From NCBI GenBank assembly GCA_051362555.1, contig CM120641.1:1674001-1738000 (forward strand): a stretch of DNA of 64,000 nt. Reading direction: 5' to 3'. This document shows, piece by piece, positions 1 to 64,000 of this stretch. The notes beneath the pieces were generated by a model that did not search any database, was not told the origin of the DNA, and was given only the letters and a program-made list of their open reading frames with translations. Source of the DNA: Lingula anatina. Lineage: Eukaryota; Animalia; Brachiopoda. The position numbers and the translations under genes are program-made. Position 1 is the stretch's first letter, and each line of letters begins with the position of its first letter.

Positions 1-1121
1 AAACATTGCAAATAAATTTACAACAAAAAGAATGTGTTATGCCAACATGCTATAGATGAATAACAGTGCTTTATTTTTCTCAAACTTGGTGGGGTTATTA
101 ATATCAAGTTAATACAGCTAGATTAAAAGTTTGAATAGCAGCTTTATTGGAATTTTTTACGTTTTATTTAAAAATTTTTTTAAAATTATTTTTCAAGCAC
201 TAGCATCTTCAAGATGTGATTTTTTACTCCTATCCACCAGAAGTGCTGTGCATTTTCTGTATTTTTGTATATAATTGTTATTTCTTCAGATTTAATTCTT
301 AGGCATGTTAACAGTCTCATTATGGAACTAATAAGATATGTAAAAGTGTTGTTTTGACATTTTCTGCTTCTTAACAATATTGTTGATTATATAAAAATGA
401 CGGTAAACCTGTTATAATATTGTGCACTGTGTAATAAAGTATCATAAATGGAAAGGAACTCATCATTGCAGTTTGTCAGATTTAATCATTCACTATGTTC
501 AGCATCTGCAAATGGAGCAAATTGGACATTGAAAATTGTTCTATTGATATTTTTCCTATGTCAACAATTTTCCTAGTTGAACATTTAAAAATGACAGTTT
601 ATTGATCATTTTGTTTTAAAAAAGGTGTTGAAAATGGAAAGAAAATCATTTCAGTACAGTTATCTCTTGTTTACATTTTGGCATTTTGAAAGTGTGACTC
701 TGAACTTCCATGGCCTTGAAGACCTTCCCAAATCACATTTTCTGAATATTCATGATACTTTTATTTTTTTTATAAAAAATTTGATGGTCATTATGCTGTT
801 AAGTATTATGTTTTATTGCATGAAAGTTGAAGAAAACCCTATTTCGGACACTGCTGCCAGGATAGCGATTAAGGAAAAACCATGTTACTTACGATACTGA
901 AACTTACTGAAAAGTTTCATAAGACAGAAGTGCAGCTTGTGTTTGAAAACCAGTGTGATTGTTTTCTGTTTTGGAGGCAATGCAGGTTTATAGAGTGCTA
1001 TACTGGCATTTTCAAGTTGTGACTTATCACTCCCATCTGCCAGGAGCCCTGTACTCTTACTTTGTAACATTTTCTGTATTTTGTTAAGTTACAAGAATGA
1101 TTCTGAGGATTGACATACAGC

Positions 1122-1152
<31 letters not shown>

Positions 1153-1256
1153 AGATATTTTTTTAATGAGTTTAAGCAATTTTTTTTTTGTGTAATTTTC
1201 ACTGTACCTCATTCTGGCATTTCCAAAGTTTAACTCTTATCAGCCTGACACCTTAG

Positions 1257-1474
1257 GGACTATTTCCAGACCCTATCACGCTAACTGTGGATCGATCTAT
1301 CTCCATGGGAATTCTCGCTAAATTGCAATCAATGTAAGTGGCTTAGTTGTCTGTCACGCCTACTGAAACTGGCATGCCAGAATCCTAAGACTCTCAAACT
1401 GAAAGCAATTTAGTGAGAAACCCCTTGGAGTTGGATTGATCCTGTTAGATTGATCTAGGTATGGGAACTTAGTC
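1257..1474. mobile_element. Diverged copy of the same Harbinger MITE family, in the TMEM151 intron
   Basis: ggactatttcca...gatcgatctatctcc...cgctaaattgcaatcaa...tagtgaga...gattgatcta...gggaacttagtc|taa is collinear with subfamily 2. Confidence 0.55.
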
Positions 1475-2926
1475 TAATGCTTGATACACATTTTACTTTC
1501 ATCCTAATCCAATGTTATGCAGAATAAGAATTTGATTTTGGCTATGCAGTTACAGTAAGCATAATATATGAGTTCATCAGAATTGACAGTATCCTATTTC
1601 CTGCGTTTTTATTTTCTGGTTTTTGTCTGTACATTTGACAGCTTTGCTGCCTTGTTTTATTTATTCAGTTATTCTTTATTAATTATTTTTAAATTGCACA
1701 TCTTGCAGTCATGAGATTCATCAATTTGGCAAGAGAAAGTAAAAATTTTACTCGTGTGTAAATGACTTGACAATATTATGCTCAGTTATCACTTCACAAA
1801 TAATGCAGTTTAGTGTCTTAATATATTGCTTCTTCTGCTGATAGCAATGAAATATGTATGAGTTCATCATCCATCTTTCATGTGACATTATTGATAATTA
1901 AACTTAATTAATTGCCCCATAAGTGACAAGGTTTCAGTATTTTACCAAATCTACATTTCACTTGATTAAAAATTGCCCTATACATTAGTTTAACTCTCAA
2001 TTTAGAAGCTGCTTCCTCAAACAATAGCTAGTCTAGCTTTTTCATCACAATGGCGAGATTTTATTGACAATTAATGAAGCAACAGTATACGCAACCTTTT
2101 ACAGCGACAGGAATTAGCTTTCAGACCGTAAGTAAGTTAAGTAATTATCAAGGGAACAAGAAGCATAATCAATCCAAATAATAGGCAATTAATGGTCATA
2201 CCCTTGTATTTACCACCAGAAAGGGGCGTGATGTTGTCCCCAATTAATGCTGTGTTGGAGTTTCACTGAATACACATATATACATTAGGAGACCATATTG
2301 ACTAGTCAGTGTAACAGTGGTAGCCAGGGTGAAGTGAGCAATGCTCTGTGAAAAGTCATCATAATGTGTGTGGTAGGTAATGCCTTCATCCGATGTCTGT
2401 GCTCAGTGTACCCAATACAATTTTTATATTTTTACCTGGTGATTATTTATTTTGAAGGGCAATTTGATCTTATCAATATTATTATCTTATCATTAATTTA
2501 ATTGTGACCAGTTGTAGCATTATTATTAAGGTTTTATTTGCAAAATTGTTGGCCTGGTTAGAGTTTAGATATAGACTTAAGTACATTATGAAATTGCCAG
2601 AAGTAACTTGGCTTGGCTACTTATGAAGTAACTTGGCTAGGAAAAACCTGACTGTGCTTCAAAAGTAAATTTTGCAGGTGCTTGTAAATGTAGTTAATGA
2701 ATATAAAATAGATGGTAAAATGAGAAGTTAGCAATTCAAATGAAATTTGCATGGAAATATATCTGCATGAGTCCAAGTATTATTTCCTGGATTAAAGTAA
2801 ATCTGCATTTCAAAAGTTTTTGATTATTTTCATTTTTAATTTTTTTTTGACAGTTTACTTGAGAAACAGTTACATGGCAAAAATACATGATTTTAGATTA
2901 GATTTAAAGCATATAGGTGGTTAATT

Positions 2927-3121
2927 TCATTGATTTATTCTGAAAACAAAGCAAATTCAGTTTGAAACACACTTTTATTTAACCAGCTAAATCATTGATT
3001 TATTCATAAAACAATACACATTCAGTTTGAAACACACTTTTATTTAACCAGCTAAATCATTGATTTATTCATAAAACAATACAAATTCAGTTTGAAACAC
3101 ACTTTTATTTGACCAGCTAAT
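2927..3121 (+). repeat. 65-bp tandem repeat x3 just upstream of the TMEM151 acceptor
   Basis: tcattgatttattc...ttcagtttgaaacacacttttattt(a/g)accagctaa starts at 2927, 2992 and 3057. Confidence 0.9.
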
Positions 3122-3169
3122 TGGAATAACCAACTTAATCTGGTCCTTAATTTTCATTTTTATTTTCAG

Positions 3170-5386
3170 CAACACCCAGTCAAGTTAAACTTCTGCGAAT
3201 CCATTCGTCGCAACACCCACTGGAAATGCTTCATCCTAACGCTGTTGATCAGCGGCTGCCTGACCGCCATTTTGTGGTGCCGACTATCGTCAAACACCCA
3301 GCAGCCTTCCACCAACCTCGGCCAAGTTTATGTTATCCAACTGTATCAGACCAATCCCTGTGATGATGGTTACGTCTATATTCCTGTTGCCTTTGTAGTT
3401 ATGCTGTACCTTGTCTACCTCGTGGAATGCTGGCACTGCCACACAAGGCTTGAATTACGTGGACGCTCTGATGTGAATACAGTCTATGAAAAGATCCAAG
3501 CAATGCGGGAAGCCTTTCCTGTTGTGTGGTGGAAATCTGTATGCTACCATTATGTCAGGCGAACGAGGCAAGTGACCAGATACCGTAATGGAGATGCCTT
3601 CACTAGCACCCAGGTCTATTATGAAAGGGTGAATTCCCACACAGCTGGATCAGCTTATAATTTTCTAAATGCAGGTGTGAAAGATATGTCAAGAACTCTC
3701 GTAGGACTGGAGAATTACTCAGCCATAAAAATCAGATTCACCAAAGGGTTTTCATTTGCGTGCCCAGAAGCAGAGGCAGAATTTGAACAGCAAAGAATTG
3801 AATTTTTTCAGGAAAATGAGAGTCGAGATGATTACATGGAAACTAAAGAAGGATTAGACTTGCTTAATGCCAACTTCAGAGACTATGTGATTACCTTTGG
3901 GAATCCACAACGCCTGCCTTGGTACATTTCCCACATTGTTTTTTGGTTCAGCTCGTTAATGCTTCTTTCATGGCCTTTAAGAGTGATAATACAATACAAA
4001 ACTGCCTATGTCCATTATCATGTCCATAAACTATTTGGTATCAACTATTTAAATGTCAGCTGTGCCTCCTGTCAGGTGACAAGAAGTTCTACAGCTTACA
4101 GTATAGAGTTGGAGGCAGCTATAAAGCAAAACTACACTTTGGTTCCTAGTTACTCAGAGGCTCTCCTAATGGAGTATACTCGAGATGCCAACAGTAACAT
4201 TGCCACTGCCTTAACCCCAACAAGTGTCAATGGACATGTGGTTTTCCCACAGTTAATTGGACGATCTTCATCTAAGCCTTTTAATTTAGTGTTTTGGGAC
4301 AAAGAAAATAATAACGATGAGTCAGAAAATGCGACACCTCCTAGTAGGACGTCATCCATTGCCAATTTCTTCAATCAGTTAAGGTCTGGTTTATTTTCCA
4401 CTGGTGGTGCTTCTAGAATTAGCAAGAAAAGTAAGGGGAACAGAACTTTCTTCCCAATGTCAGTCTCTGCGTCAAATTTTCAGGAATTTGCCAAAAAAGT
4501 TTTAAAACCCACTGGAAAAAGACTTAGAGGGGTTTGCCAATCAAGAAGTTACAATGCGAGGCTCCCAACAGCTCCCAAAGCACCAGATGGCAGTAAAGAT
4601 TCCTGCGGCAAAGCAGGCAATCCTCAAATGACTGAAAAAAACTCTTCTCAGGCTCAGGTGTTACCTCGAAATGTTGTCAGTGCTATGAATAATAATTACT
4701 TAAGTAAAAGCCAGGAGCAACAAAAAGATGAGAGTAATGACAGAAAAGTGAACAGATGTGCCTTAGAGCAAAAAAGTAATAGTGATTCAAAATCTACTGA
4801 GTGGCCCATCCCAGCAGATATGAATGCAAATCGAGTTGCTTCCATTTATACGGCAAATACAGCATCATCTAGTGTTCAGTGTAGGAGTGAAAATTTAGAT
4901 GGTGGTAACAAAGTCAGCAACTTTTTTCGACATTCCGCCATAGCTGACACAGCACAGAAATGCAGTCTTCCCACACAAATACCTGTTAAACCTACCAACA
5001 CCACATCACTTCAACAGTCTGATATGATGAACAACATGCCCCATGAAAACCTGATGCAAAACACTCATAATGTTTCAAATACAAATGATGGTACAAGTTT
5101 GGCACAGAGTTTATTGACTAGTGCGACCCCTAGTGAATCCCCGCCATCTTATGAAAATGCCCTCTCCATGAGACCTGCCCCTGCTCCCACCCCCGCCCCC
5201 ACTGTCGCTTCCCCATCCCAAGATGCACAAATATCAAACAAAAGACTTTGTCAGTTTTGCCATAGCTCTCCAGTACCAGTGAGATTACTGCAGGCAAGGC
5301 AGAGTGGAGCTGTCACTGAGAATGCAGACCAACTTGAAGAAACTGACGACCAAAATGATATTAACATCCTTGAAACAACAATTTAG
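3170..5386 (+). CDS. TMEM151B: TMEM151 family transmembrane protein, large terminal coding exon (the upstream exon with the start codon was not located)
   Basis: Acceptor ttttcatttttattttcag|CAA at 3169/3170 opens QHPVKLNFCESIRRNTHWKCFILTLLI, in frame with the 713-aa ORF. TMEM151 hallmarks: PCDDGYVYIPVAFVVMLYLVYLVECWHC, WWKSVCYHYVRRTRQVTRYRNGDAFTSTQVYYERVNSH, DDYMETKEG, LLSWPLRV, KLFG, VPSYSEAL. A/B paralog naming is not resolvable. Confidence 0.93.
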   Translation, partial: QHPVKLNFCESIRRNTHWKCFILTLLISGCLTAILWCRLSSNTQQPSTNLGQVYVIQLYQTNPCDDGYVYIPVAFVVMLYLVYLVECWHCHTRLELRGRSDVNTVYEKIQAMREAFPVVWWKSVCYHYVRRTRQVTRYRNGDAFTSTQVYYERVNSHTAGSAYNFLNAGVKDMSRTLVGLENYSAIKIRFTKGFSFACPEAEAEFEQQRIEFFQENESRDDYMETKEGLDLLNANFRDYVITFGNPQRLPWYISHIVFWFSSLMLLSWPLRVIIQYKTAYVHYHVHKLFGINYLNVSCASCQVTRSSTAYSIELEAAIKQNYTLVPSYSEALLMEYTRDANSNIATALTPTSVNGHVVFPQLIGRSSSKPFNLVFWDKENNNDESENATPPSRTSSIANFFNQLRSGLFSTGGASRISKKSKGNRTFFPMSVSASNFQEFAKKVLKPTGKRLRGVCQSRSYNARLPTAPKAPDGSKDSCGKAGNPQMTEKNSSQAQVLPRNVVSAMNNNYLSKSQEQQKDESNDRKVNRCALEQKSNSDSKSTEWPIPADMNANRVASIYTANTASSSVQCRSENLDGGNKVSNFFRHSAIADTAQKCSLPTQIPVKPTNTTSLQQSDMMNNMPHENLMQNTHNVSNTNDGTSLAQSLLTSATPSESPPSYENALSMRPAPAPTPAPTVASPSQDAQISNKRLCQFCHSSPVPVRLLQARQSGAVTENADQLEETDDQNDINILETTI

Positions 5387-7173
5387 TTTTAAATTAAAAA
5401 ACAAAAAAACTTATGTATGTTTTAGTTTTTTTATTAAAACAATTGCTAAGTAATTCATATGAAGTTCTTCATGAGACAATATTTTAAAACAGTATTTAAA
5501 AATACTTTTATGGCAACTTGAAAAAGAGGGATTGATACTCAGTTGAACTCTTTCATATTCAGTACTGATATCATCTGTTTTTGGTAACTCTATTGATCTT
5601 TGAGTGTTCTGCAATCAGTATACTATACATAACTTAGGCAACTTCAAAGCTAAACAGTACACATATTCCAGTCAACTATAGTGTGTTCTTTTTATAAGAC
5701 GGGTCTGTCAAATCAATACTATGAATGTTCATCAAAAGTACAAATTCTGATATTGATCTAGAACCAATTAAAGCTTCTTCCAGATGGGAATGCAATTAGC
5801 TCCAACTTGGCTAGTTTAGATAATTAAGATTAAAGTGAACAATCTTTGCATCAAAATTAGCCAAATACTCCACATTTCAGATAACAAATATTCCCCTATG
5901 CTCTGAATATGATCCTGGTATATTTGTTTGGAAAAGGTCACATGCAATAAAGGTTACTTTGTTGTTAAATGTGGGGAAAATATGACACCGGAAATTTTGA
6001 TACAGCTATCATGCATAATTGTAGTTTGAAAACTATGGTTCGCATGTGTATCCAGTGCAATTAGCTGTGATCAATTGCCTATTGTGTGTTAGCAGTATTA
6101 CCATCAATTGAATATCTGTTCATTAGCTCTGAAACAGGATAGTGAAAATTGCCTAACTTTGGCATGGCAAATGCAGTTAATGTAAAGTGAATTAAGATTA
6201 TGGATTTGCATTAGTTTAATTTGGTGCGTATTTAGAACTATGGAGTGTGCTCAATCACGGTAATGGCGTGTACATAACGCTGACATGTGTTATGTCAGGG
6301 AAGTAAAAAAGGAACATGACACATTAAATATGTCATTCTTGTTTATCAGAAAAGTAAAGTAAGACCCCAAGTAATGTGTCTGTGACTACTAAGCCAGTGA
6401 GACTCAAACTGCAATTACTTAAAAGCAGTGATACACTGCAGCTTGTTAACAGTCCCACCTTTTTGATTTTCAATCCAATTTTTTTCTTCATGCTCCAGAT
6501 ATTTTTCATGTTGTGTTTAGATTTATTCTCAGCTGATTAACTGTATAGACTTAAAGATATAAACAGGTTTTGATCAAAAGTCAGTAGAATTTAACCTACC
6601 ACTGGACACTGCTTCTAATGCCTGACAAATTAACTGCCTACCTAATATTTAACTTAACACATTTTATTCTACCCAAAGCCTGTGGAAAAGTTAAAGCGTA
6701 AACAACACATTTCCTATCATTTCAAGGACTTGTGAGATTTTGCTGATGGCACTGTGTGATGTTTTGATGTGGAAAAATTGACTTCATCCTAAGTGCTCTC
6801 CCTGTTAACTTACTGTTTGTGTCTTTTAAATGATTATATACATATGTCAGTTTACTTATTTATAGTTTAGTTTTTGAACTAAATAAATGCATATTCTGCT
6901 AAGTTTTGTTACTTTTTACTATTTTTTAAATTGGTAAATATAGATTCATTTTATTGTTTTTTTTTTCTGTTATTTTGCTTGTCCTGCTTTATGAAGGGGA
7001 TCAAAGTGCTTTTGAAATGGATTTTTTTTCTTTTCGATGTGATAAATCCACAAATATTAACCCATTTTCTAAAATGTGTGCATAGCAGATTCTGATGAAA
7101 AAGTAGAGTACTTGGTATTGTTTGTGTTTTGTTCCCACAATATCTACAAACAACATGTTGGGTTGATTGCTAA

Positions 7174-7390
7174 GGGCTCATTTCCATTGAAACTATTGGT
7201 CTATGTAGATTGATTTTACTCTGCTGAATGCAATCAGTTTAACAGATTAACATGACCACTTGCTTTCAATGTACTCGTATAATCACCAGCTTTTCTGTAT
7301 TCTACTCTACACAAGGAGGTTGCATTCAGCAAGTGTCTCCTCAGAGTTGATCGATCTACGAAGACTGATATTTCCAATGGGAATGAGCCC
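7174..7390. mobile_element. PIF/Harbinger (Tourist-like) MITE, subfamily 1
   Basis: TIRs GGGCTCATTTCCATTG / CAATGGGAATGAGCCC with TAA on both flanks; internal GATCGATCTA motif. Confidence 0.75.
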
Positions 7391-8500
7391 TAAATATATC
7401 ACCTACAAACAGAGAAGATAATCTCAAAAGGCAAGCAAATTTCTGGACAAAAAATGTCCCTTGGAGGTGCTAAATATTATTGGGTTAGCATTTTTTCATA
7501 TCTTTTTCTCCTGTAGGGTACCAAATGTGCATAACTATCTTTATTTTTGTATAATTTCATTTTCTATCTGACATTGGGTTAGGGAAAAGGGAAAGAAGGA
7601 TTTTGTTTCTTTTAGTTTGGGGGGGGGGGGGGGTACAGATAGGAGCCCTGCACACCCCAGATCTTGTCACATGTGCCACTCCATAATAGAGATCGTTAAC
7701 GGATTTTGTTCCCTCACTGAACAGCAGTAAAAGATATACATCTTTAATGGACCATGATTAGCAACGTACCCTCCAGGAACATGAGCAGAAAATATTTTGT
7801 CCGTTTTCTTCCATCATACTAGTTTTGTTTATTGGTTGCATTTCCAATTCAAAAATTCATTATCTGAGAAAATGAGTGGGCCATGACAAATGTCTCCCAA
7901 AGGAGTGATTAGAAGAGTAAAACAAAATGAAAATGCTAAAAGTGTGAAAACTGATTAGATCAATAAACAAAAATTCAGCTGTGAGCAAATGAATCAATGA
8001 TCTTGGGAGATTAAAATAATTGGAAATAGTGATAATGCATAGAAAAAGAAAAAAGATATCGATGATGTCATGCTTCCAATGTCAGTCAAACAACAATTTA
8101 AAGGAATGAATATTTCATGATGCTTTATTATATTCACTAATGACATGATTTCATCAAGCTCATGATCACAATCAGATCAAACTGTTTCTTATTATGTACA
8201 CATCACAGTTCAAATATTTATAGTAAAAGAACATTTCATGACACTCAAGTACTTTTAAACAGTAGTTTATTTTATAATATGCATAAGATATTTGATATAT
8301 TACGACCCTGTGCTATTATATATAAGTTTTCAAATGAAGCATCTCTTGGGTCTTGGTTTTATTCCATGATCAATAAATGGGTTTGTCTGATTTATCCCTC
8401 ATCCTAAAATGTTCACTTATCCCTTAATCTCCAAGTACATTTATTTATTTATCCTTTAGCGTTCAATTTTCATAGTCTCATTTCCCAGTCCGATTGGCGT

Positions 8501-11500
8501 TTACTTCTTGGAGTTTACTTCATTCATGTTTTTTTCTTTGGACTCTCTCTCCTTGTCTTGGCTTTTGGCCAGAATTTGGTTGATGATAAATTCAGATTCC
8601 TGGCCACACTGAGTAAACCTGAGGTCCATGTGGGTTATGGTGTTGTTTTCTTCCATGCCCTCCTGGAGCTGCTTGCCACCATCCTGGATAGAGAATATAA
8701 TAAACAGTTGAAATGTTATCTAGTGAGTTTTATTCTTTTCACTCAAACAGAAATGCAGATGCAAGCTAATTAACTCACTTATGTTTCATTTTGAACACTT
8801 CAAGATTTTGAAGCAAAGTAGAAAATAACAACTGCAACTAAGAAAAGAGGCATGTTTTCAATAAAGTTGCATAAATTTGCTGAAGAGTGAGTATTTAAGG
8901 TCTTTATAATTATACAATTTATATTTTAGTGATGTATCTGCACCAGTACACTGAGAGTTTGACAACTTGACAGCCTAATTCTCACATAAGAGAGTCCCCT
9001 AAATGGGGCCCCCAGAAGAGGGGGGGGGGCATAAATACAGCACCTAAGAATTCCAATTTCCACATAAATCCAGGAGACTCATCTCTATTTACAGTTCAAA
9101 CACATTTTCTAGCAATTTGTGGTGGAAGAGATGTCACCACCCTTGAGACAAGCTGCCTGATCAAAGTGTGTACTGAATTACTGAAACAGGCTTAAATACA
9201 CAGATATCATACAACAAGTTCCATTGGTGCACCAAATCAATACTAATTCATTTTGCTAGGAAACTAACCTCAAAACTGAACACTCTTGTAGAAAAGCTAC
9301 ATCTCAAGAGAGACTTTTTTTTAGAAATCTAGTGCCGAACTGTCAAACAATATTGATGCAATTTGCTAAATATATTGTCCAAAACACACAGAAACACAAT
9401 GAAATCAAAGACTTCCCCTGGTCTGATGGCAGAGTAATAAAATTCACACATGAGAATTCACACATGAAATTGTCACATCAAAATGATTGATGAAACGAAG
9501 ATCTTTTCGACAATTAATTTTTTGTTCTTTATGGGAAATATTTATTAGGCTGTGCATCAATTGTGAAGGGCAGGAAATGAATACAAACACCACTAGCTGC
9601 TACTGGGTGCAGAGTGGAGGCTCATTCCCAATGAAACTATCGTTCTACGTAGATCGATCCAACTATGTGGGGACTCCTGCTGAATGCAATCAAATTAACA
9701 TATTTCCAACATACTATTATAATCATTAACTTTTCTGTATTCTACTCTATACCAGGAGGAAGTGTGTTTATCTCTTAATCTGACTGCATTCAGAGTTGGA
9801 TTGATCTAAGAAGACCCATAGTTTCATTGGGAATAAGCCCCAAGAGAGTCTCTGGCAGAGCCAGTATATCACAATGGGGCGGGTTGGGGGGGGGGGGGGG
9901 TCTTTGCCTCTGTCCTTATATAGATCTGCTTATGAGCACAAATATATGCAAATGATGATGGCAAAAAGGCTAGGTGAGGGGTTAATAAATGAGATGTGAC
10001 CTAGGTGTGAAAGCATACTTTTAGATTTCTGTTACTTGAGGCAAGGTGTTGCATGGAGTGTAATTCAAATCTTTTTTATCTATTTACTTTCTTTGGCTAT
10101 GATAAATTGATGGCTTTTGTGTGTTTCCTTGTGTATATATGCAAGACTATTTGTAGTAATACATAGTAGAAAGAAAAGGGTGCTGGGATAAGAAAGAAAA
10201 TGAAACGAAAAATCAGAAAAATAATTTTCAAACAATAAGTCCACAAGCTCCAAGCACATTTCACAAATACAATGACATTTGTATATGCCTCCCCAACCAA
10301 AATAATGACAATAATAATAATAGCAATAATAATAAATAAATATTAATAACAACTTTGCCTCCAATATCTCAATGTGCAAACCCTACTTACAGCCCCCAGT
10401 TTATTGCAGGAGAGATCCAGGGACTTGATGGTTGTATTCTGGATGACGACCTGTGCCAGCACAGCCGCTGTAGGCTCTGTCATATCATTAGTACTCAGGT
10501 TGATTTCCTTCAGCGTGGAATTCTTCATCAAGGATCTACACACAGCCTGTCCTCCTTCATCCCCAAGGCGGTTCAGACGCAAGTTCAGACTGTGAAGTGT
10601 GGTATTCTTGGTCAAGGCATGAGCAATGGCCTGAGCGCCAGCAGCTCTTATCTGATTATCACACAAGTTCAGAATCTTTAACTGGCTGTGGTTGTTGATA
10701 AACTTGCCCACAGCACGAGCCCCTCTATCCCCAATGATATTATGTGACAAGTCCAGTTCCTCTAAAGACGGATGGTCAAGAATGTGACTGATCAACACAC
10801 GGACACGGTCATCATCAACCTTACTCCTGTGTAGACATAACACCTTGAGGGTCTTACAAGCAGCGATACACTTTGATAACAGCAGGCAATCCCTTGCTGT
10901 GAACTGAAATAAATTCCAGTCAAAGTTCATGCCACAGTCTCGGACTCCATATGTTACCCTAAACTCTTCCAGCAAGGGCAGTTTCTGGAGGACTGGTCCA
11001 AAATCAAAATGGTCTGTCTCAGGGCCATCCCCAGCCTCACTCCCAGCATCAGAGACATCATCGTCAAACCCTTTTGGCGCCTCTTTTACAGGAGGTAGCA
11101 GTTGACGAATGTCTAACTTTTTCACAAAATTTGCAGAAAGCGGAAGAGTGCTGTCCAACTCTTCTGGGTCCGTGTTTTCTGGAACAAAGTGTTCGATGAT
11201 ATCCTGCAAGTTACGCTCAAAGTACATTCTTTTCCAGTTGTTCCCATAGGCAGATACATCGCAGATGGCCCATCTAGCCTTGCAGCAGCGTTTCCAGTAA
11301 CCTTCATCCTCCACCAGATTTGATGTGACTTTCAAGGGCAAGTCTGTTGAAATTTTCTCAAGCACTTTTGTTTTATGCTTTGGCAGTAGCTTGTCAAGGA
11401 TTTTGGAGTTATCTGGAATATACATATAATTTTAAAAATATATCAGAAAAATTGAAAAGAAACTATCTGAATACTACATAAAATAAAGTGAACAGTTAAA

Positions 11501-12150
11501 AACACATTCTGAGTGCTTTAGGTGATATCTTAATCAGCCATGATTGTGTTGGTGAGCAAACTGAAACTGTAAATTGTAAGATACTGAGTAGAACATATTC
11601 TAGGGGAATTTCCTGGGAATTTATTATTGTGGTTGTAAACACTACCCATATCGTGAGTTTTATATAGATAAACCTTAAATCTTTACAGAGTTGCACTTAC
11701 TGGAGAAGGCTAATGTCTAATAAAATAGAACAATTCTAAGTCAGTGAGCCTATATCTCTTGCATCGATATCAGAGGCATTTTATATTCTTTTACAACCTG
11801 AGGAAGAAAATGAGATGAAATTCAACACATCTACACTACTTACATTCAAAGTTTCCCACTATATGTTTGATACATAGCTCCCACAACATAGGGACAGTAG
11901 CCAGGGACCATTCAGGATCTTCAGCAATGATCCTTCTCATGTTCCTCATGTCAGCTGCAGGGTTATCTTTAGCCGACGTGATGGGAGATGGTATCCTTCC
12001 TTTCTGGCTGCCATTGCTTTTCTGGCTTCTCTGAGATTTGGCGGAGCCAGCTCTTGAACCTGCTGGACTTTTTGCGTCTTTTTCGCTTTTCTTGTCCTCA
12101 CCTCCTCCATTCTCTACATTTTCTTTATTCTCTGTCAATGGGGGGTCCAT
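8501..12150 (-). CDS. TCTE1: Dynein regulatory complex subunit 5 (T-complex-associated testis-expressed protein 1), LRR protein, ~503 aa
   Basis: Three exons join in frame with GT-AG: 12150-11844 (MDPPL...MRRIIAEDPEWSLATVPML), 11412-10391 (EGYWKRCC, WKRMYFER, YGVRDCGMNFDWNLFQFT, RNI-like LRRs) and 8683-8501 (DGGKQLQEGMEENNTITHMDLRFTQCGQESEFIINQIL...SKK*). An acceptor ~16 nt upstream of the ATG implies a non-coding first exon. Confidence 0.93.
9617..9841. mobile_element. PIF/Harbinger MITE, subfamily 1, in a TCTE1 intron
   Basis: TIRs GGCTCATTCCCAATGAAACTAT / ATAGTTTCATTGGGAATAAGCC; interior similar to 7174-7390. Confidence 0.7.
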
Positions 12151-12304
12151 TTTGACTATTACAAACCTAAAAATAAATCACAATAAAAAGCATGAGAATG
12201 CGGTTTGCTTAAGATGTAAAGGTTATAAAATTGGGGATATATATCTACTGTTGATGATTTGGAAAATGTTGTTCTTTAAATCATGTGAATGCAGTGGGGG
12301 ATAA

Positions 12305-12519
12305 GACCCCATTTCCAGAGATTAGATCGATCTACTTTAGATCGACCTAACTCCCTGGGGGTTCACGCTAAATAGCTGTCAGTCGAGCGGACACGAAAGT
12401 TAATTACCCCCTTACAGCTTGTAGTAGGCTGGACAGACATTTAAGCCAGATTATCTGACAGTAATCTAGTGAGACTCCCCACGGGGATAGATCGATCTAA
12501 AAGCTCTGGGAATACAGCC
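12305..12519. mobile_element. PIF/Harbinger MITE, subfamily 2
   Basis: TAA target duplication; imperfect TIRs GACCCCATTTCCAGAG..TAGATCGATC / GATCGATCTA..CTCTGGGAATACAGCC; close copy at 33948-34154. Confidence 0.72.
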
Positions 12520-14199
12520 TAAGAAATATAAACTGACACATACTGTACATCCACAGGAATATTGTTAGAGGTGAGCCAACAGGTCATTCAATTTTATGTG
12601 ATACAGTATCCATGCAGTAATGTATCATTTTGAAGCTGTTATATATACCACTTTCCATCTAGCCAAACTACTGGTAGCTATACCTGTACACACAATTTCT
12701 ATACAAATTAATGAGGAATGGAATATGAAACTTATATGACATTTAATGGTGTTATACTAATAAACTAGTACTAATACATACTATAATATATATAATATAA
12801 ATAATACAAACTAGTACTAGTACACAGTACATAATATATAATTCTAAACCATTCTTCAAATCTTCATAAATATATTTTCGTTCGTCAGCATAAAATGAAG
12901 AAATCATAATAAATCTTAAACAAAAAAAGTAGAAGGTCTATTTTGCACCACACTATATTACTTGCCATGTTATAACATTCGTGTTTAAGGTCATTTACCC
13001 AATACACATAAAACGTACATGTACTTGCAATTAATACCACCGAGCTTGGAAAATACTGAGTATATTTAAAACAGATCCGGCTTTTTTCACAGTGCCATAG
13101 TCAATATTTTAAGATCTGATATTAACTTTCACATTAAATCTGTCAATTGATGAATGGCAGAACAAGGGGAATTGCACAGATGGCAATGGCTTTTGGCAAT
13201 TATTGGTTCAATTAATTAGTTCATCTACCGTAGCTTGCGCTGCGGACATCACATATAAATCAAACATTCTGAAACACCAGACATTCCGACAGCTCAATTA
13301 TTGTGTAGAAAAGAAAATCACCGTGCAAAGTTTTGAAAGTAGCACAGTTCGCAACATTACCTACCCCTTTTTCTTTGAAAAATCTGTGCTCGCAGTACTA
13401 ATTGGAATTAACCAGTGTTGTTCTGTTGCCAAGCCACAATGACTGGGTTTGTAGAAAACATGAATTCCATTATGGCGGTTTGAAAAAAATTATTGATAAA
13501 ATAAAAAAAGGCATAAGTAAAATACATTCTTTACTAAAATTATATTTAAGCCTTGTAGAAAACTCTATAACTCAGTGTCTAATACATATTTACTTTATTT
13601 TAATAATTCACCCAAATCTCAATTTTCGCAAAGTCTCTTCATCCGGGTATTTAAAATATGGTGCTCCCCATGTGAGAGCGGGCAATGCAAGCAGGAAGAT
13701 GAAATGAAAAGCCAAGTCGCAAAGTATCTTTAAGAGAGTTTTCAATTCTTCTTTTTCTGGGGTCTTGTGACGCTTGGACATGTATTTTGTTTGAGGCATG
13801 TATACTTGTGTATGGGCATTGTTTTTCTATAATTTAACCTACGTGTACGTAGTGATAGGGTGAAACAATATGTATCACCAAGTGAAGTGGTTGTCTAAAA
13901 TCTAGAAAATGCTCCACATGTTACGTCTGATGTTGGCCTAAATAGGCAAGACAAGAATAGACAATTTGCACAAAACAAGTGTACATGGGTTGACCTGGTA
14001 CGCATTTCATGAGGAAGACATCATTACAAAAAGTAGACGCCAAACAAACCACTTGACCACAAGTATTATTTCCCTGTAAAATTTTTCTTGTTCTTAAATG
14101 TTTACTTCAGTGTACTTGTTCTTATTGCACAATGTTTGGCCTGGTTTTTTTACCATGTGATGGAGACTGGAGTACGTACAAGTCTTCATATGCAACCAT

Positions 14200-14970
14200 T
14201 ATAGTTTAAACATCTTTGGGGTTCAAAGGAATTTTTTCATGTGTCGTCTTCTCTGCTCTGGGGATCTTCTCTCCCAATCACTTAAGTTCACAGTGAAGTC
14301 CTCATACCCATCAGCCAGCTGAAATTCCCCCCTTTATATAAATGCCCTCTGTACGACTTCATAGTAGTTACACACAAGCTTTTCCAAGGAATCTACTAGT
14401 ACTAACTTTGGAATGTCAAATTGTTTCCATCCTGTTCTTAATTTCAAATTGTGGTTCAAAGACTCACAATAAATTGATGTTTGTCCCTGTGCAACTTCAC
14501 ATCTACACAGTACTGTCTTAGTTATCTCTTAAAATGGGCAATACATGTTTAGTGAAATATACTTCAAAATGGAGAACACTGTTCCTTATAAATTGGAGCA
14601 CTTCTTCTAATCTACATTCGAATATCGCCCAGGTACTTGAATATGTAAGTCAGAATTCTTCAAATACGAGTGAAACAAGTTGTCTTCTTCCTTCTACAGA
14701 TACAACAATTCTGCCCCTCAAGTACATGGTTAAGTTTTGTTTTAAATGCCGCTGGCACGATATCAGTTTTGCATCTGGAAAGGCAAATCGAGGTGCCTTG
14801 CAAATGTCTTTTTCTTCATCTGAACCAATAATGGGTTGAGCCAACGATCCAGATAGTTCTATTGCAATAGTAGAAAAAAAGTTACAAAAGTTTTCCAGTC
14901 CAAATGAGGATTGGGCCAAGAAATATGGGCTTGTCTTGTTTTCTTGCTGCTTCATGAATGAGTTCCCCAT
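14200..14970 (-). pseudogene. Decayed Mutator/MULE transposase fragment
   Basis: IIGSDEEKDICKAPRFAFPDAKLISCQRHLKQN matches the MULE second catalytic D plus FP...CxxH signature. After a frame break, CESLNHNLKLRTGWKQFDIPKL (~14470-14403) matches the catalytic-E region. Confidence 0.75.
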
Positions 14971-17239
14971 ATATGACTTTTGGGTTTACACCCCACACAT
15001 GACTTTTGGGTTTACAAGTGTTGCCAGCTGTTCCATTCTTTTGAGAACATTGTGGTTGTGTTCTGATGTAACTACGGCCTTGTTTGTTTTTGTTTGTTTT
15101 TTTTTTTTGTTTTTTTTTTTTTTTTGCATTCCCATGTGCAGCCCTCCCAGGTATTTATTGTTGATTCTGCTTGATTCCAGTTGATTCTGCTAAATATGTT
15201 TGATTCTGTTAAATAGTAGGACTGCGTAGGGGTAAGTTAGGCACAGCATGAACGAAGTGACAAATAACAGTGTCATAGACCGGGGGTAAGGTTGAAACTT
15301 TGCTTCAGTTTTCTACCCTAGATGCGGGATTGTGGAATCAGTGTTATCTTGCAGAGCAGCGTAGTCTGTGTTAGCAATGCTGACCTGTAAAGTGAACCCA
15401 AGTGGCTAAATTCACTTATTCTTGTGACAACTACAGTCTAACTAGCAGTGACGCACAGAGGCGGCTGCCACACCCTGATCAGGGGCATGAACAACTTACC
15501 ATAAATTTTCCACCTTTATGAGATCTTCAAATAGCTCCTAGCCTGTCTCTACTATATACACCAATTGGTTTGATCCAGTAGGATGAGCGTAGGAATGTTG
15601 GCTGATTGAAGAATAGCTGCACAGGAGATGTTGTCTCTATGGCGGTCCATCAGTGGAGTGAATCCGAATGAATCTGTTCTTAAATTTTCCGCTGCTCATT
15701 AACTTTCTCATAGGTGGCGCACCGTCCACTGCATAGGTGGCGCAACGTCCACAGCACAATCCACAACCACAATACCTGGAAGGATCTATGTAGTCTCATG
15801 TGTTGGTGTTCTTACTGATATGACTGCCCCTGCGCAGTCCCCTTGTGCTCGCAGGAATCCCAGGAACCTCTTGACACTGACAACAAACACTACTACGTCA
15901 AAGGCGTGTATGAGTGTTTGTATAGAAAGCCCTTAAACTATTAAAACAACACACATTCGGGTTTAAGTCACCTTTATTCTTACACCTCTAATACTACTGT
16001 AAACTACTGAACAAAGGCACAAGATACATGTAATACATTTAAAAGGCCCAGTGTCTTTGGCATGAGAACTTCCCGAAGGGGGGGAGAACTCTGCATGACT
16101 TGCTGCTGCCGCTGTGCAGTTTAAAACCGTGAAAGACCGTTGGGCAGTTACATGTGACCAAATTGAAACGAGGCAGCTGGTTCTGATTGGACTGGCCGCT
16201 GGTCAGTTACACGTGACCAGCTGAATTGCTATAACAAAGAGGGTGTGGGGATAAAGGTCCTTAGGCAACCCTCCTGTGTGAGTTTTAAATACCATTTAGT
16301 TTAAATGGGCACCTTGACTCTACTTAGGATCTTTCTATTGTTTTACTGCTTACCTTAGCAGACACGGTACACGAAATCCCTATCTATGGATGACCACCAG
16401 AATTCTCGCATTTCTTTTTCTTTCTCTATCTTGCCTCTCAGTAATGGCATCTGAAGGCTGCTATTACAGATATTGGTTTGTGATCTTCATGGGCAATTAT
16501 TGCTCTGCCTGTGTGTGCAGCACACATGAATTGTGGTTGATCCACCACCCCTGGGTCTTTTGTGTCTGATACCCGACCAGTGATAATTGAGATAAACAAC
16601 TCGATCATCAAGGTGTACTTTCTGGATATGTGACATCTACTTCTGCTTTGATCTTTTCCATATGCTTGAACATGTTTCCCTGTCTCGGCATCAAATTAAA
16701 TTCTTATCAACTCATTGAAACTAAGAAATTCAATATCTTTTTCAGTCCTCACTGGCAGTGCCATAGAGTAGTGTAGAAGGATAAAGTTACCAGTTGACCT
16801 CGAGAGGTCAGAATCTGGATGTTGGACATTATTTGGACTGTGATCACCCAGGTGAGTCATGTATGGTGCCTAGCTAAGAGTTTACTAGTCTTCTCTCTGT
16901 TTCTGAACTTACTTTATCCTTTTTGGGCATCTCACCCTTGAGTAGTGGAATAATTTTGGTAGATAAGTGTATCAATTTTTCTCTGAGGTTCGTAATTGTG
17001 GTGTCTTGCCTTTGGGATGTGTCGAGAAGGTGTTCTTTATTTGTTGCTTTATTGATTTGAACATTATGATATCACTTTTCCTGAACATGTGTGTAGCCCT
17101 GAAAAGGACTGTTTTTCATTTGGGCTACAGGTTTACTTCTGTAGGCATTTTAGAATGGCTGCTGAGTGGCATTTCACTTTGGTTGAGGTGACTACTTTCT
17201 TCTTTTTGGTTTTCATGATGAGGAACAGGGCCTGGACTT

Positions 17240-17800
17240 CTCAGTGCTGTCGTTGGCCTTTTTCATGAAGCTCTGCACATTGTACTAGTAATGTAACTTT
17301 TTATGATACACTCCTCCATCATGTCAGTGATTTGTCCAAACTCCCTCAAGGTCTTAGGACTGTAGTGGTGGTAATGCTTATGCAAAAGCTTAAAACTCTC
17401 CTCCAGAGTTTGAAGCATGGGGTTGTTCTTAATTGCTTGTAGTTCTTCAAACTCCGAACAATGTATGGCACAATGGGTGCTCACTACATATGGTCTGCCA
17501 GTCTCAAGTCTTGTGTATACACTGTTATTGGTACCTCAGTTGACAGAGGCTCCATCTGATTATGATTCAGTCATGAAGTGATGACTTAATCAATCAATGG
17601 CACACACAGTGCACAGGGGTTTGTCAGACTGGTAAGAGACTAGCTAATCCAAATCTGGTCCATTTGCAATTTGAGAAGGTTTGGAAAGCTGGTGAATGGC
17701 ATTTCACTGACCACAACACAGTAAGCAGTGTTGAATAGCTTCTTCACAAGGCTGTAGTGATGGTCCCCAGTCTTGTTCACAATCTGATCTAGAGGACCAG
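17240..17800 (-). pseudogene. Decayed hAT (ZNF862-like) transposase fragments
   Basis: Minus-strand pieces KKLFNTAYCVVVSEMPFTSFPNLLKLQ (~17750-17665), SDGASVN*GTNN (~17560-17525, with an in-frame stop) and THCAIH...LLHKHYHHYSPKTLREF resemble ZNF862-type hAT motifs (KLFNTAY, DGAxVxxG, CxxH, YSPK). Large deletions separate them. Confidence 0.72.
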
Positions 17801-17937
17801 CGCAGTGATCAGCTTCAATCCTTTACTGCACTGTAGTAGCCTCCATATAACACATCTATGAGCCTGAGATGAAAAGTGTCCCCCATGTCTCTCAGCTCTG
17901 CATTATATTAATGACACAGATATTTATTTATTTAGAA

Positions 17938-17945
17938 AATTATTA

Positions 17946-17995
<50 letters not shown>
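17938..17995 (+). repeat. (ATT)n microsatellite
   Basis: Direct reading of the sequence. Confidence 0.9.
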
Positions 17996-17996
<1 letters not shown>

Positions 17997-18469
17997 GTTA
18001 CACCCCCTCCCCTGGGTCTGTATTCAGCAGTCCTGGGTATTTGATTGACCTTGTGGAAACCCACTCCCAAACACTTTTCTATTCATATCTCTTTTTCTGT
18101 TCTTGACATTGTTTTCTATTTTGGAAGTTCCAGAAAAGTAAAAACTTTTATTCATTTGCTTTTTGGAACTCATTTTTAGGTCAAAAATTCTGGCATACCA
18201 TTCTTCACATATTATAGATCCACATGAACTATATAAATATTTTGTCTAATCTTTATCTCACAAGAGTTTCAGAGAACTGGAGTTGACACTTTCCTCTACA
18301 CACATCTATCATATTAATAAGTATATAGGGAGGGGAGAAAGGAAAATGTTTTGAACCAAAGTAGATACTCTTCATATATGTGTGTAGTGCAGGCTCACTC
18401 CAGTTCACTGAAACTCATGGTGGATCTTTTTATGTTTTTTTTTAGATAATCCGTGGGATTGGCTGAGAC

Positions 18470-21400
18470 ATGGACAGGGCCCATTACATCTCTCGGCCCA
18501 AACCTGGCGATGATGAGGATGACCTGTTGGAGTTTCAGAGAACGTTTCTCTCCAGTAAATCCTCGTCCTCTGCCACTGTCGTGACAAGTTCCAAACCAGA
18601 TAAAAGAGACGATGAAGCTAGCAATGGAAACGAGACTGCAGCCATTAAGACAACCCCAGCAGAGAGGGATGTTGTTAAGTTACAAGGTAATATTCTGTCA
18701 TGGATTGCTGAGCCTGTGCATAGTTTGATATCTCAGGATTTTGGGGATTGTTTCACAAAATATTTTAAATCAGTAATTTAAACCATGTAATTTATTCAGT
18801 TTCTTTCCATTCTCCTTATGTACAAATACATAATCCCACTGCAGTGAGATGTTATATGATAGTATATGTATATCCATTTTGCAGAGTCATATATTTGTTC
18901 ACTCAATTTCACGTACAGGTCAGCATCCACTGTGTCATGAGTAGTTATTTAAACATTTGAGTAGTTTGTCTACAGCTCTAATAACTAGTTTTATTCAGTG
19001 TGTACTTTTTGATTAAAAGTCCACTTAATTTGAGCTTTGGTAACAATGCAAAGTTAATAGCAGAATCTTTTGAAATATTTTTTTGTTTTAGGCTTACCGT
19101 CTACCCTTCCCACAGCCCCGACAGATATGCCACAGACACCCAAGAGATCAAAATTCCAGCAGAAAAAGGACACAGGAAAAAGTTGTACAGAATGTATAGA
19201 AGACCCAGAAGAGAGTTTAGAAAGTAATTCTGTTAACATAACTGTCATTGAAATTAGCAGCAAAATGATGGTCATTGAATTTTCGTTAAAGATAAGTCAA
19301 CATCAAAGCAGTCTAGATTCTTTCTCCAATTTCTGGACTTGTTTTTCCAATTATATGTATTTTATTATTATTATGCTACTTTATTTGCTAGTTAATTGTT
19401 ATTTTATTTAAAAAAAATTGCAAATATCTCAGTTTTTTGCCTCTCAGGTACCATCCGAAATTTCATGTTTTTCTAGATGTTCATTGTATTTAAATTTTTT
19501 TCTTTGTAGAACATGACAGACATATCACAAAAGTATTATCAGAGATTAAGGTGGGTGTAAAATATCTATCCTTTTTCTCAAAAATGCATATTGTATAATA
19601 GACCAGTCACTTAACAGTACAAAATTGGAAGAGTAATACTTGGGGCCTGTATTAACATTTAAAAAACTGTCTCCTCTTCTGTGCATAGAAATTATGACAA
19701 TTATTCCTTAAATCAGTGAAGGTAGCATATTATAGCATTTCTTTGCTAAATTGGTGCTTGCCATTAGACATAGTTATATTTTATATTCCAAGGAGAGGGA
19801 TATTCACCATGTACCAGTGTATTTCCCCAGACAGGTGTCTGATGCTTTCCCTAAGGTACTACAGTGGGACCCAAAGTCTAAGGTAAATATCTGTACAATA
19901 TTTCCCCAGACAGGTGACTGATGCTTTCCCTAAGGTACTACAGTGGGACCCAAAGTCTAAGGTAAATATCTGTACAATATTTCCCCAGACAGGTGACTGA
20001 TGCTTTCCCTAAGGTACTACAGTGGGACCCAAAGTCTAAGGTAAATATCTGTACAATATTTCCCCAGACAGGTGTCTGATGCTTTCCCTAAGGTACTACA
20101 GTGGGACCCAAAGTCTAAGGTAAATGTCTGTAACATAACTCTGTATCTATCTAAGCCACTTACATTGATTTGCAATTTAGCGAGAATCCTCTCGGAGTTG
20201 GATCGGTCTCTTAGAATATTTTCCTTTTCCAGTCCTCCTCAGGTTCAGTAAAGAAGCGGAGTATTTTTGCCCAGCAGTTGTCTCAGCAGGGAGGAGATCC
20301 AGTGCTTGAACAGACAGAGGAGGCGGAGGACGTGTCCTGTATATCAGAAATAATTGAGTCAGGTGTGTGTGATGGATGATGGATGGAGTATACATTTGAG
20401 TATGAGTTTGTCTTTTTTCATTGTCTACCCTAACTATACAATTATTGTTACTGCAATAATTAGAGTACAATATTCCTTCATGCTCTATATTGTTGCACAT
20501 TTGCCTAAGATTCAGGACATGATTACATTTTTTTCAAGTGATAATTCTGGTCTTGGCAGATATTTCATTGATATTTTTTATTACGAAGTACTTATTAAAG
20601 CAGTCATATTTCATTTGAATTAGAGTGCAGAGGAATAACAAGTGAAGAAAGGAAGAAAATCCATGAAGAGAATCTAGCTACAATGGCTTCTATGACAGAG
20701 CAGGAAATACTTGCTGAACAAGCTAAACTGAAGGGCATGCTCGGTAAAAAAAATCTTAGATAATTTATTTTTATTTTATATTTAAATACATTATATTTGA
20801 TTTATGTGAATTGATTTCTTAATCATGTAGCATAATATATTTTTTTGTCCTCCTTGTCATCTAATCTGATAGACATTGACTTCTGCATGAGGTGCGTGAA
20901 CCAAATTTTTAATATAAAATTGTGTCAAAAGGTACATGTCAACGTTTCAGATCCCAAACTTATTGAGTTATTAACCAAGGGAAGGCACGCAGAAACACCC
21001 AGTAAGAAGAAAGTACAGTTCCAGGTGGAGTCCACTGAGCAAATTGTAGAAAAGAAAAACAGATTGCAGGAAAACCCAGGTATAGAAAATAATTGTATAT
21101 TTGAAACATCCCAAATGTGAGTTTGAATGTGTAATTTCCTGTAAGTTCTAAATTTAATTGTTTTTATCAGTTTGAGTAATTATAATCCCATTGGAGCTTC
21201 TTTACGCCTGTAAGTATTTATTTTATGAATTAAGAGTGATGTTTTGAGGGTGAACAAATTTTCAGATTTGTACAGGATTGTTAAGTTTACTGTTTCAACT
21301 ACTTATGCCCAAAGTTTTGGACGTTTTGCCCCAAAAGATGGTGATGTGCTTACTTTCTCTACATGAATGCATATTTGACTGTACAGACTGTGAACTGAAC

Positions 21401-24400
21401 ATCAAGCCAGAGAAGACATGGCTGCACATGGACAAAGTAGAACCTGAGAAATTAGCTTGGATGAAAGATCTCCCCCCAGCAAAGCTAGACGATATTAAAG
21501 TATAAACAGTTTTTATTATTATTTTCTTTCTAAGATATTTGTGATTTTAACAAAAAATTGTAATGTTAGGTGGCATTGTATTTTACATAGAGAATATGTT
21601 CAAAGTTATATTAATTCCCCTAAAAAATTGGGTCTAAAATGTTAGAGATAGCAACTTGTAAAAAGGAATTTGGAAGTACTTTATTTATTTATTTATTTTT
21701 TTTTTAATTTTTGAAACTACTAAAATATTTCTCACAAAATGATAAATTTTATTCATGTTTTCAGACAGGTCAGACGGCCAGGTTTGACTTCCAAGGGTTG
21801 CTGATCTCCAGTGAGGAGGAAGTCCCCACCCATATAGGACTCCATCACCATGGGGAAGATCCACAGGTAGACATGTTATATCAGACATACAGAGCACAGT
21901 CCTGAGGGTACTACAAGACCTGTGGGTCTCTTTCCTTCTCACTGTGCCCTATCCTCTTTAGTGCGTTCTGGACTGTGTTCTACTTGTATAGTTGTAAGCA
22001 CTAAAACTTTACATGAATATTGTTTGTGGTTGAAAAAGAAGTGGATTGTTGGTTTAAAGAAATTGCCTTGTTTCCACATTAGGGAATGTTCAGAACGGTT
22101 TTGATAGAATAATTGATGAAACTTTTCAAAATTTGAATATACACAGCTGATAAAATTTCAGTTTAATTTGATAAAAAATATTATTTCTTCTGTTGTCTGT
22201 ACCTATTTTTTTTATTTTTGTGTAATTAAGAGGCCTGGTTACACCCTAGAAGAACTTTTTACTCTGGCAAGAAGTGCCAATATTCAGCAGAGAGTTATGG
22301 CTTTACAAACACTGTCCAAAATAATTCAAAATGTAAGTATATGCTTCAGATTTTTTAACATATGAAATTTATTGACATGAAGAGGATGAAATTTTTAGTT
22401 TTGTTTAGTATATTTAAAACATAAATTGTTTTGTTTGCATTTCAGTAATGATAAATTGATTTTTAATACCACAGTTATGAAATTTTTAAATTACATATAA
22501 TATATTCCATTAAAATTTTCATAGAAAAAGAAAATGAATAATAGAAATTTTTCTATTCCATCTCAGGCCAAGAAGGCTGTGTTTGGGGAAACCTTACAGA
22601 GGCCAATATTACCAGCTGTGTTAGAGGCTGGGCTTGTGTTCCTGATACGCTGGGCTCTGGACGATAGCGTAGAGACCACAGTGGCCACTTCTGTCCAAGC
22701 TCTGGCCGCTCTGCTGGTTAACCTAGATGATGAGGTATGTGTGTGCTCTAATACGCGCACACACACATACAGTTACACACAAAGCCTCCAACTGACTAGT
22801 CATATCATTGTATTATATAAATATTTTATTTTTGGATCTATTGATGTACATGCTGCAGAGAAAAACCAATGAAAAATTATTTAAATGATAATGACATCAG
22901 TAAAATTGTTTTACATTTCTTTCCTTGAAAATATCAGTTTGTCTTTAAAGGTAATTAAAGAGTAAGAGGTATACTTCTTAGACTGACATTTTCAGTACCA
23001 ATAAAATGAAGAATTCAAATACAATTTTATAATATTTAATAAAAAAAATTATGACATCTGTTTCTTAATCACAGGCTGCCCTGGACACAGTCTCCTGCTG
23101 GTACAGAGGTCTGGAGATATACACTCTTGTCTCACCACTAGATCATAAAGACTCAGAAGATGAAGGGGATAAAACACAACAAACAGATGCAGATGTTGTC
23201 AAGCAGGATGTTATTCAGGTATCTGTGATGTTTATAGACAAATTTTTGTAAAACAAGAATATAATTATAAGAATTGGAATAAATTTAATATGTATGTCGT
23301 AGAAGATTGAAATTTTTTTTTCTGATTCTGCAAAGAGAATACATTGTAGTTTCTTAAGTTTTGTGGTGAACAGAATTGACCAAACAGATCATTCAAAAAC
23401 GTAATATATTTATCTGGTGATGCAAGTTGGACCTAAAACAAGGTCTAAACAAGTCCTGTCTGAATGCAGCTTGCCAGACCAATACACACTTTATTTTTTA
23501 GACTTTATTTTTTCTTCCCAAGGGTTTGCTGAGAATGGATCTCCTTCCTCGTCTGCGGTACATCCTGGAGGTATTAAAACCCACGTCCTCTGTGGTGGTG
23601 AACATCTTGGACGTCCTGTGTAGAATAGCCTCCCACTCCCTGCAGTCTGCCCAGGATACCATGCAGTGTCCTCGCCTGATTGACACCATCTGCAAGGAGT
23701 TTTTACCTCTTCAGTGGAAACCTGTAGGTGAGTTGATTTAAAGCATTGTCTATAAAGATTGAAGTTAGTTTTGTATATTTTTTTCTCTTTAAAGTGGGAG
23801 CTCTGTGAGAATACTGTAAACTGGTCTTGGTTTGAAACTTTTGGAGGTAAACTGTTTAACCTGATCCTACAATCAAATTGGAAGGTGGAATTAGCAACTG
23901 TAATTTAAACTTTGATTTTGCTATTTGAATTGATTAAGGTATCTTCAGTGTGAGTACAATGCAAGTTCAGCATTTGCATCTACACTGATAAAATCAGTTC
24001 TCACAGTTCATTGGGTTTGCATTGATTTGCTGTGTGGTATGCCTGTCAATTAATCTTTAATTGAGATCCCTTTGTGGCTCCTCTTGTGTTTGCAATACAG
24101 TAGTTTATTATGCCTTAATATTTCACATGTCCATCTTCTGGTATATTTTCAGCTGACCAAGGTCCAGTGAGCTCAGTCCATGGCTGTCCAGTGGCCAAAG
24201 CCATGAAGCTGATCAGGATGTTATGTTCTGCTGGAAAGAACGTGGCAGCCATTTTGGTACGTAGTGGCAGTGGTTTTCATGAAATATGAGGTGAAATCTT
24301 CAGATCAGAGCTTTAAGTTAGAATCATTTTGCTGTTGTTCTTTAAGTTTCCCATCGTAATGTTTCATTGAGTATGTGATCATGAATACCTAAACTGAAAA

Positions 24401-25969
24401 CAAATCCTTTAAATGTGCCTCTAATTTACCAATGTCCAGGTTTTGTGGTCATCTTTTACAGGTATCCAAATACAAAATAATCAACAATGTGACAAGATAT
24501 GTAGCTGTACAGTTGAGGTGAGTACTGGGTCTTTGTGTATCAAACAATGTACCAGTGAAATTGCATGGATTCTTCACTCTTGCAAGACTTGATGATTATT
24601 AACTGTGTTGTATTCATGTCTGAAGGGCCCTTTACTTCTACCACCTTTACTTCTAGATATTGAATTGTTGTGGTTTTGAAGAATGCACATACTTTATGAG
24701 TTTACTGTTAGAGCTTGTGCTGTTTTTACCTGAATTGATTATTATATTAATATTATAGTTTTTAAGCCAATGTACATTTGAATATTTTTATAACTTGTAT
24801 TTAGATTAGTTGCTTTAAATGGTCTATTTTTAAACTTCATTGTAGACAAAGTGGTATTATTTAATGATTTCTATTCTAATGTTATTTCATTGTCTTGCCT
24901 ATAGTGAGTTACAGCTCCCTGCTGGTGAGGGTGAGGCACTTGTCGCTGAAAGTTTTAGAACATGGAGAGTGTTACTTTCTTATGGTCTTACCACGGACAG
25001 TGTAAGGTGAGAATGTTTGCCATATGTTGGACATGTTACAATTTTTATCTGTCCATGGTAATATGATATTCGCATGAGGCACTGTATATTACTCTATCTT
25101 TTCAGTGGGAAAAATAATCAAGCTTCCAGATACATTATTTTATATTCACAAAATTATATTTACATAAAGCAGTTGTGGTGCCTTTACTGCATAGAATGAA
25201 ATTACCATATTTAAATAATATGGAGTTGGAAAAAAATTGAATTTACATAATTTTAACATTTCAAACAAAAATACGATATCGTAATTGTCCTACCAATTAA
25301 TTCCTTCAGAGACCTGTATCCAGTATTAATAGGAAAACTACAGCATCTGTCCACAGTTTCCCTACAGCCATTGAAACCCATTGCAGACTGCCTGGAGCTG
25401 ATGGCACTACTGGAGACTGTAGTACATGTGGCTGCCAGCCACTCTTATCTGGCATCCAGGGAAACCAGCAGGTACAGGAACAGGTGTAATAATGTATTGA
25501 TTTGTATAATTCTGTAGTAAATGTAAAGTTACAACTTAAATGCACAGTCTTTAATTTTAGTTGAGGGTTTACTTCACAAAGTAAGTGGAAAATTGATTCT
25601 TGTAAATTGATTTCACAAGACTAATTACTTATTTCACAAAGCTGAAGAAAAAAATTGGGAAGAACATGAAAGACAATTATCAAAGAAAGGATTTTTACTT
25701 AATAGGATTTATGTTTCAAATTTCCCTATAATTACATCATGTATTGTTTTCAAGATGTGCTGTGTTATTGTCTCAGATTGCTGTATGATATTCCTCCATA
25801 CATATTACAACCAGTATATTATGTGTGTGTGTCCTCAGAGAGGCAGGAGACGTGCAGTGTGAGGTGGTCCTCCCTGCTTTAGACTGGAGTACTGTCGCTG
25901 GACTGATACAACCTGTAGAACTGCTGATGACCAGGTGGATGGAGCAGTTTGAAGAGGACTTTATTACAC

Positions 25970-26057
<88 letters not shown>

Positions 26058-29000
26058 ATATTTTCATTGTAAATTGTTGGAGCAATAGTAATTTGAAATA
26101 CGTTCTTCTTTTTACTGAAAAATAAAAGAAATTGGACAGCTGTTGATTATTGTTTTAAATAATAATAATTGGATGAATCATTTGAAATCAAATGGAACAA
26201 ACAGTCTCTGTTTCTTACCTGTAGGAACTAGATGTGTCACTGCTTACCTGTGCCTTGAACTTCACTGCCACCTTTTACCTACACCTGCCAACACAGGTAA
26301 GTACAGCAGGTGAAAAACTCGGGTGAGGTATGGTACTCTTTTTTTGATAATCATGCTAGCAGAACCAATTTGTACTTACGTTAATGAAAAACAAAAGTGA
26401 GGCATCTGGCTTTGTTCTTGTGCTGTAATATTTGAAATATCAAATTGAATATTGTATGAAATTCTGGTTTTTACGTTATTTATTTGGTTATTATTTAATC
26501 ATTTAATGATAAATGCAAATACATTATTTGCTCACTAACAATATTTCTATTATTTCAGCCCATGTATGATCCAGTGGTGACATTACCACATGTTGAATCT
26601 GTGGTGTCCACAATGCTGATGCCTTGCCTAGCATCTTATTCCTTCAAGATGGCACTGTCCAGATTAAGGTAAATTATAGTGGTTGATTGAAATAATGGCC
26701 AAATAGTTGACTGAAGTAGATGTTTGAAGGGGAATACTTACAGAATATGTGCTTGTGTGCACGCACCCATGCATGAGCGTGTGTAATTGTTAAAGTCTTG
26801 TTTCCCTTTCAGCAAGCACTCTGTTGTGTTAGGGGTTGACCAGCCATATGCCAAGGAGTCCCCATCAAACTTGCCTTCCTTGCTGTGTACTTTGAAATCA
26901 GGACAAGTGCCCCCTATTCTTCTCCATAATTCACCGTACAGTTTCCTGACTGCTATGGCCAGGCTCTTATTGTTCATGGGGAAGATTCACAAAGGTTTCA
27001 ATTCACAGGTACTGTTACAACTCTTTTTTTAATTGTTAAAAAAATCATTATTTTCCAAAATATTGTAGCATTTTCATGAACCTTTGCTTAAGCACAATTT
27101 CATTTCAACAAATGTTATATGATATCAAATAGCAGTTGGTCAGGTTTTTGTTTAATTATTACAAAAAAAAAATTAAAGTTTTTTGTCAGTTTCACTGCTC
27201 ATGTTATTCTTATATGTAAAATTATTTTCTCACTAAAACCATTATATTGTGTTTATAACATTAAACATAAAAGTTAACTAGACCTTTGATTTTTCCCCCG
27301 TTTCAGCTGTTTGACTCCATACTGTGCAATAAGGACACTCTTGGATATGTGAAGAGCATCTGCTCTGCAGGTTCTAGGTCTAACACTAGTGTCCTGACCA
27401 GATGTGAAAACCATCTGCAGTATTTTCTCATCAAGCTGGCTTGCTTGAAGGTATTTTTAGTCTGTGTTTATCTTTGTCAAGGTTCCAACAATTATGCCAG
27501 TTTTTCCCACTTGCTTAACAGTGTTATGTCACCTTCACCAAATTTGTTATAATCACAATTTTTATCACAGTTTTATTTATTTGATTATTTAATTTTTTTC
27601 AAATTTATCTTATGTGTTGCTGTAATTCCACATGATTTGGCCAATATTTTAATCAAGCTGAAAATTTGAAATGATGTTGGAGAAAGAAAAACCTGATGAT
27701 CAGGAGCTGGTTCAAGGCAGTAGTCAGCTGTGGAGTCTCTCTCTGCAGCTTATAAAGGGGCTGTAGAAAATGATGTTAAAAACAATTTGATTGGTGCATT
27801 TCTCTTTATTTGAAACTAGAGTAAGACTTTGAAGATATTGAAATAATGATAATAATAAATTGGTGAGTTAAATTGGCAAAATAGAAAAGAATTCTGAAGT
27901 CTCAAGTGCATAAGTCTTGAAATGTATATATTGTGTGGAGTAGTTATCCAATAAATAGTGTGATTTGTTGTCTCTCTACACATTTTGTAGATAGGTAAGA
28001 ACAAAAAAATTTACCCACAAGACATTTTATCCACAAAACAAAATACTTCTATTTAAAAAAACCTTTAAACAACAATAGGAACATTTATAGTGCACTATTA
28101 ATGAACCAAAAAATGCAAGTTCCCAATACCTAAGAACTTCCATTGCAACTTGTTGTAATAATTGCCTTAAAATGTTTACGGTACGACTTACTGAAGATAA
28201 AATACAAACAAGGATTCACAAAAGAATTAAGATAAAGCAATATCATGGTCACTTGATGCCACAGGTTGGGCAAAATCTGCAGTGGAACAACAAGAAATTC
28301 TATAACAATAAACGGCGTCCAGCACACATTGAACATGATATAGATAATGAACACCTGGGAAATAAGCTTGATTTCATCTCCGCTTACAGTATTTTCTGTT
28401 TGCTGATTGCCTGAATTGTAATGAGTGTGGATTCTCTTCCTACTGTTACGGACTTTCACAGTGATCAGGGAGTAGCAGGTGAGAATGGCAAGCTGAATCA
28501 TGAAGTAGAACACCATTACAGTGTAGGAGACATGAGTCAGTTTCCCTGGGGGCAACCTGAGGAGACATTGGTACACACGAGGACTGTAGGTGTAAAACGT
28601 ATCCTCATACACACCCAATGCAGGCATCACCTGGCTGAATGTCATAAAGGTCCATATTCCAAGAATAATAGCACCATTTTTCCAGCCTTTGAATACTCTT
28701 GGAGCTATCTTGGCATCAACGATTACACAGTATCTGTTGATGGCGATCACCATGATCTGAACGAGGCTCACCGTTGACGTGGTGCTCAACGCTATGGCAA
28801 CCAGGTTACAAATATCTTGACCAAAGAGCCATTCATTTCGAATCATTGAGGTCACTATGGTGGGAGTTCCGATCAGCAACAGGAGGAGATCGGCAATTGC
28901 CAAGTTGGCAATAAAGAGATGGGTAGACTGCTTCCGTAGTTCTTTAACTTTGGCAATTGTCACCAGTGTAATGAGATTGCCCATTGTCCCTGCCAGTGCT

Positions 29001-32000
29001 ATTATGATGATCACAATAGATACTACAATCCTCTCATGGAGCGGCTGGTCAGATTTCAGGTGAGAACTGCTGTCATTGGTCAAGGCAGCATTGGACACAT
29101 TGGTCTGCAGTCCTTGGTCTGTGCCAAGGTGCAAACTAACCAAGGTCATCTTGGGATTCTGTTCAGAATTCCAGTTAAGAAGTATATGACTGTCTGTGCA
29201 ATAAAAGGCAACTTCTCTCTGACAAGATGACACTTGTGACACTTGGAAAAGTCATTGTGTTTGTAACTGTGTGACTGTCTTTTGTACAAGAGGCAAACAA
29301 TGTGAGGCTTTGATTCACTGACCTTTAAAAGGCCATTACCATGGGAATACCATGGTTTCTTTTATTCTCTGTTCAAGGTATACCGAGTTGCTGGTTGCTT
29401 CTGACATTATTGTTATTATAATGTTTAGTTATCATTACTGCCTCTTTCACTTTACATTTTGATGTTCCTAGTTTTGGCTTACCCAATGGTGCCTTTCCAA
29501 GTTTGGTTTTGTTTTGCTAGCTGTTTCATCTAACTGTAATTGTTAAACACATTGAAAATAGAGTTCATTAATTACCTGATCTTTTCATTGAGAAAAAAAT
29601 TGCTAATTTTTCTAAATACATAGTTTTAGAATCATTAACGATATAATTTTGTGTAGCATTTCTGATTTTATTTTTCTGTGTAGAATAGAACTAAAGGAGC
29701 CTGCTTTTCATTTATGTTGCTATCACTCAATACAAATGCTCTTATTTTTAAATATTATGACTTTAAAATTATAGTATCTGTAAAATTCACAATTTCCCCC
29801 CATTAAAAAGCTCAAGTTATTACCGTACTCACATGGTACTGCTCCACTGGATGGGGTTTCCTTCAGGACAAAAGGTACCTTTCTTACTCATTACATTGTT
29901 TCTTCAATCTGTAAACCGTTCTTGGTTTGGTCTTTTCTTTACGTGAAGTCAAAGTATATTGTTGAAATTGGCTCTTGGTACAATTTCTAACACACTGCTT
30001 TACTTCAGTACAGTTGTCACTGCTTTCTACTGGATTTTCTGTAGTTGCTGTTGACTCATTGGGAGCTGCCTCAAGTTTGACACCAGTTTCTTTGAACTGT
30101 GGATGTCTTTGGTTCCTAGAATGTCATAACTGTCATTAGCACAGTGACATCATTTCCTCATGGTACATTAGGTGATATTTCATGATTACTGAAGCTGGTG
30201 TCAGGGTTACTTGTGAAACAGTTCAGGTGCTTCTCTTGTCATGTGGTAAGATGTTATTACGTCTGAAAATGAAGGAAAAAAAATTAAAAAATCAGTGCAT
30301 ATATTTAAAGAGATCCTTTGGTAGTTTTAATCCATAAAGGAGTTAAAACACATACACATGGTATTAGCCCCCATATCTTGTCTATAGATAGACTTCTTTG
30401 CACTGATGCCATGTGTTAATTTACTTCTCTAAAGAAGTAAATGTTAATATATCATTTGGTTCAGCATGGTTTAAGCAAACTCTTTATTAAATCCTTACTT
30501 CAGGATGTAAGGTGTGAAGTGCAATTCACCCATTGACACGTCTGTAATCACAATGCCTGCTCTTCATTGCTGACTTCTTAATTCTGGGATTATTGGATGA
30601 TGCAATCTAGGGCTCTGTTGTTTCTCCGCCTTTAGTCTGAGCCCAATTTTGTCGAAACTGATTTGCTTTGCTTGAATCCCCTATTGCAATTAGACACTCC
30701 AAAATGAGTTCTGATGATATTTTCCCACTTTCAGACTTAATACCCTGCTTATCATTATCGCTTTCATAGAAAGACCTGAAACTGATGTTAATATTGAATT
30801 TCAACACAATCGATACTTCAGATGATTTCCCCGGCCAATTGGTTTAGATTCCATGTTTTCTTTCAAATCACCAGGTAATAGTTATAGATGAGATCATTTG
30901 TCAGATGCTTCAGTTGCTATCTGCTGTAACAATTAGAACAGTAAATCTGATATTGATCTTACAAGTGAACTCCACTCCAAATATACTTGTTACGCTTGAT
31001 ATCATCTCTGCCAGTGTTAGCTAGTTAGCTGAATAATGCATAGACTTAATCTGTAATATTGCCTCACAAGCATACATGGAATATTGAATTCCTTGGTTTA
31101 CATTCACCGTCTGATGAACACCATGAAGCTTGTCAATGGGTCGTACAAAGTTATTTTACTGACAACGAGCAGTGAGGCGCTACGGATTAGATTGATGGCC
31201 GTTTGTGCAGTGTCACCTGGATGACATATCACCTCAATTAAGATTAAACTTGGATCTGATCTCCAGGCGGAAAGAGACTCTGTAAGCTATGCTCTGAACC
31301 CTAGAAATGCCATCAGCTTTGTTAAATGTAAACCCTCACATAACCACAGGATAGTGCTGTTTTACAATTTTTTTAGTACTGGAGAAAAGATAAATTGTCA
31401 CAGAAAGTTACATGCCCTGAGTGGCATATCCTCTACGTGATAACCGTATGATGGATGAGAAAATTGTAGATAGGTGTGGATAATTTTCACCTTGTTCAAA
31501 TGTGAAAAGTGGTTGAAAATTAATAACACAAAGATTTCTCATTAACTCGGTTTCCAAGAATTTTTATAAAGCAAATGTCATTTTCAGATCCTTTTTCTGT
31601 ATGAAAAGAAATGTTTTATTTAGTGATACACCATGAACATGCAGTATGCTTCAACACAATATATTATGACATGTGACCTTACACATTAGGTTAGTCAAAA
31701 AATAAAACAGAGATTTAGGAAATTATTTATAAAATATAATATCACTAATTTTTTTTCATTTCAGACAGGAGCAGTAAAAGCAGAGCAGTACCACCAGTTA
31801 TCTTTGTGCCTTTTAACTCGCCTTCAACACGGTGATGAACATTACATCCATGACATACTCTCCACAGTACTCTTCAACCCTGATTTCCTCTGGTAAGATT
31901 GCCATTCTACCTCATACAAGTATTAGCACTCATCCTCACAGGCAGTGGGTACTATCTTATCTACTTATTCCCTCCTTAGAATTACCATAAAAGAAAGAAA

Positions 32001-35000
32001 ATGGATCCTAAAGGGATCACATTCGCATTACCTTTATTCTATATTGGTTCGCATTTGATGTAGTTTCCTCGAAATTTGAAAACGGTCACCTGTATCATCT
32101 GGAAAATGTCACCAGCTTACTACATCAGTGCTAAATTGTTTTGCGTGCAACATTATGAATAAACAAATTATTAAAAGATCAGCATGATCAGATATGATTG
32201 CCAATCTCTTTTTCATTATTGCTTCCCTCCGGAGCTATTAGATGTCAAAGTTGTTATAGGTGCTTCTCTAATAAATGTTTCTCTAATGAAATTTGACAGA
32301 CAACTACGCACATTTCTCAGATTATAAAGAAACCATTTTTATTTTTTTATAGATTTTCTTTTCATTTCTGTTTTAGTCTAAACCATTCAGAGACAAAATT
32401 AAAAAGCTCAGTTCATGGCCATCATGAACAGAAACTGCCCAGTGAAAGTGGTGGAGAAATGGAAAAAGACCTCATGAAAAATATCCAGAAAAACCTGCCT
32501 AGCATACGGGCAACGTACCTGGAGAGTTTTGGAAGAGATGTTAAAAATCTCCTAAAATCAAGGTAGTGATAATTGCATCTGTTTGCTTAATTACATACTT
32601 CTATGTACTGTATGGTGATGAAAATTTTAGAAAAATCTTCTAATCAATTTCCAAAATTATATTTTGTTTCCAGTAAATGATAATGATTTTTTGAATAACC
32701 TTTTGGTTTATATTTAGTAAATCCCTTTTTGTGAGAAACTGAAAATAAACGTCTTTTTTTTTTCAATGCCTATATCAAAAAGACTGTTTTGATAATCACA
32801 TTACTGGCAGTCCATGTTAACTATGATCAACATAATAGGTTCTTACAAATGATATATGTATACTTATCTGATACCTGTGCTATCATGGTGTTCTTTTGCC
32901 GTTTTAGATCATGGTCACTCCATCTTGCCCATGAAGTGGACACTCAAATGACCGGCCCCCTGACCAACCCCGTTGTTCCTGTAGACTGGATGTTCCTCCC
33001 CCTGATGGTGCTCTACCAGGTCACTTCTACACTGTGAGTACATATACTGTTCTCTACCAGTTTGCTTTTACACTGTGAGCATGTTTCAAAATGATACATA
33101 TATAGCGTTCTCTATGACATTCATTTTAGTCCATTAGCAGAATTGTAGTCAGAGAAATGATTTTTCCCGTACTTGTTTTCGTAAATTGATCAGTGTCCTA
33201 ATCAATCATTTGGAATTTTTTATACGTACCGTATGAGACCGAGTATAGTGCTTGAGTGATTCAAGTTCACTGTCACTCTGAATAGGTACCACTCTCTTGA
33301 TTGGTAACTCTGCTGTTGCCAGTTGTCTGATGACGTCTTATTTATTGTTTAAGGATGCGTTCAGAACTGGTGAGGGCTAGAAGTATTTTAACTTAAACCA
33401 GGTTTACTAGTAGTACATTCAGTGTTACAAGTGGTGCTGTTTCTTGAACAAGCGGGTTTAAATTATAGGTCATAATGGGGAGAGGTCCTCAACAGGGTCT
33501 CAATATGATCCGGGTGTTTTGGTGAGGTCAGTTGTATCTTCTTCTGTCTCATTTAGAACTGGTCTGAACGCACCTAGATATGACACCCCTGGAATCTCAC
33601 ACAATGATACTTTTTGTCACAATAGCAAGAAGATAATATGAAAAGATCTATAGGAGACAATTATCTCTGTGTTTAGGTTTCCTGTTACATGCCCTCTGAT
33701 TGTCTGGACACTGAAACCACAAAAGACAATTCAGTTTTGACATCCAAGGGTGTCTATTAGGGGAATCATACACAAATTCTAGACATGAAATTGATTATTT
33801 CCTTTGTATTACCATAGAAACTTGATTGTTAAAATGAAAACAGCACCTGGTCACTGTGCACATATTCATTTGCTGTGGAAATTAGAGAAACCAATTAACG
33901 TCAGCACAGGGTTACCCAGCAGTCAGGAGGTCTTTGTGGGGTTCTAAGGGTGTATTCCCAGAGATTAAGATTTAGATCGACCTAACTCCCTGGGGATTCA
34001 CGCTAAATTGCAGTCAATCGAGCACGCACCATAGTAAATTACCCCCTTACAGCTTTTAGTAGGTGGGACAGACGCTTAAACCGGCTAAGCTGACAGTAAT
34101 CTAGTGAGACTTCCCACAGGGATAGATCGATCTAAAATCTATGGAAATGGGGTCTAAGTCAATGGTCTCACAGGTTTGGACAGTGGCATTCAGATTACAT
34201 GCTCAATTCCTTATATATAGCATTTGTTTTCAGTAATGGGTTTGACATTAAGGTTCATTGCTTTTCTGCTGTTAATAGATTTATGCCTCTAATAAAAGGA
34301 TATACCTCTTAACAACATAAATTTTCAATCTCTATTTCTACCCTTATTTGCACTACTGTAATTGTACGATTTTTTTTTACCTAGAGAAACAGTGCAAGTT
34401 TGTTAGCATATGAGTGTGTGTGTGATTCATAAGCTAAAAATTGTAAGATTGTATCTTGTTTTGCTACTGAATGAGAAAAGGATTTAGTTCTCTATGTCTG
34501 TCTGCTTGTGATCTGTTAGTTTATTTAATTAATTATTTAATAATTTATTCTGTTAATGTTTAAGTATTTGTGATCTGATGGCACATGATCACTGTTTGTC
34601 TGTGATCTCTTTGGATTGTAAATGCCATCCTGGCCTTTTCTTCCTCATTGATGATTAATTTTATCTTTAAACGTTCGGTTTAAGTCTGGATACGTATTAA
34701 GCAGTGTGCTGGTGCACTGCCAATACTGGTGCATTTGTTCTATGGCAAGTTTTTTTTTTTACACAACAATTTACTAAGTATGCTCTTCTCTCTTTAACCA
34801 AAAACTACCAACGACCTTTCCATGTTCATATGGCAAATACTAACAGTGAAAAAAATGTCCTACACCCAATGATTGTAAGTTTATAATTGATTTTTTTTCT
34901 AGAGGCAGAAAGTGAGTCTGGAAAATGCTGAAAAAATGCACTGCAGCCCAAAATTTTATGAATCTTAATGTTATATTCCAGAGAGGCAGCAGGGGAATCT

Positions 35001-37677
35001 GTTGAAAAGTTGCCAGCCAAGCACGTGTCCACAGTGTCCAACTGCCTCCAGTGGGTCTACCTTTTAGAGCACTGTAGACATCAGCTCACCAGGGACATCT
35101 CTGCCGCTACCAGGATCAGCAGAGTCATGTGCACCTTTCTCATTGGTGAGGATCTGCACCGTTTGATGAATTTCCTTAAAGGAAATTGGTTATATTAAAA
35201 GGATTTCAGGCCTTTTTGAATGTGTAGTATTTATGTATTTATTTATTTATTTATGTTATTGAAATCTCTTCATTTTTTATTTATTTATTTGTTCTTTCAT
35301 TCATTTTTTGTTTGTTTGTTTGTTTGTTTAGATTTGATTTACTTATTCATTATCATGAATTTTTGTTAAATTATTTATTTCAAATATCTATGATTGGCCT
35401 GTATTCAAATATATTAGACTTGACTCTTAACCAAGAAGGCTTGATTGTTCCTTTGAATACAGACCTCTGAATTGGTGAAACCACAAGAGACACTTGACGT
35501 CATTTGCTGTAATTGACTAATGTAAAGCTCATCCCGTTACTAATGGTATAATGTATATGGTGTGTTGCTGATTAAACAGTGTAACAAGCAATGGCAGTGA
35601 TCAGATTTCCATGTGAATAGACTTCTCTCCCATGTGACTGTAGAGAACTGTTACATGACTGGAGTGATGTCCCTATTGAATATGCTTTGTGATGTATATT
35701 AATTCTGTTTCTGCAAGCCTAAGCTGTGTATGGAATAGATAGCTAAAGCAAAGATATATAGCACAATCTAAAACTTTGCACATGATATTCCAATTTGTAA
35801 AGACTGATCTAGGAAAACTGCATTGACCCTGCTGTGTTTATTAAACAATTAATTTCAACACAAATATAAGAATAATTGCCAGAGTGTAATACCCCATGGG
35901 ATTGGACCCATTAGTGCAGTTTTTTTATATTTTTTATTTTTATTTATTTTATTTTTTCATTTCCAGGCAGTGACTTGTTTTTAGAAGGGCCAGTCCACTG
36001 TTTGTTGGCAGCTCTAATGAAGATGTATTGTCAGGCAAATATTATGGAAACTGTGGATTTTGATGAGAAGATACCAGGCCTTGCGTCTTTCTATGACCTG
36101 TGAGTCTCTCCCTCCCCACCTCTCCCTCTCTCTCTCTGTTTTAGATAATAAGTCATCCATCATATTGATTCTTTTGATGGATTGCATTTTACCTCAGCCA
36201 GTTGATTTTATTGCATGGATACACATAGTTATCTGATTATTACATTAAGATAATTTGTTAAAAGCATTTTTTTCTCTGTTCTCTCTGAAAATGAATGGTA
36301 TTAGCAGATCTGTATCCTTGGTAATAAGCCTGTTTAATTTCATAACAACAGTCTTATGGTTTTATTGTTTCAAATTATTAATATATAAGAAAATTACTTA
36401 TCTGGTGAAATAGAGAAACACTTTTACTCATGATGAAGACACTGTAATAAAAGCAGTTCTATATTCCAGCTTTGTTTCCCTTGTGGAGCAGTATGAGGCA
36501 GTGTCATTTGGTGACCCACTGTTTGCCAGCTATCTGCTGCTTCCCATGGCTCAGAGACACAGTGTACGGTATAGGAAGGCGGTGTGGGGAGAGCATGTCA
36601 CAGTCCTCAGGCTGGTCACAGTGACCTGGTCACAGGTCAGTAACTGTTTGTGTGTTTGGGGGGGGGGGACTCACTGACCAGTGTTCTCAAGCTGATTAAA
36701 GTGATGTTGGCAGATAAGTGTGTATGCGTGTGTGTCTTAAGGCTGCTGACACTGACCCGTTCAGAGGTTGGTATGTGTCAGTCTTGGGCTTAGTACTGTA
36801 ACTTTGTCAGAGGTGATTTTTGTAGTGATATGGCCAGGGATTTGTTACTTGGTAAAATTTGTTGTTTTATTATTTCTTGTGGTTTTGTGACATAGAGGTG
36901 TGTGCGTGCATGTGCATGTGCAGGGGGGGGGGGGGATAGAGAGTCAAAATATTTCCTTATTGATCAAAGATGATTGTTGCAAACCATCTGTTTGCATGAA
37001 ATATCAGTAATAATGCTTTAATATATTCTCTTTCTTTATCTGCAGCTTCCCATACAGTTGCAGAACTTTCTAGAGCCAGAGGAAACCAACTTGGAGCTAC
37101 TGAGATTCTACCTTCAGTCTCTCCTCAGTAGTAGTGTGACTCCCAGTAGAAACCCAGTACTGTACACTATAGCACTGCACCACGTGAACAGGTTTATATA
37201 CCTCCAGGGTCAACATATGAAGATGAAAAAACTGATGATTCAGCAGATTTGTAAGACCACAAATGAGGTAAGACAGTGTTTGTGGTTATTTTGAAAATTT
37301 GTTTTTTTTTTCATTTAAATGTGTTAATTTGTATAAGTGTATCTTATTTACATGCAGAAGGGTGTATAAATGATGTGATAAAAATATTTTGAATGGATGA
37401 AATATCCGTAGAATAATAACAAAGCTGCTGTTGTTAACTTGTTCTTTATGTGGCATTTGTTATAAAGTGCTCAGCAAATTAAATTTTTTTGACCAACTTT
37501 AACAAATTTCTCTTTCAGGATTTAAAAAAGCATCTTCTGTTTTACAAGATGGCCAACAAAGAGTCACTTGAAGGTGTAGAACTGTACTCTGTATTGCCTC
37601 AACACAGGAAGGAGCTGCTGACTTCCACAGTGCCTGACATAGAAGACTTTTTAAAAAATGCTTGTCATGAAGGTTAA
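18470..37677 (+). CDS. RPAP1: RNA polymerase II-associated protein 1, 30 coding exons, ~1,351 aa
   Basis: Motifs: SRPKPGDDEDDLLEFQ, KRSIFAQQ, IHEENLATMASMTEQEILAEQ..LDPKLIELL (RPAP1_N), ARFDFQG..GLHHHGEDPQRPGYTLEELFTLARS (RPAP1_C), PVDWMFLPL, EQYEAVSFGDPLF. Exons: 18470-18686, 19092-19223, 19510-19550, 19793-19882, 20233-20362, 20624-20743, 20951-21079, 21387-21499, 21765-21866, 22231-22332, 22567-22734, 23075-23218, 23523-23727, 24153-24256, 24462-24517, 24905-25006, 25310-25471, 25839-25971, 26225-26296, 26559-26668, 26813-27008, 27307-27450, 31765-31892, 32377-32562, 32908-33033, 34982-35145, 35967-36099, 36470-36635, 37046-37267, 37519-37677. Phases are consistent throughout. Confidence 0.93.
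19820..20133 (+). repeat. 79-bp tandem repeat x4 spanning the 3' part of RPAP1 coding exon 4 and its donor site
   Basis: Unit tatttccccagacaggtg(t/a)ctgatgctttccctaaggtactacagtgggacccaaagtctaaggtaaatatctgtacaa starts at 19820, 19899, 19978 and 20057. Confidence 0.95.
25972..26058 (+). repeat. (GT)n(GA)n microsatellite beginning at an RPAP1 splice donor
   Basis: ACACAG|GTGTGTGT... runs ~74 nt, followed by GAGAGA. Confidence 0.95.
28130..29149 (-). CDS. Class A (rhodopsin-like) GPCR of the NRY type (melatonin receptor / Moody-Tre1 / GPR84-like), coding region intronless, nested in an RPAP1 intron
   Basis: Seven hydrophobic segments: GN in TM1, FIANLAIADL in TM2, IAINRYCVI in TM3, CWTP in TM6, NSFVNPCLY in TM7; N-terminal N-glycosylation sequons NVS and NDS. 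First ATG at 29149 (the ORF track starts at a GTG at 29242). A minus-strand acceptor ttttattgcacag| lies at ~29194. Confidence 0.9.
   Translation of the reverse strand: MTLVSLHLGTDQGLQTNVSNAALTNDSSSHLKSDQPLHERIVVSIVIIIIALAGTMGNLITLVTIAKVKELRKQSTHLFIANLAIADLLLLLIGTPTIVTSMIRNEWLFGQDICNLVAIALSTTSTVSLVQIMVIAINRYCVIVDAKIAPRVFKGWKNGAIILGIWTFMTFSQVMPALGVYEDTFYTYSPRVYQCLLRLPPGKLTHVSYTVMVFYFMIQLAILTCYSLITVKVRNSRKRIHTHYNSGNQQTENTVSGDEIKLISQVFIIYIMFNVCWTPFIVIEFLVVPLQILPNLWHQVTMILLYLNSFVNPCLYFIFSKSYRKHFKAIITTSCNGSS
33353..33573. mobile_element. Short TIR element (Harbinger-like MITE)
   Basis: Ends GGATGCGTTCAGA / TCTGAACGCACC with TAA/TAG flanks. Confidence 0.5.
33948..34154. mobile_element. PIF/Harbinger MITE, subfamily 2, in an RPAP1 intron
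   Basis: TAA on both flanks; interior (tagatcgacctaactccctgggg...gacagtaatctagtgagact...gatagatcgatcta) matches 12305-12519. Confidence 0.72.
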
Positions 37678-37999
37678 AAATTCACAGAAAAAAAAGTAAT
37701 TTAAAAAGCGCTAGCTTTGAAGATTAAAAATTCACAGAAATAAGAATTTACTGTCCACATATTAGTTCCCTGTTGTGATGAACAGGAATTTTATGTTCGT
37801 GCGTAATGGAGCTGGACAATTATGAGAAGATTCTGAGTACCTACATCAATAAAAATTGAAAGTTGTTTACAGTAAAGAAACACCTCTACCATAGGTAATA
37901 AAATCCAATCATGATTTTTTTTAATCCAGCCTTACGAAGAAGTATGAAAGACTAATTTTTCATTTATTAATTTTTCAAAATGTTGCATCATGTTATTAA

Positions 38000-38329
38000 A
38001 GGGATAATAACTCTTCGTTTTGGCCAAAAAATTAATTTTCCTGGAGTAAACAACAATTTTCCCATACTTACCAATGGTTAATGAATCCATTTTTACATTC
38101 AAAGTAAGTGACTTTTTTTTCTAAAAAGTTTGGTTTTTTGTTAAAATCTCTTAAGAGATCATAACACAGTATAGCCATCAATGGAGGTCACGTGGTCTGA
38201 CGACAAGCTCAGATATCAGAATAATAGCTTTAACTGCTGTTTTTGTTGTAAAACAATATATATTTCTATGAGTTATTCACAATCTTTTTATTGTGAAATA
38301 TAGACCTCACACGAAGAGTTATTATCCCT
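38000..38329. mobile_element. Non-autonomous TTAA-targeting DNA transposon (Kolobok-like), just downstream of RPAP1
   Basis: Perfect 19-bp TIR AGGGATAATAACTCTTCGT / ACGAAGAGTTATTATCCCT, flanked by TTAA on both sides. Confidence 0.8.
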
Positions 38330-39055
38330 TTAAGCTTTAACAAAAATTTTCAATGCATATATGTTTTAAAGTCGAAGTACAATGTTGATATTGTATATAA
38401 CTAAATATTTACTCAGTACTGCTATCATGAATTGTTTCAAGATATTTATTTTATTAAAATGTATCTTCTGATTTTTATTGTGTTGTCATTGAAAGTTCGA
38501 TTAAGTTTTGCATTTAGGAAATCAAGCACATTTTGTAGCGCTTATAACATCATATAACTTAAAGATGTCCTCACGCTCTTGCGTTACAGGATTAGATCTA
38601 TATTTCTCCTTTTCACAAGTTCACATCCACCTCTTTCGTCAAGTTAAATTTTTTCTCTGGGCGCCGTTTAGATGATTCTCTTGTCAATTTCTCCAAGTGT
38701 ACCAGTCCAGTTGGATGTGCTGCTCTATATGAAAACAGTGTGTGTATGTATTAGTTTTATATATTTGAAACAAAGTAATACAACTTAACATTCACACGGT
38801 ACAGTCGGTAAAATTATAAAAATAGAGATAAAAAAGAGCGAGTTCGTCAAGGAGTGGAAAGTTTTGAGATGAGTTTATATGTGGCAGGTTTATTTTTATC
38901 GCAAAGAGATAAAGAAACGTAATTTAGAAGGCATCATATCCGGACATATTTCTCCAGCATGGTAACCGTAACGTACTTGGCCTTATTATGGTCAACACTT
39001 TCTGTATCAAACAGTGGCGACACATTTTAAATAGTGCCCTTTGGTGGCAGTCGTA

Positions 39056-39242
39056 CAGGCCCCTAGCCAGCAATTGCAAAAAGGGGGGGGGGGGGCATTT
39101 TTCTGAAAACGTGGACCTTTTGTCATGAATCCTTTGTTTACCTCGATCATATTTACGCAGAGTAAATCTTTTCCCAGCAAAAAAGGGGTTCTTTCAACCC
39201 CCCACCCCCGAACCCCACCCCACACCCTCGGCAACGTGCCTG
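39056..39242. mobile_element. Short CAG...CTG element (hAT-like MITE) with a 6-bp target duplication
   Basis: Ends CAGGCCCCTAGCC / GGCAACGTGCCTG; GTCGTA is directly repeated on both flanks; internal poly-G and poly-C runs. Confidence 0.6.
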
Positions 39243-39542
39243 GTCGTATCTGTTTGCAGGCACGTGTGCAGGTTAATATATTTGAAATTCTTAATGCAGT
39301 TTTTCCTGTGCAATTTTGGTCGTGTTGACGAGCTGATTTCTGCAAACGGTAAAGAAGGTAGTACCGGTACATAGAAGCACTGGCACATAGGTATATGCCC
39401 ATTCTGTACATTTTAATGAACATTTAACGAAATATTACTTGTTACGTTATTACAAAGACTTTCCACGTGTCGTATGCACGTGAGACAGATCTTTGACACC
39501 AGAGAAGGAAAGCTACTGTTTTCAAACTAACACATCCCCCCC

Positions 39543-39545
<3 letters not shown>

Positions 39546-39596
<51 letters not shown>

Positions 39597-39700
39597 AAAA
39601 AACAGAGCATTTTTCCAACACTGGAAATTTCCATCAGGACGGCTTCAGTGCTTCTCTGGGACAACAAATATCAGTTTTGCCCCCCTCCAACCCCTCCCCC

Positions 39701-39750
<50 letters not shown>
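39546..39750 (+). repeat. Poly-A tract (~50 nt) and (CA)n microsatellite
   Basis: A-run at 39546-39595; (AC)n at 39703-39750. Confidence 0.9.
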
Positions 39751-39755
<5 letters not shown>

Positions 39756-40176
39756 AACGAGGGTCTACGTGGAACTCGGCAGCGCTGAAGGTCAAAGACA
39801 GTCCCTTCCAGCCATTCCTTGATCTCCAGTCTCGATACTAGTCCCCAGTACATTGCCGTGTACCCTGGCTGTGGGAAAACAATGTCCCAGCAAAGAACCT
39901 ATCTTGTCAAAGACAAACAATTTGGTCATGATTAATATATTGCTGTTTTGTATCAATATGTTTCATAATTCGATAACCTGGAGACTAAGATACTTGAGTA
40001 AATATATCCAAGGCGGTTCCACAACTTGTCGACAATTTGGGTTCATCACTTTCGCTGGAGTGGATAAGAGGTGCGTTTCACAAGGCAGTGCCGGGGCTTC
40101 CTCGCAAAACCTCCACACAAATTTAATAGAGAACTCAGACAACGACCAAAAAGGTAGGTGGACAGGTTGAATCCGG

Positions 40177-40320
40177 TGATCGCCACATGTTTACCCTTTA
40201 AAAATTGTAAGTTAGCTTTTGCGGATGATCGCACCATGTTTACCCTTTAAAATTGTAAGTTAGCTTTTTCGGAAGATCGCCACGTGTTTACCCTTTAAAA
40301 TTTAATGGTGAGCTTTTTAC
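40177..40320 (+). repeat. ~50-bp tandem repeat x3 upstream of the sushi gene
   Basis: gatcgccacatgtttaccctttaaaa(a)ttgtaagttagcttttt repeated three times with decay. Confidence 0.8.
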
Positions 40321-40939
40321 TGATCGGTTTATCAAATGTCATATTACAAGACAAATATTGGCATCTCTATTCAACTATCTTTCAACGATTATTTTAAATA
40401 ACGCAGCATTTCCTGTCTCTGTAAATTGATAATGTGGCCTCAAATGTTCGTGACAATCACAAATTATTGATAAGAGTCCACAGCTGTGTATTTTCCTGAG
40501 TGTCCAGCTATGCACGTCTCTGTCTGTCTCCATTTGTAGCTGAAACACACAGGTTAGTGAATCTGTCTGCCATTTCATTACAGATACTCTTGGAAACTGA
40601 GTACAGATAATGCTCTTGATGTTATTCTGCACAGTTTGGCGAGCTGAAAATTTCAAGGAAGTCTGATGCTGCCACTACAGCGAGACATTTTAAAATGACA
40701 ATGAATTTCTCACAAATGCATACTTCTTTATATTAACGATAAATTAGTGTTTCCGCTGAAACTATCCCCTTTTACTTTTCATCGCCAAAAACAGTGTTAA
40801 TATTGCCATCCCCAAGAAAGCGAACTCTATGATCACGTGAAATACTGAGGTTTTTATGAAATTGTCCACGTCGTTGGATGGCCATACGGTTATTGTTTTT
40901 TTTTAATTGTTATTACCAGGGAACTGACCGAGGAAAGCG

Positions 40940-42943
40940 ATGGGCGGTCTTGTACGAACAGCGCTGTACGCGTGTGGTGTTCTTCTGCTGGTAAACTTCG
41001 GTAAATATATTGAGAGAGAGAGAGAGAGACTGGCAAGAGTGTTTTCAATGTTTTATCCATAATGTACTTTGATGGCCAAGTTGAATTTGATATTTACCAT
41101 GTTTTTACCCTCAATAAATTTAGTTTAATAAATAAATAATTTTTTTTTATCTGTCAATGGTTTATCTAATATGACAGTTCATTCAACTAATATATATATT
41201 ACATATATATCGGATATTGATCACTGTCAGACCTCTTGAAAATGAAATGTAAACGCATTTAAGTTTTTTATTTAACTAAAAATGTGAAAACTACCCCATC
41301 GATATTTTCGTGAAAACCTTTCAGTATGCGTTAAGAAGCCAAAGTAACGGTTGGGTAGCCAACTATTTTCTAAAACAAGCTTTATGAAAAAGCAGCCAAC
41401 TATCTAAACTGGATTCTTTTCATCTCAGTTTCGTTTATTTCTCTATTAGAAACACAGAGTGTGTGGAGAAACGATTGTGAATAAAGAATTTAACATTAAA
41501 TATAAATATATGAAGTAATAAATAATTTCAAAACTTTTGTGTATCATATTTTCAGCATCCTGTCGCAAGACAAAAGGCAGTAAGTCAACGATCGCTCCCT
41601 ATAAACCGACTACCAAAGGCACCAAAGGCACCCCGGCAGAGAAGACTTTATCAGCGAAGTGGAGTACGGTGACGTGCCACCAGGTGTCCGGTACATGCAG
41701 CAGCTCCTGTGGTAGAGGAAAGGTAGAGCTTCATGGTATCGGAGGGTGCATAACCGGCGTCTGTTGTGTCGACAAAGGTAAATGCAGGCCGTTACTCTGC
41801 AAACACAGAACGTTTTATAACGTTACCATAACGTTTTTTGGGGGTAAAATTAACGATATGGTAACGTTATAATAACGTTATGTGTTTGCTGGGTAATTAC
41901 TGATATGTCTCCTTACATGTAGCAGTTTTGAACAGTCATCTAGAAAATGCAGGGTTGCCTGAAGCGAACTTTCTGAAGTGCACGCGTCTCTGAAACAACA
42001 GTTGATCATCACTGTAGTTAAATTGATAATACCAGAAGATACAAAATTTAAAACAACTTCGAATATGATTGCCAGTGGCCATCTTTCTCAGTATTTGACA
42101 ATAATGCGTGTACTTTTTAAGCCATTGTCATGTATGTCCAGTTCTAGCAACTTGAATTTGTCTTCTTGAATGTTGTCGATCGTACGTTAAGGAGTTACTT
42201 AAGTTGTTGTTTTTTTATAACCAACTCAAAAGACGAAGGACCCTGTAAAGGATACTGCGGAGGAAATTGCCTGAGCTCGAAATACGTGGATAAATATTGC
42301 ACGCAGAAAGGTTACGTCGCGTTGAATGAGTCCGTTTGTGTGGACAGTTCTAAAACATGTTGTGGTAGGTATATGGCTTTAGTTTGTGGGTATTTATGAC
42401 ATAGAAAGTTTTGATAAACGTGTTAAGATATGTTTGGGTGAAAAAAACGTCCTGAACTGAGCTAACTCGAAATTAACACCTGACAATTCGATGGAATCTT
42501 GTTTAGTACCACTTTAAGTAAGCGTGTCAGGTACAGATACGTTTCGATTCATTATTATTTATCTATTTGTAAGTTTTTTTTGTGACTGGTTATAATCGCC
42601 GGAATAAAATACTTGTGTATTTTTGATGTTCCTGTTATCTATTAGAAGAAGCTCCTAACCACCAACTTATTTCCTGTCTGTACACATACAAGCTTCTCTT
42701 AATCCCTTTCTCTTATCATACATGTCTAGACCCCAACCATATGGCATGTGTTAGTTGATAAAATTATAATCCGTTGCCCCTTTATCCACCGCTATACAGT
42801 ATATTACACTTAAAGCATGTTTCTTATGGGGTTTAATGTGTTGGCTTACAAAAATTAAATAAGGAGGTTATTCCTGTTAATCTTTATTGATAATGCTGTG
42901 CAACATTTGAACATTTACATTTCTATTACGAAAATCGAAAAAC

Positions 42944-42978
<35 letters not shown>

Positions 42979-45900
42979 CAATTCACTGAGAAGTCAAACA
43001 TTTCCTCGTTTTTTAGTTTTGAATCGGAAATAGCAAGTTTTACCATTGCTTTCTTTTCTTACAGTACCAAGTTCCACAAAGGCAGAATGCAGCAATAAAG
43101 GTAAAATATTTTGTTATTGCTGTGGCACAATAAACAATTTGTTGATATTGCTTCCGTCACTTATAGCGCTACTCCACGGGATTTCCCCGCCAAACTGAAT
43201 TTTAGAAGTTCTCTCCACGCGTTCCAAGTCCCCTCACATTCATATATTTATGTCTTGTAATTTTTTTTTCACATTCCCAGTTTAGACTCTAAAGATAAAA
43301 AACTCTTTAGAAAAAAAGTTTATCCAAAGCGTACCTAGTAATGATGTCATCTTCTCAGCCTCCTTCAGAATAATCAAAACTACAAACGTTTATTAATCAT
43401 AAAATACGTTTGAAAGATAGGCGTCGACGCGCTGTAGAGGGCGCGGTTTACCTTTACCAAGGATTGTAAAATAGACGAAATATTGATGAAAAGTATTTCA
43501 TAAATACTTCAATACTTTTCCCTGTTCCAAGGGTCAGGGCTGACATCCACTGTAATATAAATATTAAAAATATATTTCTCCCAAATTCAATTTCAACCTG
43601 ACAATCCTTATTCGCTTCAAACAAAGCAGACTGTTGGGTCTTTTAGAAAAATGTCACTACCGACAGATTCATCAAACATATTTCATTAAAATTAAATTTC
43701 ATTTCATTGATTTCAACATCATGAAAATAGCAGCATAAAATGTTTCCAGAATATAAGGAATTTATTAATCCAGAACGGACGTTTTTCTATTGTAGATCCC
43801 TGTGGACCACCACCCGTAGTGGCGAATGCTGAAACGTCAAGTGCGTTGTCGTCTGCTCATGGTTCCGTGCTACGATATCAGTGTAAGAGTGGCTTTGCTG
43901 ACAAAGCTGAATCCTCCAGGTTTTACCGCTACAAGCACCGCGGTGCTTATTACTGCAGAGACGGCTCCTGGATAAGCTACATGCCTATCAATTGTCAGCG
44001 TAGGTATTTTTGATGTTAAGATGATACAGATTAAGAACATGGGATATCTGAAACAATCCTGGCGGTTTTGTGGATTTGATATACTGGATTAGAAGGTTAA
44101 TGATAATTAATATTCTTAAATTTGTCTTCTTAATTTCACAGAAATTTGTCAAAAACCTCCCACGGTAGCCAATGCCGTTGTTTCTGGAGCACCTCTCAGC
44201 GCAGCTAATATCTTCCAAGACGACACAGTAACTTATTCGTGTAAAACTGGATATGCCCAAATTGGCGGATCTGCTATCAGGACCTGTACAAATGGTGCTT
44301 GGAAGGGGAGTGACATCGTATGTCTACGTAAGTTGGACCTTGCATTATCAAATTGTACCGTTAACTCCTCTCTACATTACTTTAAATAACATATGGGCAT
44401 CATAAAACTGTAGTATATATCTTGTTTTCAAAATACTTAATTGTGTATACAAATTAATGAAGAAATAAAATAGACGAAATATTGATGAAAAGTATTACAT
44501 AAATACTCCAATACTTTTCCCTGTTCCAAAGGTCAGGGCTGACATCCACTATAATATTAATTTAAAAATATATTTCTCCCAAATTCAATTTCAACCTGAC
44601 AATCCTTATTCGCTTCAAACAAAGCAGACTGTTGGGTCTTTTAGAAAAATGTCACTACCGGCAGATTCATCAAACATATTTCATTAAAATTAAATTTCAT
44701 TTCATTGATTTCAACATCATGAAAATAGCAGCATAAAATGTTTCCTGAATATAAGGAATTTATGAGTCCAGAACGAACGTTTTTCTATTGTAGGTCCCTG
44801 TGGACCTCCACCCGTAGTGGCGAATGCTGAAACGTCAAGCACGTTGTCGTCTGCTCATGGTTCCGTGCTACGATATCAGTGTAAGAGTGGCTTTGCTGAC
44901 AAAGCTGAACCCTCCAGGTATTACCGCTACCGCGGTGCTTATTACTGCAGAGACGGCGCCTGGATAGGCTACATGCCTATCAATTGTCAGCGTAGGTATT
45001 TTTGATGTAAAGATGATACAGATTAAGAACATGGGATATCTGAAACAATCCTGGCGGTTTTGTGGATGTGATATGCTGGATTTGAAGGTTAATGATAATT
45101 AATATTCTTAAATTTGTCTTCTTAATTTCACAGAAATTTGTCAAAAACCTCCCACGGTAGCCAATGCCGTTGTTTCTGGAGCACCTCTCACCGCTGCTAA
45201 TATCTTCCAAGACGACACAGTGACTTATACGTGTAAAACTGGATATGCCCAAAATGGCGGATCTGCTATCAGGACCTGTACAAATGGTGCTTGGAAGGGG
45301 AGTGACATCGTATGTCTACGTAAGTTGGACCTTGCATTATTATCAAATTGTACCGTTAATTCCTCTCTACATTGTTTTAAATGACATAATTATAAGCATC
45401 ATAAAACTGTAGTATATATCTCGATTTCAAAATACTTTTAAAATTGTCACAATGTGTATACAAATTAATGAAGGCTGAAGCATGTGAATACAACCACCCA
45501 TATCAAAACTAAAAGTTTGCATTAACGAGTTTGCAGGAGTTTGCAAGAAAAATTTTTTCTTGCTGCTAATTTGCAGCTATATTTCTGCTAATTTGCAAGA
45601 AGTTATTGCAATTTGCAGCAATTTAGCAATTTTGCTAAGGAAAAGATATTGAAAGCCATCAGTTGGGTCAGATATATATAATCCATTCTTGTATTCCACA
45701 GAAATTTGTCAAAAACCCCCTACGGTAGCCAATGCCGTTGTTTCTGGAGCGCCTCTCACTGCTGCTAATATCTTCCAAGACGACACAGTGACTTATTCTT
45801 GTAAAACTGGATATGCCCAAAATGGCGGATCTGCTGTCAGGACCTGTACGAACGGTGCTTGGGAGGGAAAGGACATCGTATGTCAGCGTAAGAACCTTTT

Positions 45901-48900
45901 ATTAATACAAATCATCTTTACTTTAAACATTCACTCATTTTCTCTTTACTTTGCTTTACTACCAGTGGTATACTATATATCGTTTTAAACTTTCTAACGT
46001 GTGTGCAATTTATCAATAAAGAATTACTAGGAAATCACTCAAAGAACGCAGATCTCTGCAGAGCACCTTGAAGTGATAAATTGTGGTAGTTGAGAGCACT
46101 TCCATTGTACGAAGTCATTGGTTCTGTCACGCAGAGTTGAAGAATCCTTTAAAACATCTTGGATGCATGTGATTTACCCGGTTACGGATCAGCGCCAAAA
46201 TTGAAATATTAATTTAACTGATCCTTTTTGCGACGTATACTGAAATTTCATAAAAAATGTATCCTTTACATCTTGAGCTAAGCTGGTGACAGACAAACAG
46301 ACAAACGGAGGAGCTCCTTGACTGAGGTAAAATACGGGTCCAAATATGAAAGCCAAATTAATAAAAGCTAATAATACCGATTGGATGAGGTATTTTAGTA
46401 TATATTTGTTATATGATAATTCCTCCTCTCAATTCCACAGAAATTTGTCAAAAACCTCCCACGGTAGCCAATGCCGTTGTTTCTGGAGCACCACTCACAG
46501 CTGCTAATATCTTCCAAGACGACACAGTGACTTATACGTGTAAAACTGGATATGCCCAAAATGGCGGATCTGCTGTCAGAACCTGTACGAACGGTGCTTG
46601 GAAGGGGAGTGACATCGTATGTCAGCGTGAGTTTGGACCTCTCGTCATCGTTAAATAACTTCGTAAATTTCTCTTTACTTTGTTTTACTGCCAGTGCTTT
46701 ATATTTCGTTTCAAACTACTAACTTAAATGTGTTTGGGTCTTTATGCATGTATATGGCCATGTTAATAAAATCTAATAACACCAATCGGGTAAAATATTC
46801 TAGTATATATATATGTCGTATGACATTTCCTCTCCTTAAGCAGTATTTATTTGTCATATGATAATTCCTCTTCTAAAACTCCTTTTCTTAATTTCACAGA
46901 AATTTGTCAAAAACCTCCCACGGTAGCCAATGCCGTTGTTTCTGGAGCACCTCTCAGCGCAGCTAATATCTTCCAAGACGACACAGTGACTTATACGTGT
47001 AAAACTGGATATGCCCAAATTGGCGGATCTGCTATCAGGACCTGTACAAATGGTGCTTGGAAGGGGAGTGACATCGTATGTAAACGTAAGTTGGACCTTG
47101 CATTATCAATGGTACCATTAATTCCTCTCTACATTGCTTTAAATAACATATGGGCATCATAAAACTGTAGTATATATCTCGTTTTCTAAAACTTTTAATT
47201 GTGTATACCAATTAATGAAGAATAAAATAGACGAAATATTGATGAAAAGTATTACATAAATACTCCAATACTTTTCCCTGTTCCAAAGGTCAGGGCTGAC
47301 ATCCACTGTAATATAAATATTAAAAATATATTTCTCCCAAATTCAATTTCAACCTGACAATCCTTATTCGCTTCAAACAAAGCAGACTGTTGGGTCTTTT
47401 AGAAAAATGTCACTACCGGCAGATTCATCAAACATATTTCATTAAAATTAAATTTCATTTCATTGATTTCAACATCATGAAAATAGCAGCATAAAATGTT
47501 TCCAGAATATAAGGAATTTATGAATCCAGAACGAACGTTTTTCTATTGTAGGTCCCTGTGGACCACCACCCGTAGCGGCGAATGCTGAAACGTCAAGCAC
47601 GTTGTCGTCTGCTCACGGTTCCGTGCTACGATATCAGTGTAAGAGTGGCTTTGCTCACAAAGCTGAACCCTCCAGGTTTTACCGCTTCAGGCGCCTCGGT
47701 GTTTATTACTGCAGAGACGGCGCCTGGTTAGGCTACATGCCTATCAATTGTCAGCGTAGGTATTTTTGATGTTAAGATGAAACAGATTAAGAACATGGGA
47801 TATCTAAAACAATCGTGGCAGTTTGGTGGATTTGATATGCTAGATTAGAAGGTATATGATAATTAATATTCTTAAATTTGTCTTCTTGATTTCACAGAAA
47901 TTTGTCAAAAACCTCCCACGGTAGCCAATGCCGTTGTTTCTGGAGCACCTCTCACCGCTGCTTATATCTTCCAAGACGACACAGTGACTTATTCGTGTAA
48001 AACTGGATATGCCCAAAATGGCGGATATGCTATCAGGACCTGTACAAATGGTGCTTGGAAGGGGAGTGACATCGTATGTCAACGTAAGTTGGACCTTGCA
48101 TTATCAAATGGTACCGTTAATTCCTCTCTACATTGCTTTAAATTACATATGGGCATCATAAAACTGTAGTATATATCTAGTTTTCAAAATATTTAATTGT
48201 ATATACAAATTAACGAAGGCTGAAGCATGTGAATACAACCACCCATATCAAAACTAAAAGTTTGCATTAACAAGTTTTGCTGCTAATTTGCAGCCATATT
48301 TCTGCTAATTTGCAAGAAGTTATTGCAATTTGCAGCAATTTAGCAATTTTGCTAAGGAAAAGATATTGAAAGCCATCATTTGGGTCAGATATATATAATC
48401 CATTCTTGTATTTCACAGAAATTTGTCAAAAACCCCCTACGGTAGCCAACGCCGTCGTTGCTGGAGCACCTCTCACCGCTGCTAATATCTTCCAAGACGA
48501 CACAGTGGCTTATTCGTGTAAAACTGGATATGCCCAAAATGGCGGATCTGCTATCAGGACCTGTACTAACGGTGCTTGGAAGGGGAGTGACATCGTATGT
48601 CAGCGTGAGTTTGGAGCTCTCATTATTATCAAAGCATTTTGTTAAATACTCTTTCCTTTGAACATTTACTCGTTTTCAACTAACGTACAAATTTGTGCGA
48701 CTTGATAATAAAGAAATACTTGAAAATCACTCAAAGGACGCAAACCTCCCCCAAACACCTTGCAGTGATACATTGTGGTAGTTGAGATCACATCCATCCT
48801 ACAAGGTCATTGGCTCTGTAGCGCAATGGTGTAGAATCCTTCTTGGCTGCATATGGTTTTCCGGGTAAAGGATCAGCGCCAAACCTTAAATATTTTAAGG

Positions 48901-51900
48901 TATCCTTTTTGTGACCTATCCTGAAAATTTCATAAAAATATATCCATAATTTTTTTAATTAAGCTGGCGATAGACAAACAGACAAACGGAGGTGCTCCTT
49001 GGCGGACGTAAAATACGGGTCCAAATATAAAAGCCAAGTTAATAAATGCTAATAATACAAATTGGATAAGGTATTTTAGTATATATTTGTCATATGATAA
49101 TTCCTCTTCTTAATTTCACAGAAATTTGTCAAAAACCTCCTACGGTAGCCAACGCCGTCGTTTCTGGAACACCTCTCAACGCTGCAAATATCTTCCAAGA
49201 CGACACAGTGACTTATACGTGTAAAACTGGATATGCCCAAAATGGCGGATCTGCTGTCAGGACCTGTACGAACGGTGCTTGGAAGGGGAGTGACATCGTA
49301 TGTCTACGTAAGTTTGGTCCTTTCATTATTGATACCCTCACCATTAACTTGCAGTTGGTCGCCTCTTCTAGTGACGTGGGTTGACATTAATTTTGACCAT
49401 AGGCTAATTCATTTTGTAAGACTGGGGAATAAATACCGTATCTTTTTAAGGATATTGTCACCGTTCGCAAAAAACTATTACTGCTGCCTTACTTACATTC
49501 TTTTGGGTAACAGATATATCTTCAGTGTTCTATGACTAAATTGATTAACATTTATACATGTGTCACAATTGCGATTTTGGGGTAAAAACTGAAAATTCGG
49601 TTTCTCAAATTTCTCTTTTACCTGAGCACCCACGATCATACTTTCAACGCCGATTTAATGGCACCATTTAGTACTCCGAAACTCTGCCAGCGATTTTTCA
49701 TAAAAGTCTTAGTTAAGATTTTATCGTTGATAAGGCAAAATAATGGCTTTTTTGGTAAAAAATTAAGGGCTCATAACTCCATAGCAAAAACATTTAGATG
49801 TAGATTAAACATGTAGTTTATCTCATGTTTTAACAAATAGATTAACCTTCGTAACTTCATGTAATTTTTAAAAATACATGGTCAATACTTTGAATTTGGT
49901 GCACCGGAAAGTACTCCCACTTAAAACTAGGTTAAATTATGACTGCCCTTTGCAAAATATCAGGGCTGCTCCAAATTTGCTGCAATATGGCTGCAAATTA
50001 GCAGCGAAAATTGATTTTTTGCAAACTTCAGTATTGCTGCAAACGTTTTAATTTGCTAAGGGTGATCACCATATTGCTATTTTAGAGACATGTAGCGACC
50101 CCAGGAAGCTCTCCAAGTTAAGATTCTTGACAAAATCCACAGTTTTCAAAGAAGGAGACACCGTCAAATACATGTGTGAATATCAACCCGGGACAACTGC
50201 GACGTTACTGTGTTCAGACGGAGCGTGGGTGCACAGCGGCACCAAATGTTCTGGTACGAACACCCAAAAGTCACGCAAAAGTCACACTAAATCCAGTATT
50301 TAGCACTTAAGCTTCGTTCACAACAAATATGGCCGACCCACATGAAATCTTGTTGCGTAATCCTCGAGGGGGGTGTATTCAGTGTCTATTACGGGTTTAC
50401 GCGGCAAGATTTTAAGTAGGTGGCAATATTCAATCCGCGGACAAGCTAGACCAGTGTTGTGAATGAGGCCTTAAATTGCAAGTTGTGGTTGAACATGTTG
50501 TGTATTTAAGTCAGAGAAGAATTTCATTGGCTGTGTTATGTAATAAGAATAAATTAATTTTTCTTCAATCTTATTACGTTATCTTTCAGAAATATTGGAG
50601 TTAATATATGCATATTGTAGTGACTCTACCCAAGACACTTTTTAAGTACAATTTTATGTGTCCAAAATGAATTATAAGCTTTGACTTTCAGAAAGATGCC
50701 CAGAACCCCCTACTTTCATCCATGCCACTTTAGTAAACAATAAAACATACGTAGAAGGCGACCAAGCAGTGTACGTGTGTGATAAAGGGTATATCAACAA
50801 AGACGGCTTAAGAACCTTGACCTGTGTTTCTGAAAAATGGGACGGCAAAGGCATTAAGTGCACGAGTAAGTTATCACCAAACTAAACAAAGTGTATGTTT
50901 TGATTAATAACCCGAGGAAGCTTATGAGAGATAATACGGAGACCATGCCATCTTTACCTTTGTATTCAGTATATGATTTAATTGCCATTCCTTAATTGGT
51001 TGTAAACACATTGTTCGCAGACTCATTTATTTTCAAATTGCTAGCTTATTGTCACTATGAGACGGTTAAATGTTGGAATGATTGTGGCTTGTTTTCAGAG
51101 ATTTGCCCGCAGCCACCACTTTACCAGTTCGCCCAAATGGTTGAAAATGCATCGGCAATCTACAGCAGCGGGGACTCCGTGAACTACAAATGTTCGAAGG
51201 GCTACGAACCTTCCAACCCCATCAACGTTATGTGTACTGACGGCTTTTGGGTCAACCCTTCGAATAAGACTTGTAAAAGTAGGTGCTTTTATCGATACGA
51301 CTTTATATTATTATTCATATAATTACTTTGTTTATGTAATTCCTAACTTGTGTTGGTCCCCATAACAGATTTAATTTGAATCGGCGCCATTTATAAAGTC
51401 AAGTTAAAACACATGATATCATTTTGTGGTTTTGATACATATTTGATACATTACAGCAGAAAATATTGGAGGATACTTGAACCAAGGTCCCTATTCAACT
51501 CCAAAGTTGTCTTCTGTGACAATGCCAATTTGTAGAGTGTACCTTACGACCACCTGTGTCTGACGTCTCAAGTATAAATAGCCATCGTAGATCATAATAC
51601 TGCCTCGTTCACCCGTAAATCAATATTTCAGGAGCGTGTCCTACGCCACCATCCATTCCTGATACCACAATAAGTCCCCAAATCGGAAAAAGCGTTCCCA
51701 CTGAGGGAGACGCGTTCACGTACAGCTGTGCCTCTGGTTTTGTGTCCACTGGCTCTGAACAGACACACGTTAAAACCTGTCGGGACGGGAAATGGACCCA
51801 GGGTAGCATTCAGTTTCAGTGCAAAAGTAAGTTGTTAAAAGTAATCTGAGTAAACAGTATTAGTACAAGAATAGGTTTACTATGTAAAAGAAATTGGGAA

Positions 51901-54189
51901 AAGTGACCAGTTGCTATACAGTAACTCCATAGAGATTTTATTTCGTGTCGACCAAAAAAGTTAGGACATTTTACATTTCGATCTTTTGCAGCGGATGGCA
52001 AGCATCTTATGGCTTTACTTCCCAGTTTTTACATTATCTACTGTTCATTTTGCAAAGTGGTTAAAAGGGGCCCTTTTAACCACTTGACAGAAAACTACAT
52101 TAGCACGTGGCAAATCTGTGCAGTCTGCGTGTTCGATCTTTGCAGGGTTGTCATTCTCAATTACTGCTCATTTTCATAACGTTCTGGTTACAGGGACATG
52201 CCCATCTCCACCAAAACTTAATAACACCAACCTGTTATCTTCGCCGAGTGCCACGTATGTTGAAGGCAAGACGGTCACTTACCGATGCCAGAAAGGATAC
52301 CAGCACTCTAAAGACCCAGCGGAAAACCATCTGATGACTTGTTCTGACAGTGGTGTGTGGAAAGGATCAACATTTATTTGCAAACGTAAGTTGGCAGGAT
52401 TCGAACTGATAATGTGTGTTAAAATGTTATAACGCCATTTGTAGTTTGATGACTGTCGTCAACCGGACTATATTACATGTATACCCTTAGCAAAATGAAA
52501 AGTTTGTCGGAATATTGCAACAGTATTGCAGCAAATTCGCTGCAAACTGTAAGTTTGCTGAAACGAGATTGCATGAGTTTGCAAGAAAAAAAATAGTTGC
52601 TGCTAATTTACAGCCATAATGCAGCAAATTTGAAAGAAGGAATTGCAGTTTGCATTTATATTGCAGCAAATTTGCTGCAACAGGTCTAATGTTTTTCTAA
52701 GGGTTGTTGTCTCTGTTCAATCGCTTTTGTGTTAGACCTAGCACTTCGGACGCATGAAATTTACGAACTCCAGGTAGAATCAAATATTGGTTGTACTACG
52801 TTTACTGTGAAATATTTTGGTTTCAGTTATTGTGGAATGTTATAGAAAATTTCTATCATTCTACAGGTACTTGTACACCCCCACCAAGTGTCCAGAACAC
52901 CAACGTTGTGATGCCGGTGTTACCAATTGTAGAGGGCAGCAGTGCATACTACATTTGTAAAGGCAACTCCGTGCAAGCTGGTGGTTCCTCTATCAAAACC
53001 TGCGTCGGAGGCAGTTGGAAGGGAGTTGATATCATCTGTGAAAGTAAGCCTATGTTTTGTTTTTATTTGTTGTCTAATTGTATTCAGATATGAAATTTGA
53101 AAAAAAATAATAATTGAAAAATCTATTAAATTCGAATGATTTCATTGTCTGGGAGGGTCTGGTTCGTGTCCCGTTTCACAGCCTTTTTTAATCATTGGAC
53201 AAACTGATAAACCATTTCTCTAAAAAACCTTTATGTATTCCTCCAGGTGAAGAACTATATATTATGACAAACGCAGTGTTTTAAAACTGCATGGCAGTTT
53301 GGAATTGTAGTATCTTAGTTACTGGGTATGATAAACCGCCCAACTGAAAAACTCAATTTGATAAACAGCAATGATGTCCTAGTCATAGGAAAACACCAAA
53401 AGACAACTTACATTTCTATGGGCAACTCCAGACGATGAGGCACATGTGGGTTACACTGTTTCAAAATGTATTCCACTTTTTTCATTGAATTTTTAATTTT
53501 AATTTAAGTTTTGTTTCATTATCTTACTTTTTTGTATTTCAACCTATTGTGTTACAGAGTTCTGCAGCGGGTTGCCATATGCTGAAAATGCAGACACCTT
53601 GATAGATCATTTCCCTGATGGGAAACTAAAAGAGGGTGCTCGAATCATCCATCGTTGCAAGATAGGCTACATTAAGGCTGAGGGTGACGATACAAGAACA
53701 TGTACTAATGGCACGTGGTCAGGAAAAACTTTCAAGTGTGAAAGTAAGAATCAAAACGTGGCAATGCTTGTGGTAAACCTAATTTGGCGTTAAAATGTGT
53801 TTTCTAACTGTGAAAAGACGATGATAATCAGCCTTTCACCCTACTGTGTATTTTAGACCGGGAATATGCTAGATTATATTTCCAATCTGGTTGTAGAAAA
53901 CGTTGCTGTCAGATTCCAACAGAGGTAATGTATTCTTTATCGACACTGTGTCATTTGACTCTCCTAAAACTTGACAAGTTTTGGCAAACTGATCATCCCT
54001 TTCTGTCTGTATGTCTGTTTTTATTTTATCCTATATTCTATAGTGATTACCACCCGTGTGACGTCACCCAAACCGGTGTCTACGGCCCAGATGAAGACGA
54101 CTACGACACCTAAGACTGTAGAGACCACGGACACGGGATCGGGAGCCATTGAAAACGACGTACTGGTGGAAGAGTACCTTTTGGGTTGA
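40940..54189 (+). CDS. Secreted multi-sushi (CCP/SCR) protein: signal peptide + 2 beta-defensin-like Cys modules + 18 sushi domains + Thr-rich tail, ~1,320 aa, 23 exons
   Basis: Exons: 40940-41000 (MGGLVRTALYACGVLLLVNF), 41556-41777, 42233-42364, 43065-43100; sushi exons 43796-43999(A), 44142-44327(B), 44794-44991(A), 45134-45319(B), 45702-45887(B), 46441-46626(B), 46900-47085(B), 47552-47755(A), 47898-48083(B), 48419-48604(B), 49122-49307(B), 50086-50253, 50692-50865, 51099-51278, 51632-51826, 52194-52385, 52867-53043, 53558-53743; last exon 54044-54189. Each sushi exon fits C-x2-P..Y-x-C..C..W..C. All introns are phase 1. AATAAA at 54245. No transmembrane segment is seen. Confidence 0.85.
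41794..41893. mobile_element. ~100-bp palindromic MITE (GCAAACACA..AACGTT type) in intron 2 of the sushi gene
   Basis: gcaaacacagaacgtt / aacgttatgtgtttgc inverted ends; internal ATAACGTT repeats. Confidence 0.55.
43468..49320 (+). repeat. Intragenic tandem duplication array of sushi exon-intron units (order A B A B B B B A B B B)
   Basis: Near-identical introns and exons. ~1.0-kb A-B unit (43796 to 44794) and ~2.76-kb higher-order unit (44142 to 46900; 44794 to 47552). Confidence 0.92.
52484..52703. mobile_element. CCCTTAGCAAAA-ended MITE rich in GCAGCAAATTTGC; relatives at 49946-50062, ~45505-45640 and ~48250-48357
   Basis: Inverted ends CCCTTAGCAAAA / TTTTTCTAAGGG; repeated tgcagcaaatttg motifs are shared by four intronic copies. 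Confidence 0.6.
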
Positions 54190-56381
54190 TTTTCAGAGAA
54201 GGACGCATTTCAGTAGTTTTATAGCAGCTGACAAACTGGAATTGAATAAAGAAGGACTGAATTCCATTTCCTTTGAAACGTCTGAGTAAATTCTGAAATT
54301 CACAAACTGCTCGCTATCCTTTCATCAGTCAACTGGATTAATGTCTAACGGTTTTACAAGAAATAACTGCTTAAATGTTGGGCTTGTATATACACTTACA
54401 ATTTTACTTTTAGGATCCTGGGATATATTTAGTTAATGCATATCGAGGAGATTTAGTGCATCATTTCAGTTTATTTTCATTGAAGTGTGTTCTCTGAATA
54501 AAACAGTGGTGTCGTAACGAAAACAATAACCCTGTAATAAAATACGTACAAGAATTAAGCTGGGAGGAATTTGATTTCATTTCGAGCAATTCCATTGGCC
54601 GGGAATATTGGATATCTCGTTTTTCACGTTTTCCAAAGTAAGCCACTTTGTAACGATCATCCATTTTCACACTTAAAAAAAAACATTTAGTTTCTGAACC
54701 ACCTTATAAGTGATGTGCTTTAAAAATTCCCGGAATATCCATCAAAACCAAGCATTTTTGAAGAATAAATGATTAATGTTCAACCACCTTTTATTTGTTA
54801 CTTTGTTGAAACAATACTCAATAAAGTATGAACATGGTGTCTGTAACTGCCCAGTTTAAAGATCAAATTATCAATGATTGTAACGGCAGCGAACGAGAAG
54901 AATTTTGTATACAGTGGACGAAGATAGTTCCTTTTTTTATTCAGAGTAGGCTTGTTAAGGACCAAAAATTGGCCAAACGCTGCATTTTGTAGTACAAATG
55001 TCTAACTTGGCATGTATGTTCCTTGGGCCAAAAGAAAATTTTTATCCGATGCATAAGTTAGCGTAACTAGCATAAATTATACAAATTAGGAACCAAAATA
55101 TAATATTTCATATTTCCATCAGTTTTTTTGCCTAAAACACGTATAGATTATCAAACCTAACTAAATTAGGGACAAGGAACCCATTTTTGACATTATGGAA
55201 ACAATTGGCGGCCGTTTTGTGAATCAGATTCAAGATGGCCGCCATCCACCATTTTGAAAGTGGACATAATTTTGCTATAGGCCTATTATGTTGATTTCTA
55301 AAGTGTTTGGCCTACTATACGCGTAATATATCGATTCTTACTAGTCATTTTGGATATTGTTTGGGTGATAGAAGGTGATTTGAAGGGACAAAGAGGGTGT
55401 TTTAAGTGAATTTCAAAATATATGTCAGAGAAGGCTGCAAAACCGTGGATATTGATAATGACCCCTATTCAAATTTATCTCAGTGCAATTTTTTTTTGGT
55501 TATATACCATCGATACTGGGCTAAATTAGGAGGAAGAAACTCATTTTTGCCATTATGGAGGCCATTGGTGGCCATTTTGTCCCTAAAATCTAAGATGGCC
55601 GCCAGATACCATTTTAAAATTGAGCATAATTCACCATATTGAAACTACACACATTGGACAATAGAAGTGTCACCCCTACTGAACCAATACTTTGGGGGTG
55701 ATAAATGACTGTGGAATGATATGCTCCTAGTATCATTTTATTAACATCAAATTTCACAAAAAGTCCAACAATACAATTCCATGGTACAGCGGTTTTATAC
55801 TCATTAGTCACATTATAAGTAGACCAGGCATTATAACTTTGATTACTCTGATTCAAGGGGTGACACTTCTATTGTCCAGTGTGTGTACATTTGTGAAAAT
55901 AGTTCAGCTTCCTTGTGTGGTGTTGTTAGACTGTCCAAAGTCCATAGCCAAAGCATTTAATCATGACCACTGTCTCTATAGTGAAGCTTCTGTTCCACAT
56001 ATATTTTTGTACATTCTGTCGTAGGAAACATTTTGTAAAGCAAGTCACCCAAAAGTTAAAGGTATTCCATGAGGGATCCTAGCACAGTTAGGACCTTGTG
56101 TAGCTGTTATAAAGTCGGGTGACATCATTTGTCCTTTAGGGTACTGACATTACCAGTTTGTTGATGCATCTCTGACTAAGACCAACCAACTCTTCAGCAA
56201 GAGCCTGCCTCAACCCATCCAGTGCTAGATATCAGTATTCCGTGGTCAACGATTTTCATGAAACGCTCTATGAGATTTATATCAGAAGAATAAACATTTC
56301 AGTCCAGTTTCTTAACGTCTTGCATAGTGAAAACCTTTTATTGCATCAATGAGAATAAAATTGGAGTCATTTGACACTCTA

Positions 56382-56759
56382 CCCAGCGGGCAAATTATGT
56401 TGTTTTAACGTTGAAACAACGTTGAACCATAACGTTGAGAAGACATTGGATAAACATTGGATTTGAAAGTTGTGTCAACCTCAGATAAGAACGTTGTATC
56501 AACGTCAGAAAACAATGTTATATCAACCCCACCCAGCGGGAAATTACAACGTACACAAATTATAACGTACACTGTAAAAACATCCAAGTGCCTGCTTTGT
56601 CTGAAATTTTCAACGCATTTAGCTCCTAAGCATGTTTTGCACCCAAGCATGGTACACCGTTTTAGCCTGGATGTGTTTAGCAGTAGGAAATGTTTGATGG
56701 CTAAATATATGTAGGGTATAAATGTATGTCCTTTAAGTTAAAATTTCCAAGGTTTAGAT

Positions 56760-56797
<38 letters not shown>

Positions 56798-57297
56798 CAA
56801 AGTCACAGTCACCTCAACCTGTCTATCTATAACAGGTTACGAAGAACTGTCAACTTTATTGACTTCACTCCATCACATTTACAGCAACTAATTCATCCTA
56901 GTGTTAGTTGACCTTGCAAGGAATTCAGTTTATTGGAATGTATTTCTGAATAACAAGTTAAGAAAATTCACTAGTTCACTAAAGACACAAAACAACTGTC
57001 ACTTTTACTTTAAAACCCTTTTGTTATTATTTTGATCAATTTAGTTTTAGTATTGATAAACAAAGTATCACGTTTTCAATTATTAATATTTTAAATTACA
57101 ATCCATAACTGCAAGGTTGTGTCAATGACCAAAATACAACGATGACCAAAATACAACGTTGAGTCAACGTCACAAGATGACGGTGTTTTGACGTGGCTGG
57201 ATCAACGTTGATTTTACGTTGAATTTAGGTAGATCAACGGCAATTCAACGTATCAACCTGTTTTCAACGTTGATCCAACGCGACTATGCCTGCTGGG
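56382..57297. mobile_element. CCCAGC...GCTGGG TIR element with TA duplication and CAACGTTG subterminal repeats (nested)
   Basis: ta|CCCAGCGGGCA ... TGCCTGCTGGG|ta; many aacgttg repeats near both ends. Confidence 0.68.
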
Positions 57298-57733
57298 TAG
57301 TCAGAGTCCAGCACTCCTTGACCCTTATGGAGTTAATTTGACTCCTTTATAAGGGTCAAATTAACCAGGGCTTTAGACTCTCTTATCAGAGTCAATCACC
57401 CCCTGGCTCTCATGGAGTAAATCTGACTCTAAAATCAGAGTCAAATTATCGGGGGCCAGTGTCTGGCTGACCCCTTTCACCGACTCGTTTCGCTCGCTGG
57501 ACAGTAAGCTTCGTTTCATTACTTGTGATGGCAGTGAGCAGACGGCGTGGAGAGAACAGTTTTCCTCTTGCTTTGTCAGTATAAACATTACTTAATTGGC
57601 CATAGTTGGTTTTATGCATGAACAAGTGGTTTTCTGTGTGTTTCTGCATGCAGAAGTCGTGCACTTAATTACATTGTATTACTGGCCCGGGCTTTCAGTT
57701 GCCACACCCTTTATGTGATATGTTGGTATACAG

Positions 57734-58265
57734 GGCCCGGTTGCACCAACCAGTCGTAAGTGAGGCGTAGCAGTTGCGCCGGCGTAAACCAGGCGCAAAT
57801 CGCTACGCCCGAGTTAAGCCATGGCCAGTTGCACCAAAGTAGAATAGTGTTAACGTCGGTCTTAACTTAGTCGTAAATTTACGCCTGCCAGCTAGTTGGT
57901 GTAAGTCGGTCGTAGCTCGTTTTGCACTATGGCTAGGCTGGCACAGAGAGAGTTTGATGACAATTATCGAAGTTAACGTAAAAAATGTGGGTTGTTATTA
58001 GTTAGCTTCTTACTCAAATCTTCCGTCTGTATAGCTTGGTTTTTAAAATATATATATATATAATTATAAGTGATTACTGAATACATTATATGTGTAGCCA
58101 TGTACATGTATATGCATAAGTTCAAATAAAATCTTACCACTCATGTAGGTACGTCTTGGCTCTCACCAGTACGGTTTCTTTATTTCTTTTTCTTTTCACA
58201 ATTTTTGACAAACCATAACCAAATATAGTCATTCTTTCTTCACATTTTCTATCATTTATATTTTG

Positions 58266-58353
<88 letters not shown>

Positions 58354-59069
58354 GAAAGCTTAAAATATCAACATTTTAAGGCTTATATAATGTGTATTAG
58401 GTCTCTTGTATTTCTTAATCTCCAAGATGTAAGCTCAATTGAATTAAATGATCTCTCACGGTGTAAGCATAGATAAGAAAGTCATGAAATTGTCGGCACT
58501 GTTGTAAAAATATAAAAAGAGAGCAATGTTGGCGTTTTTGCATTATTTTCAGACTCAAAAGTTTCAATAACAAATGTGAAGGTGTTCAAATCCATTAATA
58601 GAAATACGTACTGCCTCCAACGCGTTTTTCTCATTTACAACAGCATACTATAATAGCATACATAGCACACTATAATAATATTTTGATTCGGAATATATTT
58701 ACGATTTTATTGCTATATATCCAAGGCAACAGCAAAGTTAACGTATTTTAACGTTCTTATTTCTAAATCAAAATGGAATAATTTAGCTCATGAATTTCTC
58801 CGTCACTGAAATGCTCCTTTTGTGTTTATTTATGTCATCATTCCATTATGACTGCAGCTGAGAACTCCTCATTTGCCCAATTATACCATCCACGTATTGT
58901 TGGCCAGTGACGCAACAGAGCGTTACTCAGGCGTAGTTGCGACGATCAGTTTTTGTCTTGGTGCAACGGGCGTAAGCAGGGAGAGTAAACCTGGCGCAGG
59001 GACGCCAGGCGTTGCGGTTTACGACAGTCGTAGCCGAGTAAATTTACGCCCTGTTGGTGCAACCGGGCC
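57734..59069. mobile_element. Non-autonomous Harbinger-like element with CAG (CWG) target duplication (nested)
   Basis: Perfect 17-bp TIR GGCCCGGTTGCACCAAC / GTTGGTGCAACCGGGCC with CAG on both flanks. Internal second copies of the TIR core at ~57823 and ~58958; CGTAA/TTACG subterminal motifs. Confidence 0.8.
58267..58352 (+). repeat. (TA)n(GA)n microsatellite; a second (TA)n tract at 59148-59229
   Basis: Direct reading of the sequence. Confidence 0.9.
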
Positions 59070-59144
59070 CAGGTCAGCAGGTTTTGTTTCCAGGTTGTAG
59101 GTTTGACCCACCAATGCATGTCAGTGGAGAGGTATGCTCACTCA

Positions 59145-59210
<66 letters not shown>

Positions 59211-59287
59211 TATATATATATATATATATGTCATGCTGTTTATTACGAGGTTTATTAACTGTCTGTTATTGCTCTTTCGATACCAAA

Positions 59288-59360
59288 GTGACGGCATGGT
59301 CTAGTGGTTAAAGTGTCCGCCTCAGGAGCGGGAGGACGTGGGTTCGAGCCCGTCCGGGAA
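59288..59360 (+). mobile_element. tRNA-derived SINE head or tRNA pseudogene
   Basis: Pol III A box TGGTCTAGTGG (59297) and B box GGTTCGAGCCC (59341); anticodon-like arm TCCGC-CTCAGGA-GCGGG. The acceptor stem does not pair. Confidence 0.6.
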
Positions 59361-61246
59361 CGCAACAGTTTGAAGTAAATGATACTTGCAGTCTCTCCCC
59401 TTGGTACTGATATTGTCGGTTTTGTATATGATGTGCCAAGGAGTCAAAAATTCCTTAACATGGAATCTAGGTGACTCTTTTGTAGAGATAAATCAAGGAA
59501 TGAAGGGATGTGTGAGTGGAGTCAATTGTGACCCTCCTGTGGGGTCTGGGATGGCATTACCTCCATTGGAGTCAACTTGACTCCAATTGGGAGTTATTTT
59601 AGGCACCACTGCTGGACTCCAATTTTGGAGTCACTTGGACTCTGATTTTATTCTCAGTGATGGACAAGTGGGGAATTGTCATTTTGGAAAATAAATGGCC
59701 AAACTGCAATTTGCCTGCAGAGACCAGCATTTACCTTTTCATTAAGATCACCAAGTTCCTTTGACCCCTTAGTAAATGGTAGTTCAAACCACCAGCATAA
59801 CAGCAACAACACAACCTTTAGCAAGAATGATATTAAACCCAAACTTTGCCATCAACACCATGAAGAAAGAATCTTGTTTCATTAGAAAAACCAGGCATAC
59901 ATTCAATGACACAGTTGGTGGAAATGGAGTTGATAGCAGCAGTTCTTCCTCTATTTGGGCAAAGGAGATTTTCAGGACGTCCCCTTGACTTCAGGCCATG
60001 GCGCAGGAGTTTGCTGTTAAATGTTTCTCTGGAAACTGGAGATTAATATATATTGTTAATGTCTGTTCTTCATAGGACAGTGACCAAAGCTTAATTCTCG
60101 CTGGCTGTTGTCTTATTGGACTACCAGAGCTGATCATGCATGTTGCTTTCAGCAATGCTGCTGGGTGATTTTGCAGCCAGGGTCTGAAGCTATTTCAAAG
60201 CAAAGTCCAATTGCTCGTTTCTATCAGGCCACATTCACAAAACTTGCCTAGTTCCACAGGATTATAAGACGACACATTATAAATCACCCTTCAAATCTGC
60301 TGGACTATATTTAACATGCACATGCAAGCCTCAGTGACTGGGACATTAATTTACATGTGGGTTTTTGTTTCACATTGACAGTAAAAGATTAAAAATGTAA
60401 TATCACTATGTACATACTGTTTATTTGTGGGTAACTTTTAAATTATTTAATATCATTCAGTGGATGGTGACTTAAGAAAAATCTAGTCGATATATTTTAG
60501 CATGTGGTTCGGGATCCACGTTTTTTATTTTATTTTATTTTATTTTATTTATTATTATTTTTTGGTAACATACTCAACAAAATTCATCTTGGAATCTACT
60601 TTACAACCTTATATAACCTTTTTATTATCTTTTGTCACCAAACCAGCGCCTGAAATTACTTTTGTACTCCCAGAGTAGTACTAATTGACGTTTTAGGTCC
60701 CACAGTTCCAAAATTGTAAATTACGCCAAATTTCTAAAATAGCGACATGCAACCAACTTGGTTTTGATCAAAGTAATGGCCACACATTTTCCTCATGTGG
60801 TCAAAGATATAGTCTTTTGCTTAAATTCAGCAATTTTGTTTACTGACACTTGTTTTGTAGATCAGGTAAAATCCTTTAAATATGTTAAGAAACATAGTTT
60901 CTTACTAATTAGACTACTAATTGTACATAATCAACTCAAAAAAGCAAAATTATGTCCTCTTTCAAAATGGCGGATAGAGGCCATCTTAGATTTGAGGCAC
61001 AAAATGGTCGCCAATTGTTTCCACAATGTCCCTAATTTAATCAGGTTTGATAATCTATACATGTTTTAAGGAAAAAAACTGATGGAAATATGAAATATTA
61101 TAGTTTGGTACCTAATAAATGCTAATAAATGTATCGATAGAGCGTGTCTCTACGGATAAAAAAGTCCTTTGGGCCCAAGGAACATTCATGCCAAGTTAGA
61201 CATTTGTACTACAAAATGCAGCGTTTGACCCCTTAACAAGCTTACT

Positions 61247-61543
61247 AAAGTGTTTAGCCAAAGTGTTGTGCCTTGTAATAAACTTGTTATGGGATCATAC
61301 ACCAGTAAAGCTAATCATATAGCTAAACGTGCAACAGTAGTTATATAATCTAGTTATAGGATTGTAAATCGGTGAAATTAAACATATAGCTAAACGTGTA
61401 ACATTACTTAATATGTCTAGCATTTTCTTCTGTCGGAAGCTTGAAATGCTAAACGTGTTAACCTTTAACACGCATTTCTAAACGCGTTTAGGTGTAAAAC
61501 GTGTTTTATATGTGTTTAAATGCTAAACACGTTTTTTACAGTG
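61247..61543. mobile_element. CACTGTAAAAA-ended MITE fragment with GCTAAACG/TGTTTAGC repeats, present in only one arm of the inverted duplication
   Basis: Ends ...TTTTTTACAGTG|TA; interrupts arm homology at the position equivalent to ~54946. A related end CACTGTAAAAA is at 56569. Confidence 0.55.
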
Positions 61544-62133
61544 TATTTCTGAAGGAAAAAAGGAACAATCTTCCTGCATTGTACATAAAATTGTTCTTGT
61601 TCACTTCCGTTGCAATAATTTATCATTTCAGCGTTGGGCTGGGTAGTTACAGACGTCAGATGTATAGGTCCATGTTTACGCTTTATTGCATGTAACAAAG
61701 TAACAAATAAAATGTGGTTGAACATTAATCATTTATTCTTGAAAATCCTTGGTTTTGATGGATATTCCGATAACCATATCGAAGCTTTAAATTTTAAAGC
61801 ACATCACTTGTAAGGAGGCTCAGAAACTAAATGTTTTTTAAGTGTGAAAATGGATGATCGTTTTTAAGCTGCTTGCTTTCGATTGAAAAATCACAACAGC
61901 ATAATATTTGTATTAGTTATCCAACAATTTCGGCCAGTGGGATTGTTTGAAACAAAATCAAAATCCCCTTAGCTTAATTTGTATACATTTCTTATTACAG
62001 GGTTATTGTTTTCTTTACGACACCGCTGTTTTATTCAGAGAACATACGACAATGAAAATAAACTGAAATGACGCATATACAGTTTGTCATCTATTATAAA
62101 ACTGCTGAAAGGAATGCTACGTCCTTCTGAAAT

Positions 62134-63606
62134 TCAACCCTGAAGGTACTCCTCCACCAGTACGTCGTTTTCAGTGGCCCCCGATCCTGTGTCCGTGGTC
62201 TCTACAGTCTGAGGTGTCGTAGTCGTCTTCATCTGAGCCGTAGACGCCGGTTTGGGTGACGTCACACGGGTGGTATTCACTATGTGTCAAAAGGCACATC
62301 GTCGGTAAAGAATAAATTACATCTTTTGGAATTTGGAAGGAACGTTTTCTACTACCAGATTGAAAACATAATCAAGTATACTCACGGTCTAAAATACACT
62401 GAAAGGTGAAAGGCTAATTATCATCGACTTTGCAGAGTTAGATAATGCATGTTACGATAAATCAGGTTTAACACAAGCATTGCCGCGTTTGGCGAATATG
62501 TGTTTTGATTCTTACTTTCACACTTGAAAGTTTTTCCTGACCATGCGCCATTAGTACACGTTCTGGTATCGTCACCCTCGGCCTTCGTGTAGCCCGTCTT
62601 GCAACGATGGATGATTCGAGCACCATCTTTTAGTTTTCCGTCAGGGAAATGATCTATCAAGGTATCTGCATTTTCAGCATACGGCAACCCACTGCAGAAC
62701 TCTGTAACATTAGGTTGAAATGTAAATGAAGTAAGACAATGAAACAAAATATACATGTACCACTGTCTTTTTTTCAATTCTTGGAAGCCAGGGGGTGAAT
62801 TAAGGAATATGCATGCTGTGCAGTAAAGGTGTTTAAATGAACACATCAAGAAAAATAGACTGTAATACGCAAAAATTAAATTTTGACAAGGAATCTTGAT
62901 ATATACCAGTATGTACCTGCCAACCAATAACAGTCTGACTTTTGGCATAAAACAGTTTTTTCTTAATTAACGAAAAAGTAAATTACATTTGGAAACACTT
63001 TAACTTATGTGCCTCATCGTCTGGAGTTGCCCATAGAAACGTAAGTTGTTTTTTTTTTGGCGTTTCCTTATCATATGACTAGGGCGTCATTGCTGTTTAT
63101 CAAAATGTTCAATTGATGGCGTTTTTACGTTGGCGGTTTATCATACCCAGTAACTAAGATACTACAATACCAAACTGCCATGCAGCTTTAAAACTGTGCA
63201 TTTGTCAAAATATATAGTTCTTCACCTGGGATATACATGGAGGTCTTTTAGAGAAAGGGTTTATCAGTTTATAAAATGATAAAAAAAAACTGGGAAATAT
63301 TACACGAACCAGACCTCCCAGATTGTGGAATCATTCCAATTTAATCGATTATTCAATTATTTTCCATTTGATTATTTACAAATCCCATTCCTGAATAGTT
63401 AGACAACACTTGTAAAACAAACAGCCTACTTTCACAGATGATATCAACTCCCGTCCAACTGCCTCCGATGCACGTTTTGATAGAGGAACCACCAGCTTGT
63501 ACAGAGTTTCCTTTACAAATGTAGTATGCACTGCTGCCCTCTACAATTGGGAACACCGGCATCACAACGTTGGTGTTCTGGACACTTGGTGGGGGTGCAC
63601 ATGAAC
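62134..63606 (-). CDS. 3' part (two sushi exons + terminal Thr-rich exon) of an inverted paralog of the multi-sushi gene; 5' part presumably beyond the window
   Basis: Exons 63606-63430 (GSCAPPPSVQNTNVV..ICE), 62701-62516 (EFCSGLPYAENAD..FKCE) and 62279-62134 (NTTRVTSPKPAST..VEEYLQG*) have the same lengths (177, 186, 146 nt) as 52867-53043, 53558-53743 and 54044-54189. Frames are open and GT/AG sites are intact. Confidence 0.85.
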
Positions 63607-64000
63607 CTGTAGAATGGTTTAATTTTCCTATGAAGTTCTGCAAAACTGAAACCATACTACATGTGTTGTGGGTATACGCGGTATAACCAAGACTTTATTC
63701 TTACAGGAGTAACTTTTAGACGTCCAAAGAACTAGGTCCAACCCAAAAGTGATTGAACAGAGACAACCGTTGGTTGTGATACATATATTTGTAGTATGGC
63801 TGACAGTTTTCACTGTCCAACTCATGAACTTGGTGATCTGATCCCTACAGTTGGGCTTATTGTAAGGTAATTCTAAAGAGTACCGGTATGTACCAGACGC
63901 ATAAAAAACTTTGCATAGGAATAGGGGGAATAGTGAATCTTATGAACTCAGCAATGAAAAGTTTATCTAAAAGACTTGATTTGATAATTAGAATGACAAC

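What the first reader, a model, noticed from the sequence alone, without database searches (positions are those of the whole stretch)
40940..54189. Secreted protein fusing beta-defensin-like modules to an 18-sushi stalk: candidate undescribed invertebrate immune or extracellular effector
Seen: the signal-peptide exon is followed by a Lys/Thr-rich cationic linker and TCHQVSGTCSSSCGRGKVELHGIGGCITGVCC, with spacing C-x6-C-x3-C-x12-C-x4-CC. Next come a second CC-terminated module (PCKGYCGGNCLSSKYVDKYCTQKGYVALNESVCVDSSKTCC), a 12-aa linker exon with one Cys, 18 sushi domains and a Thr-rich tail, with no TM or obvious GPI segment. Known: this spacing is close to the beta-defensin-like C-terminal domain of big defensins (C-x6-C-x3-C-x13/14-C-x4-CC), and secreted all-CCP chains typify complement regulators such as factor H (20 CCPs). 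Inference: a defensin-fold head on a factor-H-like chain could be a pathogen-binding or complement-modulating protein, or a mucus, adhesive or matrix protein. I do not recognise this architecture from a named family.
Basis: partly seen in the sequence, partly recalled or inferred. Interest (0 to 1): 0.8.

Follow-up and report, generated by a model that had tools for sequence, protein, structure and literature searches.

The report
Defensin-headed sushi rod of a brachiopod
This is an intact brachiopod (Lingula anatina) gene, auto-named SVEP1 in RefSeq, whose predicted secreted protein puts a predicted beta-defensin-fold head on a chain of 18 sushi domains and likely acts as a tethered microbe-binding protein of mucus or matrix rather than as a complement regulator.

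Summary
Observation confirmed. 23 exons (40940-54189, +), all 22 introns GT-AG and phase 1, give an open 1320-aa frame: signal peptide, cationic linker, two Cys modules, 18 sushi (CCP) domains and a Thr-rich tail. The gene matches RefSeq Lingula anatina XP_013405290-5, auto-named SVEP1 but with sushi domains only. A paralog about 40% identical in the head has the same layout, and a third copy lies tail-to-tail at 62133-63606. Module 1 is predicted to have the beta-defensin fold: pLDDT 77, and all 14 structural matches among 48,161 chains are defensin-fold entries, best helianthamide at Z 4.5. Module 2's fold is unresolved. No head homolog was found outside Lingula. It is not a big defensin, SVEP1 or factor H ortholog. 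It lacks the YIYH amylase site and is not listed in two shell proteomes. Eight RNA runs showed one exon joint and none in the head, so the head-to-stalk splice rests on RefSeq models and the paralog. The array of repeated exons differs between assemblies, and three CCPs carry a variable Arg/aromatic loop. Best reading (0.4): a tethered multivalent microbe binder. New domain combination; function untested.

The parts
40940..41000 (+). Coding exon 1: ATG and most of the signal peptide (aa 1-20); an AG at 40918-40919 suggests an upstream 5' UTR exon
   Evidence: identical to RefSeq P0003 N-terminus
41556..41777 (+). Exon 2: end of signal, Lys/Thr-rich linker (9 K+R, 1 acidic in aa 24-55) and module 1, C-x6-C-x3-C-x12-C-x4-CC, predicted beta-defensin fold
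42233..42364 (+). Exon 3: module 2, seven Cys ending in CC; possibly a diverged second defensin-like unit, fold unresolved
43065..43100 (+). Exon 4: 12-aa linker with the eighth Cys of module 2 (also present in paralog P0007)
43796..49307 (+). Exons 5-15: eleven recently duplicated CCP exons, order ABABBBBABBB. A-type (43796-43999, 44794-44991, 47552-47755) has a 7-9 aa Arg/aromatic insert between Cys2 and Cys3; the eight B-type exons (186 nt) are 90-98% identical
50086..53743 (+). Exons 16-22: seven unique CCP exons (50086-50253, 50692-50865, 51099-51278, 51632-51826, 52194-52385, 52867-53043, 53558-53743); the 50865-51099 splice is seen in RNA reads
54044..54189 (+). Exon 23: Thr-rich acidic tail with a Gly-Ser-Gly flanked by acidic residues and a terminal VEE motif shared by the paralogs; stop; AATAAA at 54245, 54497, 54536, 54764, 54820
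62133..63606 (-). 3' end (last two CCP exons and tail) of an inverted, tail-to-tail paralog that runs off the window end

Best explanation
The gene is predicted to encode a secreted rod that likely sits in mucus or extracellular matrix, held by a likely glycosylated tail, and likely presents a predicted beta-defensin-fold head plus cationic Arg/aromatic CCP loops to bind microbial surfaces multivalently. Shown: exon structure, open frame, 18 CCPs, three family members in Lingula, purifying selection on the stalk, an exon array that differs between two assemblies. Predicted: secretion, beta-defensin fold of module 1. Inferred: a stiff spacer of roughly 60-70 nm (uniform 3-residue linkers; 3.5-4 nm per CCP recalled), O-glycan or glycosaminoglycan on the tail (consensus recalled), a microbial ligand. 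The head would stay attached: there is no dibasic site between head and stalk in this copy, and module 1 alone is near neutral, so it would dock rather than lyse.
For: Fold of module 1 and sequence profile hit to helianthamide, E 0.0076, the only hit at E <= 10 among 177,635 sequences. Signal exon, phase-1 intron, then the Cys exon resembles beta-/big-defensin gene structure (PMC7203481 section 9), although here the intron lies 40 residues before Cys1. Cationic N-terminal linker, pI 10.5. The only three basic-aromatic-basic triads in the protein lie one in each A-type loop; this triad is the LPS site of horseshoe crab factor C (PMC10672452 section 9). A1 vs A3 differ by 12 nonsynonymous and 2 synonymous changes, against 15 and 20 for the last three exons vs the paralog (Fisher p 0.01); 5 of 14 changes fall in 6 loop codons (p 0.006, window chosen after seeing the data). 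Precedents for defensin-fold heads on larger secreted proteins: rusticalin (PMC6339383) and anemone mucins (PMC10604346). Not listed in two shell proteomes.
Against: No binding, tissue or challenge data. The triad is weak: about 1 shuffle in 10 of an A exon gives one, other CCP proteins hold 0-4, and paralog P0007 has neither the triad nor the long loop. pN/pS of A1 vs A3 is not significantly above 1 (p 0.74). The head is identical between the two assemblies (0 of 151 residues differ, against 9 of 471 in the unique stalk and tail; p 0.12), not what fast pathogen-driven change predicts. Almost no exon reads in 8 RNA runs. Structural Z-scores are low (4.5 at best) and two of five models had pLDDT under 59; a shared fold shows no function.
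Confidence: 0.4

Rival explanations
1. A structural, adhesive or gamete/larval coat protein: the defensin-fold head is a protein-docking or cross-linking unit, the CCP rod a spacer whose length varies, and the tail a matrix anchor, with no role against microbes.
For: Near-identical tandem exons under purifying selection (B copies pN/pS 0.25); invariant head between assemblies; conserved Gly-Ser-Gly with acidic flanks in three tails; near silence in 8 RNA runs fits a narrow tissue or stage.
Against: Not listed among the shell matrix proteins of PMC4595640 (only sushi-bearing row is an 8126-aa protein) or PMC13425148 (three other sushi proteins; 0 hits for these accessions). The variable cationic loops are not explained.
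Confidence: 0.3
2. An enzyme inhibitor on a stalk: the head blocks a glycosidase or peptidase (as helianthamide blocks alpha-amylase, or the double-defensin tick carboxypeptidase inhibitor blocks carboxypeptidases) and so protects mucus or matrix from digestion.
For: Helianthamide is the top sequence and structure match for module 1 of both paralogs. Anemone mucins carry such a domain, proposed to protect their glycans (PMC10604346). Tandem defensin repeats make a double-headed inhibitor (PMC6339383).
Against: The YIYH amylase site named in PMC10604346 is absent: only its last His aligns in this copy and none in P0007. Module 2 is not shown to be a defensin fold.
Confidence: 0.13
3. A factor-H-like fluid-phase regulator of the brachiopod C3/factor B system, with the head as an added surface-targeting unit.
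For: Secreted all-CCP chain of similar length; CR1 and factor H are the top PDB sequence hits; brachiopods have complement genes (PMC9835746 passages).
Against: The PDB and database hits are generic repeat matches (22-33% identity outside Lingula). Best-match scores to bird factor H modules are 58-85 with no N-to-C order, against 72-215 and a colinear C-terminal block with the Lingula paralog; linkers are all 3 residues, against 3-6 in the factor H record. The first 11 CCPs are recent duplicates of two units, not an old regulatory CCP1-4.
Confidence: 0.08
4. Exons 1-4 are a separate small defensin-like gene that gene predictors fused to a downstream CCP gene.
For: No read joint across exons 1-5 was listed in 8 runs; AATAAA hexamers occur in the AT-rich head introns.
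Against: Exons 2-4 have no stop and end in phase-1 donors; the CCP exons have no other signal exon; all 6 distinct RefSeq proteins of this gene and all 3 of the paralog join head to stalk; a search for 50-168 aa stand-alone relatives found none at E <= 10 among 2 candidates.
Confidence: 0.05

Closest known systems
[quoted passage not shown]
   Same: Best sequence and structure match to module 1; same C2-x3-C3-x12-C4-x4-CC spacing; known to occur as a module of larger secreted proteins (PMC10604346).
   Different: No YIYH site; C1-C2 gap 6 rather than longer; joined to a second Cys module and 18 CCPs rather than free or joined to trefoil domains.
Big defensins (Cg-BigDef1 C-terminal domain 6QBK; Tt-BigDef 2RNG) and beta-defensins
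   Same: Six-Cys array, predicted fold (Z 3.6 and 2.0; hBD4 Z 3.5), phase-1 intron upstream of the Cys region.
   Different: No hydrophobic N-terminal domain (the hallmark, PMC7203481), no dibasic propeptide site, module near neutral, at the N-terminus of a 1320-aa protein.
Rusticalin-like proteins and tick carboxypeptidase inhibitor (PMC6339383)
   Same: Secreted proteins with two N-terminal CC-terminated Cys repeats predicted or shown to be beta-defensin-like.
   Different: Different spacing (Cx6Cx6-7Cx8Cx7CC), C-terminal partner is a peptidase domain or nothing; no sequence hit to them here.
Factor H, CR1, C4BP (regulators of complement activation)
   Same: Long tandem CCP chain, one CCP per phase-1 exon; internal block duplication as in CR1 long homologous repeats.
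   Different: Cys-rich head, Thr-rich tail, uniform short linkers, no colinear similarity.
Horseshoe crab factor C N-terminal fragment (PMC10672452)
   Same: Cys-rich head followed by CCPs; basic-aromatic-basic triads.
   Different: No EGF, LCCL, lectin or protease domain; head unrelated by any search run.
SVEP1/polydom (the RefSeq automatic name)
   Same: Many CCPs, secreted.
   Different: No VWA, EGF, pentraxin or HYR domain; about a third of the length.

Membership tests
beta-defensin fold (trans-defensin), module 1 | Six Cys ending in CC with G-x-C at Cys2 | tested here: met
   Sequence; all six Cys and the Gly are shared with paralogs P0007/P0008
beta-defensin fold (trans-defensin), module 1 | Small antiparallel beta-sheet matching solved trans-defensins | tested here: met
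   Predicted model pLDDT 76.7; 14 of 48,161 chains at Z >= 2, all defensin-fold entries, best Z 4.5, rmsd 2.4, 39 aligned; Foldseek ranks 1-4 likewise but none at E <= 0.001
beta-defensin fold (trans-defensin), module 1 | Disulfides 1-5, 2-4, 3-6 | not testable with these tools
   The prediction output gives no bond list; needs peptide mapping or NMR
beta-defensin fold, module 2 | Six-Cys array and fold | tested here: inconclusive
   Eight Cys; model pLDDT 48.8, no meaningful match; module 1 vs 2 similarity p 0.024 in P0007 but 0.10, 0.40, 0.65 in the other three cross comparisons
Big defensin | Hydrophobic N-terminal domain before the defensin domain | tested here: not met
   The 32 residues before module 1 are Lys/Thr-rich; no Pfam hit in the head at E <= 10; definition from PMC7203481 section 3
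Big defensin | Small prepropeptide with dibasic cleavage site, defensin domain C-terminal | tested here: not met
   1320 aa, module N-terminal
Helianthamide-type amylase inhibitor | YIYH site | tested here: not met
   Alignments; site named in PMC10604346
Factor H / RCA regulator | Chain of tandem CCPs | tested here: met
   18 CCPs
Factor H / RCA regulator | Colinear similarity to factor H modules, CCP-only composition | tested here: not met
   one bird factor H record (P0011) as comparator
Factor H / RCA regulator | M5-M3-M1-M2(-M4) motif order; C3b cofactor or decay activity | not testable with these tools
   No motif matrix found by a term search of the 7 supplements of PMC6683126; activity needs an assay
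SVEP1/polydom | VWA, EGF, pentraxin and HYR domains | tested here: not met
   Pfam on P0001, P0007, P0009: Sushi only, plus one PT-HINT whole-protein score with 0 passing stretches
Lingula shell matrix protein | Listed in a shell proteome | tested here: not met
   Term searches of the supplements of PMC4595640 and PMC13425148; the tables were not read whole

The most novel reading that the evidence does not exclude
A lingulid-specific family of tethered pattern-recognition proteins, made by phase-1 exon shuffling of an ancient big-defensin/helianthamide-type exon onto a CCP rod, in which individuals differ in the number and order of ligand-binding CCP exons and splice them alternatively, giving a variable-length, variable-valency microbe trap: the first trans-defensin-plus-CCP architecture.
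Probability: 0.3. Interest if true: 0.72.

Novelty: new variant of a known kind. Interest (0 to 1): 0.5.

Why it matters
If the head is a true trans-defensin fold, the family extends that fold to a lingulid brachiopod and shows the exon-shuffling route proposed for defensin evolution (PMC7203481 section 9) producing a large mosaic protein rather than a small peptide. It corrects a misleading automatic SVEP1 name on at least two Lingula genes. It offers a concrete, testable candidate for individual variation in innate recognition in a phylum with few characterised immune proteins. The parts are all known, the family appears confined to one genus in the databases searched, and the function is untested, which limits the interest.

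Tried and rejected
No whole genome is held for this window, so family size could not be counted. No RNA holder was listed by the index; 8 of the 9 same-species RNA runs were laid, 6-30% of each read: 94-100% of laid reads ran on into unlike sequence (dispersed intronic repeats), and the only GT-AG joint matching a predicted intron was 50865-51099 (4 reads, 2 starts, run X1). ESM Atlas gave no usable hit for either head. HMMER over 1.84 billion representatives gave 2 hits at E <= 0.001, both Lingula. A stalk search with P0007 30-520 gave 11 hits among 7991 scored candidates; the 8 non-Lingula ones are generic CCP proteins and none has the head pattern. Whole-head single-sequence model was poor (pLDDT 48.8); its matches (plant defensins E 5-10, glyoxalase Z <= 2.4) were rejected as meaningless. 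Receptor phosphatase hits to module 2 (E 0.005) were rejected: no Cys aligned, catalytic intracellular domain. PT-HINT Pfam score rejected as repeat summation. A possible extra exon near 53858-53925 was rejected: it does not fit phase 1 and is not in the RefSeq proteins. Gerdol et al. 2018 on Lingula immunity (PMID 29278680) is not held; it may already mention this family. Literature searches that listed no paper describing a defensin-plus-sushi protein: (listings; open-licence library only). Earlier scan findings: none. No complex prediction was run, as no binding partner is claimed.
Full report
What is there. Reading 39000-56000 and scanning for phase-1 exons gave 23 coding exons on the + strand from 40940 to 54189. 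All 22 introns are GT-AG and phase 1. The joined frame is 1320 aa without an internal stop, with 88 Cys: 2 in the signal, 6 in module 1, 8 in module 2 plus the 12-aa linker exon, 72 in 18 CCPs. Pfam Sushi matched 9 of 9 CCP exons tested; exons 2 and 3 matched nothing. The module-1 spacing occurs once in the window and never in 300 shuffles. Only the N-terminus is hydrophobic.

Identity. Exon 2 matches, at 100%, the N-terminus of proteins that their sources name as Lingula anatina XP_013405290-5 and XP_023929983, automatically called SVEP1 isoforms. The first 151 residues are identical to the window's; the unique stalk and tail differ at 9 of 471; the repeat array reads ABABBBBBBBB in the longest RefSeq protein and ABABBBBABBB here. 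So the window is another haplotype or assembly of that gene, and the array either varies between individuals or was assembled differently; this was not resolved. The six RefSeq proteins differ by skipped CCP exons (8-11 repeat units; one also lacks CCP12). The SVEP1 name is wrong: Pfam finds no VWA, EGF or pentraxin domain.

Family. HMMER of the 96-aa head over 1.84 billion representatives returned 2 proteins at E <= 0.001: the gene itself and a Lingula paralog, P0007 (39% identity, E 2.6e-7), with models on two scaffolds. P0007 has the same layout: signal, short basic linker, module 1, an eight-Cys module 2, 14 CCPs and a Thr-rich tail ending in Gly-Ser-Gly and a VEE motif. Both modules are homologous between paralogs beyond their Cys (z 9.2 and 5.5 against Cys-fixed shuffles), the B-type exon matches P0007's first CCP, and the last CCPs are colinear. 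A third copy ends tail-to-tail at 62133 on the minus strand, with pS 0.17 and pN 0.04 against this gene; the eight B copies have pN/pS 0.25. The gene is under purifying selection and is not an artefact. No relative of the head was found outside Lingula; short Cys-rich modules are hard to detect, so this is not proof of absence.

Is the head spliced to the stalk? Eight RNA runs of the same species label were laid (8 of 9 listed, 6-30% of each read). Exon coverage was near zero. One predicted intron was confirmed (50865-51099, 4 reads, run X1), and the few exon reads in the polyA runs lay in the direction expected for a + strand RNA. No head joint was listed. The join therefore rests on phase-compatible exons without stops, on all 9 distinct RefSeq proteins of the two genes, and on the conserved layout. 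I put it at about 95%.

Fold of the head. With a three-row alignment, module 1 was modelled at pLDDT 76.7, pTM 0.49 (five models 76.7, 72.7, 59.0, 58.2, 49.9). Against 48,161 solved chains, 14 reached Z >= 2: helianthamide (Z 4.5, rmsd 2.4, 39 aligned), oyster big defensin C-terminal domain (3.6), human beta-defensin 4 (3.5), then anemone peptides, gallin, other beta-defensins, alpha-defensin 6 and horseshoe crab big defensin (that the anemone peptides share this fold is recalled). Foldseek ranked helianthamide, gallin, hBD4 and a crocodile defensin first, none at E <= 0.001. By sequence alone, helianthamide was the only PDB hit to the two-row head profile (E 0.0076). The scores are low, as expected for 39 residues, but the list is uniform. 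Disulfide pairing was not tested. Module 2 is unresolved: poor model, no meaningful match, and only one of four cross-module comparisons suggests a duplication of module 1 (p 0.024, uncorrected).

How it likely works. All 17 CCP linkers are 3 residues, which suggests a stiff rod of roughly 60-70 nm (inference; size per CCP recalled). The tail is Thr-rich and acidic, with a Gly-Ser-Gly between acidic residues in all three paralogs, like a glycosaminoglycan attachment site (consensus recalled). The N-terminal linker is strongly basic, but module 1 is near neutral (3 basic, 3 acidic) and has no dibasic release site in this copy, so a released lytic peptide is unlikely. The three A-type CCPs carry a 7-9 residue insert with the protein's only basic-aromatic-basic triads, the motif that binds LPS in horseshoe crab factor C (PMC10672452 section 9), and their changes are mostly nonsynonymous and cluster in that loop. 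Against this: the triad is common in other CCP proteins and absent from P0007, the A-exon ratio is not significantly above 1, and the head is invariant between assemblies. I commit to a tethered, multivalent binder of microbial surfaces in mucus or matrix (0.4), ahead of a structural, adhesive or gamete-coat role (0.3), a stalked enzyme inhibitor (0.13), a factor-H-like regulator (0.08) and a mis-joined model (0.05).

Comparison with known systems. Not a big defensin: it lacks the hydrophobic N-terminal domain (PMC7203481, sections 3, 7, 9 and passages read). Not a helianthamide-type inhibitor by the YIYH test (PMC10604346 passages). Not colinear with a factor H; the RCA motif test of PMC6683126 (passages and a supplement term search) could not be run. 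Not listed in the shell proteomes of PMC4595640 or PMC13425148 (passages and supplement term searches; tables not read whole). Defensin-fold heads on larger secreted proteins are known: rusticalin with two repeats on a peptidase (PMC6339383 passages) and anemone mucins. Ten literature searches listed no paper describing a defensin-fold-plus-CCP protein; the main paper on Lingula immunity (PMID 29278680) was not available and may bear on this.

Verdict. A real gene of a small Lingula family, already modelled but misnamed in RefSeq, with a domain combination not found in the searches run. Known parts, new arrangement, function untested: new variant of a known kind, interest 0.5.

Noticed in passing
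window 62133-63606 (-), running off the window end: Inverted tail-to-tail paralog; last two CCP exons and tail about 90% identical in protein, with similarity extending into introns and 3' flank. No separate database protein for it was found.
   Followed up: partly
window 43467-49324: Nested tandem duplications with introns: a 1-kb A-B unit in three copies (94-95% identical) and a 2.5-kb block 44100-46643 repeated at 46858-49324 (89%).
   Followed up: partly
P0009 (RefSeq XP_013405347) residues about 135-220: One isoform of the paralog has an 84-aa insert with a dibasic site between head and first CCP that looks like a degenerate CCP.
   Followed up: no
window 41805-41837, 43171-43203, 45504-45575, 49484-49660, 50324-50408, 52484-52654: Short dispersed repeats in the introns, some palindromic, drew almost all RNA reads from transcripts elsewhere in the genome.
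   Followed up: no
window 3113-5383 (+): Long exon of a TMEM151 family gene (Pfam E 2e-151).
   Followed up: partly
window 10346-11431 (-): Leucine-rich repeat ORF (Pfam LRR_6); resembles the ciliary protein TCTE1/DRC5 (recalled, untested).
   Followed up: partly
window 22120-22362 (+) and 28133-29251 (-): RPAP1-like exon (Pfam RPAP1_C) and an intronless rhodopsin-family GPCR on the opposite strand, possibly nested in an intron of the RPAP1-like gene (nesting not checked).
   Followed up: partly
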